64,000 nt of DNA from an uncultured Candidatus Saccharibacteria bacterium (GTDB taxonomy: Bacteria; Patescibacteriota; Minisyncoccia; UBA6257; 2-01-FULL-56-20): positions 8-64,007 of the forward strand of contig CAYHXC010000008.1 in assembly GCA_964360585.1 (NCBI GenBank). The letters are read 5' to 3'. Shown piece after piece: positions 1 to 64,000 of the stretch. The translations under genes and the position numbers were made by a program. The number at the start of each line of letters is the position of its first letter. Within the stretch, counting starts at the first letter, position 1. Below the pieces are notes generated by a model that was given only the letters and a program-made list of their open reading frames with translations, was not told the DNA's origin and ran no database searches.

Positions 1-658
1 AAAGTCGCGACTATTTGGATATTATTGAAAGAGCGCCGGATACTTACGCCAAAGTTTCCGCAGATTGGCGGCAGGAAAATTTCATTATGGCCGTGTCGGT
101 TATATATTTTTTGCATAACCGAGAAAACCATCCTGATTTTCTGTTTCCTTGGTTCTTTCAGCTCCTCCGGCACAAGAACGGAAATATTCTACGTGTATAG
201 GCTGGTTACGGTAATAGTTCCAATTACCCTCCTTTACTGAAGCTCTGGCGGACGAGTCGGACGGGCAAGCGCCTGCCTGCCGGTAGGCTGGTCCCCTTCG
301 ACAAGCTCAGGGTAAACCACGTCGAGAGCCTTATGGGATGAACGGACACAAAACGTCCGTTTTTCTCTATGCTTATTTCCCCTTTTTAGCATAGTACACT
401 GGACAAAAAATACCGATGTTGTCCACTACAGTGATCCAACTGGTCAAAATCAGCTTTTCCGTAATGATACAAAAGTGTCATATTACGGAAACGCAGAGTA
501 AAAAGTCTTAGTTTACTGACTTTGTGCACCTTGCCCCTAGCGTATCAATTGCATCGCCTTTTTGTGTCAAGTCGTAATACAGATATCCTTATTGCACTTT
601 TTATGGATATCTGGTAATATGGGAATACGTATTTCAACTTAGATAAAACAGTAAAACT

Positions 659-1819
659 ATGGCAAACAAAGCGCAGCAAAATCACTTTATAGCGGGGACC
701 CACAAGAAGCACTTTTGGGGCAAAGACTACGAATATCGGAGTTTTTTGCCGTCCCCGGTTAATCGCCCTTATGAATGGCAGGACAAAAGAATCCCCGTCC
801 TCTTGGAAGAAGCGATCAGACTTGTCGGTGAATTGAATGCCTACTCCATCCTTGTTCCAGATGTAGATTTTTTCATTCAAATGCACGTACGTAATGAAGC
901 AGTGAAGTCAAGTCGCATTGAAGGTACTCGCACCGGCATGGATGAAGCCGTCTTGCCGGAAGAAGAAATCTCTCCAGAAAAAAGAGACGATTGGACCGAG
1001 GTGCAAAATTATATAAAAGCAATGAATACAAGCATTGCTCGACTTAGCGAGCTCCCAATCTCAATGAGACTTCTGCAAGGAGCTCACAAAATTTTGTTGT
1101 CTGGTGTTCGTGGCGAACACAAACAGCCGGGAGAAGTTCGCACTGGGCAAAATTGGATTGGTGGCACAAGTATTCAGACGGCCGCTTTCATTCCACCTCA
1201 CCCCGAAGATATGGGAGAGGCCTTAAAGGACCTTGAGTTCTTTTGGCATAACAAAGGATTGAATATGCCTCATCTGATCAAGATGGCGATTTCTCATTAT
1301 CAGTTTGAGACAATTCACCCCTTCAATGATGGTAATGGAAGAATTGGTCGTATGCTGATCGGACTTCATCTTATTGAACTTGGAATTCTACGAAAACCAA
1401 CACTATACCTTTCTGACTTCTTTGAAAGAAACAAAGGAGCGTATTATGACGCGCTCACTTTTGTGCGTGAGCGAAACGATTTGGATCAATGGATTGTATT
1501 TTTTCTCTCGGCAGTCATTGAAACAGCTAAAAAAGGCAAGGACACATTTGAGAAGATTATTGATCTACGCGCTCGCTACGAGAAACAAATTATGGAGCTT
1601 GGACGTCGGGCAAAACTGGCTCATAAACTGTTGTTGCAATCATTCTCTATGCCGGCATTTAAGGTTTCTAATGCCTCTAAATATCTGAATGCCTCGAATA
1701 CGGCAACCAATACTCTTGTCGGAGAAATGGAACGTGTCGGAATTCTTAAAGAAGTAACCGGTTTTTCCCGTAACCGGATTTTTGTCTTGCACGAGTATCT
1801 GGAGCTCTTTAAGAGATAA
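659..1819 (+). CDS. Fic/Fido family protein (putative AMPylase/toxin-like)
   Basis: Canonical Fic motif [12 protein letters not shown] in a 386-aa ORF. Confidence 0.85.
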
Positions 1820-1908
1820 AACCATGCCACAGAAAATTGCCAAATGATCTGCAAGATAGACAACCGGACTAAATCTGGAAATTAAATTTATGTTAAGTAA
1901 AAAAAATA

Positions 1909-2481
1909 ATGATCATAACCATAAAAATTATCCTAATATTTATAGTCCCTTTAATTCTAAGTTTGGTCATTCGGTCAAGTCATCATCAAACATATGAATT
2001 TGTGAATAAGGAAAGCAAAAGAATGGTTGCACCTACGGTGCCATATCCTTATTTGTCAGGTTTGTTTTCGGATATACTGCTTCAAATTGGCATAAGTCCT
2101 TATAGTTTTTGCATAGAAAACAATTCTTTTTCAAAAGAATATTCTCTGCCCCATGACTTAGCTTTTAGATTAGAGGGTGAGGCTGAGTTTAGTAAAATTC
2201 ACTACAGCGAAAAAAAATGTATACCCATACTTAAAAAAGATGTTTTCTACGATGTGGCATGGGGTGGCTTTGTTATTCCTAATAAAGAATGGGCAGACAA
2301 GAATTTTAAATGCGATTCTGGAAAGTGTTCACTAAATTTTAAAGTTGATGAAATTGTGAACTTCAATGTTTATTCACGATTAAATTTTCCAGCACTAATT
2401 ATTGTGTATATCCTTTTAGTCGCCGCCGTGTTTGGATTTGTTAAGCTTGCTATTTCTTTATACACTTTCATCAGGCCGTAA
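1909..2481 (+). CDS. hypothetical membrane protein, markedly AT-rich
   Basis: 190-aa ORF with hydrophobic N- and C-terminal segments; A+T-rich codon usage unlike neighbours. Confidence 0.4.
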   Translation: MIITIKIILIFIVPLILSLVIRSSHHQTYEFVNKESKRMVAPTVPYPYLSGLFSDILLQIGISPYSFCIENNSFSKEYSLPHDLAFRLEGEAEFSKIHYSEKKCIPILKKDVFYDVAWGGFVIPNKEWADKNFKCDSGKCSLNFKVDEIVNFNVYSRLNFPALIIVYILLVAAVFGFVKLAISLYTFIRP

Positions 2482-2864
2482 TTGTAATTGCCGCCGCCAA
2501 AAAATTCGCCAGCCCAAGCGAGAGCGAGGCGGGAACTGCAAAGCACATACAAGTCGAATCAAAACCCTAGTAGTACAGCATCCCCGTAGCAGAAACTTCG
2601 TTTCGCTACGGAACAAGAAGCTGACTACGGGGCAAGCAACCCCGAAGCAAACGCGATGCGTTGCAACGGGGCGAGCCCCATACCAGTTCGCGACGGGTAA
2701 ACCCGCCTTTGCCAGAGGCTACGGACGGGCAGGCAAATGGTAAATTCGTGGTGCCTTACACGTTCTCGTACTTGGCAAGCAGGCCTTGACACCATCTTTC
2801 AAAAAGTGCGGCCACGAGGAGATATTCGCACAGTGGAGTCCTGCGACGAGGAGTTAATCGGTTC

Positions 2865-2873
2865 TGTTATAAT
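2865..2873 (+). promoter_or_regulatory. extended -10 promoter element (TGtTATAAT) giving a near-leaderless transcript of the NADAR gene
   Basis: TGtTATAAT lies about 7 nt upstream of the ATG at 2880. Confidence 0.35.
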
Positions 2874-2879
2874 TTCACT

Positions 2880-3335
2880 ATGCACAGATTAGATACGGAA
2901 AAACAAATCTTTTTCTACGAGAATGAGTTCTATGTCTTCTCCAATTATTCTTCTTTCACCATCGAATGGAAAGGTAGCTTATATCCAACATCGGAACATG
3001 TATACCACTCTGAAAAATTTAATGACGAGAACCTAAAAGAGCAAGTGAGACTTGCGCGTTCAGCCCATGATTCGCAAAAGTTCGCGCAAGCGAATGTCGA
3101 TAAATACAGAAAGGATTGGAATCAAATTAGGATAGGTATTATGAAAGATATCCTTCTAGTAAAAGTTGAGCAACATCCCTACGTGAAGAAGAAGCTTCTG
3201 GAATCAGAAAACAAGGAACTTATTGAAGATTCCTGGCGAGATTCATTTTGGGGCTGGGGACCAAATAAAGATGGTGAGAATCGCCTTGGTAAGCTTTGGA
3301 TGGAAATCAGGAATGATTTTAGAAATAAGGAGTAG
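2880..3335 (+). CDS. NADAR domain protein (YbiA-like)
   Basis: YbiA-like conserved blocks: PTSEHvYHseKF and WGwGpnkdGeNRLGklWMEiR. Confidence 0.7.
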   Translation: MHRLDTEKQIFFYENEFYVFSNYSSFTIEWKGSLYPTSEHVYHSEKFNDENLKEQVRLARSAHDSQKFAQANVDKYRKDWNQIRIGIMKDILLVKVEQHPYVKKKLLESENKELIEDSWRDSFWGWGPNKDGENRLGKLWMEIRNDFRNKE

Positions 3336-3357
3336 TTTTTCATAATATAATCAGGGT

Positions 3358-3615
3358 ATGTCCGAAAAAGAAACGTTGCACAAAGTGCCAGTGGATTTAC
3401 GAAAAGCTCTTACTTCCAGCGCCGCGGCGCGAGCAGTATGGGAGGACATTACGCCACTGGCGCGCAATGAGTGGATTTGCTGGGTCATCTCCGGTAAAAA
3501 AATGGAAACGAGAGGTATCCGTATCGAGAAAGCGCTCTCAAAACTGAAAGGCGGCATGCGCCGGCCTTGTTGCTGGGTCGGCTGTGGACATCGTGGTTCG
3601 ACAAGCTCACCATAA
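3358..3615 (+). CDS. YdeI/OmdA-like small protein, copy 1
   Basis: 85 aa with ARNEWICWV...KKxETRxxRIxKAxSKLKGGMRRPCCWxGCGHR signature; one of three paralogs in the window. Confidence 0.6.
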   Translation: MSEKETLHKVPVDLRKALTSSAAARAVWEDITPLARNEWICWVISGKKMETRGIRIEKALSKLKGGMRRPCCWVGCGHRGSTSSP

Positions 3616-3854
3616 TTTTAGATTTTCCTGTTCTGTTGCAACTTATCTCGGTAGATAATGGAAACGAGCGCAAAACTGAGAATTAAGAGGAGGAACCAGG
3701 AGCCGATCTTATTGGCTGACGCACAAATCCAAAAAATCCTAGAACAACTTGAGAATCATGAAAAAAGTATAGCATCCTCGAAAAAAGAAAAAAGCCCGAT
3801 TACCACATGATGATGTGATAATCGGGCTCAAGTACTTTAGAACGGAATCACCTC

Positions 3855-4625
3855 TTAGCCTTCGATGAAGGCGGAGGCAACGAGCAGGTTTCGAAGTGAA
3901 ACCGGATCGTTCTTCGAGATGACGTGGAACTGAGGGATGAATTTGGCGACGTCCGCATGACCGCTTTCGATCTGCGCGATCACTTCGTCGGCCGCACGCC
4001 CCGTGCCTTCGACGAGCACTGTCGGCCAGCCGCGTCGTGCGGAGTGCATGATCTCATCTTTCGTGATAGGCCCGCCGTTCCAGGCGATGGTACCGAGAGC
4101 CTCGAAGCCGGCGTACGTCCTCCAGTGTTCCATCATGGTGAAGTAGGTGGGAACATCGAGGTCCCACTCTGCCTTACCGTCAGGACCATTCTGGACGATC
4201 AAGATGCCCAGCATGTCCGGATTTGGCACGGTTCCGTACTCGTCGAGCACGAGACGTGAGTCCTCCTGAAGTGAGAGCATGCTGGTGCGTGGACACGTGC
4301 CCAACGCGACACACCCCGGATTTTCCGAGGCGATCAGGCCCGGCACATCGGTGACCATCGGATCCACTTCGCCGTTCGCAACCTGACGCGTGCCGCCCGA
4401 CCAAGCCAGTCCTTCGAAACCTCGAAGAGCTTTCGAGAAAAACGAAAGCATTGCACGCTTGTCATCGGGTCCCATGCCTTTGCATCCGCCGAGGAAACGC
4501 AACGCCACCTTCTTTCGCGCGCGCGTACCCATGAGAGCGAATGCGGCGGGAAGACCATCGGTCGCATTCATCACGACCAGATGCACCTTCTCGCCATTCA
4601 CGTGATAAGGTCTCGTTCTATCCAT
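3855..4625 (-). CDS. divergent LOG/SLOG-superfamily Rossmann protein (paralog A)
   Basis: Glycine-rich motifs FLGGCKGMG, AWSGGTR and WNGGPITKDEI...VLVEGTGRAAD resemble the LOG GGGxGxMG / PGGxGTxEE pattern; compare canonical LOG at 48152. Start set at an internal ATG with a GGAGG SD. Confidence 0.5.
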   Translation of the reverse strand: MDRTRPYHVNGEKVHLVVMNATDGLPAAFALMGTRARKKVALRFLGGCKGMGPDDKRAMLSFFSKALRGFEGLAWSGGTRQVANGEVDPMVTDVPGLIASENPGCVALGTCPRTSMLSLQEDSRLVLDEYGTVPNPDMLGILIVQNGPDGKAEWDLDVPTYFTMMEHWRTYAGFEALGTIAWNGGPITKDEIMHSARRGWPTVLVEGTGRAADEVIAQIESGHADVAKFIPQFHVISKNDPVSLRNLLVASAFIEG

Positions 4626-4649
4626 TATTCCTCCTCCCATCGCTGGGTG

Positions 4650-5447
4650 TTATGTTCCGGTTCTTTCTACAAGCCGGAAACGTGACTCAGTTTTCGGCAC
4701 TATCGAAAGTTTCTCGAGTTGATGCCGAAGTGACATTTCCGTAAGTTCGGCAACGTGAACATGCGGATGCGCCAGAAGAAATTCTTTATCGTTTGCGTAG
4801 CGATCGGTCGTCCGACCACTACCGCGGATAAGAAGAACTGGCCACGCACGCTTTGCCCAAAGAAGAATTTCCTTTTCGGTAATACCTCCTCCGTTATAGG
4901 TGAGTAGAAGCGACCGCCACCCGCCACCATAGGTGACGAGATGCTGAACAATCTCTGCACACGTCTCATACTCCGTGTCCCAACAGCTCTTCTGATCAAC
5001 AGAAGCCTGCACGATGAGACACGTATCCTGATTCGGATGTGCAATGGTGAAGTAGGGATCTTCCGGATTATCCGCGACCACCAGTCCGTGTTGGGTGAGC
5101 TGAAGATCGCTTTGTCGTGCGACAACCCCGAGCGTGTATGAGTCGGGGCAGAGCTCACGAACAATGGGCGCAATCTCAGTAATGCCTAGAACAACCTTTG
5201 TGGGATCACTCCGGGAACGCATCTGTGTCCCTCCGAAGAGAACTGCTCCGCGGAAACCGCGAAACACATTCCCAAAAAGATTAAACATTCCTTGAGCATG
5301 CTCATCGGACATGAATCCACAACCGCCGGTCAGTCGAACAACGACAGTGTCTTTAGCCTTCGTGAGGCTAAGAGCCACCTTTACGGAAAGCTTTTCCCCC
5401 TCGTTTTCTATATACAAGGAGGGAACGTTTTTCACAGGAAAGCTCAT
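4650..5447 (-). CDS. divergent LOG/SLOG-superfamily Rossmann protein (paralog B)
   Basis: Paralog of previous (RLTGGCGFMSDEH, LFGGTQMRS, YNGGGITEKEI...LLIRGSGRTTD); strong SD aaggaggag upstream. Confidence 0.5.
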   Translation of the reverse strand: MSFPVKNVPSLYIENEGEKLSVKVALSLTKAKDTVVVRLTGGCGFMSDEHAQGMFNLFGNVFRGFRGAVLFGGTQMRSRSDPTKVVLGITEIAPIVRELCPDSYTLGVVARQSDLQLTQHGLVVADNPEDPYFTIAHPNQDTCLIVQASVDQKSCWDTEYETCAEIVQHLVTYGGGWRSLLLTYNGGGITEKEILLWAKRAWPVLLIRGSGRTTDRYANDKEFLLAHPHVHVAELTEMSLRHQLEKLSIVPKTESRFRLVERTGT

Positions 5448-5610
5448 GGATTCTCCTCCTTTTTTGATTCTGTTTTTTGAATTGTGAAGGGCTGAAACTA
5501 GGGCACATTATCATCTAATTTTAATGTATTGTCAATACCCTGGATATACACAACCCGCGCGGTAAGAAGCGTACGTTTACGTCTGTATATTTGTCCCGTA
5601 GAATGACCTC

Positions 5611-7545
5611 ATGACCCCTGAAAAACCACATGATGGTGAGGGAAATACAGAACGAGTAGAAAAATCACACCTTACCCCTCCCGCTCTCGAACTACTTCTT
5701 GACACAGGAGAAGCGGTTGTCTGGCCGGAAAAAATCAAAAACGATGTCGAGTTTGTAAAGCAACGAGAAGAACGGAAACAACTGATTAATAATTTGGAGC
5801 GAGTCACAGATCGATTACCTCGTCCTGATGTTTCTCTCCAAAACGCCGTAGCAGAAAAGATCATTAGTGAACCGGAAGTCGCTACTTTATATGAATCGCT
5901 ACAGAAACTCCTAGAAGACCCGGACTATGGGAGAGCTCTTCTCTATATTCCTTTTGAGTTCTTACCGAAATCAACGTGGAGTGCCGAAACAACGGAACTG
6001 AAAACGGCGATAACGGCATTCACGAATATCTATCTAAAAACATGGGAGAAACTTCTTCATTCACATGACGTACGAACAAATTTTGTTGATGGCGATATGA
6101 TCGAAATAGATTTTCGCGAAGGAGATGACTGGCCTCGTGTAGTCAAAGCAGCCCACCTTATACCACAACTTTTAGAGCACGATCTCATTACTACGGAACA
6201 GATATTCTCTCTGGCAGAAAAAACTAACGATACTCTTCTGAAGAGTACTATTGACGACGCATTGCTCGTAGCAGCAGATCTTGGTCGTCTCACTCCAGAG
6301 GATCGAGCCCGCATGCGATCGTCCAGCGATGAAGCTCTTCGAGGAACGGAAAAACTATTTGATGAACCCCTTGCAAACGAAAGCAACGTTACCGGACCAA
6401 TCGATTTTCAAGTGGTTGAGCAGGAGCTGAACACCACACTAGAGGAAGCCCGAACGGCCGACTACGGCTCCGTATCCCCCAACAGAAAAACCTGGCTGCA
6501 ACAGGAAAAACGACGACACCTCCTTGCAGCGGCCAGCCAGAAAATGTATCAGGCAATTGCTTCCAAACAACTTACTCCCGAGATTGGAAAAACATATATT
6601 GAAACCACCGGCAGTGCTATGGGAGAAGCTTGCATTGAAGGCATACGACAAGCAGTAGAAGCCGCTGTGGAAAAAGATCCAGGCAAGGGACAGCAACTCT
6701 TCGAGGAGTATCGCAATGTTATTACTACCGCTTGGAAAGAAAAACGAATTGAGACTCGGGATGCGTTAGGAAAACTATTTTTCCGCCTCAATACTCTCGG
6801 TGTTATCAATACTCAAGAACTAGAAACTCTGGGAATTGCTCGCCCAAATCTGGTTGGGCCATTTACAGAAAATCTGAAGTTCATGGAATCTGAAATGGGC
6901 GATGTGGATCGAATGTTGCGAGCGATCGAGAACAATCCAGGATTATCAGAACTCATTTATCCAGTAATTCTGATGCACGGGTCACGACTTAAGGGCTATA
7001 GCGCCGCCGAGTCTGATATCGACATCAGTATTATTGTTCGCCCCGAGGTGTCTGTCGAAGAACGCGAAAAGTTAGAGAAATTATTACAAGATGTATTTGC
7101 TCACGAAAAAATCCCTGAAAAAGTGATTGAATTTTGGCTCACCGAAAAAGACGGAAATCTATCCGTTCGGAATTTTGAAAAAAACGATCCTGCTTTAGGA
7201 GAATCCTCGTTTGTTCATATCTTATTCGGCGCCGTCTGGAAAGGCGATCCGAAAGTAGTTGAAGAATTACGAGAAAAATTACTAGTCCCCTATTTTTATC
7301 CGACTGAAGAAAAACTCTACGGCCGAGAGGCGCGAGATATTTATATTGAGCAGTTAGAGCGCGATGCTCTCCAATATCGACTCATGCACAAGGGTTATGA
7401 ACGATTCTTTCCGCGATTCGGAGGTGTCCGTTCGAAGCACGCTAACTTAATTGATGGTGAAAGTACTTTCTGGGACTCTGGGTATCGACAAACTGCCTTA
7501 CAGTTGTATGCCCGTCGAGTATTCTTGCCGAAACTGCAATCATAA
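5611..7545 (+). CDS. large protein with C-terminal Pol-beta-type nucleotidyltransferase (MNT/CD-NTase-like) domain
   Basis: hGS...GxxxxxSDxD NTase signature HGSRLKGYSAAESDIDISIIV in the last ~200 aa; ~430-aa N-terminal region of unknown function. Confidence 0.6.
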   Translation: MTPEKPHDGEGNTERVEKSHLTPPALELLLDTGEAVVWPEKIKNDVEFVKQREERKQLINNLERVTDRLPRPDVSLQNAVAEKIISEPEVATLYESLQKLLEDPDYGRALLYIPFEFLPKSTWSAETTELKTAITAFTNIYLKTWEKLLHSHDVRTNFVDGDMIEIDFREGDDWPRVVKAAHLIPQLLEHDLITTEQIFSLAEKTNDTLLKSTIDDALLVAADLGRLTPEDRARMRSSSDEALRGTEKLFDEPLANESNVTGPIDFQVVEQELNTTLEEARTADYGSVSPNRKTWLQQEKRRHLLAAASQKMYQAIASKQLTPEIGKTYIETTGSAMGEACIEGIRQAVEAAVEKDPGKGQQLFEEYRNVITTAWKEKRIETRDALGKLFFRLNTLGVINTQELETLGIARPNLVGPFTENLKFMESEMGDVDRMLRAIENNPGLSELIYPVILMHGSRLKGYSAAESDIDISIIVRPEVSVEEREKLEKLLQDVFAHEKIPEKVIEFWLTEKDGNLSVRNFEKNDPALGESSFVHILFGAVWKGDPKVVEELREKLLVPYFYPTEEKLYGREARDIYIEQLERDALQYRLMHKGYERFFPRFGGVRSKHANLIDGESTFWDSGYRQTALQLYARRVFLPKLQS

Positions 7546-7548
7546 AAA

Positions 7549-7583
7549 AAGCCGGACGATCACGAATGATTGTCCGGCTTAGG
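7549..7583. terminator. bidirectional rho-independent terminator
   Basis: aaaaaaaGCCGGACgatcacgaatgattGTCCGGCtta between convergent genes. Confidence 0.65.
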
Positions 7584-7610
7584 CTAACTACTAAAAAAGA
7601 ACTGTTGAGC

Positions 7611-8798
7611 CTAGAGACTGGTCTTGGCTTTGCCGCCGATGCCGGTGAGATCTCTTCCGCCATTGCGACGAACACCGCCACCGTCCAAGTGACTCCACGG
7701 AATCGCCACACCGAGCTGCCACAGCGCGGTGATGTAGGTGAGCTCCGTCTGGCCAACACTGACGTTCGGAAGCTCAATAACTCCCAGGGTGTAGCCCTTC
7801 AGACTCTGCTCGAGCCTGGGATAGTCTGATGAAACAGCCACTCCCAGCTGCTTGAGCATCTGATCGCGATTCAGTGCGCCGACCTGTGCCGGAAGACTCG
7901 GATTCTCCAGAGCCCTCCTGATCTGTTGAGCATCATAGGCCAATGCCATGGCCACGGGAATGCCCGTACCAGCAAAGATACCGTTGATGCTTGTGATCAC
8001 AGCTTCGGCTGCATCACGGAGACCGTCGGTGGGAGGCGGAGGCATCATTCCAGATGACAAACCTCCCGCCCCACCTGCCATACTGGCAAAGACGGCCATC
8101 ATGGTTGCTGGATTTGCCATTCCTTTCTGCCAGGAATCGATCCAGCCGACCAAGAGCTCTTGAAAAGAGATTAGGGACGGCCAAAGGTTGGTATCCATCT
8201 TGGCAAGCAGGGCTGTCTTGCGACTCTTCGTCGCGAAGCGGCCCGTTGGCCCTGGCATCGCCGCGAAGATCTCAGCATAGCTACGTTCGGTCAGGGTTCG
8301 CTGCATATCCCAGAACTCCGGACTGGCTGGTTCTTCGAGCGACTCGGCATTTCGCTCCATGGCAATGACGATCTTCTCAGGAAGGTCGTAGAGACCCACC
8401 CGATTGGCCAGCGCAGCACTCACGGTTCCAATGACCGTCTCGCGGTTGAACTTGAGAACTCCCCCAACCTTCAGGGCTGCGAGCCACGAAGTGTCGTCAG
8501 GAACGGGCGGCAGGACCCCCTCGAAGGAAATCCTTGCCATAGCAGCCGCGTCGGCCGGAGCGCTCACTGCCGGCTTCAGAGCCGCCAGCAGATTGCGAGC
8601 AGGAATTCGCTTCATCCCCGCTTCGATCAGATCGGCTTCGGTCAGTGCGCCGAGGTCTTCGACCTTGGTCACACCGAAGTCTTCCTTGATCTTGGCGATC
8701 ACATTCACGTCGGCGCCGTGCTCGATGAGCTTGGCGTCGACCGGATCCACTGGGGCTGGCTCTCCCGATGCTACGGGAGTGGTTTCCTCTGTTGTCAT
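7611..8798 (-). CDS. hypothetical protein (396 aa) with Gly/Pro-rich segment
   Basis: ORF trimmed to internal ATG (MTTEETTPV) preceded by AAGGAGAA; the longer form would overlap the upstream gene by >300 nt. Confidence 0.5.
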   Translation of the reverse strand: MTTEETTPVASGEPAPVDPVDAKLIEHGADVNVIAKIKEDFGVTKVEDLGALTEADLIEAGMKRIPARNLLAALKPAVSAPADAAAMARISFEGVLPPVPDDTSWLAALKVGGVLKFNRETVIGTVSAALANRVGLYDLPEKIVIAMERNAESLEEPASPEFWDMQRTLTERSYAEIFAAMPGPTGRFATKSRKTALLAKMDTNLWPSLISFQELLVGWIDSWQKGMANPATMMAVFASMAGGAGGLSSGMMPPPPTDGLRDAAEAVITSINGIFAGTGIPVAMALAYDAQQIRRALENPSLPAQVGALNRDQMLKQLGVAVSSDYPRLEQSLKGYTLGVIELPNVSVGQTELTYITALWQLGVAIPWSHLDGGGVRRNGGRDLTGIGGKAKTSL

Positions 8799-8808
8799 GC
8801 GCTTCTCC

Positions 8809-10197
8809 TTATCTGCAGAGTTTGTCCCGTTCAGTTGGGCCGAACGAAACCAGGCGAACGGGTATGCCCAGTTTCTGGCCAAGGATCCCCACACACAGAT
8901 CGTACAATATGTCACGATCGGCGGCAGGGGCGATATCAAAAGAGAATATCTCCGGCACGCAGTTTTGCAACTCGTGTCCAAGACATTCTTGAAAGGATAG
9001 TCGGGACAGATCCTCACCATGCCGCACACGCAATTCGCCGCTTGGCGTAAAATACGTAAAATCATCGGCACCTGAGTATCTGTCTGAGAGTGACCAGATT
9101 TTATTTTTCTGGATCTGATCAAACCAGGTTACGGCGAGACCGTCGAAGGCTTTAGTGCCGCCACACGCCTCGATGGCGTATCGCAACAACACCAGGTCGA
9201 GTGGACCCACTCGAGCTTTGCCTTGATAACGATTCTCTACCTTGTTGCTGCCCGGCAAGAGCTGCTCGCTCATGGCCGGATCAGCGGTTGGCATCGGTCC
9301 TGCTCCGTGGCGTATCTGATACGCCCGAGTGACGCCGATTTTTATCACCTCTCCACTGTATCCAGCTTCCTCGATCATCGCCCAAGTAAACTGAGGCAAC
9401 GTTCGAATGGCAGACACATGCGGATGAAAACCATAGTAGCGATCGGTGAGCACTCCGTGAGAACTCTCGACCACCACTACGCCATCACGATTAAGGATCT
9501 CTCGCCGGAGATAGTCTTGATCGACTATGTACACACGCTCCGCCGTTTCCCGAAAACGACTGACAACGTAATTCAGAAAACCATCATCTCCGAGGAGACT
9601 CAGTTCTTCCTGAACCACATCGCGGTCATCTTCTAGAAATGAACCCTCAATGATATGCACCAGATCACGACGAACGTATTCACGAATCGCCGCAATCTGA
9701 TCACGGAGGCAAGATCCCGAAAGATCTCGAGCGCGCACGGCGGTGTCAGGATAACGTTCGGCTTGCCGATACGCCTCGCCGACACCAGTACCAATCGTTC
9801 CGCGAGGATTATCCCCACGGGCCAGTTCTTTGATGCGAGAAGCGATGCCATGAAATGGCGTCGCACAGAGTGCATCTTCGTCGATAGTCAGAAGACCAAA
9901 GACTCCGTCGAGGCCACAGGCAAATTGCAACTGGGTCCCTTCGTTTAAGATACCTTCCGGCGTAACGACGAAGCGAGACGAAAGATGCGTCCTCGCTCCT
10001 TCGAAGGTGCCGCACCCCCACTGACTGAACGCGAAGCGATCGCCAGCTGAGGTTTGTACACCGTGACTTCCTTGAGCACCGCCAACTTTGATGATGGTGT
10101 GTGCTCGTCGCATCGAACTGATCTTGTGAATAATTCCACCCTTACCACCGTCACCAGGACCAAGGTCCGTGACGGTGTACAGCTTTTTTGTTGCCAT
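8809..10197 (-). CDS. adenylosuccinate synthetase (PurA) family homolog, divergent
   Basis: N-terminal GDGGKGG (PurA GDEGKGK P-loop) and VGGAQGSHG (PurA GGxNAGHT) blocks, plus PurA-like length; start set at MATKKLYTV. Confidence 0.6.
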   Translation of the reverse strand: MATKKLYTVTDLGPGDGGKGGIIHKISSMRRAHTIIKVGGAQGSHGVQTSAGDRFAFSQWGCGTFEGARTHLSSRFVVTPEGILNEGTQLQFACGLDGVFGLLTIDEDALCATPFHGIASRIKELARGDNPRGTIGTGVGEAYRQAERYPDTAVRARDLSGSCLRDQIAAIREYVRRDLVHIIEGSFLEDDRDVVQEELSLLGDDGFLNYVVSRFRETAERVYIVDQDYLRREILNRDGVVVVESSHGVLTDRYYGFHPHVSAIRTLPQFTWAMIEEAGYSGEVIKIGVTRAYQIRHGAGPMPTADPAMSEQLLPGSNKVENRYQGKARVGPLDLVLLRYAIEACGGTKAFDGLAVTWFDQIQKNKIWSLSDRYSGADDFTYFTPSGELRVRHGEDLSRLSFQECLGHELQNCVPEIFSFDIAPAADRDILYDLCVGILGQKLGIPVRLVSFGPTERDKLCR

Positions 10198-10233
10198 ACC
10201 ATCACGTCCTTGATCCTGGTTGAGGGTCAACCC

Positions 10234-11367
10234 TTAGAGCCAACCGCCGTCGGGCTTGGTAGCAGTAGATTTACCCTTCTTCTTCGACAAACCGCCAAGT
10301 TCGGCGGCTTCGTCCGCATTGACCGGCCAGAGGTCGGTTTTGGTGTGGAAGATGTCACCTTTCTTTGGCTGCCTGTTGAAGTTCGGTAACGCTTTCTGCG
10401 CCCCGAGTGGAATGCTCGAAACCGCACTTAGAATCATCGCCACCTCTCTCTCTGTCAGATTCTGATGACCCAGGAAATCCTTGGCCGATCGAAGATCCAA
10501 CGTTCCTTCCGTGAGACCGATGATCGTGGCCATCGCGTACGGAGCGTGCTGGACTCGAGACAGACGGATGAGTCGATCCTTTCCGTAGAGATCCCGCCAG
10601 AAAGCGGGAGCACCCGGATTGGGATCGACGATCAGGATGAAGATGTGCGCTTGCTTCGTCAGCTCACGCACGACGTCCCGTGTTTCGGGAAGGTCGCGCG
10701 GATCAATCTCGTAACCGTTCTCTTTGACCTTGTCGAACACCTCAGATCCGTAGATCTGCTTCAGAGCGGCCGCCTCCAGTCTTTCGCGTGCCGGCGCATC
10801 GGTGATCGTGAAGTCGTACGACTTCAGACCAATCAGCCGTTGGTAGGCGCGGGTCAAGTAGGCAGCCCCGAAAAGTCCGTAGTGCGGATCTTCGGGTATG
10901 TCGCCGCCTTGTCGGATCGGGTTCATCAGAGTCAGCTGATTGACCATCCGATCGGCCAGCACTTCGAACTGTCCACGACACATGATGAATTGGTCGTCGA
11001 CATCATTGAAGACACCCGCACAGTAGAACGGATCTCGTCCAGAAAGCACTTCGGCGACGGGCTCGCACAATGCCGGCAAAGCCGCCAAGGCCAAGTCCAC
11101 ATTGTCGCCCATCGACGATGTCGTATCGAGACGATACTCGATCGAAACTGGCGAACCGACAGCGACCTCGAAGAGGCCGTCCGATCGGTCGAGGAGACGA
11201 ATCCGCGAAGGACGGATGACCCCGTACTGAGCTGGATCAACCAGCGGGTCGAGCTTGCCGGTTTTCTTGACCGTTTGCTCCCCACGCACGGTTACTGCAG
11301 CTCCCCTGGTCGTCAGCTTTGACGTCGTTTCCTCGAATGTAGTTCTCGAAAAACCACCTTTGGCCAT
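10234..11367 (-). CDS. vWA-like domain protein (TerY-like)
   Basis: Putative MIDAS-like D-T-T-S-S-M after a hydrophobic strand; start at M3 with GAGGAG SD. Confidence 0.4.
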   Translation of the reverse strand: MAKGGFSRTTFEETTSKLTTRGAAVTVRGEQTVKKTGKLDPLVDPAQYGVIRPSRIRLLDRSDGLFEVAVGSPVSIEYRLDTTSSMGDNVDLALAALPALCEPVAEVLSGRDPFYCAGVFNDVDDQFIMCRGQFEVLADRMVNQLTLMNPIRQGGDIPEDPHYGLFGAAYLTRAYQRLIGLKSYDFTITDAPARERLEAAALKQIYGSEVFDKVKENGYEIDPRDLPETRDVVRELTKQAHIFILIVDPNPGAPAFWRDLYGKDRLIRLSRVQHAPYAMATIIGLTEGTLDLRSAKDFLGHQNLTEREVAMILSAVSSIPLGAQKALPNFNRQPKKGDIFHTKTDLWPVNADEAAELGGLSKKKGKSTATKPDGGWL

Positions 11368-11379
11368 GTGCATTCTCCT

Positions 11380-12198
11380 CTAAAGCGGTAGGGTGGTGAA
11401 AGGATAAAATCCCCTCTCCCACAGTTGATCAACGAGTTCGTAGAAGTCCCGATGGGCTTCCTGAGCACTACGATGACCGTTCTCTCGAAGGACCATCAGG
11501 TACTCACTGTACTGATCGAACTCTTTACTTCCGTCTCCCGGAATGCCTCCTTCATCTGTGCCGCCCAAAACTGCAAAAACAGTTTGGGCTGCGGCCTTCA
11601 CCTCCTCAGACGCATCGATCCGAGTCACACCGTCGGGGTGTCGCTGGGCGTTTCCCCAGTTGAACACCAAAACGCCATGCTGGCTTGGTTCGATGAGAAC
11701 GTTGCCTGGAGTGATCTGGTTAATGGTGATGTCTGCGCCATGTGCGAAAGCGACAATCTTCAGAAGTTTGCCTAGGATCCAAACGCTGGACCGAAGGTCA
11801 ACCCTCTGTTGGTCTCGGTGCACAACGTTGTGCAAGGGCACCATTCTCCGTGTGTCGTCGATGTTCCTGAAGGCAAGCACATTGGCCCGCCGCTCCCCCT
11901 GTTCGGTCAGCAAGAAGCTGTCGACTAGGGCAGGAAAACCGAGCTCATAGTGGAGTTTACTCTCCGGGTTGGTCTTGATCTTGGTATACATCTCTTCCAA
12001 CTCACCAGCTCGCGCCAAAAGTTGTTCGAGAAAATACGCTCCGCGATCAAGCATGCCATTCTGAGCAACATCCGTTGCCACTTGCAGTAACTGCCCTTGA
12101 CCGTCCCCCTCTGGCGAGCAAAGGTACAAACGGTACTCGGGTGTTTCTGCGACACGATCGCCAACATGGTACATACGTGAACCATTTCTAACGATCAT
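11380..12198 (-). CDS. protein kinase-like fold protein, divergent (possible pseudokinase)
   Basis: Catalytic-loop-like HGADITINQITPGNVLIEP (cf HRDLKPxNIL) and VHRD, but no clear DFG Asp; strong SD GGAGGTG. Confidence 0.35.
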   Translation of the reverse strand: MIVRNGSRMYHVGDRVAETPEYRLYLCSPEGDGQGQLLQVATDVAQNGMLDRGAYFLEQLLARAGELEEMYTKIKTNPESKLHYELGFPALVDSFLLTEQGERRANVLAFRNIDDTRRMVPLHNVVHRDQQRVDLRSSVWILGKLLKIVAFAHGADITINQITPGNVLIEPSQHGVLVFNWGNAQRHPDGVTRIDASEEVKAAAQTVFAVLGGTDEGGIPGDGSKEFDQYSEYLMVLRENGHRSAQEAHRDFYELVDQLWERGFYPFTTLPL

Positions 12199-12362
12199 AA
12201 CTCTCTCACCTCCTATCCTTTCTTGATACTTGGTTAACTGAACTAAAATAAGTTATCAAAGGGCACCTCCGGTCGAAAATCCCATAAATACAGGATTCCG
12301 GCGGATGTTGCATTTAAGTATAAATTGTTCCTTTTGTCAATATTTTCTGCCATCAAGATTTC

Positions 12363-12596
12363 TTGAATCATTGTAGTTTGGTGAGCAGTTCATCGGAACA
12401 AATCCTACTGAACCGAGGCGCCGCGGCACGAGCAGTATGGGAAGACATGACGCCCCTCGCCCGCAACGAATGGATCTGTTGGATTATTTCCGGTAAAAAA
12501 ATGGAAACGAGAGGTATCCGTATCGAGAAAGCGCTCTCTAAACTGAAAGGCGGCATGCGCCGGCCTTGTTGCTGGGTCGGCTGTGGACATCGTTAA
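12363..12596 (+). pseudogene. YdeI/OmdA-like paralog, copy 2, N-terminally diverged or truncated
   Basis: Shares the C-terminal 60 aa and a ~107-bp near-identical nucleotide block with copy 1; lacks the HKVPxDLRKAL N-terminus and only a TTG/GTG start is available. Confidence 0.4.
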
Positions 12597-12696
12597 CAGG
12601 TAGACACCACCATATTTTCACAAGTAATTGCCGGAACAATACTTGACCTTTCTTATTTTTTACGTTATTTAAATCTTAGACTAAAGGAGAAGTCTT

Positions 12697-13053
12697 TTGA
12701 GAACATTAACAAAAAGTACACCGACCACAGCGACTCCATGGACCAAAGCAATCCGGCAAACCCGAGATCATGACAACCGTCTGTCTCTTATCCAAGAGAT
12801 GCCCATCGTGGCGTGGTTTTCGAAAATAAGAGGCCGGATACATCGATTGATCAAAGTAAGAGCGCGACTCGGAGACAATGCGTGGATTATCGTCGATGCG
12901 CAAGGGTTCTTTGGAACGTTGTCGCCTACCACCCTGGATGCCTGTCTGCGCACTCTTACCGCTGAAAATGGGTGGGTACTCTGCGAGTTCACAAGCGAGG
13001 CTGACTTTTACAGGACTGCACTCGCTTATCTTGAAGAGGCACGCACAGATTGA
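12697..13053 (+). CDS. hypothetical protein (118 aa)
   Basis: TTG start 6 nt after AAGGAG; terminator follows. Confidence 0.35.
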   Translation: MRTLTKSTPTTATPWTKAIRQTRDHDNRLSLIQEMPIVAWFSKIRGRIHRLIKVRARLGDNAWIIVDAQGFFGTLSPTTLDACLRTLTAENGWVLCEFTSEADFYRTALAYLEEARTD

Positions 13054-13065
13054 CTTCAATTATAC

Positions 13066-13104
13066 CGTCTCACCTTTACAGGTGCGGCGGTTTTTTATTT
13101 TTTG
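13066..13104 (+). terminator. rho-independent terminator
   Basis: Hairpin CACCTttacAGGTG followed by cggcgg and a T-run. Confidence 0.5.
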
Positions 13105-13204
13105 TCCCAAGAAAAAGCCGCTGGAGCCGCATATGTTGACACTCAGCTATTTATAGTGCATTTTCTAGGCAGCAGATATAGGAATCCTTGAGAGGAGGGT
13201 TGTT

Positions 13205-13759
13205 ATGCCCATCTACTTGCCGAAACAGATTGAGCCGCTCACGCCGACGGTTGATTCCCCACTATTTTTTCTGGCCGGACCGATTCGTGGAGGCGGCGAC
13301 TGGCAGTCTCACATGGCTGTCTGTATCCTCGATCGAGAACCATCGGCACTCATTGCTTGCCCGTCACGATGGGGTAGCAATCATCGGCTGGCGCATCACT
13401 TCTATCGGCCATACTCACAAGCAAACAACCGACAGCTCGTGTGGGAACGCCACTACCTCAAGCAGGCTGGGCTTGAACCGAATGTGCCAGGCTGTATTAT
13501 CTTCTGGCTCGGCCTTGAAAGCACGCGGGATCCTCATCCGGGTCCTCAACCATATGCGATGGACACCCGACGCGAACTGGGGAAATTCACTGCCTTCGCG
13601 GAAATGATGAACGTTCGCATGGTGGTCGGCGGCAACCGCGGCTTCCATGGACTCGGAGTCATCCTCTTCGAACTGAGCGAGGCCATCGGAAAAACCTTTC
13701 CGTTCCACGAAACAATGGAAGATGTCGTTACTCATGCAGTGGCAACTGCCCAACGGTAG
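13205..13759 (+). CDS. nucleoside 2-deoxyribosyltransferase-like (NDT/Rcl-like) protein
   Basis: N-terminal FFLAGPIRGGGDW resembles the NDT-family YLAGP glycine-rich motif; strong SD gagaggaggg. Confidence 0.5.
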   Translation: MPIYLPKQIEPLTPTVDSPLFFLAGPIRGGGDWQSHMAVCILDREPSALIACPSRWGSNHRLAHHFYRPYSQANNRQLVWERHYLKQAGLEPNVPGCIIFWLGLESTRDPHPGPQPYAMDTRRELGKFTAFAEMMNVRMVVGGNRGFHGLGVILFELSEAIGKTFPFHETMEDVVTHAVATAQR

Positions 13760-13765
13760 ACGAAC

Positions 13766-13802
13766 ACCCGCCCCTCTTCAATGATCGGGCGGTTTTTATT
13801 TC
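13766..13802 (+). terminator. rho-independent terminator
   Basis: CCCGCCCctcttcaatgatcGGGCGG + TTTTTATTT. Confidence 0.6.
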
Positions 13803-13888
13803 TTCAAAAAAGTCTCGCGCCGAGAGTAGAACCGAATCCCCTGTTTGTTTTGTAGTATTTAGAATCCTAATTAATGTAAAATAAAAGT

Positions 13889-14131
13889 ATGGTCAGAAAA
13901 GGAATAGTACATAAAGTGCCGGCGGACTTACGCAAAGCTCTGATTGCAACACCCGCGGCGCGAGCAGTATGGGAGGATATTACGCCTTTAGCGCGCAACG
14001 AATGGATCTGCTGGGTCATATCTGGCAAAAAAGCGGAAACGAGAATTATCCGTATCAAAAAGGCACTCTCAAAACTAAAAGGCGGCATGCGCCGACCGTG
14101 CTGCTGGGCCGGTTGCGGTCATAGAAAATAA
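13889..14131 (+). CDS. YdeI/OmdA-like small protein, copy 3
   Basis: 80 aa with the same signature as copy 1; more diverged at nucleotide level. Confidence 0.6.
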   Translation: MVRKGIVHKVPADLRKALIATPAARAVWEDITPLARNEWICWVISGKKAETRIIRIKKALSKLKGGMRRPCCWAGCGHRK

Positions 14132-14275
14132 AGCGAAGGAGGGCGGAAAAGAAATATTAAAATGAATTCATCCGAAATTCATTTGCGATTGCGTAAATTT
14201 TTTATGTTGGAGTACGCACATCGACACAACGTTCTTTGACATACTTGAATAAGCTCCATCTCTCCTCTCCCTTCT

Positions 14276-14310
14276 CTCCACCACAACCGCGCTCCACTTC
14301 CGAGCGCGGC
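14276..14310 (+). terminator. rho-independent terminator
   Basis: CCGCGCTCcacttccGAGCGCGG + CTTTTATTTT. Confidence 0.5.
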
Positions 14311-14474
14311 TTTTATTTTGTGATAAAAAAAATAATAAAAATGAAGAAATATTTTTCTTACTTCTTGGGCGGCATAGCAATCCTAGCACTGTCTCACGCT
14401 ATTGAGCCATTACGGCTGGTTGACAAAAGAAGGAATTGTGTTTAATTTGTGGTCAGAACATAAAGGAGAAGTAT

Positions 14475-15020
14475 ATGCGTCATGCGCTGGTCGAATCATA
14501 TGTCCGACAGCTCCGCTCATCGCTTCAGGCGACAGCAGTGCCAGTCGAGGAAGATATGTTGCGATCTTTGTATGACCGTCGGAGTTATGGCGGTCTGGTT
14601 GGTGTGATCAAAAAAATCATGCACCTGGAATTGCGAATCCGCCTGGGTCTCGTAAATAATGGAGGACCTAATGCGCCGGCCTGGGTTCAATGCCCGGACC
14701 CGATGCCTCTCTATGGAAGCTCGGAATTTTGCAAGATAGAGGTACCGCTCTATCTGAGGAAAAGCTTCTTGAGAGAAGTTGAGTTCGAGCAGGTGGTGTG
14801 CGCGATCGCTCACGAACTCGCCCATGTGGTGTTACATAGCCTGCGCCATCCTCTCAGAACCGAGGAAGAGGCGGTGGATCTCACGGCGATGCTCCTGGGA
14901 TTTCGGGACTTCTATATGACCGGGTGCGTTCAATCGTTCAGAGGCCATGTCGTGTACCAGCAGGGATATCTCTCAGAAAAAGAGATTTGTTACGCTGCGC
15001 ACTACATGACATTTAGATAA
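14475..15020 (+). CDS. putative HExxH zinc metallopeptidase-like protein
   Basis: AIAHELAHVV motif; start at ATG after AAAGGAGAAG. Confidence 0.45.
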   Translation: MRHALVESYVRQLRSSLQATAVPVEEDMLRSLYDRRSYGGLVGVIKKIMHLELRIRLGLVNNGGPNAPAWVQCPDPMPLYGSSEFCKIEVPLYLRKSFLREVEFEQVVCAIAHELAHVVLHSLRHPLRTEEEAVDLTAMLLGFRDFYMTGCVQSFRGHVVYQQGYLSEKEICYAAHYMTFR

Positions 15021-15024
15021 TTTA

Positions 15025-15056
15025 AGTCGCTACTCGTAGCGGCTTTTTATTTTCTC
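15025..15056. terminator. bidirectional terminator
   Basis: AGTCGCTACtcgTAGCGGCT + TTTTATTTT between convergent genes. Confidence 0.55.
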
Positions 15057-15826
15057 TTAAAGCGACTTCGGTAAATAATAGAAACAAGCGCAAAGCTTAA
15101 GATGAGCAGGAGAAACCACGAGCCAACCTTACCAAGTGAAACCAGGCGCCAGGAATCCAGCTGGCTGGGGTAAATCCAGATGCGGGTAAAGGTGCCGATA
15201 TTTTCCGCAATCCAAACAAAGAGCGCAGTCAAAAATGCGGCTAAGAGAAATGGCATGTTCCGAACTTTACGGTAGACTTGGAAGTGGATTTTGGTTTTGA
15301 AAAATATCAGAAGTACGTACGCAAATAAAAAGTAGCGGATATCGAAGAAAAAGTGATGCGCGAAGAAGTTAACATAAATGAGAATTGCGAGTACCCAAAG
15401 ATGGAGGTAGGCGGGAAAATTTTCATATGAGAGTTTGAGGAAGATAAAAGCCCGCGAGATGTAGCTTCCGACGGCGGAGTACAGAAACCCGGTAAACAGT
15501 GGCACCGTACCGAGAGCAAATATCGCCGTCGCGAGACCCGGATAGCTCCAGGAGCCGATGGCCGGATTAGTTTTGAATAATTCCATGATTGTGGCTAGGA
15601 TATGGAAAATGATAATGACCGCAAACTCTTTGAGTTGTTCGAAGCGAAATAAGAGCGCGCATATCTGGAATCCGATCGCCGCAAGAAAAATAAAGTCATA
15701 TCGGCTGATTAACGGAACAGTGACAACCTCGGTCAAAAGAAATATAGAAAGCAAAAATACGCCAAAATAACTGGCCCGCAGATTGGCAAGAAAGAAATGC
15801 CATAACTCGATAAGGAAAGTCCGCAT
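15047..15826 (-). CDS. polytopic integral membrane protein
   Basis: 259 aa, multiple hydrophobic helices. Confidence 0.6.
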   Translation of the reverse strand: MRTFLIELWHFFLANLRASYFGVFLLSIFLLTEVVTVPLISRYDFIFLAAIGFQICALLFRFEQLKEFAVIIIFHILATIMELFKTNPAIGSWSYPGLATAIFALGTVPLFTGFLYSAVGSYISRAFIFLKLSYENFPAYLHLWVLAILIYVNFFAHHFFFDIRYFLFAYVLLIFFKTKIHFQVYRKVRNMPFLLAAFLTALFVWIAENIGTFTRIWIYPSQLDSWRLVSLGKVGSWFLLLILSFALVSIIYRSRFKRK

Positions 15827-15976
15827 ACTTATATAGTATGCATCATAAGTACCATTTCTTCTTCAATTCGGACAGAGATCTCCTGCGGGCAATGATTAAT
15901 CAAAACTGAAGTTTTTAGTTATATCATGGTAATATATTAGAAAGGGTCATAAAGGTCGCAATTTCTTATTGAAACA

Positions 15977-16165
15977 ATGAAAATCTTTAAATCCTGGACA
16001 TTCGCATGGTGGGAAGTCAGTCTTATCAAACTCTGCCTCATGTCCCTTGGCATCCTCCTTGGCCTTTATTTCTACGACTATCTCATAGATCTCCTTTCGC
16101 TCTGGTGGGCAGTGTTTGTTGTGACGGCTCTCTATTTTATTATAAGATTCTTCCGTGAAGGATAA
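15977..16165 (+). CDS. small membrane protein
   Basis: 62 aa, two hydrophobic helices, immediately upstream of the SPFH gene. Confidence 0.4.
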   Translation: MKIFKSWTFAWWEVSLIKLCLMSLGILLGLYFYDYLIDLLSLWWAVFVVTALYFIIRFFREG

Positions 16166-16214
16166 GGAGGAGGATTAATAGACAACGTTTTCTGAAAACA
16201 CTATAATTTACGCT

Positions 16215-16994
16215 ATGGAACTTTATTACATTGCGGGAGGATTTGTAATTTTTATTATCCTTATTAGCACCAAACAGGTAAACCAGTTTGAACGCGGTAT
16301 CAAATTTACCATGGGCAGATTCACTAAGATTATGGAACCGGGCTGGCGACTCGTCTTCCCGATTTTCCAGTCCTATCAGAAAGTGGACATGCGCATAAAA
16401 GCGGTGGATGTTCCCGACCAGAATGCAATTACCAAAGACAATGTTTCCGTAGCCGTAAATGCCGTCATCTACTATCGCGTCTCATCGGCCGAGAAAGCCA
16501 TCTTGGAAGTAGAGAATTTTTTCTACGCCATCTCGCAGTACGCCCAAACCACCATGCGCAACATTGTTGGTGAAGTGACGCTTGATGAGCTCCTGAGCAG
16601 TCGCGAGTCTATCGCCAATCGCATCAAGGAAATTGTCGACCAGGAAACCGATGCCTGGGGACTCAAGGTGAATAACGTGGAACTGAAGGATATCAAACTG
16701 CCTGAGACGATGGAACGAACCATTGCTAAACAGGCTGAAGCCGAACGCGAAAAGCGCGCCGTAATTATCACTTCCGAAGGAGAGTTGGCTGCTTCCCAGA
16801 ATATCGCCCAAGCGGCTGCGACACTCGCTGGCTCAGAGGGCGCTCTCCATTTACGCACGCTTCAGTCCATCAACGATGTCTCTTCCGATCAGTCAAATAC
16901 GATTGTCTTCACCGTTCCCTTAGAAATTCTTCAGGCCTTCACCGGCTACGTGAAAAAGCACAAGAGCGATCTACACGAACATGAGTCCGTATAG
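16215..16994 (+). CDS. SPFH/band-7 (stomatin/prohibitin-like) protein
   Basis: N-terminal TM helix then a band-7-like core, followed by a Glu/Ala-rich region (AKQAEAEREKRA). Confidence 0.8.
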   Translation: MELYYIAGGFVIFIILISTKQVNQFERGIKFTMGRFTKIMEPGWRLVFPIFQSYQKVDMRIKAVDVPDQNAITKDNVSVAVNAVIYYRVSSAEKAILEVENFFYAISQYAQTTMRNIVGEVTLDELLSSRESIANRIKEIVDQETDAWGLKVNNVELKDIKLPETMERTIAKQAEAEREKRAVIITSEGELAASQNIAQAAATLAGSEGALHLRTLQSINDVSSDQSNTIVFTVPLEILQAFTGYVKKHKSDLHEHESV

Positions 16995-17060
16995 TTACTC
17001 GCAGTAATTTTTAAGTTTGCTATACTAGAGATAGCCCACCATCTCGGAAGGAGGAATGTC

Positions 17061-17456
17061 ATGCGACATGCGCGTTGGCTCTTGATTTTAGGACTGTTCG
17101 TTCCAATCCTTGCGCTCGCGTCGCGAGTACAAGGAGGACAAAGCATCTGCGAGTATCTGGAACGAGTACCCGACATGAGTCCGTTCTGTGATTACACTGT
17201 GGAACTGGCCGAGCCTCTTGATCCCACTTCCACCTGTCGCGAGCTTCAGTGTGATCCTGCGACGAAACGTTGCCTGGTCTACTCGAGCTGCACACATGAC
17301 ACAGCAACGGAATGTTTCAGTGTCATCGTCGACGGACTCGAGGGAGCTTGCACGGCCGATGGACATCCGATCATCGAAGTGGCCAGTTGCCCGAATTCGA
17401 GTATCGTCGGCATGTTTCCCAAGATGGTGAATCCCCACGCCGTCTGCGCCCGCTAA
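17061..17456 (+). CDS. secreted cysteine-rich protein
   Basis: Signal peptide, ~12 Cys. Confidence 0.5.
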   Translation: MRHARWLLILGLFVPILALASRVQGGQSICEYLERVPDMSPFCDYTVELAEPLDPTSTCRELQCDPATKRCLVYSSCTHDTATECFSVIVDGLEGACTADGHPIIEVASCPNSSIVGMFPKMVNPHAVCAR

Positions 17457-17479
17457 CTTCCCGCCTCTGGCTCGCCAGT

Positions 17480-17531
17480 CGCCCGCCCGCCATCGCTATG
17501 CTCCGGCATTGCAGGCAGGCGGTTTTTTATT
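17480..17531 (+). terminator. putative terminator
   Basis: Imperfect stem CCGCCCGCC...GGCAGGCGG + TTTTTTATTT. Confidence 0.4.
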
Positions 17532-17593
17532 TACAAGGAGAAATAGGTTTGAGCTAACGTTTATATATCCGCCTCTTATGGTAGAATATCGTC

Positions 17594-17893
17594 ATGATTA
17601 AAAATCCATTGCTCAGCGCCCTTGCGGCCTCCGTTTATATTATTCTGGTTGTCACAATGGTTAGTTTTCTCTTCGGAGAAAAAGATCCGGATTCTCCGTT
17701 CACCCCTGTAGCCATGCTTTCTCTTTTTACACTCTCAGCGGCGGTCATGGGTTATCTTTTTATTCTTCAGCCTGCCGAACTCTACTTGAGCGGCAAGAAA
17801 AAAGAAGGGGTAACGCTCTTCCTCCAGACTGTCGCTAGCTTTGCTGTCATCACTATTGTTTTCTTCGTCGCCCTTTCTTTAGGAATTCTCTAA
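17594..17893 (+). CDS. small membrane protein (99 aa)
   Basis: Three hydrophobic segments. Confidence 0.45.
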   Translation: MIKNPLLSALAASVYIILVVTMVSFLFGEKDPDSPFTPVAMLSLFTLSAAVMGYLFILQPAELYLSGKKKEGVTLFLQTVASFAVITIVFFVALSLGIL

Positions 17894-17917
17894 GTTGAAA
17901 TATCGAGTCAATACAAT

Positions 17918-18439
17918 ATGAAACCAATTCACATTCTTGTCTTTATTGGAGTCATCGCAGTAGTTGTAAGTGGCGTGTTCATTGTTACTTTGAACAAAGC
18001 GCCGAACAACGAACAAGTATTCTGCACCGCCGATGCCTTGCTGTGTCCTGACGGTTCGTATGTCGGTCGCACCGGACGAGAGTGTCAGTTTAGCGCCTGT
18101 CCGAACGCGGAGACCGCCGCCGATACAACCGTGGGCGAGATTGGTGTCAAAGAAACAAAAATGATTAATGGCGTCCGTATCGCGGTAAACAGTGTTACCG
18201 AAGACAGCCGTTGTCCAAGCGATGCAACCTGTATCTGGGCCGGCCGACTGACCGCCAACGTCAGTTTAAAGAGTAATATCAATTCTGAAACACGGACGAT
18301 TTTCTCCGATACGCCGGTAGAATTTGACACGCATACAATTTCTCTTGTGAGCGCTACTCCTCCTCCCAAATCCACTGAGAAAAAAGATTTTTCTCAGTAC
18401 CGCCTTACTTTCAAAGTGGTGCCGACGAGCGGAAACTAA
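17918..18439 (+). CDS. N-terminally anchored secreted protein with Cys pairs
   Basis: TM/signal anchor, CxxCxDG motifs. Confidence 0.5.
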   Translation: MKPIHILVFIGVIAVVVSGVFIVTLNKAPNNEQVFCTADALLCPDGSYVGRTGRECQFSACPNAETAADTTVGEIGVKETKMINGVRIAVNSVTEDSRCPSDATCIWAGRLTANVSLKSNINSETRTIFSDTPVEFDTHTISLVSATPPPKSTEKKDFSQYRLTFKVVPTSGN

Positions 18440-18498
18440 ATTGACAGCACTGTAGTAGCAGTAGTTTAATACTTGGAGCACAGAAGGGAGGATTTCGT

Positions 18499-19152
18499 AT
18501 GCGGCAAGTCACCGATGATTTCTTGGAGAAGATCAGACCGTATGTAAATCTGCATGAGAAACGAGTGCTCGAGATCGGCTGTGGCAACGGATCGCGATCG
18601 GTCGAGATCGCCGCCCTGTGTCAGTCTCTCATAGCCATCGAGCCAAATGTTGAACTTTTCACTACGGCTTGTAGCGAAAATCTACGACCGAACATCACCT
18701 ACGGACTCGACTCGATTTTGCGTTTCCCGTACGATCCAAGATCGTTTGATGTGACCATATTCACACTCTCGCTCCATCATATTCCGGAGGAGCTGATGGC
18801 GAGGGCCATTGACCGAGCAGTGGAAGCCACACATCCTGAAGGAGCAATCATCTTCCTCGAACCGTGGTTCTTGGGACCATTTTTCTCGGCAGAACAACAG
18901 TTCGATGCGTGCGATGGCGACGAGCGAGCAAACAAAGCCGCCGCTTACCGCGCCATTCTCAACCACCCTCGCCTTGAGGAACAGGTTGAGATCACCGGCC
19001 AGACCACCTTCCAGTTCGATTCTCCTCAGGATTTCATGGACTCAATGCGTCCTCAGCGCAACACCGAAAGAGTCATTGCTTTCCTCCGAAAACACAAATA
19101 CCAACTGAAGGCGCCGCGACGGATTACCGTTTGTACACCAGCCGCTCGTTAA
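18499..19152 (+). CDS. class I SAM-dependent methyltransferase
   Basis: Motif I VLEIGCGNGSRS. Confidence 0.7.
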   Translation: MRQVTDDFLEKIRPYVNLHEKRVLEIGCGNGSRSVEIAALCQSLIAIEPNVELFTTACSENLRPNITYGLDSILRFPYDPRSFDVTIFTLSLHHIPEELMARAIDRAVEATHPEGAIIFLEPWFLGPFFSAEQQFDACDGDERANKAAAYRAILNHPRLEEQVEITGQTTFQFDSPQDFMDSMRPQRNTERVIAFLRKHKYQLKAPRRITVCTPAAR

Positions 19153-19174
19153 CACCAGCGGCTTTTTTATTTAA
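19141..19174 (+). terminator. rho-independent terminator
   Basis: GCCGCTcgttaacaccAGCGGC + TTTTTTATTT. Confidence 0.6.
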
Positions 19175-19342
19175 CTAGAACCCATCTCAAAAATAGAATC
19201 ACGCAGTCTTCCGGCTAGATTCGGCTATAAACCCACCCGACCCTCCTTGAAATACCATAGGGTATTCCTGTCTCGGGTCGGATGGTTCTCGCTCGAATCT
19301 ATCACGGAATACCCCTGTGCCTATTTTTGAGATGGGTTCTAG
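19175..19342. mobile_element. MITE-like palindromic element, copy A (168 bp, 21-bp perfect TIRs CTAGAACCCATCTCAAAAATA)
   Basis: Perfect terminal inverted repeats, long imperfect internal palindrome, no coding capacity. Confidence 0.7.
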
Positions 19343-19405
19343 GCTCCCACCGGCGGAGGACAAAACCCTTGGAACCGAATGGTAGATTTTTGAGATGGGT
19401 TCTAA
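19343..19405. repeat. partial MITE-like copy (one TIR plus ~40 bp) abutting copy A
   Basis: gatttttgagatgggttctaa repeats the TIR; overlaps the stop codon of the downstream minus-strand gene. Confidence 0.55.
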
Positions 19406-20121
19406 TATCCAGTAAAATCCTCGCTTCGTACCATATCCGGATCGATACCGAGATCACGCGTAACCCGTCGCATCGCCCCAACCATGGCCGCCGGTCCAAC
19501 CAGATAGTACACTGCATTGGGTTCAGAAATATATTTTTTAACCATCTCCGCATTTACATAACCCGTTTTTCCTGTCCAAGTTTGTTGCGACTTATCCATC
19601 TCGGTCATCGTGCCGATAAACGTGTAGTTCGAATTTTTACTTTGTAATTCTTGAAGTTCGGATAAAAACGGTGCGTCCTCGGGACGGCGGTTTGAATAAA
19701 ATAAAAATAACTTGTGCGGCTTATGCTCTTGAGCTGCCACAATCAGCATCGAACGAACAGGCGTAATCCCAATCCCGCCGATTAAAAAAACGGCTGGACG
19801 TGTCACATTCTCATGGAGAACAAAATCGCCATACGGACCTTCGAATATAACTGCACTGCCGAGCGGCAGATTTTTTAAAACCCGCTTGAAGGCAGTGTCT
19901 CGCATACGTGTCGCAATCATAATACGCGGCTCGTGCGGCGCGCTGGCAATGGAAAACTGGCGGGAGTTTCCTTCGCCGTCGGTTTCAGGTGGATTAATTA
20001 AAGTTATTTCGCAAAACTGTCCGGCCACAAAAGAAAAACCGGCCGGCTTCTCAAAATAAAAAGCCATTGTCCCCTCGGCTATTTCTTTCCGGTTGATCAA
20101 TTTTACCGTATATCTAGCCAT
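19402..20121 (-). CDS. ferredoxin-NADP+ reductase-like FAD/NAD(P)-binding oxidoreductase
   Basis: RQFSIAS (RxYS FAD motif) and GGIGITP NAD-binding motif. Confidence 0.75.
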   Translation of the reverse strand: MARYTVKLINRKEIAEGTMAFYFEKPAGFSFVAGQFCEITLINPPETDGEGNSRQFSIASAPHEPRIMIATRMRDTAFKRVLKNLPLGSAVIFEGPYGDFVLHENVTRPAVFLIGGIGITPVRSMLIVAAQEHKPHKLFLFYSNRRPEDAPFLSELQELQSKNSNYTFIGTMTEMDKSQQTWTGKTGYVNAEMVKKYISEPNAVYYLVGPAAMVGAMRRVTRDLGIDPDMVRSEDFTGY

Positions 20122-20216
20122 GCTGTTCCAGTGTCATTCGGTCATTATGGCATAGGCCTTACACAATTCAATCCGAACGGATATGCTATACTTTCAATAG
20201 ATTGAAGGAGGTGGCT

Positions 20217-20339
20217 TATGTTGAAGTTGACATGGCTCCCCAACTGGCAAGCTTACGCTGTTCGCTGGAACGGAAAAAATCTGGGGATGGTGCGTTGCCA
20301 GGTCCCACTTCCGTTCCGTTCGCCAGTAACCTTCGCTTA
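20217..20339 (+). CDS. small W-rich peptide (40 aa) with strong SD and terminator
   Basis: AGGAGGTG 4 nt before the ATG; MLKLTWLPNWQAYAVRWNGKNLGMVRCQVPLPFRSPVTFA; terminator 20 nt downstream. Confidence 0.35.
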
Positions 20340-20361
20340 GTGAGGTCGTTTCTCATATCTC

Positions 20362-20395
20362 AACCGCTCTGCCTCTCGAGAGCGGTTTTTTTATT
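20362..20395 (+). terminator. rho-independent terminator
   Basis: CCGCTCTgcctctcgAGAGCGG + TTTTTTTATT. Confidence 0.65.
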
Positions 20396-20424
20396 CATGA
20401 AAAAGGCTGTACCTATGCTAAAAT

Positions 20425-21324
20425 ATGCCTATGCATATAGCACTTATAGGCGCCGGAGCGTTGGGACAAGCCGTTAAAAGCCTCCTCGCAGAAAAACCTG
20501 TATCAATAAGTATCTGGGACATCGACCCTCAAAAAACTGACCCGTCCCAAACTCTCGAAATCATAATTCCTCAAGCCAATTTTGTTTTCTTCGCCCTGCC
20601 CTCGTGGGGCATGCGACAAGCTATTCAAAGCGTGCAACCCTTGCTTCGACCCACCACCCGCCTCGTCTCGTTCGCGAAAGGCATTGAAGAAGAATCCGGA
20701 AAAACCACCTATGATCTTTTTATGGAAATTGTTCCATCGCACCCTTTGGTTGTGGTTGGCGGCCCGATGTTAGCCGAAGAGATTCATGAGGGCAAGAAGG
20801 CTATCGCAGTTATTGCTTCTCGTGATAGCGAAACAATGAACACCCTCCGCGAATTAATGAGTTCGCCACGTCTCCGCGTCGAAACCTCAAACCAACCTGA
20901 CGCGCTCGCGGTCGCCGGCGTACTCAAAAACATCTACACAGTCGCGCTCGGTTTGGCGGACGGGCTCGAACTTTCCGGAAACGAAAAAGGGTGGTTGGTC
21001 GCACAATGTGTAGAAGAAATGCTTGCTATCGCCCGCACCATGCATACCGATGAAACAATTATTCTGGGAACTGGCGGTCTGGGAGATTTTATTGCGACTG
21101 GCTTTAGCCCCTCCTCCCGCAACCGCACCGTGGGCTACGAAATCGCGACGAAAGGGATTTGCAATCTTCGCGCCGAAGGCTTGTCGTCACTTCCTGGACT
21201 GATGAAACGACTCGGAGAAGAAACGAAGCATCTTCCCCTGCTTCACCTCATCAACGCGGTAGGCATCGTTTGCAAACCGGCTCAAACAGAATTTACAAAA
21301 TACTTTGATGCCCAAGAAAAATAA
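20425..21324 (+). CDS. gpsA: NAD(P)H-dependent glycerol-3-phosphate dehydrogenase
   Basis: N-terminal Rossmann IALIGAGALGQA; overall GpsA-like architecture. Confidence 0.7.
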   Translation: MPMHIALIGAGALGQAVKSLLAEKPVSISIWDIDPQKTDPSQTLEIIIPQANFVFFALPSWGMRQAIQSVQPLLRPTTRLVSFAKGIEEESGKTTYDLFMEIVPSHPLVVVGGPMLAEEIHEGKKAIAVIASRDSETMNTLRELMSSPRLRVETSNQPDALAVAGVLKNIYTVALGLADGLELSGNEKGWLVAQCVEEMLAIARTMHTDETIILGTGGLGDFIATGFSPSSRNRTVGYEIATKGICNLRAEGLSSLPGLMKRLGEETKHLPLLHLINAVGIVCKPAQTEFTKYFDAQEK

Positions 21325-22513
21325 TATTCTTGTTCTTGATGTCGGCACAACCGGTGTTAAGGGATTGGTCTTTAATGCTGTTTTCGAACCGATAGCACAG
21401 TCATATCACACACTCAAAAAAACTAAGAAGCAACGGGGGTGGGTGGAACAAGATCCGGAAGAGATACTTCGCGTTTCACAAATCGCGCTTCGAAACACGC
21501 TCGAAAAAAGTCGCGTACCTCAACAATCTATCATTGGCTTAGGGCTCGCCAATCAAAGAGAAACAACCATTCTCTGGGATAAGAAAACCGGACGAGCCAT
21601 CTATCCGGCGATCGTTTGGGAAGATGAGCGGACAAAAACGCACTGCGCCAGGCTCAAACAGCACGAAACACTCATTCGGATGAAAACCGGACTGAAACTC
21701 GACCCCTATTTTTCTGCGACAAAGATTCAGTGGATTTTGGAGCATGTTCCAACAGCCAAACCACTCCTTCAAAAAAACCGGCTCCTCTTCGGCACTGTGG
21801 ACACTTGGATTCTATGGCATTTCTTGGATGGTCATCCCCATAGTACGGATTACACAAATGCCTCGCGAACACTTATTTTCAACATCAAAACACTCCGTTG
21901 GGATGCCGATCTCTTAAAACTATTCGGAATTCCAAAAACTATCCTGCCGCGCGTCAAACCATCCTCTAGCCGCTTTGGCCGCATGAAGAAAAGTCTTTTA
22001 GGGTTTCCCCTTCCCGTTCTCGCTGTTTGCGGCGACCAGGAAGCCAGCCTCTTCGCCGCCGGCGAAAAAAAGGGGGTAACCAAGATAACCTACGGCACCG
22101 GCGCTTTTGTGAGCCAAATTATCGGATCGCGCTTCATGAGCCGCGAACCATTTTTTACCACGCTCGCTGCCCATCTTGGTAAAAAACCTTTGTACATTCT
22201 CGAAGCTAAAGTAAATGACTGCGGCAAGACTGTTCAAGAAGCTCTGCGCCATCCCCGCACACTTGAGAAAACGGTACGAAAGATTGCTCGAGAAATTGCT
22301 CGCTACACGAAAAAACTGCCTCTCACGCCACAGTACATTATGCTGGACGGGGGCGTGACTCGATACGAAGGTCTCAAAAACATTCAAGCCTCGGCTTCCG
22401 GTACGCCAACCGAGCTCCAAAGAACGTATAACGGCACAGCGCTCGGCGTAGCCAAACTCGTCGCCAAACAAAAACCAGAACCCATCTCAAAAGTGCCGCG
22501 AGCCGCGATATGA
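21305..22513 (+). CDS. FGGY-family glycerol kinase-like protein, C-terminally short
   Basis: GlpK blocks LVLDVGTTGVKG and GTVDTWILWHF; last 12 codons and stop lie inside a MITE-like element. Confidence 0.7.
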   Translation: MMPKKNNILVLDVGTTGVKGLVFNAVFEPIAQSYHTLKKTKKQRGWVEQDPEEILRVSQIALRNTLEKSRVPQQSIIGLGLANQRETTILWDKKTGRAIYPAIVWEDERTKTHCARLKQHETLIRMKTGLKLDPYFSATKIQWILEHVPTAKPLLQKNRLLFGTVDTWILWHFLDGHPHSTDYTNASRTLIFNIKTLRWDADLLKLFGIPKTILPRVKPSSSRFGRMKKSLLGFPLPVLAVCGDQEASLFAAGEKKGVTKITYGTGAFVSQIIGSRFMSREPFFTTLAAHLGKKPLYILEAKVNDCGKTVQEALRHPRTLEKTVRKIAREIARYTKKLPLTPQYIMLDGGVTRYEGLKNIQASASGTPTELQRTYNGTALGVAKLVAKQKPEPISKVPRAAI

Positions 22514-22753
22514 GCCAACTTTCACAAGATTAAGGAGTAAGGACGAAGGCGTACCCTTTGGTACGTCGAGTCCGCAGCGACAAATAAGATTGTGAAAATT
22601 GGCTCATATCCCTTCGGGTTTCCGCTGTTTTTCCATTCCGCGTTGTTCCGACCTCCTTGAAGTACCTATGGGTACATCTTCGGAGTCCGTGCCTAGCGGA
22701 ATGGAAAAACAGCTGGAAACGCGTCGCCGTGGTACTTTTGAGATGGGTTCTAG
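22475..22753. mobile_element. MITE-like element, copy C (~279 bp, same termini, different palindromic core)
   Basis: Termini cAGAACCCATCTCAAAAG / CTTTTGAGATGGGTTCTAG; internal palindromes such as gtaccctttggtac. Confidence 0.6.
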
Positions 22754-23325
22754 GGTCGTAGTCGTCGTAAAAGAAGAACACCTACGAGAAGCAAGTTCAT
22801 AAAAACAAGCGACACGGGATAAAGAAAGGTCAGCGGCGTGTAGATTTCAAGCGCGAAGATCGCCAAGGTGAATTTTACGGCATTGAGAAAATACGTAATG
22901 GCCGCCTCCTGGTTTGGACGCCGAAAAGCCTTCTTCAATGTCGGCGCGAATCCGATCGCTCCAATAAGAATAGAGAGGAGCACGGCCCACAAAGGATCGC
23001 TCGTCGCGTACCAGATGCCGATCGCGAAAACTGCGCCAATCAAACTCACGCTATCTATCGGCTGTATTTTTCCATCATGACGAAGATAAACGGAAAATGA
23101 GATGAGGAAGCAAACGACTGCCGTTAGGGCAGTCGCCCATGCCCCAGGTCCGGCTGCTCCTGCCATCTGCGCGAAAAACGTAATCGTCGCTAACATGCCC
23201 CAGATTAACCAGGAAAATGGGTCGGGTTTGATCTTTCCCCGAAAAATATTCTGAAAATAAATGGAGTAACTCACAATGCCAATCGCGATGGTGAGTAACC
23301 CTAAAATTACTTTGTCATTAAGCAT
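22750..23325 (-). CDS. polytopic membrane protein (191 aa)
   Basis: Five to six hydrophobic helices; its stop lies in the right TIR of element C. Confidence 0.5.
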   Translation of the reverse strand: MLNDKVILGLLTIAIGIVSYSIYFQNIFRGKIKPDPFSWLIWGMLATITFFAQMAGAAGPGAWATALTAVVCFLISFSVYLRHDGKIQPIDSVSLIGAVFAIGIWYATSDPLWAVLLSILIGAIGFAPTLKKAFRRPNQEAAITYFLNAVKFTLAIFALEIYTPLTFLYPVSLVFMNLLLVGVLLLRRLRP

Positions 23326-23530
23326 ATACTATTTCCGAATACACACTTCATTATATCACCAGGCGCGCTCATGTGCGGCATTGAACCGCACAGTATAAAG
23401 AACAGCTTATCCAGAGAGAAATCTTGACAAAGTTTGAATAAAATGTACTATCCAAAGTAGCGCGCTGGCTAAAAACCAGTGTTTACAGAGAAGGTAAATA
23501 ACCGAATAACAACGTTCTCAACGACTACTT

Positions 23531-25144
23531 TTGGAGGGTACGGAAATGTCGAAGCGAATCATGACGGCGATTGTGGCGGCCACACTGCTACTCAGCTTGG
23601 TTGCCGAATCTTCGGCAGCCGTAACCCAAACTATCGTGATTCGAAAGGGTCAGAAGGTTTGGACAACTTGCGCCTCGGTAATGGGAAGCGATCCCAAGTC
23701 GGCGACGACTGGGAACTGCGTGAACAGTGTCACGGACTTGAATCTCAAACTCAATGAGAACTTCAATGTGAACTGGATTCTGGCCGGTACGCCGGTTGTC
23801 TTCCCGATGGGAACGACTCCGGTAGCTGAAACCATTCCCAACTCGCACCATGAAATGGCCGAGCGAGCTCCAATGGCAGGAATGCCGCCGGTGAACGTGG
23901 CTCGTGGAGCGGCTGATCAGAACCAACCCGCGCCAAGCCCTGTCGTGCAACTCGGACTTCATCAAGTGGATGCCCTGAAGGCCGCAGAAACGACCATCAC
24001 TCAGCTCCGCAAACAGCTCGCCGAGAAGGCTCCGATGGAAGGTAGCGACGCAGTCGTTGCCGATCTCCAGAAAAATCTCGAGGCAGCCGTTACGCGGGAA
24101 GAAGTTGCAGAAATACAACTCGAAGCCCGTACGGCAGAACGAGATCGTCTCGCCAAGGCAAATGAAGGCATGGCACGACAACTCGCGACAGTTCAGAAAG
24201 CCAAGCCGGATGTAGCAAACAACAGCTTGAAAGAAGCTCTGGAGAGAGAGCAGAAAGAACGGGCGATTGCTGAAGGCACGCTCGCTGCTCAAGTCACGAG
24301 TCTCCTCGAGGAGAAAGACATCCTCACAAGGAAACTTGAAGTGGCGGAGAAATCCGTCGCTGACAGTAACAAACTCTCCGGAGAACTCGCGACGGCGAAG
24401 AGCGTGGTCGAAGCGAAAGAGGCTGAGATCATGGAACTCCACCAACCATGGCTCACAATCGACTTCAGCAAAGCGAATTGGATCGCGGTTGCTGGAAACA
24501 TCATCCTCCTCTTGGCTCTTTTCATTCGGAGAAAACGCTCGTACTATAAGGCCGGGAACGAAACCACTAATCTACTCCGAATGAAGTTCGAAGCCCTGCA
24601 AGTTGAGCTGCGCGAGGAACGAGAACGCTCGTGGAATAACGCCGCCCTATCCCGAGAAGTTGACGAGCAGTGGGAAACGACGTTGGAGAAGGTTCCTGAT
24701 GAAGGACGCCTGCCATTCCGCATCTCCCCTCTTCTTTTCGATGGAAAGCACGCAGGAAAATTTGTCTACTTCAAGTCGACGATCCCTATGCGCTGCGGCA
24801 GGCTGGTTCAGTCTAAACGCAAGTTTTTCGAGCACGTAAAGGAATGCTCAACCTGCCTCGCGCAAATCGACCAAGAACTTACTTTGAGTAACGGGCATCC
24901 CGATGCACCGGCGGCCTCCCTTGGGGGAGTGTCAAAGGCTATGCATCAAAGTGGCAACGGAGCGGACTCGGCATCTCACGTCGAAGTTCCAAACCTTGTA
25001 GCCACGGATTCACTTGCTCAAAACGGCAACGCACACGCCCAGAATGGCAACGGCGACAATAGACGCCGCGTCAGTCTTGGAGCGATCGACGACACAGGTG
25101 GCGACCCCGTCTTGCGTAAATCGCAAGGCGAAAAGGTTGCCTGA
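23531..25144 (+). CDS. signal peptide, coiled-coil, mid-protein TM protein (537 aa)
   Basis: Signal peptide, long heptad-like E/K/A-rich region, TM helix WIAVAGNIILLLALFI, C-terminal Cys-containing region. Confidence 0.5.
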   Translation: MEGTEMSKRIMTAIVAATLLLSLVAESSAAVTQTIVIRKGQKVWTTCASVMGSDPKSATTGNCVNSVTDLNLKLNENFNVNWILAGTPVVFPMGTTPVAETIPNSHHEMAERAPMAGMPPVNVARGAADQNQPAPSPVVQLGLHQVDALKAAETTITQLRKQLAEKAPMEGSDAVVADLQKNLEAAVTREEVAEIQLEARTAERDRLAKANEGMARQLATVQKAKPDVANNSLKEALEREQKERAIAEGTLAAQVTSLLEEKDILTRKLEVAEKSVADSNKLSGELATAKSVVEAKEAEIMELHQPWLTIDFSKANWIAVAGNIILLLALFIRRKRSYYKAGNETTNLLRMKFEALQVELREERERSWNNAALSREVDEQWETTLEKVPDEGRLPFRISPLLFDGKHAGKFVYFKSTIPMRCGRLVQSKRKFFEHVKECSTCLAQIDQELTLSNGHPDAPAASLGGVSKAMHQSGNGADSASHVEVPNLVATDSLAQNGNAHAQNGNGDNRRRVSLGAIDDTGGDPVLRKSQGEKVA

Positions 25145-25175
25145 TTATGAAGTTCGGTTAGATACCCACCCATAA

Positions 25176-25207
25176 GGCCAGTCCATCACACGGACGGGCC
25201 TTTTTTA
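25176..25207 (+). terminator. rho-independent terminator
   Basis: GGCCaGTCCatcacacGGACgGGCC + TTTTTTATT. Confidence 0.55.
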
Positions 25208-25316
25208 TTCTTCGCAATAATATGTGTTGTGAGATTGCCGCGTCGTTCGCCAACTGGCGAACTCCTCGCAATGACAAATAAGCACATCGAAGGAAGATTG
25301 ATCCTAATCTGCTATA

Positions 25317-25655
25317 ATGTACTGTATGACTACTTTTATCGGAACGATCTCCTGGTTCTTGGGCAAACTCAGTCGACTCATTGTGTATGCCTACTGTTTT
25401 CTTGTCGTGGCTTCTTATCTTGCGGTTCACAGTAAAATTGCCGCCTCGACCGGCGCTCCGGAACGGTTTGCGTTCAGCATCTTCCTCGCCATTTTTGAAG
25501 CGATCGTCCTTATTCTCATTCCCATCGCTTTTTTTTCGTTTCAACCGGTCGTTGCAACCTACAGCCACTGGGCAATTTTTGGCGTACTCGCCGCGATTTT
25601 CGCCTTCCTCTATCCTGATGTATTAGAACTGGCAATCTCGTATATCCACTTTTAG
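25317..25655 (+). CDS. possible small membrane protein (112 aa)
   Basis: Three hydrophobic helices; no clear SD. Confidence 0.3.
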   Translation: MYCMTTFIGTISWFLGKLSRLIVYAYCFLVVASYLAVHSKIAASTGAPERFAFSIFLAIFEAIVLILIPIAFFSFQPVVATYSHWAIFGVLAAIFAFLYPDVLELAISYIHF

Positions 25656-25787
25656 AAATCGCCAATCTGGAAGAGATTGCCGCGCCCGCTTCGCAGAGCT
25701 TTAGCGAGGCGAGTCGCTTGCGCTCCTCCCGCCTGAGGCGGGCAGGCGCAATGACATACGGGTATGCCCCGTATCCACGGGTTTATG

Positions 25788-25823
25788 CCCGTGGTTTTGG
25801 CATGGGAATTTGGCATATAAAAA
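25788..25823 (+). repeat. hairpin + TTTGGCATATAAAAA motif, copy 1
   Basis: cccgtggttttggcatgggaatttggcatataaaaa, about 85% identical to the copy at 35926. Confidence 0.45.
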
Positions 25824-25848
25824 CCAGCCAAAAAATGGCGGTTTTCGT

Positions 25849-27906
25849 TTAGTTTCCGGCGTTAAAGATATCACGCACTTCCGTTGCCGTAAGCGCTTTA
25901 TTATAGACCCTTACCGCATCCAACCGACCAGCAAAAGAAGTGTTGTAGGGGAAATTAAATGGATTGACCGCAGTGGACGATGGCGCCCACGATCCCACAA
26001 ATGATGAGGCTACAGAGTTTCCATTAACATATGCCGCTCCGGTCGTGGGCGAACTAATTACCGCCACAAGATGAGTCCACGCTCCAACAGGCGGGGCATA
26101 CGAAGTAAAGGTGAGCCCGGAAGAAGTAAAATTATCAAACAGCACTGTCGACGCTGAGTTCAAAGCAAATCGAAGCTGCGCATTTTTTCGTACGATTTCT
26201 TTACCGTTCAACACCGAAGTTGGATAGACCCAAACCGATAGAGACAGTGGCGCGGCATCAAAGTCAATGGATGCGGCGTGCGGAACAGAGACATAGTTAT
26301 CACTGCCGTTGAATTCCAAGCAACCACCCTCTTTACAACTGGCGCCTGAAAGCCAAGCCGGACTACCGCTCGCATTTCCAGTATTCCCATTCGCAGTCGC
26401 ATCGGCAACGGGTATGCCAGGCGTATCATTCATTCTCCAGTAACCTTTAAGATTGGCATCGTAGTTCACGGTAAAGAAATTTTCAGTATTAAATTGCAGA
26501 TCCGGATTGGTAACCGTCACACTGCGCACACCAACCGGCGCTGTGCTTGACACATTGATTGTGACATCAATCCGGGTAGAGTTCACGAAAGTCGGCGAAC
26601 CGACATTCGTAATACCGGCTCCGCCAAAGACAACCGTCGCGCCACTCACGAAATCAGCGCCATTAACCTGCACGACAAGATTATTCGTCGCCTGGTTACC
26701 GGCACTTGGTGAGAGCGAGAAAATTGAAGGCGCCGGTGCGGCGGCCGCATTCACGGTAAAGGTACTGGCATTGGAGGTCTGGGTATCAGGATTGGTCACG
26801 GTCACACTTCTCGCGCCCACTGTGGCGCCACCGGCAATGTTGATCGTTACCGTTAAAGTACTGGAGTTTACATATGTCGGCGAGCCCACCTGGGTAATAC
26901 CAGTGCCGCTAAAGAGTACGGTTGGTAAGGAAGGCGTATTCACAAAGTTAGCACCGTTCACGGTGACGACAAGGCTGCTCGATCCTTGGGTGCCGAAATT
27001 CGGGGAAAGCGAGGAAATTGACGGGGCTGGCGCGCCAGGCGCAGTTATCGTGAAAGCATTTGAGGCGGTGTTTGAGGAGTTGTCCAAATTGATAACCTTG
27101 AGATCCCACTGACCAACGGCGGCGCCGGAGATGTTAAATGATCCGCCCGTAATGGTTGTGCCGTTGGTCACGCTAAAACCCGTCCCCGTAATATCGGTCT
27201 GGCCAGTCTTCATAAGTTTAACTGACGCGCCGGACACGAATCCTTGTCCGGAAATCGAGGTAATACTCACCGTGTTGTTATTCACACCGGTTGAAGGAGT
27301 AATTGAATAGACTTGGACGCTTTGCGAGTTGGGACGAAGCGGCGCCACAGTCAAATGATTCCCGATCTCAAGCAAAGTCGTGTCGTCGCCGCCGTCCTGA
27401 ATAAGATCACTGCGGTATCGCTGTGACTCCATCGCGGCATTTAACTCCCAACTACCAGCAACAAAAGTATAGTAGTAACCCGAAGAGGTGGTGTTCGTCG
27501 GATCTATTGGCAGAACCGGAAGATTGGGATTGAATGACATATTCCCAAAGTTCACGGGAAGCCAACCGGTGCCATCAGCGTTCCGGAAGGTTGAACTGGG
27601 GCTACAGTAGAATGTCCAACCCGCAGGTGGCGTCAGGCCTGTATTGGCACAACCGGGATCGGAATCTGGAATGGAAAGATACACGACCGAAGGGGAGCCA
27701 AACGTTGCTCCAGGAATGTCAGTTTGGTAAAGACGAAGGGCGGTGTTGATCATTTGGAGATCTTGAAGACGTCGTGAGTCTCGGGCGGCGCGTAAAAGCT
27801 CAACCGGATTCAAGACAAGGAGAACCACGACCGAAAGCACGGCAATAATACCGATCACTACCAAGAGTTCAATCATGGTGAACCCTTTTTTCGACGCAAA
27901 ATTCAT
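25849..27906 (-). CDS. large type IV pilin-like protein with IPT/TIG-like repeats and C-terminal LamG domain
   Basis: Prepilin N-terminus KKGFTMIELLVVIGIIAVL; two tandem ~95-aa Ig-like repeats; C-terminal LamG-like ...RLDAVRVYNKAL. Confidence 0.75.
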   Translation of the reverse strand: MNFASKKGFTMIELLVVIGIIAVLSVVVLLVLNPVELLRAARDSRRLQDLQMINTALRLYQTDIPGATFGSPSVVYLSIPDSDPGCANTGLTPPAGWTFYCSPSSTFRNADGTGWLPVNFGNMSFNPNLPVLPIDPTNTTSSGYYYTFVAGSWELNAAMESQRYRSDLIQDGGDDTTLLEIGNHLTVAPLRPNSQSVQVYSITPSTGVNNNTVSITSISGQGFVSGASVKLMKTGQTDITGTGFSVTNGTTITGGSFNISGAAVGQWDLKVINLDNSSNTASNAFTITAPGAPAPSISSLSPNFGTQGSSSLVVTVNGANFVNTPSLPTVLFSGTGITQVGSPTYVNSSTLTVTINIAGGATVGARSVTVTNPDTQTSNASTFTVNAAAAPAPSIFSLSPSAGNQATNNLVVQVNGADFVSGATVVFGGAGITNVGSPTFVNSTRIDVTINVSSTAPVGVRSVTVTNPDLQFNTENFFTVNYDANLKGYWRMNDTPGIPVADATANGNTGNASGSPAWLSGASCKEGGCLEFNGSDNYVSVPHAASIDFDAAPLSLSVWVYPTSVLNGKEIVRKNAQLRFALNSASTVLFDNFTSSGLTFTSYAPPVGAWTHLVAVISSPTTGAAYVNGNSVASSFVGSWAPSSTAVNPFNFPYNTSFAGRLDAVRVYNKALTATEVRDIFNAGN

Positions 27907-27932
27907 TATTTTTTTATTATATCACAAATACC

Positions 27933-30900
27933 TTAACCGCCGCTCCGTAGTTTCTCCACAAGGAGCATGAGAAGCTGAAGCAGTCTCGCTTGAAGATCGT
28001 GGAGAAGCGCTTCAAGTTGGGCGCGTGTCCGGATCGGCGTTGTTGTCTGCGGCGTTTTTCCGTACAGTTGATTTAACTTAAGTCGGGTGGCTGGTCCGGC
28101 TAAACCATAGCCAGTGGTGTTGGGGGTGCCACTCGTGACGAGGTTCTGTTTGGTCTGGAATCTCTGGACGGCTTGGATAGTGGCTTGGTCATAAATACCG
28201 GTCGGAGTTCCCGTGTAACTGCCATCATCTATCAGGTACTGCTGGAGGAGGGTGACTTGGGTGTTGACCATGCCCGGGGAGAAGGGACCGGTCAGAGCTT
28301 GCCTGGTGATTGTTGGGGATTGAGGGACTGTCGGCGTGGTTGGAGTAAGCGGTACTAAGGGTGGTGGAATGAAGGGTTGGCCGGGGATACCACCGGTGTT
28401 TCCTGAGGCTCCGGTGTTACCACTCACGGTTGTCTGACCTGCTACAGTAGTTGCCTGTCCTGTGGCCGGGCTACTGTAGTTTGCATTCTGGTCGTAGGAG
28501 TAGAGGGCGTAGAAGTAGGTGACACCATTCACGAGGTTGGTATCGGTAGTGGAAGTACCCGTACCATCGTAGATGGAGATGCCATCAGTTCTTGAAGTTG
28601 GGATACTTCCCTGTTTTCTCACAACCATGGTACGGACAAAATCTGGGTCAGTGGGGTTCACCCAACTCAGTGAGACTTGACGATCAGCGCCTTGAGTTAT
28701 CAGATTGCTTGGTGATCCTGGCGGAGTTGTATCTACCTGAGGCGTAGAAGTTGTTGTCGAGCTTGGCGTGACCGGAAGAGAAAGTGTCGTGAAACTGACG
28801 AGACTGGAAACAGGAGAGAGATTATTTGCATCATCACGTGAGGTAAGCGCAACGGAGTAGGTCGTATTGGGAATGAGGCCAACGAGGGTGTAGGTCTCGG
28901 CTTGTCCCGCCATCTGGGGAGTTGGTTCACCCGTGACTTGCGTCGCCGAGTTATAGCTGAAGGATCCTTGGGTGTACCGGAGATCGTAACTCAAGGCCTG
29001 GCCGAGCAAAAGATCATCCCCTGGCGCCGTCCAGGCAAGAACGGCTGAGGTTTGGGTCGTTGTGGTAACGCGGAGATCGGTTGTCTGACTGGGCGGCAAG
29101 GTATCCGGAATTACATTTATAAGTGTGGCTGCCAGTTGATTAGTAGAGAAACTGAGGTTGTTTGCGGCATCAGCCGATCGAAGTCGTATGTTATACGTAG
29201 TGCCATCCGAGAGATTCTGGAGAGTGACTGAGTGGCTGGTGGTAAGCGACGAGATGAAAGGTGATGACTGGCCATACGTAGTAGTGAGACCATAATCGAT
29301 TTGCGTGGTCGCTGGTTCATTGGTTGTCCAGCTGATCGTTATAGAACTCGTGGTGCCTGATGAAATAATTCCTGAGATCGTGGGCGGAATCGTATCAGGA
29401 AGAGGAATCGTTGAGGTGGTTGTGGTGAGTTTTTCCATAAAGTCTTCTGCAGACCAACCACTGACTCCAGAGTCCCAGTTCACGTTCCACCAGGTGAAGC
29501 CATTAGCAACTGTCGGGCCGCCGGTGACCGTACCCTGCTCATTGTTCTGAAGAAGAGCAAGAGACGTGCCCGAAGTTGATGGAGTTGAACGGACATTCAG
29601 GGGGCCGGAGGAAACATAGACTCTGTCATTTATCTGGAATTTAGCCGGACCGGCAACGTTCGAAACTGTAATCGTAACCGCGTTCGCCGTGGTTCGATTG
29701 CCAGCGGCATCGCGCGCCGTGGCCGTTACGCTGTGCGAGCCATTCACGGTTTGCGCGGTGTCCCAGGAAACAGAGTAAGGGGCAGTTGTATCTTCAGCTC
29801 CGAGATTCGCGCCATCGATAGCGAACTGAACTCCCGCGATGCCTATATTATCAGAGGCAGTAGCGGAAACAGTCGCTGAGCCGAAAAGTGTCGCGCCGGC
29901 GGCCGGAGCGGTCAGTGAAATAGTTGGCGGAACAGTGTCTGTTGTGGGCGTAGACGAGGTGATACTCACCGTGAGGGAAAGCGGACCCGAGACCGTACTC
30001 ATCGGCGTCGGCGTGACACCGTTAAAAGCCTTAGCCGTCCAAAGGTGCGTGCCATTTTGAGCCGCCGAGATATTCCAAGAATACTGATATGGCGCAACCG
30101 TATCAGTGCTGGCCAAAACCGCGCCGTCATAAAACTCCACTTTGCTTATTCCGCTTTCTGGATCGGAAGCCGTGGCCGTAATTATAACGGTCGAAGGAGT
30201 TGCGTATGGAACAGAACTCGAAGGCGCGGAGAGACTGACAATCGGCGGCGTCGAATCACTTCCACCATTCACCGTGTAGCAAAGAACGAGCTGGGTTGAT
30301 CTGTCGCCAGCATACGTTTGAGCGTCCCGGGGAACAAGCGGCGCGAGGTTATCTTCGTTTACTGCCGGCGGGGTGTTGTCGGTGAAGGTGAGTCGTAGGC
30401 CCGTATACCCGGAAAGATTTACATTTGACTGGATAGTGCTCAAGGCCACTGTCTGACGGCCGCTCGCTGTTGGTCTTACAATCGAAGCCGCAAACAGTGG
30501 ATCGGTTGAGTTCACTGAACCATTAGTCCAGTCGGCAGTGGACAGTCCCGCCGACGATGCCCACGGATGCCAGTCGAGAATCATTGACCGCGGTCCTCCG
30601 CCAGCTCCCGCCCAGTACGGCCGGAGATACCCGCCCAGAATTTGTGTGCCCTGAGGCCAAGCTGAACCATCCGGACGCACGGCCGTATTCCAACGCCACA
30701 ATGCCAGTTGTGTCACGTACGGCGAACTGCCCTGATTCTTGCGATTTACATAATCTATGTAATCAGCATAGTAACTAGTTTCGACGATTGGTGAGCCAAG
30801 ATTTGCATAGGTAGTGCCACTTCGCCTCACCGTTCCGTCATCGGCGCTCACCGCGATAGGATAGACGGCTTCCAACTGACCGGCGGGGCACGCGTTTGGA

Positions 30901-33900
30901 AGACTCGTTGGTGGTATGTATCGCGGGGCTGGCGGTATCGGCCATGACAACGGTGTAAATGGTGTGGCGTTTGTTCCTGGCGTATATTCGAAGGCGCCGA
31001 CATCAAGCGCTCCGTTTACCGGCCTCGTCATCGACTGCTTGTCATAGACGTACTGTTGGGTTGGCGTGAGATTATAGCCCCGCGCATCAGATCCCGGATC
31101 AACTCCTTGATCGATCACTGCCGTTGAATTCGCCGTCAAACGATAATCATACGCGCTTTGATTAAGAAGGCTTGGGCTAACCGTCACATTATTTGTCGTC
31201 ACTCGAGCGCCGCCGGCCGGCCAGTTGATGGTTGTTCCCAGCCCCAAGAAAATATTATTCTTGGCCCAAAGAAGCGGGGCCGAACCAAAACCGCGAATAA
31301 AGTTGGCTCCGGTAGCTCGTTCATTCACCAAAGTATTATTCACGACATAGAGCTCGTACGTGGTGGGAGCAGAAGTGGAGCAGGCTGACGAGCCCAGTTC
31401 CGCCGCGTACTTCACCACATCGCCACTATCGGCGTTCGATCCTTTTTGAATCACGTTACCAATGACATAGGTCAGTCCGCCACATGGCAGTTCTATCGGC
31501 ACGCTCGAACCACAGGTGCCAGGATCAGTGCAGTCGTTTATCACGCCATTCGATTCATCCATAAACCGGTTGTAGAGAATTTCATTCGTGCCGGCCCGGC
31601 TCTTCAGCTGATGCCCGACGATCGCGCCGCGACTGTAGTTATTGCGGAAAATGAGCTTGTCATTATTACGGTTCAGATACAGATTATGTGATTGACCGTC
31701 GCCCCAACCGTTTCTAAAGAATTCGGTATTTTCAATCAAGACGGTACCCACTGGCGACGATGTTATCGGCCCGCCTAAAATACCATTATCATTGTCGTGG
31801 AAATAGGAGTTGCGCACCGTGAGGCCCGCCGCTTGCAGACGGATGCCGGCATCATTATCGTCGCCCACCGCCACACCCGAACAGAAGGGATTGTTCAAAC
31901 GCGAAGTGGCACAGGCAAACTCAATAGTATCAACGGTTGTGTTATTGCCGTTCACGACCCAGATACCCTTCCAACTATCCGAACCCAGGCTGGTGGTGAG
32001 ATCGCCATTCGTAATGATCAGCTTCGGCCGGCCGCCTACGCCGCGCAGCGTAATATTCTGGGCGCTCGCCGGCCATCTGGCCAAGGCATATTCATTTTCA
32101 TAGGTCGCGGCATCAATATACACACAGTCATTTGACTGAACGACTGCCGCCGCCTGGCTGATCTTGGTAAACGTTCGCGTCGGACCAACCTGCCGAATCG
32201 TACCGGCACAAGCGCCAATCGGCGGCACATAGATTTCCAGATTTTGTTCTACGCCCCAACCATCCACTCCCGAATCATAATCCACATTCCACCAGGTGAA
32301 ACCATCCGCCACCGTCGGTCCGCCGATAACGGTGCCAACTGCATTCACCGCCTGTGTCCCCAGGACTGTTCCCGAAAGCGAAGCAGTTGATCGGACACTG
32401 AGCGGTCCGACTGAAACATACACTCGGTTGCCCGTCTGAAACTTTGAGGGCGGCGTTACCACATTCGAAACCGTTACAGAAACTGGAGTAGATAGCGCCG
32501 AATTTCCAGCCGCGTCGCGCGCTCGGGCGGAGAGCGCGTGGCTACCGTTCGCTGATTGAGCTGTATTCCAGGAGATACTATAGGGACTGGTCGTGTCTTC
32601 GACTCCAAGATTCGCGCCGTTCAACAAAAACTGCACGCCCACGACACCGACATTATCTGAAGCGTTCGCGGAAACGGTTACTGTTCCGGAAAGCGTCGCG
32701 CCGGCGGTCGGAGCGGTTAGGGACGTGGTCGGCGAGGTTGTGTCCGCGATTGTATCGTTATCATTAATCGTAACGGTGAGCGTAGATGGATTGCCCAACG
32801 TGGCGCCGCCCGTGGGGCTACTCAAGCTAAGCGAAAAAGTCTCGGTGGTTTCAATTGTCGTGTCGTTCAGAATAGGAATGGTTACTTGTTTGGCTGTGAC
32901 ATCGCCGTCAGCAAAAGTTACCGTGCCGGCTTGAGTCGTATAATCCGATCCGGCTAACGCCGTGCCGTTCGTCGTCGAGTAACTGACACTGACCGCGCCT
33001 TGAGAGCCACCGTAACGATTGATGGTGGAAATGGCCGCAGTCGCGCCTTCGGAAACTGTGGTCGCGCTCGCCCCCAACTGCACTGTTCCCGGAGAAGGGG
33101 CAGAAGGAGAGAGTTTAAATGCCCAGGTTTCAACATCGCCCGAACCAATACCACCAGTGCCGCCGGCTCCACCTCCTCGCGTAAGCACGAAGTAAAATTG
33201 TTGGTAAATTAAATCGTACCAGAGCTGAGCATAGCTTAATTCAAATTTATAAAAAGGTGGTTTGATTCCTCCCGCTGGCCCGACGTTCGCCCAAACGCCA
33301 GCGCTATCTAACGTCCACAATTCAAACTTTCCGATGGTCGTATTCGGAACGGCAATAAGAAACTGCTGGCTCTGTGGATCGTATGCCAATGACGCGCCAT
33401 TTCGAGCCACTTCCGAAGGAACAGTTAACTTTGTTGACCATGTTTTCGCGCGGGCATTGTAAAACCAGTAACCGGCGGATGGAAAATATACTAGATGCAA
33501 TTTTCTTACCGAATCATAGGCGGTGTAAATCTCACTCCAATTCCCTGGATAGTCGCTCGGATAGTTCACCTCTTGAACCCAGGCTCCGGTCGTGTAGTTA
33601 AAACTATAAACCTTTCTCACGCTAGATCCGAGAAAAAGCAGAACCGACCCATTGCCATCGCCGTCGGGATCGACATCAGGATCATACGCTAAAGATTTAT
33701 TGCTGACATCAGCCCCTGGCAATGTTCCGCCAACAAGCCGCGTCCACGCTTTTGTGCTAACTTTATACGAATACAGTCCGGCGTCATCATACATCATGAA
33801 TATGTCCCTATCGGGATCGTACACCTGCTTCTGGAATGTATGGGTCGTCCACGGCTTGCCCGTGGGAGAAGCGGTGATCGGATCAGCGCCATTCAAGACG

Positions 33901-35675
33901 TTGCACGCGCCCGCTTCAAGAGATCCTGCCACGCACGTGTTCGGAACGCCATTCCCCCCGCAACAGGCGGGTAAACATTCCGGAGCATATTGCTGTGTCC
34001 AGCGATTCGTCCGCACATCAAATAACTCAACATCATTTCCTGGATGAGACCCGTGTCCGCCGCCGAAATTAAAGAGATAACCGTTGCCATAGGCCACACC
34101 TGAAAATGCCCTGCCGACCGGATGACTAAGCGATATTTGCTGTGTGGGAGTGCATTGATTAAAACTTGCGCCATAATACCTCATCACCGCTGATCCGGTA
34201 TTCAGTTTCACCCAGGTGTTCGGTGTGATGGCGCCTGGCGGAGTTGAAGTTGGTGTAACCACAACCGCCTGTGTCGTCGCGCTCACACTCCCCGATTGAG
34301 CAGAATTATTTCCGGCGGCGTCGGTGGCTTGGACAGTGTAGGAATACGTCGTCGCGGCAGTGAGTCCGAGATCCTGGTATGAGTTTGAGGGAGCCGTGGC
34401 AAGTTGGATGCCATTCCGATACACACGATAACCGGTCACACCCACATTATCCGTGGAAGCAGTCCAAGAAAGATTAATCTGCGAGGTGGAAACCGGCGTA
34501 GCGGAAAGATTAGCGGGCGTTGTTGGAGCTTGCGTGTCTACTGTTGGAGTTGACGCTACCGAAAAAGAAATGGTCGTGTCGTTCGTCGTTACGTTACCGG
34601 CGGTGTCTTGACAGCGGACGTAGTAGAAGTAGGAAGAACCGGCGGCAAGACCAGAAACTGTGGCGGTGTGCGATTGGGAACCGCCGCCAGTCATAACGCT
34701 CGCGATACTCGCGTACACAACATTGGGAGTTGTTCCGTACCTACAGGTCGCTGGCTCATTCGTTGCCACTCCAAGATTTGTCTGGGTTGTACCGAAAATA
34801 AGTTGGCCGCCGGGCGTGGGGTTAGTAACCGAGGGAGGCGTGGTGTCGGCAACAGGAACACCGCCGCCAAAGGCATACAGAGATTGAATCTCACTCAAAG
34901 ACAATGATCGATTATAAATTCTCACATCATCAACGAAACCATTTACTTGACCACCTCCTCCAGGCCGACGACCGATATTTGGCCCCACTCCATTGTCAGT
35001 CAGGACGGGCGAAGCAGAGAGTGATCCATCAACCACGCCGTTCGTATAAATCGTTAGTGTGTTGCCATTATACGTACCAGAGATATGATGCCAGGTATTT
35101 ATTGAAAGCGTTGTGTTGCCGCTCACCACACTCGAACCTGCTCGAAATGAAACTTTGCCATTACTACCAACGGCCAAGAAATATGTTATCGTTCCGCCAT
35201 TATCACGATCAATCACCCGGTGAACAATCGTATTACTGCGTACATTGACCCACGCCGAAAGGGTAACTGTCTGTGGATTGAGAACGGTATTATTCGGAAT
35301 GGAAACATAATCATCCACGCCATCAAGGTTCAAAGCTCCGCCAATTCTCCCACTGGACCAAAGAGGGGTATTGATCAGCGCTCCGGTATTTCCATTTCCG
35401 GAACTATCACTCGCTGTCGTTCCCGATCCCTCATCAAAATTCCAGTAGCCAACTAAACCGCTCGTGGGTGCGACTTGGGCTAGTTGGCTTCCTCCCGGAA
35501 CTCGGGCAAAAAGCGACTGGATCAGTTGAGCAATAGATTGCAGTTGACTAAAAATGCCGGAGAGGTTTCCGGAAACTGATGTCTGGCCAAGTACCGGAAG
35601 CGGCGCAACAAAAACACTCGTCATCAGGACGAGAGTGACAAACATTCTCCGCTTTTTAAAGTTACTTCTCGACAT
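27933..35675 (-). CDS. giant (2580 aa) multidomain cell-surface protein with C-terminal peptidoglycan-binding domain
   Basis: Signal peptide; Con A/LamG-like domain (DDVRIYNRSLS); FN3 repeats; beta-propeller-like region; Calx-beta-like segment; right-handed beta-helix repeats (NSYFHDNDNGILGG); a duplicated Ig+SH3-like module; C-terminal PG_binding_1-like domain. Confidence 0.85.
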   Translation of the reverse strand: MSRSNFKKRRMFVTLVLMTSVFVAPLPVLGQTSVSGNLSGIFSQLQSIAQLIQSLFARVPGGSQLAQVAPTSGLVGYWNFDEGSGTTASDSSGNGNTGALINTPLWSSGRIGGALNLDGVDDYVSIPNNTVLNPQTVTLSAWVNVRSNTIVHRVIDRDNGGTITYFLAVGSNGKVSFRAGSSVVSGNTTLSINTWHHISGTYNGNTLTIYTNGVVDGSLSASPVLTDNGVGPNIGRRPGGGGQVNGFVDDVRIYNRSLSLSEIQSLYAFGGGVPVADTTPPSVTNPTPGGQLIFGTTQTNLGVATNEPATCRYGTTPNVVYASIASVMTGGGSQSHTATVSGLAAGSSYFYYVRCQDTAGNVTTNDTTISFSVASTPTVDTQAPTTPANLSATPVSTSQINLSWTASTDNVGVTGYRVYRNGIQLATAPSNSYQDLGLTAATTYSYTVQATDAAGNNSAQSGSVSATTQAVVVTPTSTPPGAITPNTWVKLNTGSAVMRYYGASFNQCTPTQQISLSHPVGRAFSGVAYGNGYLFNFGGGHGSHPGNDVELFDVRTNRWTQQYAPECLPACCGGNGVPNTCVAGSLEAGACNVLNGADPITASPTGKPWTTHTFQKQVYDPDRDIFMMYDDAGLYSYKVSTKAWTRLVGGTLPGADVSNKSLAYDPDVDPDGDGNGSVLLFLGSSVRKVYSFNYTTGAWVQEVNYPSDYPGNWSEIYTAYDSVRKLHLVYFPSAGYWFYNARAKTWSTKLTVPSEVARNGASLAYDPQSQQFLIAVPNTTIGKFELWTLDSAGVWANVGPAGGIKPPFYKFELSYAQLWYDLIYQQFYFVLTRGGGAGGTGGIGSGDVETWAFKLSPSAPSPGTVQLGASATTVSEGATAAISTINRYGGSQGAVSVSYSTTNGTALAGSDYTTQAGTVTFADGDVTAKQVTIPILNDTTIETTETFSLSLSSPTGGATLGNPSTLTVTINDNDTIADTTSPTTSLTAPTAGATLSGTVTVSANASDNVGVVGVQFLLNGANLGVEDTTSPYSISWNTAQSANGSHALSARARDAAGNSALSTPVSVTVSNVVTPPSKFQTGNRVYVSVGPLSVRSTASLSGTVLGTQAVNAVGTVIGGPTVADGFTWWNVDYDSGVDGWGVEQNLEIYVPPIGACAGTIRQVGPTRTFTKISQAAAVVQSNDCVYIDAATYENEYALARWPASAQNITLRGVGGRPKLIITNGDLTTSLGSDSWKGIWVVNGNNTTVDTIEFACATSRLNNPFCSGVAVGDDNDAGIRLQAAGLTVRNSYFHDNDNGILGGPITSSPVGTVLIENTEFFRNGWGDGQSHNLYLNRNNDKLIFRNNYSRGAIVGHQLKSRAGTNEILYNRFMDESNGVINDCTDPGTCGSSVPIELPCGGLTYVIGNVIQKGSNADSGDVVKYAAELGSSACSTSAPTTYELYVVNNTLVNERATGANFIRGFGSAPLLWAKNNIFLGLGTTINWPAGGARVTTNNVTVSPSLLNQSAYDYRLTANSTAVIDQGVDPGSDARGYNLTPTQQYVYDKQSMTRPVNGALDVGAFEYTPGTNATPFTPLSWPIPPAPRYIPPTSLPNACPAGQLEAVYPIAVSADDGTVRRSGTTYANLGSPIVETSYYADYIDYVNRKNQGSSPYVTQLALWRWNTAVRPDGSAWPQGTQILGGYLRPYWAGAGGGPRSMILDWHPWASSAGLSTADWTNGSVNSTDPLFAASIVRPTASGRQTVALSTIQSNVNLSGYTGLRLTFTDNTPPAVNEDNLAPLVPRDAQTYAGDRSTQLVLCYTVNGGSDSTPPIVSLSAPSSSVPYATPSTVIITATASDPESGISKVEFYDGAVLASTDTVAPYQYSWNISAAQNGTHLWTAKAFNGVTPTPMSTVSGPLSLTVSITSSTPTTDTVPPTISLTAPAAGATLFGSATVSATASDNIGIAGVQFAIDGANLGAEDTTAPYSVSWDTAQTVNGSHSVTATARDAAGNRTTANAVTITVSNVAGPAKFQINDRVYVSSGPLNVRSTPSTSGTSLALLQNNEQGTVTGGPTVANGFTWWNVNWDSGVSGWSAEDFMEKLTTTTSTIPLPDTIPPTISGIISSGTTSSITISWTTNEPATTQIDYGLTTTYGQSSPFISSLTTSHSVTLQNLSDGTTYNIRLRSADAANNLSFSTNQLAATLINVIPDTLPPSQTTDLRVTTTTQTSAVLAWTAPGDDLLLGQALSYDLRYTQGSFSYNSATQVTGEPTPQMAGQAETYTLVGLIPNTTYSVALTSRDDANNLSPVSSLVSFTTLSLPVTPSSTTTSTPQVDTTPPGSPSNLITQGADRQVSLSWVNPTDPDFVRTMVVRKQGSIPTSRTDGISIYDGTGTSTTDTNLVNGVTYFYALYSYDQNANYSSPATGQATTVAGQTTVSGNTGASGNTGGIPGQPFIPPPLVPLTPTTPTVPQSPTITRQALTGPFSPGMVNTQVTLLQQYLIDDGSYTGTPTGIYDQATIQAVQRFQTKQNLVTSGTPNTTGYGLAGPATRLKLNQLYGKTPQTTTPIRTRAQLEALLHDLQARLLQLLMLLVEKLRSGG
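29448..29942 (-). repeat. intragenic duplicated module 2 (Ig-like + SH3-like, ~165 aa) within the giant gene
   Basis: aa 1912-2076 are ~60% identical to aa 976-1144; the antisense shadow ORFs at 29839 and 32593 are also similar to each other. Confidence 0.7.
32244..32750 (-). repeat. intragenic duplicated module 1 (Ig-like + SH3-like)
   Basis: See module 2. Confidence 0.7.
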
Positions 35676-35726
35676 CTATCGACACCTTAATTTTACTCTA
35701 CTACTACTCAACCGCAAGGGGGAAAA

Positions 35727-35894
35727 CTAGAATCCATCTCAAAAATAGGCACAGGGGTATTCCGTGATAGATTCGAGCGAGAACCATCCGACCCGAGACA
35801 GGAATACCCTATGGTATTTCAAGGAGGGTCGGGTGGGTTTATAGCCGAATCTAGCCGGAAGACTGCGTGATTCTATTTTTGAGATGGGTTCTAG
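35727..35894. mobile_element. MITE-like element, copy B; reverse complement of copy A with one mismatch
   Basis: 168/168 bp alignment to the reverse complement of 19175-19342 with 1 substitution; lies 52 bp upstream of the giant gene start codon. Confidence 0.7.
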
Positions 35895-35925
35895 CTATTC
35901 ATAAATAAACCTCCACGGCCTAACG

Positions 35926-35962
35926 CCCATGGTTTTGACAGGGAACTTTGGCATATAAAAAA
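35926..35962 (+). repeat. hairpin + TTTGGCATATAAAAA motif, copy 2
   Basis: cccatggttttgacagggaactttggcatataaaaaa. Confidence 0.45.
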
Positions 35963-36434
35963 GCCACCCTTTCATTAGGTGGCCGGAGTCTTTCTCGACA
36001 GGAATTGTCGAATGCGACAGGTCAATATGTCTCCGAAACTTCGGCTATGACTATTTCCGTTCAGCTGTGGCGGTAGGTTGTCCCAACCGCGCAGGTCACT
36101 GTCCATTCGCCAAACAATGATCTGTTCAGCCTGGGCGATTCGTTCAAGATCGTCGTGGTTTCGCTTCTCCTGTCTAAGGAGCGCTCGGTATTCAGCGACA
36201 ACCTCTTTGGTCGGCATTCCGCGAAACTTATTTGCAAGAGCGTTTCTTGGCATTCTTCTTTTCCTTTTGTTTCAACCGCTCTTCGGAATCAGGAGCGGAA
36301 TCAGGATTCGGAAAATCTCCCCATGGATCACCGCATATCATGTGTTCTCACCGAATCTGTGAACTATAAAAAATGTACATCCACGAAACCCAATCGTCAA
36401 TAGTTTCGAGGAGCAAAGAAAAAGCCGATCGCGA

Positions 36435-36677
36435 TCAGCGATGGCTAAGGTCTGTTTCCGGGCCTTCGGGAAGAGCATCTGTTGGATAGCATTTGGAAGT
36501 TGAAGCCTTCCCTTTGCTGGCCTGCTGTGCCCATGTTGCTCCCTCGGTGCAATTTTCTTCTGTGGCGAATAGCTGAGAGGAGGTAAAAACGCTTGGAGCC
36601 ATTGTTCCTCCTTCTCCCACAAACATGAAAAACCAGCCCACAAGCACTGCCGCGTGTAGCAATTGTTTCATAGCCAC
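36435..36677 (-). CDS. possible small secreted protein (80 aa)
   Basis: N-terminal signal-peptide-like segment; weak support. Confidence 0.3.
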   Translation of the reverse strand: MAMKQLLHAAVLVGWFFMFVGEGGTMAPSVFTSSQLFATEENCTEGATWAQQASKGKASTSKCYPTDALPEGPETDLSHR

Positions 36678-36751
36678 CCCCGCCTGTGATCTGATTCCAG
36701 TATAGCACTTTCGACATGAAAATTTTCAGCGAGGAATGATACACTATTTTC

Positions 36752-37207
36752 ATGGCCAATGAGGAGTATAGGGTCTTATCAGTTGAAGACGACGAGTTCA
36801 TTACTCTTTTTCTGACCGATGTGATGTGGATTTTTGGCACAGCGGATAATATCAAGCTGATAAACGCAGCCACAACTGAAAAAGCGATGGAGATTGTGAA
36901 AAATCCAGTCCAAAAACCGCAGCTCATCTTGCTCGACCTAGCCTTGCCGGAAAAAACCGGAGACCCATCCGATCCGGAGCACGGCTTTCGATTTTTGGAA
37001 CTTTTGAAAACTGACCCGGCACTCATAGATATAAAAGTGTTAGTTTTTGCCGGATCAACTGATCCTCAGTACAAAAAACGAGCACTGCGTTTGGGAGCGG
37101 ATAAATTTTTAGTGAAGGGTGACTATTTACCCAAGGAGCTGATCGAGGTGGTCAGAGAAGCTTTATATATAACCCCCGCTTCCTCCGCGTTTCCTCCACA
37201 GGGTTAA
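36752..37207 (+). CDS. stand-alone response regulator receiver (CheY-like)
   Basis: Acidic pocket VEDDEF and phospho-acceptor region LILLDLALP; 151 aa. Confidence 0.7.
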   Translation: MANEEYRVLSVEDDEFITLFLTDVMWIFGTADNIKLINAATTEKAMEIVKNPVQKPQLILLDLALPEKTGDPSDPEHGFRFLELLKTDPALIDIKVLVFAGSTDPQYKKRALRLGADKFLVKGDYLPKELIEVVREALYITPASSAFPPQG

Positions 37208-37327
37208 CATTTACAGTTGGAGTTTTTTAGGTCTCATTCCGGCCCAGGTTTCCCTTGCGTCCTTGTTTTGATTAATTACTAGAAACTCGTATACTACGGG
37301 AAGCAATTTCACACGGGGAGGAACTGA

Positions 37328-38683
37328 ATGTCGAAGAAGGTATTCACTGTAGACACAAGCCCGATCATCCACGATCCGCGGTCGCTCCGGAATTTTCAAG
37401 ACAATGTTGTAGTGATTCCGTATTGGGTGATCCAGGAGCTCGATGGCTTGAAGGAGGCAGAAAACGGACGGGGGTTCGCTGCTCGCGAGGCTATACGTTT
37501 TCTTCGCTCACTGGTGGGCCAGTATGGTTCATTGGAAAAGGGCGTGCCTCTTGAAGGGGGTGGGGAGTTATTTGTTAGTCGAGATATGGCTAACATTCGT
37601 AAAAAGATTAAGGGTCTTCCTGATACGATAGATAATCGTATCGTGGCTACCGCTTTGTTCTGGCATATAGCAGAGGAGAGAAGGCCAGCAAGAGAGCGTC
37701 GACCGGTCATTCTCGTCACGAAAGACGGGACAATGGCGATAACTGCTGATACCTGCGGCCTCAAGGTGCAGGACTACCTGACAGATCGGGGTATTCTTTC
37801 CGCTTCCGACTTGCCGACAGGACATATCGAGATTCCGTTTACGGGTGATCGGGGGACTCTTTCCAAGTTTTTCAAGGAGGGGAAGATTCCTGAATCGTTT
37901 ATCCATCCGATCATTGGCGACGATGTGCCGACTAACACCTGCATCTCGTTGACGTTCGAGGATGGCCGAGGCATTCACGGCATTTGGAAAGGTGACTACT
38001 TTTCTGTTGTTTCCCACAAAGCCAAATCGGCTGGGGGCCAACTCAATCTTCGCCAGGCATTTGCCGAAGCGCTGATATGTTCCCCAGAGATTTCCATTGT
38101 GGCTCTCGCTGGTCAAGCGGGCACGGGGAAGACTTTTTCTGCTTTGGTTGCTGGACTGAAACATCTGCAGAGTCAGTTTCAGCATATCACCGTATATCGA
38201 CCGAACATTCCCCTCGGCAAGGATCTGGGCTACCTGCCGGGTAATCTCGATGAGAAGTTTGCCCCTTGGATGAGGCCGATCGTCGACAATCTCGAGTCGA
38301 TTTTCGAAATTTTTCGCGCAGAGTCATGGTGTCGTCAGTTGCAGGATAAAGACCCTTATCAGTTGATCAGAGATAGCGTTGTCGAGGTTTCTCCGATCAA
38401 CTTCATTCGAGGAAGAAGCATTGCCCACAGTCTGGTTATTGTTGATGAGTGTCAGAATCTCACGCCTCATGAGGTGAAGACCATCATCAGTCGAGCGGCC
38501 GCCGGCACGAAGATTGTTCTAACTGGCGATCTGGGACAAATCGACAATCCTTTCCTTGATCCCTTAACCAATGGGCTCGCCCATGTAATCAAGAAGCTGC
38601 ATGGGATGGAAGATTTTGGCCACGTTCTTCTCACTGAGGGAGAGCGGTCAAAGTTGGCTGATCTAGCAGCGCGTTATCTCTAG
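37328..38683 (+). CDS. PIN-PhoH protein (YlaK-like)
   Basis: N-terminal PIN fold, Walker A GQAGTGKT, PhoH block VIVDECQNLT...LTGDLGQID. Confidence 0.85.
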   Translation: MSKKVFTVDTSPIIHDPRSLRNFQDNVVVIPYWVIQELDGLKEAENGRGFAAREAIRFLRSLVGQYGSLEKGVPLEGGGELFVSRDMANIRKKIKGLPDTIDNRIVATALFWHIAEERRPARERRPVILVTKDGTMAITADTCGLKVQDYLTDRGILSASDLPTGHIEIPFTGDRGTLSKFFKEGKIPESFIHPIIGDDVPTNTCISLTFEDGRGIHGIWKGDYFSVVSHKAKSAGGQLNLRQAFAEALICSPEISIVALAGQAGTGKTFSALVAGLKHLQSQFQHITVYRPNIPLGKDLGYLPGNLDEKFAPWMRPIVDNLESIFEIFRAESWCRQLQDKDPYQLIRDSVVEVSPINFIRGRSIAHSLVIVDECQNLTPHEVKTIISRAAAGTKIVLTGDLGQIDNPFLDPLTNGLAHVIKKLHGMEDFGHVLLTEGERSKLADLAARYL

Positions 38684-38710
38684 CCGAATCTTTCGATTCG
38701 GTTTTTTTAT
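38683..38710 (+). terminator. rho-independent terminator
   Basis: CCGAATCtttcGATTCGG + TTTTTTTATT. Confidence 0.7.
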
Positions 38711-38771
38711 TAGCACAGTAATACTCCAGGCGTAAGCCCGTGGAGAATCATTCCTCCCGTATGAGTTTCTA

Positions 38772-39242
38772 CTACAGTTCGTGATGTAGTCCGAAGAGTT
38801 TTTCTCCTGACGATTGCCAGCGTTCGTAAAGATGGCGGGCGCTCATGATATATACAGCCGCAGTGATGATAAAAGCAGAGTAACTAGGAGCGATAGACAT
38901 GCCGATATTTGTGCCGGCTAAACCGACGATCCCAAGATTCAGGCCGGAGGCGACGCTGATAAAGAAAGCGGCAGTATCGGCTGTTTCATTTTTGCCAAAT
39001 AATTTTTTGCCGTGTTCCATCCAGCGATAAAGGAGGTAGAGGGAAGCAAGGCCGGAAGTGATCCAGGTCAGTTTGAGAATAGTACCAATAAACCCAGAGA
39101 GAGCGGGGACTCGAATAAAAAACCGGAGAACTGGTGTGCCGCCAAGAAGAAGGGCCACTGCCGCAATCAAAAGCCGCACTTCTGACCAAAGAAAACTGTA
39201 TCGTTCGAGAGTATCCGGATGGGTGTGCTTACTTATATCCAT
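38772..39242 (-). CDS. membrane protein (156 aa)
   Basis: Four hydrophobic helices. Confidence 0.5.
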   Translation of the reverse strand: MDISKHTHPDTLERYSFLWSEVRLLIAAVALLLGGTPVLRFFIRVPALSGFIGTILKLTWITSGLASLYLLYRWMEHGKKLFGKNETADTAAFFISVASGLNLGIVGLAGTNIGMSIAPSYSAFIITAAVYIMSARHLYERWQSSGEKLFGLHHEL

Positions 39243-39273
39243 GGAAATAGTATAGCATTTTCAGAGGTCCTAT

Positions 39274-39699
39274 TTGACTATAGGAGGAAATTCTGGTATT
39301 TCTAGTTCTAGAAACTCGAAGGGAGATTTTCAAATGGTGCACGTTGTTGGTTTGGTTTCACTGCTTCTTCTCATTTCGCTTACACCCCAGAAGATGGAAG
39401 AGCCGAGGTTCGATGACCCAAAGATTCAGGCGACCGCCACGCTCATCAATCTCACACTCCTCAATCACTATCGGCGCACGGGGGATATGATCGAGTGCGA
39501 TGGGTCGATTCGCTGTGAATGTCTGATGCGGGTCAGGTTCGAAAAGGGTTTGATTGTTCAGATCAATAAAATATCCGACAGCGCGTTGGTCAGTCAGTGG
39601 CGCATCATGATATACAATCCGGCCGCCAAGAAGGCCGGAGTGTATTTCTTCAATCACTTCAAAATAGATCCTCGCAGTCTCAAGCCTGGCGGTTTATAA
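39274..39699 (+). CDS. hypothetical exported protein
   Basis: Internal hydrophobic N-terminus MVHVVGLVSLLLLISL; followed by a terminator at ~39683-39715. Confidence 0.4.
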   Translation: MTIGGNSGISSSRNSKGDFQMVHVVGLVSLLLLISLTPQKMEEPRFDDPKIQATATLINLTLLNHYRRTGDMIECDGSIRCECLMRVRFEKGLIVQINKISDSALVSQWRIMIYNPAAKKAGVYFFNHFKIDPRSLKPGGL

Positions 39700-40027
39700 C
39701 CGCTAGGCTTTTTTATATGCAAAAGTCCCCTGTCAAAACCATGAGCGTCAGCCCGTGGATACGGGGCATATCCGCCTGTCATTGCGATCCGTCATCCGCC
39801 AACTGGCTGGAGGCGGAGAAGCAATCTCGATTGCCACGTTCCGTTTCGTCAGAGTTTTCAGCGAGACGGGTTGCTTCCCCTCCCTCCCCATGACATGGGG
39901 ACGAGGGCAGCTTGATCTCCAGTGATGCTACGGACGGAAACCGGGAAAGAATCACTGTATCAAAGAAAGATGCGGGTATTGTATAATAGTACGCATACCA
40001 AACAGAACTATATTTTTCGTCATCGGC

Positions 40028-40426
40028 GTGGTCGTTCTTGGATTAGTACTTTGGGTGCTCAATATAAATCAAAATTCGATCACGCCAACCCCGATGGGAA
40101 GCACTGGAGAAAGTTCAACCACACCACTTCCTTCCGATCAACCAGAAATGAATGGAGGAGCATCTTCATCATCAATGGGCGGCACAACCAAAGTCTACAC
40201 GTTGACTGATGTCACAATGCATAAAGATGCAACGAGTTGTTGGAGCGCGGTGAACGGCAGCGTCTATGATCTCACCAACTGGATCTCGAAACATCCAGGC
40301 GGCGAACAGGCCATTATCAGTCTCTGCGGTAAAGACGGTTCAGCTATCTTTAACGGCAAGCACGGCGACATGCAAAAACAAGCTGATATTTTAGCCACCT
40401 TCAAGATCGGCACACTCGCTAACTAG
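40028..40426 (+). CDS. cytochrome b5-like heme-binding domain protein, membrane-anchored
   Basis: HPGG motif (WISKHPGGEQAI) after an N-terminal TM helix. Confidence 0.65.
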   Translation: MVVLGLVLWVLNINQNSITPTPMGSTGESSTTPLPSDQPEMNGGASSSSMGGTTKVYTLTDVTMHKDATSCWSAVNGSVYDLTNWISKHPGGEQAIISLCGKDGSAIFNGKHGDMQKQADILATFKIGTLAN

Positions 40427-40427
40427 C

Positions 40428-40826
40428 ATGGATCAAAAACTTTCGCCATACGCGCCGATCCTTCTCCGCTTCACGCTTGTCCTGGTCTATGCCTATTTCG
40501 GCATTTCTCAATTGACAAATCCAGAAGCATGGACCAGTCTCGTGCCCTCATGGGCTTCGGAATTGACCGGATTAAGTCCCACACTTTTGGTGTATAGCAA
40601 TGCCAGCTTCGAAGTCGTCGCCAGCCTTCTTCTCCTTCTTGGAATCTTTGTTCGCCCCGTGGCTCTTCTTCTTTTCGCTCACTTGATTGTGATCGCCTCT
40701 GGTTTTGGTCTTAGTCCCACTGGTGTTCGCGATTTTGGTTTGAGCTTCTCGACACTTGCCCTCGCCTTTTTCGGACAAGACAAATGGTGTCTCTACCCTA
40801 AAAACACAAATGCCTCTCGGGTCTAG
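40428..40826 (+). CDS. DoxX-like membrane protein
   Basis: 132 aa, four helices, DoxX-like N-terminus. Confidence 0.5.
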   Translation: MDQKLSPYAPILLRFTLVLVYAYFGISQLTNPEAWTSLVPSWASELTGLSPTLLVYSNASFEVVASLLLLLGIFVRPVALLLFAHLIVIASGFGLSPTGVRDFGLSFSTLALAFFGQDKWCLYPKNTNASRV

Positions 40827-41376
40827 CAAGCAGATTGTTGTCGCTGTTTGTATTATTCTCCTTGTTGCTGGAATTCTTTTCGCTATGGGCCGCACGCCTT
40901 GGTACAAGTACGGAGGTCCAGGCTTATGGTCCGGTGACACAACAAGCGATCAAAACTCACAACAGCTATTTGATCCCTACACGTTCACGCACATAATTCA
41001 TGGTATTGGTTTTTATTTTTTACTCTGGTTTTTCTTCCGCGAAAAACTCTCCCCCGGCGCGCGCTTCTTAATCGCTCTCGGGATTGAGGGCAGCTGGGAG
41101 ATTGTTGAAAACACCGACTTCGTCATCAACCGCTACCGCGAAGCCACCATCTCACTCGACTACTATGGTGACAGCATCCTGAATACAATCGGCGATATGT
41201 TGGCCTGTGTAGTTGGTTATTTTCTGGCCGCTCGTTTCTCAATCTGGGCAACGATCTCTTGCGTTCTTATTCTGGAACTTGCGCTTCTCTTTTGGATTAG
41301 AGACAATCTCATCCTCAACATTATCATGCTTATCTATCCCTTTCCGGGCATCAAAGTCTGGCAAGGCGGCGGATAA
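40756..41376 (+). CDS. polytopic membrane protein (start uncertain)
   Basis: 206-aa hydrophobic ORF overlapping previous gene by ~70 nt. Confidence 0.4.
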   Translation: MPSPFSDKTNGVSTLKTQMPLGSSKQIVVAVCIILLVAGILFAMGRTPWYKYGGPGLWSGDTTSDQNSQQLFDPYTFTHIIHGIGFYFLLWFFFREKLSPGARFLIALGIEGSWEIVENTDFVINRYREATISLDYYGDSILNTIGDMLACVVGYFLAARFSIWATISCVLILELALLFWIRDNLILNIIMLIYPFPGIKVWQGGG

Positions 41377-41394
41377 GGAGTATAATCACCTCCT

Positions 41395-41976
41395 GTGGAA
41401 ATCAAACGACCAGAACCAAAACAGCCCACTCCGCCACACGCCAAAAAAATTTTCGAAGGCATCATTTTTGACATCTACCAGTGGGAACAGGAAATGTACG
41501 ATGGCACCACTGCCACATTTGAACGACTGAAACGCCCAGATACTGTTGGTGTTATTCCCGTTCTCCCCGATGGAAAGATTGTGATCGCCGAAGAAGAACA
41601 ACCGGGTAAAAAAACTGCCACCACACTTCTCGGAGGAAGAGTGGAAGAAATCGAAGATCCTCTTGAAGCCGTTAAACGAGAGTTGTTGGAAGAATCTGGA
41701 TACGAAGGAGACTCATGGAATTTACTCCTGGCCATCCAGCCAGTTATTAAAATGGACTGGGCAATTTATACCTTCGTGGCTCGCGGCTGTCATAAAACGA
41801 GGGAGCAACATCTAGATAGTGGAGAAAAAATTAAACTCAAGACAGTATCCTTCGAAGAATTTACCGATCTCATTTCCAACGGGACAATCAATGACCCCGA
41901 TCTCAGAATAAAATTCCTCGAGGCCAAACTTGATCCGCAAAAAATGGCGGAACTGAAAAAAATAATATTAGATTAA
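41395..41976 (+). CDS. NUDIX hydrolase
   Basis: Nudix box GGRVEEIEDPLEAVKRELLEESG. Confidence 0.8.
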   Translation: MEIKRPEPKQPTPPHAKKIFEGIIFDIYQWEQEMYDGTTATFERLKRPDTVGVIPVLPDGKIVIAEEEQPGKKTATTLLGGRVEEIEDPLEAVKRELLEESGYEGDSWNLLLAIQPVIKMDWAIYTFVARGCHKTREQHLDSGEKIKLKTVSFEEFTDLISNGTINDPDLRIKFLEAKLDPQKMAELKKIILD

Positions 41977-41977
41977 A

Positions 41978-42008
41978 AAACGCAAGGATTTTCTCCTTGC
42001 GTTTGAGT
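41978..42008. terminator. bidirectional terminator
   Basis: aaaaaACGCAAGGAttttcTCCTTGCGTtt. Confidence 0.6.
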
Positions 42009-42011
42009 CCG

Positions 42012-42194
42012 TCAGTCAATTTCTTCGCCGGAGGCAATGCCTCCGAACGTCGAAACTCGTGCCAGGACTGGCAGGAGGACGATGAGGGCAAGAATATTCA
42101 GAGGGGTCATTGCCACCTCTACCACCCTATCCCACATCCCTTTTTCCCTCGGTTCCCACTTAGGGATCTTCTTTATCGCTGCAACCTTTGCCAT
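42012..42194 (-). CDS. small protein (60 aa) with hydrophobic C-terminal half
   Basis: ATG 5 nt after AAAGGAGGT; terminator immediately downstream. Confidence 0.4.
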   Translation of the reverse strand: MAKVAAIKKIPKWEPREKGMWDRVVEVAMTPLNILALIVLLPVLARVSTFGGIASGEEID

Positions 42195-42377
42195 GGGGCA
42201 CCTCCTTTTATTATCGTGGCATTCTAAATGCATTAGACTGCTACAACATAACTTTGTCAATAGCTCTTCCGCACAGCCCTAGGAAGCGTGTTTGGCCTTA
42301 TTTAAATCGTTCAGAACCACCCGTATCCGTTCAACACTTTTATCCTCTAAAACTGATCCTTGGCAGTAAGAACTTTT

Positions 42378-42417
42378 AAAAACTCTTCTTTCTCACGATC
42401 GTGAGAAAGAAGAGTTT
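42378..42417. terminator. perfect 40-bp palindrome (20-bp arms, no loop) flanked by T/A runs
   Basis: aaaactcttctttctcacga|tcgtgagaaagaagagtttt. Confidence 0.55.
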
Positions 42418-42456
42418 TTCTTTTAGACATATCTTTTCACTTTCGCCCACGAGAGG

Positions 42457-43422
42457 CTACACGGCGTGTTTTGCCTTATTCAGATCGTTTAAGACAACGC
42501 GAACCCGCTCCACACTCTTATCCTCCAAAATTGTGATCGCCTGGACTGGTCGATCAAGTTTGGCAAATTTTTTCATAATGCCCTCGAGCTGACTTTCCAT
42601 CACCGTATCCGCTCGACTGATAAAAATATACTCCGGCTTATGAAGAAGTTCTTCGTTATATGTTCCCAGCTCTTTTCTGATCGTTTCGTAATCTTTCAGG
42701 TGATCAAATGAATCGGCGGCAATAAAATGAAACAAGACATTGGTGCGTTCCACATGCCGCAAAAATTTTGTGCCTAATCCTTTTCCTTCCGAAGCGCCTT
42801 CAATTAATCCAGGAATATCCGCCAGAATCAGATCTTCGTAGACACCGAGGTTCGGCTCGAGCGTGGTGAAGGGATAGTTCGCCACACGCGCCTGTGATCG
42901 CGTGAGGACGTTTAACAAACTCGACTTCCCCACATTCGGCAAACCCACAAAACCGATATCAGCGATCAGTTTCAACTCCAGTCTGATCTCAAATTTCTCG
43001 CCCGGAGTGCCGAATTCAAACTCTTTGGGCGAGGTATTAATAGAAGACCGAAAATGAAAGTTGCCGCGCCCGCCTTTCCCGCCTCTTGCGAGAAGGATCA
43101 CTTCTCCAACTTTATTAATCTCTTTTAGACCGTGTGGAAAATGGATCACGGTGCCCACCGGTAGTTTTAAAATAAGTTCCTCGCCGCGCCGACCATCCAC
43201 AAACTGACCGCGCCCGTCTTTACCGCTTTTCGCCTTCACGTCTTTCGAAAATCGAAACTGACGTAAAGCGGCCAGATCGGACACTCCCTGGCCATAGATA
43301 CTGGCGCCATTGCCACCGCTCCCGCCGGCCGGTCCTAAGCTCATCAAGTTTTTATTGAACGCCACCGCGCCTTTTCCGCCATGACCGGCAGAAACGCGGA
43401 TAGTAATATCGTCAACCAACAT
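42457..43422 (-). CDS. obg: GTPase Obg (short form without C-terminal domain)
   Basis: Gly-rich Obg fold GGKGGRGN, then the G domain GLPNVGKSSLL, DIPGLIEGA. Confidence 0.85.
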   Translation of the reverse strand: MLVDDITIRVSAGHGGKGAVAFNKNLMSLGPAGGSGGNGASIYGQGVSDLAALRQFRFSKDVKAKSGKDGRGQFVDGRRGEELILKLPVGTVIHFPHGLKEINKVGEVILLARGGKGGRGNFHFRSSINTSPKEFEFGTPGEKFEIRLELKLIADIGFVGLPNVGKSSLLNVLTRSQARVANYPFTTLEPNLGVYEDLILADIPGLIEGASEGKGLGTKFLRHVERTNVLFHFIAADSFDHLKDYETIRKELGTYNEELLHKPEYIFISRADTVMESQLEGIMKKFAKLDRPVQAITILEDKSVERVRVVLNDLNKAKHAV

Positions 43423-43492
43423 ACCACCATTATACGCTAAGAGATGACAAATGAAGACTCGTGAAGAGTTTTAACGAAAAATTTAAAATTCC

Positions 43493-43738
43493 TTAGTGGC
43501 TGCCTTGCTGTTCGGAAACAGACTCTTCTTCCAAGAAATCCGTCACTCGGGCGAGCTCGCCGCAATGATGGACTTTGTTTAGATTCGGAAGCTTGGCTTC
43601 GGAGAAACTAGAATCGCAGTTCTTACAGTAATACTTCGTGGTCATTGGCGGAAAATCAGGATTTTTAATTGAAACCTCTATTATGTTTCCACTTAGTATA
43701 TTTATATAGTAAGCTAAAGGCAAACAAATTATCCACAT
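43493..43738 (-). CDS. small Cys-containing protein (81 aa)
   Basis: CKNCD...HHCGE; weak. Confidence 0.3.
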   Translation of the reverse strand: MWIICLPLAYYINILSGNIIEVSIKNPDFPPMTTKYYCKNCDSSFSEAKLPNLNKVHHCGELARVTDFLEEESVSEQQGSH

Positions 43739-44089
43739 ATGCTCGGACGATTATTCAAAAGTTTTCAGTATGCCGCGCGAGGACTTCGCTATGTTTTCCG
43801 AGAAGAAGAAAACTTCTACCTTCAGGTCTACGCCGCCGGATTGGTTATTGCAGCCGGCTGGATTTTGGACATTACGAGGACAGATTGGCTTTTTCTTATT
43901 TTCGCCATCGTTCTTGTCCTCGGTTCGGAAATTTTAAATACTATTCTCGAAGATGTCGCAAATGAACTTCAGCCCAATCATCATCCCCTCGTTGGGAAAG
44001 CGAAAGACATGATGGCCGCCTTCGTTTTACTCTCGGCCATGGCGGCATTTCTGATCGGCTGTTTCATCTTCCTTCCGCTCATTTTTTAA
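43739..44089 (+). CDS. dgkA: diacylglycerol kinase family protein (DgkA/UDPK-like)
   Basis: 116 aa, three helices, NTILEDVAN... Confidence 0.65.
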   Translation: MLGRLFKSFQYAARGLRYVFREEENFYLQVYAAGLVIAAGWILDITRTDWLFLIFAIVLVLGSEILNTILEDVANELQPNHHPLVGKAKDMMAAFVLLSAMAAFLIGCFIFLPLIF

Positions 44090-44105
44090 GGTAGTATCAT
44101 ACTCA

Positions 44106-45677
44106 ATGAAACGAAGAATGAATCATCTTTTGAACTTGATTCGCAACGCCTCGCGACGCCAGATTGTTCTTTCTGGTGGCATCCTGATCATCGTCCTCGT
44201 CTACTTCTTTTTCTTCACCGGATCGGAACCAAAAAGAACTCTCGTTCAAGTGGAGCGCGGCACGGTGACACAGGAACTCAAAGTAACGGGTGTTACAAAA
44301 CCACTCGAAAGCGTAACCCTCGCCTTCGAAGAAAGCGGGAAAATAACTGGCGTCACTGTGGCCGTCGGGAGCCGAGTTGGCGCCGGCCAGACGCTAGCTT
44401 ATTTAAATCAGGGACAGTTACTGGCCCAGTTGGCCCAACAACAAGCGGCGGTGCAAAGCGAAGAGGCGAAATTGGAGGAGATGCAAAAGGGTTCGCGCCC
44501 GGAAGAAGTCAGCATCAAACAAGCGGCTCTTAACAAAGCCAACCAAGATCTCACGAATGAATATCAGAGTGTCGCGAATGTCTTGAATGACGCCTATATT
44601 AAAGCGGACAACGCGATACGCAATGATCTCGACAATCTCTTTACGAATGACGAAGCAATCAACGTCAAATTAAGTTTTGTATCGAACAACTCCCAGCTCA
44701 CAAGTAATTTGGAGAATGATCGCCATACCGCTTCAGGATATTTAAATATCTGGAAAAAAGAACTGGAAAACATGTCTAACGATCAGGCAACCGTGGATAC
44801 TGCTCTCTTAAAATCAACAACCTATCTTTCTTTTTTTAGAACATTCATTGCCGATCTTTCAACAGCGTTAGACGCGGCGCCAAACTTGGTAGCTGCAACG
44901 ATCGCTAGTTATAAAAGCAGTGTGGCAACCGCGAGAACTGATGCCAATACCGCCCTGACGAATGTGAACGGCGCCGCGCAAGATATCGCTGCCCAAAAAC
45001 TGGTGGTGAAACAAAGCGAAGCTGACTTGAATCAAGTTCTGGCCGGCAATACGCCGGAGAGCATCAAGTCGCAGACGGCCAAGCTAAAGGAAGCTGAAGC
45101 GCGCGTTCAAGGAACCCAAGCGCAAATTGAAAAAATAATTCTCCGCGCCCCCTTTAGCGGCGTCGTCACAAAGCAAGACGCCAAAGTTGGCGAGATCGCC
45201 TCACCGAACACCCCGGTCATCTCCTTGATCTCCGAAGGCAAACTGGAAATCGAAGCCAACATCTCCGAAGTGGATGTTGGAAAAGTGGCTGTTGGCAATC
45301 CGACAAGCATTACCATTGACGCCTTCCCCGGCGAAACATTTACCGGCAAAGTTAGCTATGTTGATCCAGCCGAAACCGTCGTTGACGGCGTCACCAACTT
45401 CAAAACAAAAATTGTCTTCGATACAAAAGATACCCGCCTGAAGAGCGGCCTCACTGTAAACCTCACTATCGAAACGCTCAAGAAAGAAGGGGTCTTAACC
45501 CTGCCGCAGTTCACGCTGATCGAGAAAGATGGAAAAACATACGTTGAAAAAACGATTGGCGAAACAATCACCTCGACCTTGGTGACAATCGGCATCCGCG
45601 GTCAAGGCGGCGTAGTGGAAATCCTTTCCGGCGTGAGCGAAGGAGAAAGTGTCTTGGGTGAAACGGAAACGCCGTAA
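44106..45677 (+). CDS. HlyD-family periplasmic adaptor / membrane fusion protein
   Basis: N-terminal TM, long coiled-coil, beta-barrel/lipoyl-like C-terminus. Confidence 0.65.
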   Translation: MKRRMNHLLNLIRNASRRQIVLSGGILIIVLVYFFFFTGSEPKRTLVQVERGTVTQELKVTGVTKPLESVTLAFEESGKITGVTVAVGSRVGAGQTLAYLNQGQLLAQLAQQQAAVQSEEAKLEEMQKGSRPEEVSIKQAALNKANQDLTNEYQSVANVLNDAYIKADNAIRNDLDNLFTNDEAINVKLSFVSNNSQLTSNLENDRHTASGYLNIWKKELENMSNDQATVDTALLKSTTYLSFFRTFIADLSTALDAAPNLVAATIASYKSSVATARTDANTALTNVNGAAQDIAAQKLVVKQSEADLNQVLAGNTPESIKSQTAKLKEAEARVQGTQAQIEKIILRAPFSGVVTKQDAKVGEIASPNTPVISLISEGKLEIEANISEVDVGKVAVGNPTSITIDAFPGETFTGKVSYVDPAETVVDGVTNFKTKIVFDTKDTRLKSGLTVNLTIETLKKEGVLTLPQFTLIEKDGKTYVEKTIGETITSTLVTIGIRGQGGVVEILSGVSEGESVLGETETP

Positions 45678-45726
45678 TCAACTCCGTCATTTGTGAAGGC
45701 CTCCCCGGGTCTGCTAGAATACCTCC

Positions 45727-47154
45727 ATGTCACAGCGGTCTGATTCGTTGCCCACCATCTTCGTCATCTTTGGCGCCACTGGCGACTTGGCGAGTAAAAA
45801 AATTCTCCCCGCCCTCTACCGTCTCCACGCCAAGAAACTTCTCCCTCCCCTTTTTCAGATCGTCGCTTTTTCACGGCAACAGCTCACTCCGGACGATTTT
45901 CGAAAAAAAGTTCGCGAGCTTCCGGCATTTAAAAATCATCGCCACAGCTCCAGTCTCACTTCCTTTTTAAAACTCATTACCTACACCCAGGGAGTGTTCG
46001 GGGAAAAGAAGGGGTATGAAAATCTGGCGACGCTCTTGGGCGCCAAAGATCAAGCCTGGCGAACCTGCGCCAATAAACTGTTTTACCTCTCCACCTCGCC
46101 GGAACACTACGTTACGATCTTTAACCACTTAAAGAGTTTCGGCCTTACCATCCCGTGCAGTCCCGAAGAGGGCTGGACACGAGTCGTCGTTGAAAAACCG
46201 TTTGGTAAAGACACCAAGACGGCCGAAGCACTCGATCTTTTGATGGGCAAACTGTTCAAGGAAGAACAGATCTATCGTATCGACCACTATCTCGGCAAAG
46301 AAACCGTCCAGAATATTCTGGCTTTTCGTTTTTCAAACTCAATTTTCGAGCCCGCTTGGAATCATAATCACATCGAAGCCATCTCGGTTCGCGTTCTTGA
46401 AAAAGACGGCATCGGTTCGCGCGGTGAGTTCTATGACGCCACGGGCGCCCTCCGCGACTTCGGACAAAACCATCTTCTCCAACTGCTGGCGCTCTTTACC
46501 ATGGATAATCCCGGCACGCTTGATGCCAAAAAGATTCACCGGAAACGCGCGGAAATTATCCAGGCCCTTCAGCCGTTTACTTTAAAAGACGTGGCCCAAC
46601 ACTCGGTTCGCGGCCAGTACGCAGGATACAAAAAACAATCGACCATTTCTCCCCGCTCGCTCACCGAAACCTACTTCCGCCTCCAGGCAAACCTCACTAC
46701 GCCGCGCTGGAAAGGCGTCCGCGTTTATTTGGAAAGCGGTAAAAAAATGTTCCAGTCGCTCGCGACCGTCACCGTCACCTTCAAATCCCCCACACCCTGC
46801 CTCTGTCCGGCGATCGGCGAAACTACTCATTACCAAAATGTCTTGAAGTACCACATCCAGCCGGACGAAAAAATAAAAATCTCTTTCTGGGTCAAAAAAC
46901 CGGGAACGGAAATGTTGGTTGAGGAACGCGATTTTGAATTTGATTACAAACGCGCCTATCCCGGCGCCGGTTTTCTCGATCCGTACGACAAGCTCCTCCA
47001 GGATGTAATCGAGGGGAACCAAACACTGTTTGTTTCGACCGAGGAGATCAAGGCCAGCTGGCAGTTTATTGATCCGATTGTTCGCGGCTGGAAACGGAAT
47101 GCCACACCACTCATCATCTACAAACCGGGTCAGAAGGAAATGAATCTGTATTAA
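45727..47154 (+). CDS. zwf: glucose-6-phosphate 1-dehydrogenase
   Basis: IFVIFGATGDLASKKILPALY, RIDHYLGKE. Confidence 0.9.
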   Translation: MSQRSDSLPTIFVIFGATGDLASKKILPALYRLHAKKLLPPLFQIVAFSRQQLTPDDFRKKVRELPAFKNHRHSSSLTSFLKLITYTQGVFGEKKGYENLATLLGAKDQAWRTCANKLFYLSTSPEHYVTIFNHLKSFGLTIPCSPEEGWTRVVVEKPFGKDTKTAEALDLLMGKLFKEEQIYRIDHYLGKETVQNILAFRFSNSIFEPAWNHNHIEAISVRVLEKDGIGSRGEFYDATGALRDFGQNHLLQLLALFTMDNPGTLDAKKIHRKRAEIIQALQPFTLKDVAQHSVRGQYAGYKKQSTISPRSLTETYFRLQANLTTPRWKGVRVYLESGKKMFQSLATVTVTFKSPTPCLCPAIGETTHYQNVLKYHIQPDEKIKISFWVKKPGTEMLVEERDFEFDYKRAYPGAGFLDPYDKLLQDVIEGNQTLFVSTEEIKASWQFIDPIVRGWKRNATPLIIYKPGQKEMNLY

Positions 47155-47155
47155 A

Positions 47156-48097
47156 ATGAAAAAAGAAATCGCTTATATCGGTTTGGGAAAGATGGGAAAA
47201 AATATGGTGCTTCGCCTCTTGGAACATGGCTGGCGGGTGCATGTTTTCGATACCGACCAGACAGCAGTTCGAGAAGTCGTAAAAATGGGGGCGCGTCATC
47301 TCGCTTCGCTACAAGAAATTTCCCGCCTTCCAAAACCTCGTCTCGTCTGGGTCATGGTTCCCGCCTTCGTTCCTGCTTCGGCGGGCAAGCCGGCGGGAAA
47401 ACCGGTTGACGACGTTCTCTTCGGAAGGAGTGGTCTTACCTCCATTCTAAAAAAAGGAGATGTCGTTATTGACGGCGGTAACTCGTTTTTCGAAGACACG
47501 CTTCGCCGGGCAAAAAAAGTTCAGGCAAAAAAAATAGAGTTTATGGATATCGGCACGTCTGGCGGACCACGCGGCGCACGAAATGGCGCCTGTCTTATGA
47601 TCGGCGGCGATAAAAAATTATTTATCAGACTGAAACCGCTCTTCGAAGATCTCGCCGCGCCTCACGCCTACGCCCACTGCGGGAAAGCCGGTTCCGGACA
47701 CTTTGTGAAAATGATTCACAATGGAATCGAATACGGCATGATGCAGGCAATTGCTGAAGGATTTAATCTGATGAAACACTCGTCCTTTAAACCGAATTTG
47801 AAAGCAGTGGCTGAACTGTATAATCACAAGAGCGTCGTCGAATCCCGCCTCATTGGCTGGCTTAAGGAAGGATTCGATATCTATGGCGAGAACCTTCAAG
47901 CTATTTCCGGCACTGTTGGCGCAACGGGCGAGGGTGAGTGGACGGTAAAAACGGCGAAAAAAATGAAACTGCCCGTGCCAATTATCGAAGGCTCTTATAT
48001 TTTTCGGTTGCAATCGAAAAAGAACCCAAGCTATGCGGGAAAAGTACTCTCGGTAATGCGCCACCAGTTTGGCGGCCACGAAGCCAAACGGAAGTAG
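47156..48097 (+). CDS. gnd: 6-phosphogluconate dehydrogenase, short (~300 aa) form
   Basis: IGLGKMGKNMVLRL, GTSGGPRGARNGACLMIGG. Confidence 0.85.
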   Translation: MKKEIAYIGLGKMGKNMVLRLLEHGWRVHVFDTDQTAVREVVKMGARHLASLQEISRLPKPRLVWVMVPAFVPASAGKPAGKPVDDVLFGRSGLTSILKKGDVVIDGGNSFFEDTLRRAKKVQAKKIEFMDIGTSGGPRGARNGACLMIGGDKKLFIRLKPLFEDLAAPHAYAHCGKAGSGHFVKMIHNGIEYGMMQAIAEGFNLMKHSSFKPNLKAVAELYNHKSVVESRLIGWLKEGFDIYGENLQAISGTVGATGEGEWTVKTAKKMKLPVPIIEGSYIFRLQSKKNPSYAGKVLSVMRHQFGGHEAKRK

Positions 48098-48151
48098 GAA
48101 AAAAGTGAAAAACAATGTAGTATTAGGGATATAAAAATTCCGCTGTTTCGT

Positions 48152-48886
48152 ATGCCGCAACACAATAAGAACAAACTGTCCAAAAAACCAACCTATCCCC
48201 CAAGGCGCGTTGAGGAGATCCTCGGCCAGCATGAAGACGATACGTCGCCGTGGCGCATTTTCAAGATCATGACCGAGTTCGTCTCCGGCTTTGATTTCTT
48301 AAAGCGCTATGATACGGCGGTGAGCATCTTCGGTTCCGCTCGGTTTAATCCCAAGAGCCACGACTACAAAGAAGCCGAAAAACTGGCCAATCGCTTGGCT
48401 AAAGCCGGCTTTGCGGTGATTACCGGCGGCGGGCCCGGCGTGATGGAAGCGGCGAACCGCGGCGCCTATCTGGCCCATGGCAAGTCGATTGGCTTCAACA
48501 TTCAACTCCCCCAGGAACAACGGATTAATAAGTACGTCACCGACTCCCAGTCATTTTATTACTTTTTCGTTCGCAAGGTGATGCTGGCTTTTGCTTCGGA
48601 AATCTATATCTTTTTCCCCGGCGGTTTCGGCACCATTGATGAGTTTTCGGAAATTGTCACGCTCGTCCAGACTAAAAAAATAAATCCGGTGCCCATTATT
48701 TTGATCGGCAAGGATTTCTGGCAGCCCTTCTTAAACTGGATCGAAGAAACAGTCTACCAGAAGTATCACGCGATTGATCGAGAAGACATGAAGATCTATC
48801 ATATTGTCGACAGCTCTGAAGAAGCTTGGGTCCTTGTTCAATCCCTCATGAAAAAACATAAACTCCAGCGCGGCGATATTCATTAA
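48152..48886 (+). CDS. LOG family (TIGR00730) cytokinin riboside 5'-monophosphate phosphoribohydrolase-like protein
   Basis: Canonical LOG motifs VITGGGPGVMEAANRGA and FPGGFGTIDEF. Confidence 0.85.
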   Translation: MPQHNKNKLSKKPTYPPRRVEEILGQHEDDTSPWRIFKIMTEFVSGFDFLKRYDTAVSIFGSARFNPKSHDYKEAEKLANRLAKAGFAVITGGGPGVMEAANRGAYLAHGKSIGFNIQLPQEQRINKYVTDSQSFYYFFVRKVMLAFASEIYIFFPGGFGTIDEFSEIVTLVQTKKINPVPIILIGKDFWQPFLNWIEETVYQKYHAIDREDMKIYHIVDSSEEAWVLVQSLMKKHKLQRGDIH

Positions 48887-48890
48887 AACT

Positions 48891-49319
48891 ATGTCTGAAT
48901 CACAGGAAAGTTACGTTAAAAAAGTTCCCAAACCGTGGGGTCACGAAATCCACTGGGTACCGGATGGATTTCCCTACATGGGAAAAATTCTTCACTTGGA
49001 CGCGGGTAAACAAACTTCTCTCCAACGCCACAACAAAAAACAAGAAAGTTGGTTCCTGATGCAGGGTGAGGCGAAAATTATCTGGGATAATCCTGTGGGA
49101 GAGATGGTGGAAACCATGATGCTTCCCGGCCAAGGATATTCCTGCGCGATTGGTCAAAAACACCGCCTCATGGGAGTGACCGATTGCGATATCATCGAGA
49201 TCTCCACGCCGGAAATAGGAATCACGGAACGCCTTGAAGATGATTACCAACGGCCGGATGAGACGGAGGAGATGCGGAAATTGGGTAATCGGGGCTGGGG
49301 AGATCACGACTACGCCTAA
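48891..49319 (+). CDS. cupin domain protein
   Basis: Cupin two-motif pattern with His residues (HWVPDG..., ...HRLMG). Confidence 0.55.
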   Translation: MSESQESYVKKVPKPWGHEIHWVPDGFPYMGKILHLDAGKQTSLQRHNKKQESWFLMQGEAKIIWDNPVGEMVETMMLPGQGYSCAIGQKHRLMGVTDCDIIEISTPEIGITERLEDDYQRPDETEEMRKLGNRGWGDHDYA

Positions 49320-49331
49320 TATTTTTCTAGC

Positions 49332-49940
49332 ATGAACCCTCACGATTTTAATTACGTCTTTAAACACTACGCGCCGCGAACCGAGGAAAAAATGCGGGAG
49401 GTTTTGATGAGTCCGAACTCGCCCGGACCAACGTTTCATTACTATATGATTCGCGGCGGAAAGGATCAGAAGAATATTACTGTCTGGGAACCGGGAACCG
49501 TGGACCGCGAGTATATCAAAGCCTATGGCCACTATCACGTTGGCACTATCGACGAAACGTACCGAGTGCTCATGGGAAATGGCGTGGCCTTACTTCAAAA
49601 GCTAGCCGTGGATCAGGAGGGGAAAATGATTCCTGACGTAGTCGAGGAGTTTAAAGCAATCGTTGTCCATCCGGGAGACGAGGTCTACATGCCCCCGGCC
49701 TACGGCCATCTGTTCGCCAACACCGGAGAAACGTATCTCGTCACTTCAGACAATAGTCCGGTTGATTTTGAAGAAAAAGATCCGGCCTCGCTTCCGGGAC
49801 ACGCCGACTACGAGCCGGTGAGAATTATGCACGGATTCGCCTATTATGTTGTCGAGCACGACGGGAAACCGGCGCTCACAAAAAATGGACGCTACAAAGA
49901 AATCCGGAAAGAAGATTTTGGCGGCCTCGCGGTAGTTTAG
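49332..49940 (+). CDS. cupin-type sugar-phosphate isomerase-like protein (candidate cPGI family)
   Basis: Metal-binding-like YGHYHVGTIDE and PPAYGH in a ~200-aa cupin. Confidence 0.4.
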   Translation: MNPHDFNYVFKHYAPRTEEKMREVLMSPNSPGPTFHYYMIRGGKDQKNITVWEPGTVDREYIKAYGHYHVGTIDETYRVLMGNGVALLQKLAVDQEGKMIPDVVEEFKAIVVHPGDEVYMPPAYGHLFANTGETYLVTSDNSPVDFEEKDPASLPGHADYEPVRIMHGFAYYVVEHDGKPALTKNGRYKEIRKEDFGGLAVV

Positions 49941-50632
49941 TGGCGATGACGCTTCCCGATAAACCGATCATTGCGGTTTGGAAGCCCAAAGGACCAACCT
50001 CGTTTCGAGTGATTCACGAGCTTCGGAAAATTACGGGCATTACAAAAATCGGCCATGCCGGCACGCTCGATCCGTTGGCCGAAGGTATTTTGATTATCGG
50101 TCTTGGCCGAGAGGGAACGAGACAACTCAACGATCCGGCTTTTAAGGAAAAAGAGTATGAGGCGACTGTAAAACTTGGCGAAACCAGCGCAACTGACGAC
50201 GGCGAAGGGCCGACTGAGAAACAGGAGGTGAAAGATATTCCTGATATCTCTAAAGTAGAACAGGTAATTAAAAAATATATCGGACAGATCAACCAGATTC
50301 CCCCGCCCTACAGCGCCTTGAAAGTTAAGGGGAAAACCGCGTACGCCTTAGCCCGAAAAGGAAAAGTGCTCAATCTTCCCGCCCGGCCGGTCGAGATAAA
50401 AAATATTGAGCTCCAGGATTACACCTGGCCGTTTTTAAAAATAAAAGTTGTAACTGGCCCGGGAGTGTATATTCGCAGTCTGGCGCGCGATATTGGGCGA
50501 GAGCTGGGAACAGGCGGATATCTGACGAAACTCATCCGAACGCGCGTGGGAACGTATACGCGCCGTGAGGCCGAGGAGATCGTAATTCCGTTTACTGCCA
50601 AAAATAAAAAAGAAGAAGCGCCCCAAGAATAA
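49940..50632 (+). CDS. truB: tRNA pseudouridine(55) synthase
   Basis: KPKGPTSF, IGHAGTLDPLAEGIL. Confidence 0.85.
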   Translation: MAMTLPDKPIIAVWKPKGPTSFRVIHELRKITGITKIGHAGTLDPLAEGILIIGLGREGTRQLNDPAFKEKEYEATVKLGETSATDDGEGPTEKQEVKDIPDISKVEQVIKKYIGQINQIPPPYSALKVKGKTAYALARKGKVLNLPARPVEIKNIELQDYTWPFLKIKVVTGPGVYIRSLARDIGRELGTGGYLTKLIRTRVGTYTRREAEEIVIPFTAKNKKEEAPQE

Positions 50633-51389
50633 TACGGTAGTAGGCAAAACCGCGGAAACTGTGGCTTTTGATATACCGCATAAAAATTTTAAGAACGGCG
50701 AGGGCAACGAGGAAGGAAACAAGAAAACCGATGGTCAGCAGTTTCAACTCATCATCACTCATAACGGCCTGATATTTCAAAAGGGAGTAGAGAGAAGCCG
50801 CGGCCATAGTGGGCACGGCCAGAAAAAATGAAAACTCGGCTGCCGTGGCTCGGGACAGACCCAAAAGCAGTCCGGCAATAATCGTGGCCGCTGAACGAGA
50901 AACGCCAGGAATAAGCGCGGTACACTGTGCCAGTCCAATCCAAAAAGCGGCGGAGAGATGAATCTGATCGGTCGAAAAAAATCGTTCCATGGTCTTTCGC
51001 CGTTCGGCATAGAGGAGAATCAGTCCGCCGAGGATGAGTGTGGTCGCGACAACCAGCGGCGTAAAAAGATTTTCTTCGATAACCTCCCCCGCCAAAAATC
51101 CGACGACCAAGGCTGGCAGGACACCCACGATCATTCTTCCCCAAACGGCAAGTACTTCTTTTCTTTTTTGCTCGCTCCGCCGGAACGGCCAAAACTGACC
51201 GAAGAATCCGACGACCACCGCGAGAATCGCCCCCAACTGGATAACCACGTCAAACAAAACGGTGAACGCTCCGCCAAAAGAAATCCACTGGTTCACAACA
51301 ATGAGATGTCCGGTCGAGGAGATCGGCAAAAATTCAGTTACCCCCTCAACAATTCCGAGAACAACTGCCTTAAAAATATCTGGTGACAT
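50592..51389 (-). CDS. uppP: undecaprenyl-diphosphatase
   Basis: GIVEGVTEFLPISSTGHL and downstream BacA blocks. Confidence 0.85.
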   Translation of the reverse strand: MSPDIFKAVVLGIVEGVTEFLPISSTGHLIVVNQWISFGGAFTVLFDVVIQLGAILAVVVGFFGQFWPFRRSEQKRKEVLAVWGRMIVGVLPALVVGFLAGEVIEENLFTPLVVATTLILGGLILLYAERRKTMERFFSTDQIHLSAAFWIGLAQCTALIPGVSRSAATIIAGLLLGLSRATAAEFSFFLAVPTMAAASLYSLLKYQAVMSDDELKLLTIGFLVSFLVALAVLKIFMRYIKSHSFRGFAYYRIILGALLLFYFWQ

Positions 51390-51453
51390 ACTTCAGGTTA
51401 TGTCTTAATTATACCCCTCTGACCTCAACGAGTCGAAAACAGTCTTCATGAAA

Positions 51454-51879
51454 TTACCGTATGAGAGCGGTAATGAGAACGCCTGCCACAACCAGTCCCC
51501 CGCCTAGAATATTTCCAGTGGTCGGTTTTTCGCCAAGGAAGAGAAGTGCCAGGAGAATCGTAAGACCGACGCTTAACTTGTCTATCGGCGCCACTTTTGA
51601 CGCTTCTCCCAGTTGAAGCGCTTTGTAATAAAAGAGCCAGGAAAGACCGGTCGCGATCGCTGAAAGAATAATAAAAAGATAAGAATGCCCGGAGATCTTC
51701 CAGAGATCGCCTACATTCCCCTGGATCCAGACGATGCCCCAGGCAAAGAGAACGATGATAGCGGTGCGAATGGCGACGGCTAGATTACTGTCCACTCCTT
51801 GGATACCAATTTTCCCGAAAATCGCCACAAGAGAAGCGAAGAATGCGGCGAGAAGCGCGTAGATGACCCAGCTTTCCAT
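51454..51879 (-). CDS. small EamA/DMT-like membrane protein
   Basis: ~140 aa four-helix EamA-like; start trimmed to internal ATG. Confidence 0.5.
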   Translation of the reverse strand: MESWVIYALLAAFFASLVAIFGKIGIQGVDSNLAVAIRTAIIVLFAWGIVWIQGNVGDLWKISGHSYLFIILSAIATGLSWLFYYKALQLGEASKVAPIDKLSVGLTILLALLFLGEKPTTGNILGGGLVVAGVLITALIR

Positions 51880-51884
51880 AATTA

Positions 51885-52310
51885 TTACCACGTACCCAAA
51901 ATGTATCCGAACGTGATAAAGAGTACGAGCTGGTAGCCAGACTGAATAAGAAACCGAGACCAAGCAATCTTTCGAGAGTCGTTGTTCCACATCGCGCTTC
52001 CCGCCACGATCGGCATAATAAATGCCGCCCAGATCCAAAGAGCCGTCTCCAAACTCGAAGCATCAGCCCAGGCCTGAATAAAATGAGCGAGAACGTAAAC
52101 CTGGAAAAGCGTGAGGAGAAATTGCACGAGGTAGAGCGGTCCAGCTTTTTTCTGCATCTCTTTTCGCGCCGCCATATCCTTCGGATTGGCTCCGACAATT
52201 TCCATCCATTTTTTTCCAAAAAGCGGCCCATACCAGATAAATCCGATAACCATCGAGAGAATGCCGCACGCTAAGACTGCCCAGTAATTTATTTGAATTG
52301 TTTCAATCAT
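51885..52310 (-). CDS. DUF1761-like membrane protein
   Basis: 141 aa, four helices. Confidence 0.45.
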   Translation of the reverse strand: MIETIQINYWAVLACGILSMVIGFIWYGPLFGKKWMEIVGANPKDMAARKEMQKKAGPLYLVQFLLTLFQVYVLAHFIQAWADASSLETALWIWAAFIMPIVAGSAMWNNDSRKIAWSRFLIQSGYQLVLFITFGYILGTW

Positions 52311-52331
52311 AATAAAAGTTAGTTTTTCGAT

Positions 52332-52634
52332 TTATTCTTTTTTCTTATCCAAACGATCCAAACCGATCATCTTTACTCCGTAATAGACGACCAGTGCGAC
52401 TACCAAAAAATCGATAATCACACTCAAGAGATCTCCGTAGAGAATTTTGGCTTCTCCCACGTTAATTGCGGCGGTTTTTAAGCCACCAACCGAACCTAAA
52501 ACTAAACCTAATAATGGATTAATGATATCGGTCACGAGAGCCGTCACGACCTTTGAAACGGCACCGCCTAAAATAAAACCAACGGCCAAACCGACCACCC
52601 CCTGTTCTCGAATAAAATCAATAAATCCTTTCAT
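52332..52634 (-). CDS. mscL: large-conductance mechanosensitive channel
   Basis: MKGFIDFIREQGVVGLAVGFILGGA. Confidence 0.8.
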   Translation of the reverse strand: MKGFIDFIREQGVVGLAVGFILGGAVSKVVTALVTDIINPLLGLVLGSVGGLKTAAINVGEAKILYGDLLSVIIDFLVVALVVYYGVKMIGLDRLDKKKE

Positions 52635-52643
52635 AATAATTAT

Positions 52644-53216
52644 TTAATCAAGATCGGGTTGATGGGGTAACTTAATTTCGAATGAAACCTCATTACTTTT
52701 CTTCCCCCAAGGAATAACGTAAATCTTATACATGCCCGAAAAAAGTGTCAGAAAGTTTTCACACTCACCACCTTTATAAGAAAGATCTTCTTTGCACAAT
52801 TTCGGTTTTAGGGTAGTCGCAATAAAATCATTCGTTGAGTTAGTTTCTCCGTACAGTATCCCTTTCTCACCCTTATCATTTTCTATCCAAGCATTCTTAT
52901 CACCTTCGAATCCCGCCAAATTACATCCATGTATCTGAATGCCTACAAGAGAGGGAAATGAAAGGGCGGAAAAAGATACATAACTAGGCAGAATCGAAGT
53001 AATCACCGGTTGTCCGGGTTCGGGACTGGTTTGCGGATCCACCGAAACACAGGTAGTTGGCGCGGAGGTCGAAGTCGTACTCGAAGTCTGATTATTTTGC
53101 ACCTCGCCGGGAATCGGAGTAGCTGCTTTATTCGTCAAAAGATAATAACTAAGACCTGCCGCCATAGTGGCGACGATAACAAGGAGAATCACCCGAGTCG
53201 TTCCATTTCTACTCAT
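52644..53216 (-). CDS. secreted protein (190 aa)
   Basis: N-terminal signal anchor, Thr/Ser-rich linker. Confidence 0.5.
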   Translation of the reverse strand: MSRNGTTRVILLVIVATMAAGLSYYLLTNKAATPIPGEVQNNQTSSTTSTSAPTTCVSVDPQTSPEPGQPVITSILPSYVSFSALSFPSLVGIQIHGCNLAGFEGDKNAWIENDKGEKGILYGETNSTNDFIATTLKPKLCKEDLSYKGGECENFLTLFSGMYKIYVIPWGKKSNEVSFEIKLPHQPDLD

Positions 53217-53256
53217 ATACTTAGTCTACCTTAAGCAAGGGGTTCGGCCAACCGAA

Positions 53257-54117
53257 CTAGGATCGAGTAAAACGCACATAGATTCCCGCCGGAATACATC
53301 GTTCCGAATCCTGTTCGCCTATCTGGAGTTCGCCAAACTCCCCTTTCACTTTCGGGAAAAAATCTTGAACCACCTGTAAAAATGATTGCGGTGAATAACC
53401 AGCGGCATAACCATTCAAGAGGAAAAAGGCATGGGCTTTGGGCGAAAGAATTTTCTTAAGTGCGGCGAGTAATCGCGGAAGATCTTCTTCAATCTTCCAG
53501 ACTTCACCTTTGGCCCCACGGCCAAAAGCCGGAGGATCAAGAATGACTCCATCATAGACTGCACCGCGTCGCACCTCGCGTTCCACAAACTTCAAAGAAT
53601 CATCAAATAAATAGCGAACGCCTCTTTCCGGGATACCGGAAATCCGAGCATTTTCTTCGGCCCATAGATTAGTTTGCTTTGAAGCATCAATGTGCGTGAC
53701 GTTCGCGCCATGCTGTACGGCGACGATACTCGCCACTCCGGTATATCCAAATAAATTTAAAACCTTCGGTTGTGTAATCGTATCGAGATGCTCTCCCAGC
53801 CATCGCCAGTTGACCGCTTGCTCCGGAAAAATTCCGGTGTGCTTAAACGAAGTGAGCCGCACAATACACTGCACGTCATCCCACGACATTTGCCATGCCT
53901 CCGGTGTTTCTCCTTTTTTCCAACTGCCCTTGCCTTCAATAAATCGAAACTCAGCATTCGCCTCCTTCCACAGATGAGGACGCTTCGGCGCCCAGATCGC
54001 CTGCGTTTCGGGACGGATCAAGGTAAAGTCTCCAAAACGCTCAAGCTTGCGATTATCACCCGAGTCGATCAGTTCGTAGTCCTGCCAGCCTTTTACAATG
54101 AGGTCGTTGCGTTTCAT
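53257..54117 (-). CDS. class I SAM-dependent RNA methyltransferase (RlmI/RlmK-like)
   Basis: LNLFGYTGVASIVAVQHGANVTHIDAS. Confidence 0.6.
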   Translation of the reverse strand: MKRNDLIVKGWQDYELIDSGDNRKLERFGDFTLIRPETQAIWAPKRPHLWKEANAEFRFIEGKGSWKKGETPEAWQMSWDDVQCIVRLTSFKHTGIFPEQAVNWRWLGEHLDTITQPKVLNLFGYTGVASIVAVQHGANVTHIDASKQTNLWAEENARISGIPERGVRYLFDDSLKFVEREVRRGAVYDGVILDPPAFGRGAKGEVWKIEEDLPRLLAALKKILSPKAHAFFLLNGYAAGYSPQSFLQVVQDFFPKVKGEFGELQIGEQDSERCIPAGIYVRFTRS

Positions 54118-54227
54118 CCCCCCACCTTAAATCCACCACAAAAAGCGGATTCAAATGTATAATAGACGACTTTTTTAAACAGAGACATGGTGATTATTTT
54201 GCGATGAAGGTAGGGGGATTCGTTCCA

Positions 54228-54992
54228 TTATTTATTTTTTCGCAAAGCTGCGCCATGATGTTTGCTCCATTCGAATAAAACCACCGCGGCTGAAACGGAC
54301 ACGTTTAAAGACTCACACCGCGGATTCATTGGGATGCGTAATTTCACATCACACAAATCAAGAGTCTTCTCACGAATTCCCTTACCTTCGTTGCCAACGA
54401 TAAATAACGTCGGCTCCTCAAATTTTTCTTCCGTCACGGCGCGCGATCCTTCCATGATCAAACCGTACGTTCGAAATCCTTCGTTTTTCAGTTTGCCGAT
54501 GGTGTAGTTCACATTACCAATCGAAACTAAGGGCACCCGAAAAGCCATTCCCGCCGAGGCCTTCACCACCGCGCCGGTAATTGGCGCTTGGTTATGGTAG
54601 GGCATCAGAATTCCTGAGGCACCGAAAGCGGCCGCCGAACGGATAATCGCCCCAACATTATGCGGATCAGTCAGCTCGTCCAGCAAAACCAACATTGTCT
54701 CCGGTGTGGTTTTGAGTTCGCGGAAAAAATCATCAAAATCGATCATCAGCCCTGCCGAGTCGACAATGGCCACAATCCCCTGGTGCGCCGCTTCATAGCC
54801 CACCATCTTCTCCGCTTCACGCTCCTTCAATTCTTGAAGCGTCGCGCCCGCTTTTCGCACCAGATTTCGCAGTTCCAAATCGTGGATACGCGGCGAAAAG
54901 AAAACCTTCTTGACTGCGCGCGGATAGTTCAAAAGCGCCTCGCTCAAGGCGTGTTTTCCGTAGATATAGAGCTTTTCAAATTCCTTTTGCAT
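54228..54992 (-). CDS. rlmB: TrmH/SpoU-family rRNA 2'-O-methyltransferase (RlmB-like)
   Basis: IYGKHALSEAL, LLDELTDPHNVGAIIRSA, SLNVSVSAAVVLFE; start set at MQKEFEKLYIYG. Confidence 0.75.
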   Translation of the reverse strand: MQKEFEKLYIYGKHALSEALLNYPRAVKKVFFSPRIHDLELRNLVRKAGATLQELKEREAEKMVGYEAAHQGIVAIVDSAGLMIDFDDFFRELKTTPETMLVLLDELTDPHNVGAIIRSAAAFGASGILMPYHNQAPITGAVVKASAGMAFRVPLVSIGNVNYTIGKLKNEGFRTYGLIMEGSRAVTEEKFEEPTLFIVGNEGKGIREKTLDLCDVKLRIPMNPRCESLNVSVSAAVVLFEWSKHHGAALRKNK

Positions 54993-55148
54993 CTCTCGAT
55001 GTATACCAGAAATCGCGAGGAAACTCCAGCTTTCGAGAGAAGGCTTGATCGACCGATTAGCTATCGGGAGGAATCTCGATATAGTTCCAAGACTTTCATC
55101 CAATCTTCATCTGTTTTCAAATAATCTAGGCATTGTATACTATATTGT

Positions 55149-56483
55149 ATGAATAAAAACATTTCAGGTCGTCATATACACTTTTTATTAATCAGCGCGG
55201 CGGTACTCCTGGGAGTAATGCTCCTTTCGCCGTTAGCACATGCCGCCACCCTCACGTTTAGTCAGTCGAGCGTGAACCTGGGGTCCGGACAAAACACCTC
55301 GGTCACAATAAGCGGCGGATCGGGATCATACTACGTTTCCGGGAATACCAATCCGAATGGCGTGACAATTGGCATCAGTGGAACAAACATGACCTTAACC
55401 GCCAATAACGGAGCGGCTAACGCCTCAATCACCATCTGTGACGCCGTCGAAACAACTTCCTGCGGCACGATTACAACCACCGCCAATACCTCCAGCAACA
55501 CCTCCGGTTCGGGTATAACCTTTACCCCTGGCAGTCTTTCCATGACCGTTGGATCGAGTCAGTCAGTTACCATTTCGGGAAATGGACCGTATTTCATTTC
55601 CGCCGGCGCTAATCCTTCTATCGCTAGCATTACCTTAGGTACAAGTACGCTCACCGTAACCAGCGCCGGTGATGGAACGACCAGCGTTACGATCTGTCAG
55701 CAGTCAGGCGGCAACTGCGGCACCTTTTCTGCAACTATCGCCGGCGGGGCCTCAAGTAACGTTTACTTCAGCCCTAATAACCCTTCAGTGGCGGTGGGCC
55801 AAAACCTGAACGTCACCATTTCCGGCTCATCTGGATCCTATACTCTTTCCAATAACTCCAATCCAAACCAGTTAAACGCCGGCATAAGCGGAAAGACCCT
55901 CACGCTAACGGGAAGAGAAATTGGTTCAGCCATTCTGAATATCTGTAGCACAACCAACATCTGTAACTTCCTTACCGTTACCATCGCCCCAGGCACAACA
56001 ACAACAACACCCCCAGCCACAACGGCAACACCCACCTACACCACACCAATTACGACAACCGTCGCCCCCACAAATATCTCCAGTGGTTTCGCGGTTCTTC
56101 TTCTGAATCAGATCCAATCCATGGAGGGTCAGCTGACCCAGTTCCAAAACCAACTCACCCAGCTCAAAGTAGCTCTGCAGGCCTTGGTGAGCGGCAAGAC
56201 CGGTAGCACCGGAACGACGACGAGCGGAAACTTTGGTTCGGTGGTCTCAAGCGTCACGCCGGGCAAATACTTCTTCACCATACCGCTTGTGCTCGGTGAC
56301 AGCGGCAACGAGGTGACTGAACTCCAAAAACGGCTCATCTCCCTCGGATTCCTCCCAGCCGGATCGGCAAGCGGTTACTTCGGCTCATTGACCCAGCAGG
56401 CGGTTATGAAATACCAAATTGCACGCGGACTCACTCCGCTCGGCAACGTTGGTCCTGGAACACGCGCCGAACTGAATAAGTAA
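55149..56483 (+). CDS. secreted triple-repeat protein with C-terminal peptidoglycan-binding domain
   Basis: Signal peptide; three ~95-aa repeats; C-terminal PG_binding_1-like EVTELQKRLISLGFL...AVMKYQ. Confidence 0.65.
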   Translation: MNKNISGRHIHFLLISAAVLLGVMLLSPLAHAATLTFSQSSVNLGSGQNTSVTISGGSGSYYVSGNTNPNGVTIGISGTNMTLTANNGAANASITICDAVETTSCGTITTTANTSSNTSGSGITFTPGSLSMTVGSSQSVTISGNGPYFISAGANPSIASITLGTSTLTVTSAGDGTTSVTICQQSGGNCGTFSATIAGGASSNVYFSPNNPSVAVGQNLNVTISGSSGSYTLSNNSNPNQLNAGISGKTLTLTGREIGSAILNICSTTNICNFLTVTIAPGTTTTTPPATTATPTYTTPITTTVAPTNISSGFAVLLLNQIQSMEGQLTQFQNQLTQLKVALQALVSGKTGSTGTTTSGNFGSVVSSVTPGKYFFTIPLVLGDSGNEVTELQKRLISLGFLPAGSASGYFGSLTQQAVMKYQIARGLTPLGNVGPGTRAELNK

Positions 56484-56497
56484 GCGGTTAGAAAATA

Positions 56498-59179
56498 TTA
56501 AATTGTTGCCAACGCTCTCTCGTGCATTCGGGAGAGCGTTTTTCGTATCTCTTCTAGAACAAGGACGGAAAACGCTACTGCTATGGCCACACCCCATTCG
56601 TTCAAACTCAAGGGAACAGTGTGGAGATACTTCTGCATCAGCGGATGATAGATCGCAAAAATTTGGAGAACAAAAACGAGCGCAGTCGCTCCCACCAACG
56701 CTCTATTTTCCAAAAGACCGGACGAGAAAACTGACTTGCTCTCGCTCTTCGCATTCCAAGCGTTAAACCACTGGAAGATCGCGAGCGTGGTCAACGACAT
56801 CGTGAGCGCTTTTGGCATATCGGTCGGAAAATAAAACGAAAAAATATAGATTGAGCCAACAGCAATAATCGCTCCCATAAAGATCATCCGGAGCGTCATT
56901 CCGAAATCAACAATATACTTCGATGGCTTTTTAAACGCACCATCCAAAAGTCCTTTCTCCTTGGGCTCCATGGCGAGCGCTACGGTTAGAAATCCGTCGG
57001 TCACGAAGTTCAGCCAGATAATCTGCGTTGGTAAAACGGGCAGTGGGAAACCGAGAAGCATGGCGCCGACAATCGCAAACACTTCACCGATACTTGTTGA
57101 AAAAAGATAGAGAATAACTTTCTTGATCGTTTTATAGATATTTCTCCCCTCCTCGACCGCCGCAATAATATTTCCAAAATTATCATCGAGAAGAACTATA
57201 TCCGCCGCTTCTTTGGCCACCTCCGTTCCCACCTTCCCCATCGCCACACCAAGATCAGCCGCCGCGAGTGACGGCGCATCATTTACCCCGTCGCCGGTCA
57301 TCGCCACCACCTCGCCTCGCTTTCTAAAAAGTTCAATGATCCGCATCTTGTGATCGGGCGCCACGCGCGCAAAAACACTCGTGTGTCCCAAGCGGCTCAG
57401 TAGTTCACGATCGGAAAGTTTTTCCAACTCCTCACCGGTAATGATGCCGTCGTGGTCATCCGCCAGGCCTGCCTCGTGCGCAATTGCCCGGGCCGTCACC
57501 ATGTGATCACCGGTCATCATAACCACCCGAATCCCCGCCTGTCTGGCCTCAAAAATTGCCTGCTTTGCTTCTTCCCGCAAAGGATCTTTGATCCCGAAAA
57601 AACCGCCAAAAATAAGATGGGGCATTGTCTCTCCTGAAACCGATTCCGGTCCGTCCGCCAGATAGGCGAAAGCCAAAACACGCAAACCATCTTTCGACAT
57701 CTCCGAAAAAACATTTTCGAGGTCAGCTTTCCGTTCGGAGGTAAGCGGAATTGACCCCTCCTCTTTCGCCACACGATTACAAAAACCTAAAACCCGTTCC
57801 GGCGCTCCCACCACCGTTAAAAGATGCGCCGTGTGGAGTTTGTGAATCGTGGCGTGATACTTCGTCGTGTAATCAAACGGCAACTCGAAGATTTTCGGCG
57901 ACTCCCGCTCACCATCCTTAAAACCGACCTTCCGGGCAAACACCTCAAGCGCCGCCTCGGTCGGATCACCGGAAACTTTCCAGATCTTTTTTTCTTCGAG
58001 ATACATGGCGTGGGCGTTGGCCGAAAAAAAGGCCGATCGGGCGGCGAGCAACAACCCCGGATGATTCAGCGGCTCAACCGGCGATCCATGAAAAAGAACA
58101 TCCCCTTTTGGCTCATAGCCGACACCCTGGACTTCAAATGTTTCTCCGCCGACATACACTTTCTGAAGCATCATCTCATTCCTCGTGAGCGTACCGGTTT
58201 TATCGACGGCAATTATTTTCGCCTGCCCCAAAGCTTCAACCGCCTGCATTTTTTTGACTAGCACATTCTGGCTGGTCATCCGCCAAACGCCGGTCGCAAG
58301 CACTAAGGTCATCACAATCGGCAATCCTTCGGGGATAACTGAAACGGCCAGCGAAATTGCCGTGGCCAGCATTGTTTCAAATGACTCACCCCTAAGAACG
58401 CCAAAAACCACGAGCCCGCCACTCATCACAAAAACCACAGCAATAATCGCCCGGGACAAAAGTTCAATGCTCCGCTTCAATGGCACTTCCGTATCAATAG
58501 AAGCTACTGCTTCAGAAATTTTTCCAATCTCGGTTTTTACCCCCGTCCGAACAGCTACTGCCCGGCCGTGTCCCCCAATCACATTCGTTCCTTTAAAGAC
58601 CATATTTTTTTGGTCAGGAATCGAAATCGTTTCACGGGGCAGATCGTCCGCAATTTTTGATACTGGCACTGACTCGCCCGTCAGGCTCGACTCGTTCAGT
58701 TTTAAAGACTCTGAAGAAATGACCCGTGCGTCAGCCGGCACCTTGTCACCCTCCTGGAGAATAAGAATATCGCCCGGCACAACCTCCCGATCGGGCACAA
58801 CCATAATCTCACCCTCACGCATCACCGACGCCGATGTCTCCACAAACTGTCGCAAAGCAAAAAGTGTTTTCTGGGCCTTTCCTTCTTGAATGGTTCCGAC
58901 AATCGCATTAAAGAAAAGAACAAGGAGAATAATCACGGCGTCAACCGTCTCTCCGGTATAAAAAACCAAAGCCGCCGCGCCGATCAGGATATAGATGAGC
59001 GGACTCAAAAACTGGGCAAGAAAAATACGAACGACACCCGGCGCTTTTTTGTCCGGCAAAGCATTTGGACCATACTCCTTGAGACGTCTCTTTACCTCCT
59101 CTGCGACAAGTCCTGACTCTTCCGTCTGAAAAGCAGAAAAAAGATCCTCTTCCGAAGCCGCGTACCAAGCTGTGTCCAT
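56498..59179 (-). CDS. P-type ATPase (Ca2+/cation-transporting, type IIA-like)
   Basis: DKTGTLT, MTGDHMVTARAIA, VAMTGDGVNDAPSL. Confidence 0.9.
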   Translation of the reverse strand: MDTAWYAASEEDLFSAFQTEESGLVAEEVKRRLKEYGPNALPDKKAPGVVRIFLAQFLSPLIYILIGAAALVFYTGETVDAVIILLVLFFNAIVGTIQEGKAQKTLFALRQFVETSASVMREGEIMVVPDREVVPGDILILQEGDKVPADARVISSESLKLNESSLTGESVPVSKIADDLPRETISIPDQKNMVFKGTNVIGGHGRAVAVRTGVKTEIGKISEAVASIDTEVPLKRSIELLSRAIIAVVFVMSGGLVVFGVLRGESFETMLATAISLAVSVIPEGLPIVMTLVLATGVWRMTSQNVLVKKMQAVEALGQAKIIAVDKTGTLTRNEMMLQKVYVGGETFEVQGVGYEPKGDVLFHGSPVEPLNHPGLLLAARSAFFSANAHAMYLEEKKIWKVSGDPTEAALEVFARKVGFKDGERESPKIFELPFDYTTKYHATIHKLHTAHLLTVVGAPERVLGFCNRVAKEEGSIPLTSERKADLENVFSEMSKDGLRVLAFAYLADGPESVSGETMPHLIFGGFFGIKDPLREEAKQAIFEARQAGIRVVMMTGDHMVTARAIAHEAGLADDHDGIITGEELEKLSDRELLSRLGHTSVFARVAPDHKMRIIELFRKRGEVVAMTGDGVNDAPSLAAADLGVAMGKVGTEVAKEAADIVLLDDNFGNIIAAVEEGRNIYKTIKKVILYLFSTSIGEVFAIVGAMLLGFPLPVLPTQIIWLNFVTDGFLTVALAMEPKEKGLLDGAFKKPSKYIVDFGMTLRMIFMGAIIAVGSIYIFSFYFPTDMPKALTMSLTTLAIFQWFNAWNAKSESKSVFSSGLLENRALVGATALVFVLQIFAIYHPLMQKYLHTVPLSLNEWGVAIAVAFSVLVLEEIRKTLSRMHERALATI

Positions 59180-59257
59180 ATCATTTATTTTATCACGAAA
59201 AAAAATAGGACGGCTTCCGCCGCTTATTGAAACCCGAGTGCATTTATTTCCTCAACA

Positions 59258-59362
59258 AAAAGCACCAGCTACAAGGCTTGTCCGAGCACTGCTAGCGAAC
59301 TGTACTCAACGTACAGAGAGTGCAGCGCGGAGGACGTAACGCAGTAACTGGTGCTTTTTTGT
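59258..59362. terminator. long nested hairpin (~100 nt) flanked by A- and T-runs; bidirectional terminator or small RNA
   Basis: aaaaAGCACCAGCTAC...CTGTACtcaacGTACAG...GTAACTGGTGCTtttttt. Confidence 0.4.
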
Positions 59363-59370
59363 AGAAAATC

Positions 59371-59625
59371 CTAAGAGAGGTGTTTGGAGACCAATTTAGT
59401 CATCTCAAACATACTAACGGTCTTTTTTCCGCCGAAAACCTTCAGGAGCTTCTCATCGGCATTGATGTTTCGCTTATTCTCTGAATCCTGCAAACCGTGC
59501 TTTTTGATGTAGACCCAGAGACCTTTCACCACCTCCGAGCGCGGCATCGGACCCTTGCCAATGACTGCCTCGAGTTCATCACTCAAGTTCATCGGCTTCA
59601 TAAACGCTGAATTCGCTTTTGCCAT
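59371..59625 (-). CDS. SWIB/MDM2 domain protein
   Basis: LSDELEAVIG...RSEVVKGLWVYIKKHGLQD...MFEMTKLVSKHL. Confidence 0.65.
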   Translation of the reverse strand: MAKANSAFMKPMNLSDELEAVIGKGPMPRSEVVKGLWVYIKKHGLQDSENKRNINADEKLLKVFGGKKTVSMFEMTKLVSKHLS

Positions 59626-59768
59626 ATGTTTTTAGGTTTATTTAGACTTTCATTAAGGGTACCCTACTCTCGGAAAAGGGCAAGTTAGCCCATCCCCACC
59701 TTGTCAATACAGGAAAACCGACCCATTTCCCATTATTTACAAATTCGCTTTCTCATTCTATTGTCTTT

Positions 59769-60014
59769 TTGGCAATATCTCTTCACCTCGGAGGTATACT
59801 CATGGCGGAACCGGAACCATCACTCCTAACCCTGCTGTGGCACTATATTTGGTACAATCTGTGGTTTTTGTATGTTCCTCTCAGCTTCGTGGGACTGTTC
59901 GTTCTTACTGGGTTTGAGCCCCTTGCGCTCATTCTCCAAAGCGGCGGAGGGACTATCTTACTCCTCTTCGTTATCACTGCCTTCCTCTGGAAGCAAACCA
60001 CCAGGGATCCATAA
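59769..60014 (+). CDS. small membrane protein (81 aa)
   Basis: Three hydrophobic helices; hairpin + T-run follows. Confidence 0.35.
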   Translation: MAISLHLGGILMAEPEPSLLTLLWHYIWYNLWFLYVPLSFVGLFVLTGFEPLALILQSGGGTILLLFVITAFLWKQTTRDP

Positions 60015-60030
60015 TCGGATCCTTTTTTGT
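60005..60030 (+). terminator. rho-independent terminator
   Basis: GGATCCataatcGGATCC + TTTTTTGTTTT. Confidence 0.55.
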
Positions 60031-60366
60031 TTTCCCAAATAAAAAGCCCAGCATTTCTGCTAGGCCGTACTTCGGCGACGATACTCGGTCACCCGATATG
60101 GCTTCTGGTCCCCTTTGGGAGGAAAATTCTTGAGATCTGACCTTCGGCCCTCGATCAGACCATGCCCTTGGAGTTGTTTGAGATAGCGTCGAAATCTTTT
60201 CTTGGGACCACCGAACTTAGGGATGTGGGGTTGCCGCCATTCGGTGAAGCTCAACATTGCGAGAATATCTTTAGCTCGGCGTGACGGTCGGAACATGATG
60301 GACTCCTTTCTGGAGGTAGATTATGGATCGCCCCTCATAGAAAGTCAACGGAGAAAATACCGAAGA

Positions 60367-60564
60367 TCAATTCTTTTTCTTCCGCCCGACCGCCTTATAC
60401 CGTCCGGGCTTGCCTCGCCGAAGCCTCTCGGCATAGGCGGGCCAGCAAATCGGACACACCGGTTGATCCTTGCTCTTATAAAACCGATGCCCACGACTAC
60501 AGACCTTGTAGTGAGCCTGTCGAACCATCGTTAACTTTCCTTTTATCTTTCTCGGGGCAGGCAT
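60367..60564 (-). CDS. small basic zinc-ribbon-like protein (65 aa)
   Basis: CxxGH...CPIC pattern; Lys/Arg-rich. Confidence 0.35.
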   Translation of the reverse strand: MPAPRKIKGKLTMVRQAHYKVCSRGHRFYKSKDQPVCPICWPAYAERLRRGKPGRYKAVGRKKKN

Positions 60565-60660
60565 ACTTACAGCATACCAAATACACTCGTGAATTCTCCA
60601 TTAGAATTGACACCTGTACAGGCATAATTTAATCTACAGCCAGCACGAAAGGAGACAGGG

Positions 60661-61410
60661 GTGGATAACCTTCAGGAAGAAGCTCGAATGAATTTCGAAG
60701 CTCTCCTAAAAAATCGCTATCCCGGACGCAGCATTGTCATGGGAGGCGATCCTTCTGGCGAATACGTGATTCAAGTCTACTGGATCATGGCAAGGAAGGA
60801 AGAGCATCGTAATCGGGTGCTGGTGGACCGAGGTGACCGCATCATGACTGACGTCGCCGACACCACAAAGCCACGAAGGGACTCTTCAATCACCATCTAT
60901 AACGCCATGCGTGAGAGAAAAGGGTTCTACGTGGTAAGCAATGGCGAGCATACCGATACAGTGCTCGAGCAATGCATGGATGATGGATTTGAATTTTCCC
61001 ATGCGATGCGACATCTGGAATACGAACCGGACAAGCCCACGCATACTTCTCGGATAATGGCTATGTACTGTCACGATCCGATCACCGCTCTTCAGCCTTA
61101 TTTCCAAATCGGAATCGTGCGGAAATCCGCCCATGGAGCAGGTTGCGAGAGAAATGTCTATCAATACGACTCCTTCCCTCGGGGCTTTGGTGTCTGCATC
61201 ACGACCTACAAGCATGACGGCGATCCTCCACCGACTTTCTGCAACGATCCATATCTCCTGCGAATCGCCTACACAGATCCATACACGATTGCTTTGCAAT
61301 TCTGGAGTGCGCTGGATGAAGAAAACCGCGTCGCTCTGGCGGTAAAATCCATTAACGTCAAAAGCGGCGAAAGCACCTTCAAGATCATCAACAAGTACAA
61401 GAAAGTATAA
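60661..61410 (+). CDS. archaeal-type IMP cyclohydrolase (PurO family)-like protein
   Basis: GFYVVSNGEHTDTV block recalled from the PurO family; N-terminal YPGRSIVMGG; alternative ATG 27 nt in. Confidence 0.45.
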   Translation: MDNLQEEARMNFEALLKNRYPGRSIVMGGDPSGEYVIQVYWIMARKEEHRNRVLVDRGDRIMTDVADTTKPRRDSSITIYNAMRERKGFYVVSNGEHTDTVLEQCMDDGFEFSHAMRHLEYEPDKPTHTSRIMAMYCHDPITALQPYFQIGIVRKSAHGAGCERNVYQYDSFPRGFGVCITTYKHDGDPPPTFCNDPYLLRIAYTDPYTIALQFWSALDEENRVALAVKSINVKSGESTFKIINKYKKV

Positions 61411-61440
61411 CCACCGCCCCAATCGGTGGTTTTTTATTTT
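61411..61440 (+). terminator. rho-independent terminator
   Basis: CCACCGccccaatCGGTGG + TTTTTTATTTT. Confidence 0.7.
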
Positions 61441-61517
61441 CATAACATCTAAGCCTAATCATTGTCATTGCGCCTGTCCAGCCAGGGAGGAGTAAAGCGA
61501 CGTGGCAATCTTTTACC

Positions 61518-61904
61518 CTATCTTTCCCAAACTGTATCAGTTGGCGCAAAATCTACCTGGTACTCTGGAATACCGAGAGCAATACCATACTCTTTCGCAT
61601 CTTTATATAAAACTGGATTCGCTCGATCAACTTTAAAAACTTTATCCTTGTAGATAATGTAATGGTACTTATCGTTTTTATAATCAGCGTACCAGTAGTT
61701 TCTGTCGAGTGCTTCGCTTACTTTTTTCGTTACCTCATCAATTTTATCTTCAACAATTTCCACAGTATGCAATGTCCACTGTTTCAACCACGGCGTTTTG
61801 TGCTTCTCCTGAATCGGATCCACCTTTGTGGAAATAATTTTCACCTCGTTCAAAACGGATGCATCGCATAAACTCTCTTCAATAATAATTCCGCGGTAGT
61901 TCAT
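61518..61904 (-). CDS. hypothetical protein (128 aa)
   Basis: ORF with plausible composition; no motif recognised. Confidence 0.4.
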   Translation of the reverse strand: MNYRGIIIEESLCDASVLNEVKIISTKVDPIQEKHKTPWLKQWTLHTVEIVEDKIDEVTKKVSEALDRNYWYADYKNDKYHYIIYKDKVFKVDRANPVLYKDAKEYGIALGIPEYQVDFAPTDTVWER

Positions 61905-61910
61905 TGCGTT

Positions 61911-62498
61911 TCACAAAATCTTTTTTCGAAGGTAAGGCGAAAAATACTTCAAATACTTTTCCTGAATATCTTTCCTCTGCCAATCGTCCGGACTGATTCT
62001 TTTCCTGCACGCCTTCGTGCCACACCGACAATCAAACCCATCATAAGCCGTTTCACAAAAGGCATAATCAAAAACCAACTCCTCTCCTGGTTCGATATCC
62101 CGCATCGCGATAAAAACAGTTGAACTTGAAAAACCAATATTGGGTTCACACGAATGGTTAAACACTCCGTACTTTTCCAACTCTTCTCGCGTAGTCGGGG
62201 CGACAAAAAAATCATCATCGATCTGAATCCCAACCTGAGTCATCAGTCCTCGATATTCCCGTATGTCCTTCCGATGAACAATAACGCCGCCAAGCACACC
62301 CACTGGCTCGTCTTTCAAAATCTTTTCTTTAGTAAAAACACCTGTGCCCTCAATACCCGAAGGCCGCGATTCTGCTTTTGGATTCAACCACCGATGCCCC
62401 CACCGTTCGTGTAAATCTTGCATATTTATTTCACCGGCGAGTAAAACACTAACTTGTATCCGTCCGGATCTTTGACCACGAACTCGCGCTTGCCCCAT
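61911..62498 (-). CDS. SET domain protein (putative lysine methyltransferase)
   Basis: SET signature FNHSCEPN and GEELVFDY; Cys-rich post-SET. Confidence 0.75.
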   Translation of the reverse strand: MGQARVRGQRSGRIQVSVLLAGEINMQDLHERWGHRWLNPKAESRPSGIEGTGVFTKEKILKDEPVGVLGGVIVHRKDIREYRGLMTQVGIQIDDDFFVAPTTREELEKYGVFNHSCEPNIGFSSSTVFIAMRDIEPGEELVFDYAFCETAYDGFDCRCGTKACRKRISPDDWQRKDIQEKYLKYFSPYLRKKIL

Positions 62499-62800
62499 GA
62501 CCAGGTTTTCGGTTCGGTCCGTGGCTCAACATCACTCTTTTTTACAAACTCAAAATACTGATCGACGTCATCAACTTCGACATAGGTATAGATTCCTAAT
62601 CCTTTTGGCGTTTTCCCAGACTCATTCTGAATCGCTGTAGTGTTCTCATCAATAAAAGCCAGAGTAAAATCCCCCAATTTGACCCGCACCCCATCATTGC
62701 TTTTCTGCGGCTCAAAACCAAGCTTCTTATAAAACTCAAAAGTGTTCTCCAAGTTACTAGCGTAGAAAAGATTGGAGTGTAAACGTTTGATCATATTCAC
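62426..62800 (-). CDS. VOC/glyoxalase family protein
   Basis: 124 aa betaalphabetabetabeta-like pattern. Confidence 0.55.
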   Translation of the reverse strand: MNMIKRLHSNLFYASNLENTFEFYKKLGFEPQKSNDGVRVKLGDFTLAFIDENTTAIQNESGKTPKGLGIYTYVEVDDVDQYFEFVKKSDVEPRTEPKTWSWGKREFVVKDPDGYKLVFYSPVK

Positions 62801-62878
62801 TACCCACTATACCTTCACCCTCCCAACTTTTCCAGTAAAAAGCTGAGGGGCAAGTCCCTATACCCTTTACCCTATTCC

Positions 62879-63250
62879 CTAGTTTTTGCTGTAATCAAAC
62901 CAGACAACTTCGATATTGTGGCCGTCGGCGTCGTGAACAAACGCAGCGTAATATCCTGGCCAGTACTCTTTGCGATACCCTGGCACGCCGTTATCCTTCG
63001 CGCCCGCTTCTAGCGCCGTTTTGTAAAACGCATCTACCTCTTCCTTATTCTTAGCCTCAAAAGCCACGTGGCTCGGCACGACGCCTTTAGGATTCGTCGA
63101 GATCCAAAAATCCGTATTCTTCCCATCGTTAAATCCCGCCGCCTCGCCGTACTCCATATTCTGTTTGTACCCCAACGTCGCCAAAACCTTGGTATAAAAC
63201 TCCTTCGCCTTCTGATAATTACCGACGGGCAATGATGTATGTGCAATCAT
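62879..63250 (-). CDS. VOC/glyoxalase family protein
   Basis: 123 aa; second VOC-like paralog in tandem. Confidence 0.55.
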   Translation of the reverse strand: MIAHTSLPVGNYQKAKEFYTKVLATLGYKQNMEYGEAAGFNDGKNTDFWISTNPKGVVPSHVAFEAKNKEEVDAFYKTALEAGAKDNGVPGYRKEYWPGYYAAFVHDADGHNIEVVWFDYSKN

Positions 63251-63363
63251 AGGAGTAGTATAGCAGATACTACAATGAAAATTCGGCTAGGAATTACAAA
63301 GGAAAAGGCGCCGTACCCGAAGGTCGTGCGCCTGATGCAATACTACGAACTTGCCGTTCGTTC

Positions 63364-63900
63364 CTAGCTGGGAATCGGGCCCGGGCGAATTCCCCACTCG
63401 TCGTACTTCTTGTTGAAGACGGGGGGATTCAGACGCCACATCTGGCCGCGATTCTTGGGGCTTTCGAGAAGGACATCGCCGGGATTGATATCCACGGGAC
63501 CTTCAGCCGTCTCGAACTTTCCCGACTCGGCGATGACACCCACCACGATGGCCGGCTTGGTCTTCGTCGCTCGGTAGAGCGAGACGTCGTAACCCTGCTT
63601 CATCCAGAAGTCGTGGATGATACGGCCGCGCTCGTCGTCTTCTGGACGAACGGGAGCGACGATCTCGTAAAACGTTTCGTGCTCGTTGTTGGGGTAGATG
63701 TCGTCCGGCGTGAGCCCGGTGATCCAGTAGCCTTGTCCGGCATCAACTTCCTTCATACCCCCACCCCAACCTTTGGGCAAGGGAAAACTCGCCTTCCCTG
63801 GCACCTCGCAAACAACCACTTCGGCCCCAGGCGCCGGAAACGCGTGCCCACTCGTACCGTTCAGCAACTTCGGCAAATTGGACGAACTGAAATTCCTCAT
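63364..63900 (-). CDS. hypothetical protein (~178 aa)
   Basis: Start set at internal ATG 5 nt after GAGGAGG. Confidence 0.45.
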   Translation of the reverse strand: MRNFSSSNLPKLLNGTSGHAFPAPGAEVVVCEVPGKASFPLPKGWGGGMKEVDAGQGYWITGLTPDDIYPNNEHETFYEIVAPVRPEDDERGRIIHDFWMKQGYDVSLYRATKTKPAIVVGVIAESGKFETAEGPVDINPGDVLLESPKNRGQMWRLNPPVFNKKYDEWGIRPGPIPS

Positions 63901-64000
63901 CACTATCCTCCTCAAAGAGCGTTTGATATCGTGGCGACATGCCAAGATTCGGCTTACATTATACTACTATTATATATTCTGTCAAGCTTCATTGTACAAT

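Follow-up and report, generated by a model that had tools for sequence, protein, structure and literature searches.

Neighboring genes for a giant mosaic protein with a presumed peptidoglycan tether and for a modular type IV pilin in a groundwater Patescibacteria bacterium

Results

Gene layout of the locus

The stretch of DNA analyzed here (64,000 nt, hereafter the window) belongs to a Patescibacteria/CPR MAG, and its ENA contig derives from a 0.1-µm groundwater fraction. Two ORFs on a common strand, one encoding a giant multidomain protein and the other a modular type IV pilin, are separated by a gap of 26 nt (Table 1). Their sizes, coordinates, and strand agree with a preliminary description of this DNA, and the origin from an ultra-small bacterium that it suggested is upheld both by the filter fraction and by the NCBI name of P0121, a sequence identical to the giant protein ([quoted passage not shown]). 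The ENA gene call for the pilin (P0001) begins at Met11 and therefore lacks the leader peptide; we correct this public gene model here, restoring the prepilin leader to the 685-aa protein. A MITE-like palindromic element lies 42 nt upstream of the giant ORF, has no Rfam match, and is present in a second, 97% identical copy at 19172-19351. Other copies of the ~50-nt intergenic repeat found upstream of the giant ORF are at 25747-25823, just after the pilin stop codon, and at 39706-39786.

Table 1. Coordinates of the two ORFs, their predicted domains, and flanking elements in the window
Feature	Position	Strand	Details
~50-nt intergenic repeat copy	35912-35965	-	beside terminator-like hairpin
Terminator-like hairpin of upstream gene	35962-35984	-	in feature 35912..35984
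MITE-like palindromic element	35718..35897	.	~170-180 nt; 22-nt terminal inverted repeats CTAGAACCCATCTCAAAAATAG; fold z -4.6
Shine-Dalgarno AAGGTG of giant	35683-35688	-	7 nt before ATG
Giant ORF	27933..35675	-	2580 aa; ATG start; stop TAA 27933-27935
Sec-type signal peptide	35586..35675	-	aa 1-30, MSRSNFKKRRMFVTLVLMTSVFVAPLPVLG/Q (slash, predicted cleavage site)
LamG/concanavalin-A-like domain	34884..35324	-	aa 118-264; Pfam PF13385, E 2.7e-28
Ig/FN3-like domain, then fn3	34290..34853	-	aa ~275-380 (weak Pur_ac_phosph_N match); fn3 aa 386-462
Kelch-type beta-propeller region	33111..34238	-	aa ~480-855; Kelch_1, Kelch_6, Kelch_4 matches; predicted extent
Calx-beta domain	32754..33092	-	aa 862-974; PF03160, E 3.6e-23
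Big_7 + SH3-like module, copy A	32244..32750	-	aa 976-1144
Right-handed parallel beta-helix, PL9/Pel9A-like	30951..32213	-	aa ~1155-1575; AF2, Foldseek, family profile
CBM-like beta-sandwich	30273..30875	-	aa ~1601-1801; AF2 strands at model residues 457-657
Third Big_7 Ig domain, without SH3 partner	30042..30245	-	aa 1811-1878; PF17957, E 1e-16
Big_7 + SH3_3 module, copy B	29445..29942	-	aa 1912-2077
Three FN3-type domains	28476..29393	-	aa ~2095-2400; fn3 and Pur_ac_phosph_N matches; NCBIfam partial matches
PG_binding_1 domain	28119..28262	-	aa 2472-2519; PF01471, E 1.6e-9
C-terminal amphipathic helix of giant	27936-28034	-	aa ~2548-2580, after PG_binding_1
Extended -10-like motif TGATATAAT (TGnTATAAT)	27916..27924	-	9 nt upstream of pilin ATG; read from sequence
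Pilin ORF	25849..27906	-	685 aa, modular type IV pilin; true start, ATG at 27906
Class III signal peptide + alpha1 helix	27718..27906	-	leader MNFASKKG (aa 1-8); alpha1 aa 11-63
Globular pilin head	27337..27717	-	aa 64-190, ~125 aa; Cys86/Cys101 pair, DGTGW and LPxDPxN motifs conserved
Three Ig-like (IPT/TIG-type) domains	26464..27315	-	aa 198-288, 296-386, 394-481; AF2 model
C-terminal LamG/ConA-like jelly-roll	25852..26451	-	aa 486-685; PF13385, E 6.3e-20

Domain order and presumed wall tether of the giant protein

The giant protein consists, in order, of a Sec signal peptide, LamG, FN3/Ig domains, a Kelch propeller, Calx-beta, a Big_7+SH3 module, a beta-helix, a CBM-like sandwich, Big_7, a second Big_7+SH3 module, three FN3 domains, and PG_binding_1. 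Pfam matches were obtained for Laminin_G_3, fn3 (three), Kelch, Calx-beta, Big_7 (three), SH3_3, and PG_binding_1, which bears out the LamG, FN3, propeller, Calx-beta, and PG-binding content previously assigned to the protein; PF24681 is present on two homologs of the Kelch region (P0242 and P0245). Beyond the identical P0121, the homolog search found no protein that aligns over more than ~30% of the giant. Giant surface proteins of CPR and other bacteria (e.g., P0147 and P0217) draw on a common vocabulary of LamG, fn3, Big_7, Kelch, and PG_binding_1, P0147 being a 3913-aa protein of Candidatus Giovannonibacteria, and have a presumed PG_binding_1 tether in common with the giant described here, but the exact module order of the latter is unique among the matches retrieved.

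The description of the giant as wall-anchored stands in part. Its sole hydrophobic segment is N-terminal, with aa 10-31 alone rising above threshold in a hydropathy scan, and inspection of the sequence together with that scan detected neither an LPXTG sequence (no LP.[TSA]G motif) nor a C-terminal hydrophobic or transmembrane segment. The giant therefore does not show the sequence features of a protein anchored covalently to the wall by sortase. What remains is the PG_binding_1 domain, which, with the N-terminal secretion-like signal, places the giant in the class of non-covalently peptidoglycan-bound proteins and is its presumed cell-wall tether. A second protein in the window (55149-56483) has a predicted coiled coil and a C-terminal PG_binding_1 domain.

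A PL9-like beta-helix and CBM-like block

The beta-helix sequence alone (aa 1145-1575) reached no Pfam family at E ≤ 1 and no PDB sequence match. An AF2 model of the beta-helix and CBM-like region (pLDDT 83.5) gave Pel9A (1ru4) as best Foldseek match of the beta-helix (E 3.8e-6, TMt 0.64, 16% identity), with further matches to tailspike depolymerases, RbmB, PL6 lyases, and an AlgE4-type mannuronan C5-epimerase. A search with the family profile reaches pectate lyase 5gt5 (E 1.2e-5 over ~90 residues), and PF13229 is found on homologs, so that the pectate-lyase-like beta-helix of the preliminary description is upheld by model, structural match, and profile. Conserved motifs of the beta-helix are GDGQSHNLY (aa 1325-1333) and GHQLKSRA (aa 1354-1361); across 54 homologs, 27 columns are invariant, including H186, K214, and N225, and D182, H211, and R216 are near-invariant (segment numbering). 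Such invariance at His, Lys, Arg, and Asp positions suggests that the beta-helix may be catalytically active, as a polysaccharide lyase or depolymerase. The CBM-like sandwich had no match in the Pfam search of the giant; its Foldseek match is a chondroitin-sulfate-binding CBM (8wab; TMt 0.63). The predicted fold thus shares with Pel9A, a PL9 enzyme, a right-handed parallel beta-helix, which is also the fold of related lyases and depolymerases (phage tailspikes, Vibrio RbmB, and PL6 alginate or chondroitin lyases), and a CBM-like domain following the helix is a further likeness to Pel9A. However, Pel9A-type proteins are free secreted enzymes, whereas here the beta-helix is one module within a 2580-aa, presumably wall-tethered mosaic.

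The closest full-length homologs of the Kelch, beta-helix, and CBM block (52-62% identity over 97% of a 671-aa query) are encoded within EPS loci of other bacteria, alongside Wzy-like polymerases, glycosyltransferases, sulfotransferases, sulfatases, and exosortase EpsH/EpsI, and the block could therefore act on the cell's own rather than a host's polysaccharide. The giant would then mainly process its own envelope or exopolysaccharide as a wall-tethered lyase or epimerase and would not be a host adhesin, a reading to which the epimerase and the PL6/PL9 lyases among the structural matches also lend support. We consider it possible but unlikely: no EPS biosynthesis genes were found near the giant ORF in the 64-kb window, the block is embedded in the giant among many lectin and Ig-type modules typical of adhesins, and the homologs from EPS loci are ~1150 aa long and lack PG_binding_1.

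The 685-aa protein is a modular pilin by sequence criteria

Pfam detects N_methyl and Laminin_G_3 in the 685-aa protein. Its short, positively charged leader has Gly at -1 (MNFASKKG/FTMIE), with cleavage predicted before Phe9 and Glu13 at position +5, and a six-frame scan of the window turned up no other leader motif of the KKG/F type. The sequence that follows, F9-T-M-I-E13-LLVVIGIIAVLSVVVLLVL, conforms to the pattern of Phe/Met at +1, Glu at +5, and then ~20 hydrophobic residues, and the N-terminus scores above the cutoffs of PF07963 (25.8; cutoff 21.2) and TIGR02532 (28.2; cutoff 16.3). In the AF2 model (pLDDT 91.5), helices at residues 11-31 and 34-63 form a 53-residue alpha1 and strands occupy residues 74-182, i.e., the long alpha1 helix and globular beta-sheet head of a type IV pilin. 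In a Foldseek search with the full-length model, most matches came from the Ig and LamG domains; the head matched solved pilins by profile (GspG, geopilin, PilA, and PilE1; E 1e-6 to 4e-5, up to 80 residues). By every sequence criterion, the protein is a type IV pilin, and its earlier designation as a type IV pilin-like LamG protein is upheld by N_methyl, TIGR02532, the leader motif, alpha1, and the head profile.

The Ig-like domains match NF058597 CoaZ_rpt (score 84.9; cutoff 30) and, in Foldseek, plexin IPT domains and SGBP-B, with PF01833 present on homologs. The C-terminal LamG domain, whose Foldseek match is the arabinan-binding domain 4 of AbnA (5hon; TMt 0.75, rmsd 3.1), is presumed to be a lectin module. 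With N_methyl joined to PF13385 and NF058597 Ig-like repeats, the protein falls under the definition of a modular pilin, a pilin module combined with a domain not specific to T4P. It had been described as a signal peptide fused to ~650 aa of adhesin-type domains; such modules are indeed present, but the signal peptide is followed first by a full pilin head of ~180 aa, and the added modules therefore span ~490 aa.

The head defines a family of 953 cluster representatives at E ≤ 1e-30, mostly ~400-aa N_methyl+LamG proteins; head-only members (~200 aa) are rare among the top matches. N_methyl was found in 105 of 112 representatives and Laminin_G_3 in 70, and a G/S/A-F-T-L-I-E cleavage context is present in 105 of the 112. 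F9, T10, and E13 show little or no variation in pilin alignments. The preliminary description had named the lack of a conserved cleavage context in homologs as evidence against processing by prepilin peptidase; we found [GAS]-F-T-L-I-E in 44 of 120 homologs, and the objection is thus not borne out. Typical family members join the head straight to LamG, whereas the pilin described here inserts three IPT/TIG-type Ig domains and is therefore longer than most of the top matches (TIG was detected in only 2 of the 112 members). Pilins combining N_methyl (IPR012902) and PF13385 share its domain signature and CPR host group, and the architecture class is already catalogued (Raynaud et al. 2021). In that catalog, the 15 most frequent architectures include modular pilins with PF13385, and CPR phyla such as Magasanikbacteria, Falkowbacteria, Wolfebacteria, Gracilibacteria, and Saccharibacteria contribute many of the representatives (PMC8179133).

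The two genes are not a conserved unit

The pair had been called operon-like, and the short gap, with no terminator-like site between the genes, is compatible with co-transcription. The extended -10-like motif ahead of the pilin gene was not listed by a promoter scan because a -35 match is absent, and the pilin gene has no Shine-Dalgarno sequence; together, the motif and the missing Shine-Dalgarno suggest that transcription of the pilin gene may start from a separate promoter and yield a nearly leaderless mRNA. Comparison of four related pilin loci showed that the pair is not a conserved unit, since three of them (L002/L003, L004, and L009) have no giant neighbor, the closest pilin homologs (P0004, P0003, and P0047) sitting among housekeeping genes. 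At the fourth locus (L008), a pilin 46% identical to the one described here is directly followed by a gene for a 1197-aa PG_binding_1 and Pel9A-like beta-helix protein, so some functional linkage is possible, although that neighbor is not orthologous to the giant and aligns with it only in the PG_binding_1 region and in a short segment close to where the beta-helix ends.

If the genes did form a functional operon, they might encode equipment for attacking a host surface, in which a tip lectin captures glycan, pilus retraction brings in the giant, and the PL9-like beta-helix cuts capsule or exopolysaccharide in the manner of a phage tailspike depolymerase. In keeping with this are the single strand, narrow gap, and uninterrupted intergenic region, homologous LamG domains in both proteins (29% identical, E 3e-12), the resemblance of the beta-helix to tailspike depolymerases as well as to Pel9A, the arrangement at L008, and a member of the pilin family (P0054) with Big_7 and FN3 modules resembling those of the giant. 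We nevertheless judge it improbable. The closest pilin homologs are without a giant neighbor, and no full-length ortholog of the giant is found other than the giant itself, which precludes an old origin of the pair; the L008 neighbor is not an ortholog, a separate promoter may precede the pilin gene, and surface-protein genes often cluster for unrelated reasons. The best explanation, and in our view a probable one, is that these are neighboring cell-surface genes of a groundwater CPR bacterium that evolve separately, the giant being presumably tethered to the wall and the pilin carrying a presumed lectin.

Pilus subunit or cell-body lectin

No pilB, pilC, pilD, or pilM gene was found within the 64-kb window, and because the window is without pilus assembly and prepilin peptidase genes, a functioning pilus in the source genome is an assumption. 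The class III signal peptide might accordingly serve only for export and anchoring, or for a short pseudopilus or bindosome-like assembly, the 685-aa protein then being a lectin of the cell body and not a tip adhesin. Archaeal sugar-binding proteins bearing class III signal peptides, the components of the bindosome, provide a precedent. The dispersal of the gene family among housekeeping genes, outside pil clusters, as well as its very large size and the scarcity of head-only members, would agree with such a role. We find it doubtful, however, since conservation of the ~125-aa head is strong and extends to an invariant Cys pair and to the DGTGW and LPxDPxN motifs, which speaks for a structural function in packing the filament rather than for a mere anchor. 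Moreover, related genomes (L017 and L020) contain CPR pil clusters (pilB, pilT, pilC, and pilD) together with pilins of similar alpha1 sequence, and conservation of type IV pili is good across CPR, where large-domain minor pilins are functional (PMC11623550). Incorporation into a pilus thus remains our preferred interpretation of the 685-aa protein.

The internal repeat is not recent

The internal Big_7+SH3 repeat of the giant is present at the positions first noted (Table 1), but its description as recent is contradicted by the sequences. Although the copies can be aligned over their full length, with 72% identity across one 103-nt stretch, it is scarcely credible that the module was recently duplicated in tandem-like fashion within the giant gene, because nucleotide identity is only 63.5% (63-65% for residues), third positions match in 67 of 166 aligned codons (40%), the same codon is used for just 49 of the 108 residues identical between copies, the P0217 module matches copy A slightly better (64%, 206 bits) than copy B does (199 bits), and other proteins also contain the two-domain cassette, P0192 in two copies and P0201 in one. 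With a module in an unrelated protein just as similar, Big_7+SH3 is best seen as a shuffled cassette.

Discussion

What the analysis supports directly is the structure of the two genes, their domain content, the predicted folds, the family membership, and the lack of conserved synteny at the locus; the giant and the pilin are ordinary representatives of protein classes already known. We infer processing, incorporation into a pilus, glycan ligands, catalysis, co-transcription, and a role in host attachment, the last of these from the domains present and from studies published on other Patescibacteria.

According to the proposed mechanism, the giant would be exported through Sec, held on peptidoglycan by its C-terminal PG_binding_1 domain, and project a long chain with Ig, FN3, and SH3 domains as spacers. 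Along this chain would be placed the putative glycan-recognition modules (LamG, Kelch propeller, Calx-beta, and CBM-like sandwich) and the PL9/Pel9A-like right-handed beta-helix, a candidate polysaccharide lyase or depolymerase. Prepilin peptidase would cleave the pilin after Gly8 and methylate Phe9, after which alpha1 and the head would be built into a type IV pilus whose assembly machinery would be encoded elsewhere in the genome. Because of its bulk, the protein would most likely be a minor pilin located at the tip, presenting three Ig-like spacers and a terminal LamG lectin; these extra modules are predicted to bind glycan there, on a host cell or surface.

The closest architectural precedent for such a protein differs from it in several respects. 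Streptococcus sanguinis PilC (PDB 7OA7/7OA8) has the same order of class III signal peptide and pilin moiety, Ig-like domain, and C-terminal ConA-like lectin, and both S. sanguinis and the source bacterium are monoderm-type. PilC binds glycans and has been modeled at the pilus tip (PMC9934059). It was absent from the PDB sequence search with the pilin described here at E ≤ 1, i.e., there is no detectable sequence homology, and its pilin moiety is unusually short compared with the full ~180-aa module here, with one Ig-like domain rather than three. Unlike PilC, the pilin is encoded outside a pil locus, no PilA-like partner was identified, and its glycan binding is only predicted. [quoted passage not shown] PilX1 and PilX2 are, however, encoded inside T4P loci of oral Saccharibacteria, so that both host phylum and habitat differ.

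The adjacency seen here and at L008 raises the more speculative idea, to which we give little credence, that modular lectin pilins and PG-tethered PL9-like beta-helix proteins form a recurrent two-part toolkit of Patescibacteria, in which LamG captures host glycan and the giant cuts polysaccharide of the host capsule or wall where the two cells touch. If true, this would be a cellular analog of phage receptor binding followed by tailspike depolymerization, and the pool of Big_7, FN3, and LamG domains common to pilins (e.g., P0054) and giants would point to joint diversification of both in response to host glycans. On the preferred reading of separately evolving neighbors, the locus is a well-annotated example that leaves the current picture unchanged, the architecture class being published, the pairing not conserved, and the functional statements inferential. 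How ultra-small episymbiotic bacteria recognize and hold their hosts is largely unexplained, and type IV pili are the leading candidates. The locus adds one more example of a very large CPR pilin family, uncharacterized as far as we found, in which a presumed lectin ends a stalk of Ig domains, and beside it a giant that is presumably tethered to the wall and may both bind and cut polysaccharide.

A giant mosaic protein with a pectate lyase–like β-helix

Both minus-strand ORFs of the preliminary description, encoding a giant multidomain protein and a pilin-like protein (hereafter the giant and the pilin), are present in the window, at the positions listed in the table below. An NCBI protein identical to the giant (P0121) is named [quoted passage not shown], and a protein identical to the pilin (P0001) is encoded on an ENA contig from the 0.1-µm filter fraction of sample Hain_H51_01um; the name and the filter fraction therefore bear out an ultra-small bacterium as the source. 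The ENA contig L001 has the same sequence as the window.

Genes, protein domains and repeated elements of the region (amino acid positions are those of the giant or the pilin)
Feature	Position	Strand or orientation	Description
Giant gene	27933..35675	-	2580 aa
Pilin gene	25849..27906	-	685 aa
Laminin_G_3	giant aa 118-264		Pfam
fn3	giant aa 386-462; two or three more toward C-terminus		Pfam
Kelch motifs	giant, starting aa 522		Pfam
Calx-beta	giant aa 862-974		Pfam
Big_7	giant		three copies; Pfam
SH3_3	giant aa 2026-2079; weaker SH3 ~1092-1140		Pfam
PG_binding_1	giant aa 2472-2519		Pfam
α1 helix	pilin aa 11-63		kinked at Pro34; AlphaFold2 model
Small β-rich head	pilin aa 74-182		AlphaFold2 model
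Three Ig-like domains	pilin aa 198-481		AlphaFold2 model
LamG jelly-roll	pilin aa 486-685		AlphaFold2 model
Palindromic element, ~170-180 nt	35718-35897 and 19172-19351	opposite	22-nt terminal inverted repeats (CTAGAACCCATCTCAAAAATAG)
Intergenic repeat, ~50-77 nt	25747-25823, 35912-35965, 39706-39786	-, -, +	small hairpin; TTTTATATGCCAAA.TTCCC.G.CAAAACCA.GGGC...

The N-terminus of the giant is a typical Sec signal and the sole hydrophobic segment of the protein. Sortase anchoring was rejected because the giant contains no LPXTG motif and its hydrophobic segment is at the N-terminus only; "wall-anchored", as it was called earlier, can therefore mean only a predicted noncovalent binding through PG_binding_1. 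Apart from the identical P0121, the best coverage of the giant by any protein is at most about 30%, and it is a one-off, idiosyncratic mosaic of common, widely shared modules. Over the C-terminal FN3 and linker part of the giant gene (28001-30000), plus-strand GC skew spikes locally to +0.21, likely because Thr, Ser, and Pro codons (ACN, TCN, CCN) abound on the minus strand, which is the coding one. Elsewhere in the window, a secreted protein of 444 aa (55149-56483, plus strand) contains Ser/Thr/Gly-rich repeats and a predicted coiled coil and ends in PG_binding_1. In the giant, and in a protein encoded next to a pilin homolog at locus L008, PG_binding_1 likewise has a predicted coiled-coil or helical neighbor, and these bacteria may commonly use the combination as a wall-tether module.

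Residues 1145-1815 of the giant had no match in direct Pfam or PDB sequence searches, and the β-helix was recognized only after the family had been aligned and the structure modeled. Seven homologs of ~960-1170 aa, several with a Kelch domain in front, cover 96-98% of this segment at 52-62% identity, and hundreds more align to its first 60% and are annotated as PF13229 or "right-handed parallel beta-helix repeat-containing protein". The AlphaFold2 model (54 homolog sequences, mean pLDDT 83.5) found its best PDB match in the PL9 pectate lyase Pel9A (1ru4; E 3.8e-6, TMt 0.64), with lower-ranked matches to Klebsiella and Acinetobacter phage tailspike depolymerases, the Vibrio polysaccharide lyase RbmB, and PL6 alginate and chondroitin lyases; the last ~200 residues matched a chondroitin-sulfate-binding CBM (8wab; TMt 0.63). 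The family profile matches pectate lyase 5gt5 (E 1.2e-5), and together with the Pel9A match this makes the original term "pectate-lyase-like beta-helix" correct at the level of the fold. The alignment of the 54 homologs has 27 invariant columns, including H186, K214, and N225, and D182, H211, and R216 are nearly invariant (segment numbering; add 1144 for protein numbering), a pattern that an active site would produce and that marks a putative site.

The closest full-length relatives of the Kelch, β-helix, and CBM block are found in exopolysaccharide (EPS) loci with Wzy-like polymerases, glycosyltransferases, sulfotransferases, sulfatases, and exosortase EpsH/EpsI, and polysaccharide processing may therefore have been the ancestral role of the block. 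A reading in keeping with such loci, that the giant processes the bacterium's own EPS, appears unlikely. Two EPS loci encode ~1150-aa Kelch, β-helix, and CBM proteins (L005 8001-11495 and L006 8001-11444) 58-62% identical to giant residues 1145-1815, with a ~447-aa Kelch-like protein encoded ahead of each. Besides a Wzy-like polymerase, these loci contain either sulfotransferases or sulfatases plus exosortase EpsH/EpsI, and the ~447-aa and ~1150-aa proteins look like a conserved EPS-associated enzyme pair with no named family.

Organization and synteny of the gene pair

The TAA stop of the giant gene is separated from the pilin ATG by 26 nt, and no terminator-like site was found between the genes, so co-transcription is possible. 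An AAGGTG Shine-Dalgarno sequence lies 7 nt ahead of the giant ATG, and none was found ahead of the pilin ORF. The pilin ATG is preceded by an A-rich stretch and TGATATAAT, an extended -10-like motif (TGnTATAAT) that ends 9 nt before the ATG and may leave room for a promoter of the pilin gene's own.

Synteny argues against the "operon-like pair" as a conserved unit, since a partner-like neighbor was present in one of four loci. The closest complete pilin homolog, P0004 (55% identical across the full protein and 63% in the head), is encoded between RNase H and DNA glycosylase genes, and homologs P0003 and P0047 have housekeeping-gene surroundings. At L008, pheT is followed by the pilin homolog P0007 and a 1197-aa protein with PG_binding_1 and a Pel9A-like β-helix, which resembles the giant only in the PG_binding_1 region and over a short segment close to the β-helix end. 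This one recurrence in four loci is suggestive and is no evidence of linkage, and it is quite improbable that giant and pilin constitute a real functional toolkit or operon. A genome-collection scan with the head profile was dominated by generic FTLIELLVVI pilin N-termini of Planctomycetota and Verrucomicrobiota; among the matches listed, ~7 loci match most of the head, too few for synteny statistics.

A predicted modular lectin pilin from a very large CPR family

The pilin N-terminus reads MNFASKKG followed by FTMIELLVVIGIIAVLSVVVLLVL: the leader is basic and its last residue is Gly, positions +1 and +5 are Phe and Glu, and a hydrophobic stretch comes next. This is the only instance of the motif in any frame of the window. 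The protein scores above the curated cutoffs of PF07963 (25.8 vs. 21.2) and TIGR02532 (28.2 vs. 16.3). F9, T10, and E13 vary little or not at all in homologs, [GAS]-F-T-L-I-E occurs in 44 of 120 matches, and N_methyl is matched by 105 of 112 representatives from the head family; the Gly-Phe context is thus conserved, in agreement with the type IV pilin-like identity first proposed. The ENA model P0001 (675 aa) begins at Met11 (MIELL...), dropping the leader MNFASKKGFT (window 27877-27906), and has no N_methyl match in the precomputed list. Homologs support the longer start; P0047, for example, has the N-terminus MNFSKSHKGFTLIELL. Miscalled starts of this kind hide class III signal peptides from automated annotation.

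When compared with the PDB, the full-length AlphaFold2 model (58 sequences, pLDDT 91.5) matched structures in its Ig and LamG parts only; the head profile matches the solved pilins and pseudopilins GspG, geopilin, Thermus PilA, and S. sanguinis PilE1 (E 1e-6 to 4e-5). The Ig-like repeats match NF058597 (84.9 bits, cutoff 30) and resemble IPT domains, and the LamG domain superposes on arabinan-binding domain 4 of AbnA (5hon; TMt 0.75).

When only the head (aa 1-195) was used in a full HMMER scan, 953 cluster representatives were detected at E ≤ 1e-30; at E ≤ 1e-10 there were 2,247. Most are ~400 aa long. Laminin_G_3 is present in 70 of 112 representatives and the rest carry Kelch, fn3, TIG, fibrinogen-C, Big_7, and further modules; the pilin differs from typical members only by the three Ig-like spacers between head and lectin. 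It belongs to this very large CPR family and to the class that Raynaud et al. 2021 (PMC8179133) termed modular pilins; in that study, N_methyl+PF13385 ranks within the 15 most frequent architectures, and CPR phyla supply many of the representatives. The best-studied analog is S. sanguinis PilC, in which a pilin moiety is followed by an Ig-like module and a ConA-like lectin; PilC binds glycans and has been modeled at the pilus tip (PMC9934059). The minor pilins PilX1 and PilX2 of Saccharibacterium TM7x have large C-terminal domains and are proposed lectin-like tip proteins, and PilX2 is required for efficient host binding (PMC11623550). We did not find pilB, pilC, pilD, or pilM within the 64-kb window; other CPR genomes (L017 and L020) contain canonical pilB-pilT-pilC-pilD clusters with several small pilins. 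Display of the lectin in a non-pilus, bindosome-like manner is very doubtful.

Repeats within and around the genes

The Big_7+SH3 modules of the giant (copy A, aa 976-1144; copy B, aa 1912-2077) align end to end where an internal duplication had been reported, with 63.5% nucleotide and 63-65% residue identity. Its description as recent was rejected: third codon positions are identical in 67 of 166 cases, 49 of 108 conserved residues have the same codon, and copy A scores slightly higher against the Big_7+SH3 module of another protein, P0217 (206 bits) than against copy B (199 bits). The cassette is found also in P0192 (twice) and P0201. No strain variants of the module were found: the metagenome scan recovered nothing beyond the same population, sampled in replicate (L090; truncated, 100% identical). 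The repeat is real and, judged from these identities, an old or independently acquired shuffled cassette; a recent duplication is extremely improbable.

The copies of the palindromic element are 97% identical, one of them 42 nt upstream of the giant start codon, and as RNA the element is predicted to form a long hairpin (z -4.6) belonging to no Rfam family; an Rfam scan of 25000-37400 at E ≤ 1 gave no match. A known riboswitch or leader was rejected for this structured 180-nt element, a repeated palindrome without an Rfam match, and it looks like a recently mobile MITE. Every copy of the intergenic repeat lies after a terminator-like hairpin and T-run, and two (25774-25823 and 35912-35961; 82% identity, 10,138 nt apart) flank the giant and pilin genes in direct orientation. 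That position after hairpins and the third, inverted copy make mobile-cassette boundaries unlikely, and the repeat is probably a dispersed REP-like element.

A third repeat family of ~246 nt (3346-3591, 12345-12590, and 13877-14122; 71-79% identity) contains a nested 37-nt sub-repeat ending GGAAACGAG. Tandem paralogous ORFs at 3855-5447 (minus strand) and 659-1819 (plus strand) encode prokaryotic SLOG/LSDAT domains (PF18171); with a nearby Fic/DOC-family gene and a 644-aa protein containing a Polbeta nucleotidyltransferase domain (5611-7545), they could form a defence or toxin-antitoxin-type cluster.

Proposed roles in glycan binding

We consider it probable that the giant is a Sec-exported glycan-binding surface protein, probably wall-held and depolymerase-like, and that the pilin is a type IV pilus lectin. 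The analysis shows the gene structure, domains, predicted folds, family size, and lack of synteny; from these we infer processing, localization, ligands, catalysis, and any role in episymbiosis. After Sec export, the giant would probably be held on peptidoglycan, presenting glycan-binding modules and a probably catalytic PL9-like β-helix with its adjacent CBM. Prepilin peptidase would cleave the pilin, which would then join a type IV pilus, most likely as a tip component; its LamG lectin, extended on three Ig-like domains, would bind a host or surface glycan. It seems very unlikely that lectin pilins and depolymerase-like proteins tethered to the wall make up a recurrent host-glycan attack kit in Patescibacteria. 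Both proteins belong to already known kinds, and the modular lectin pilin is a published architecture class.
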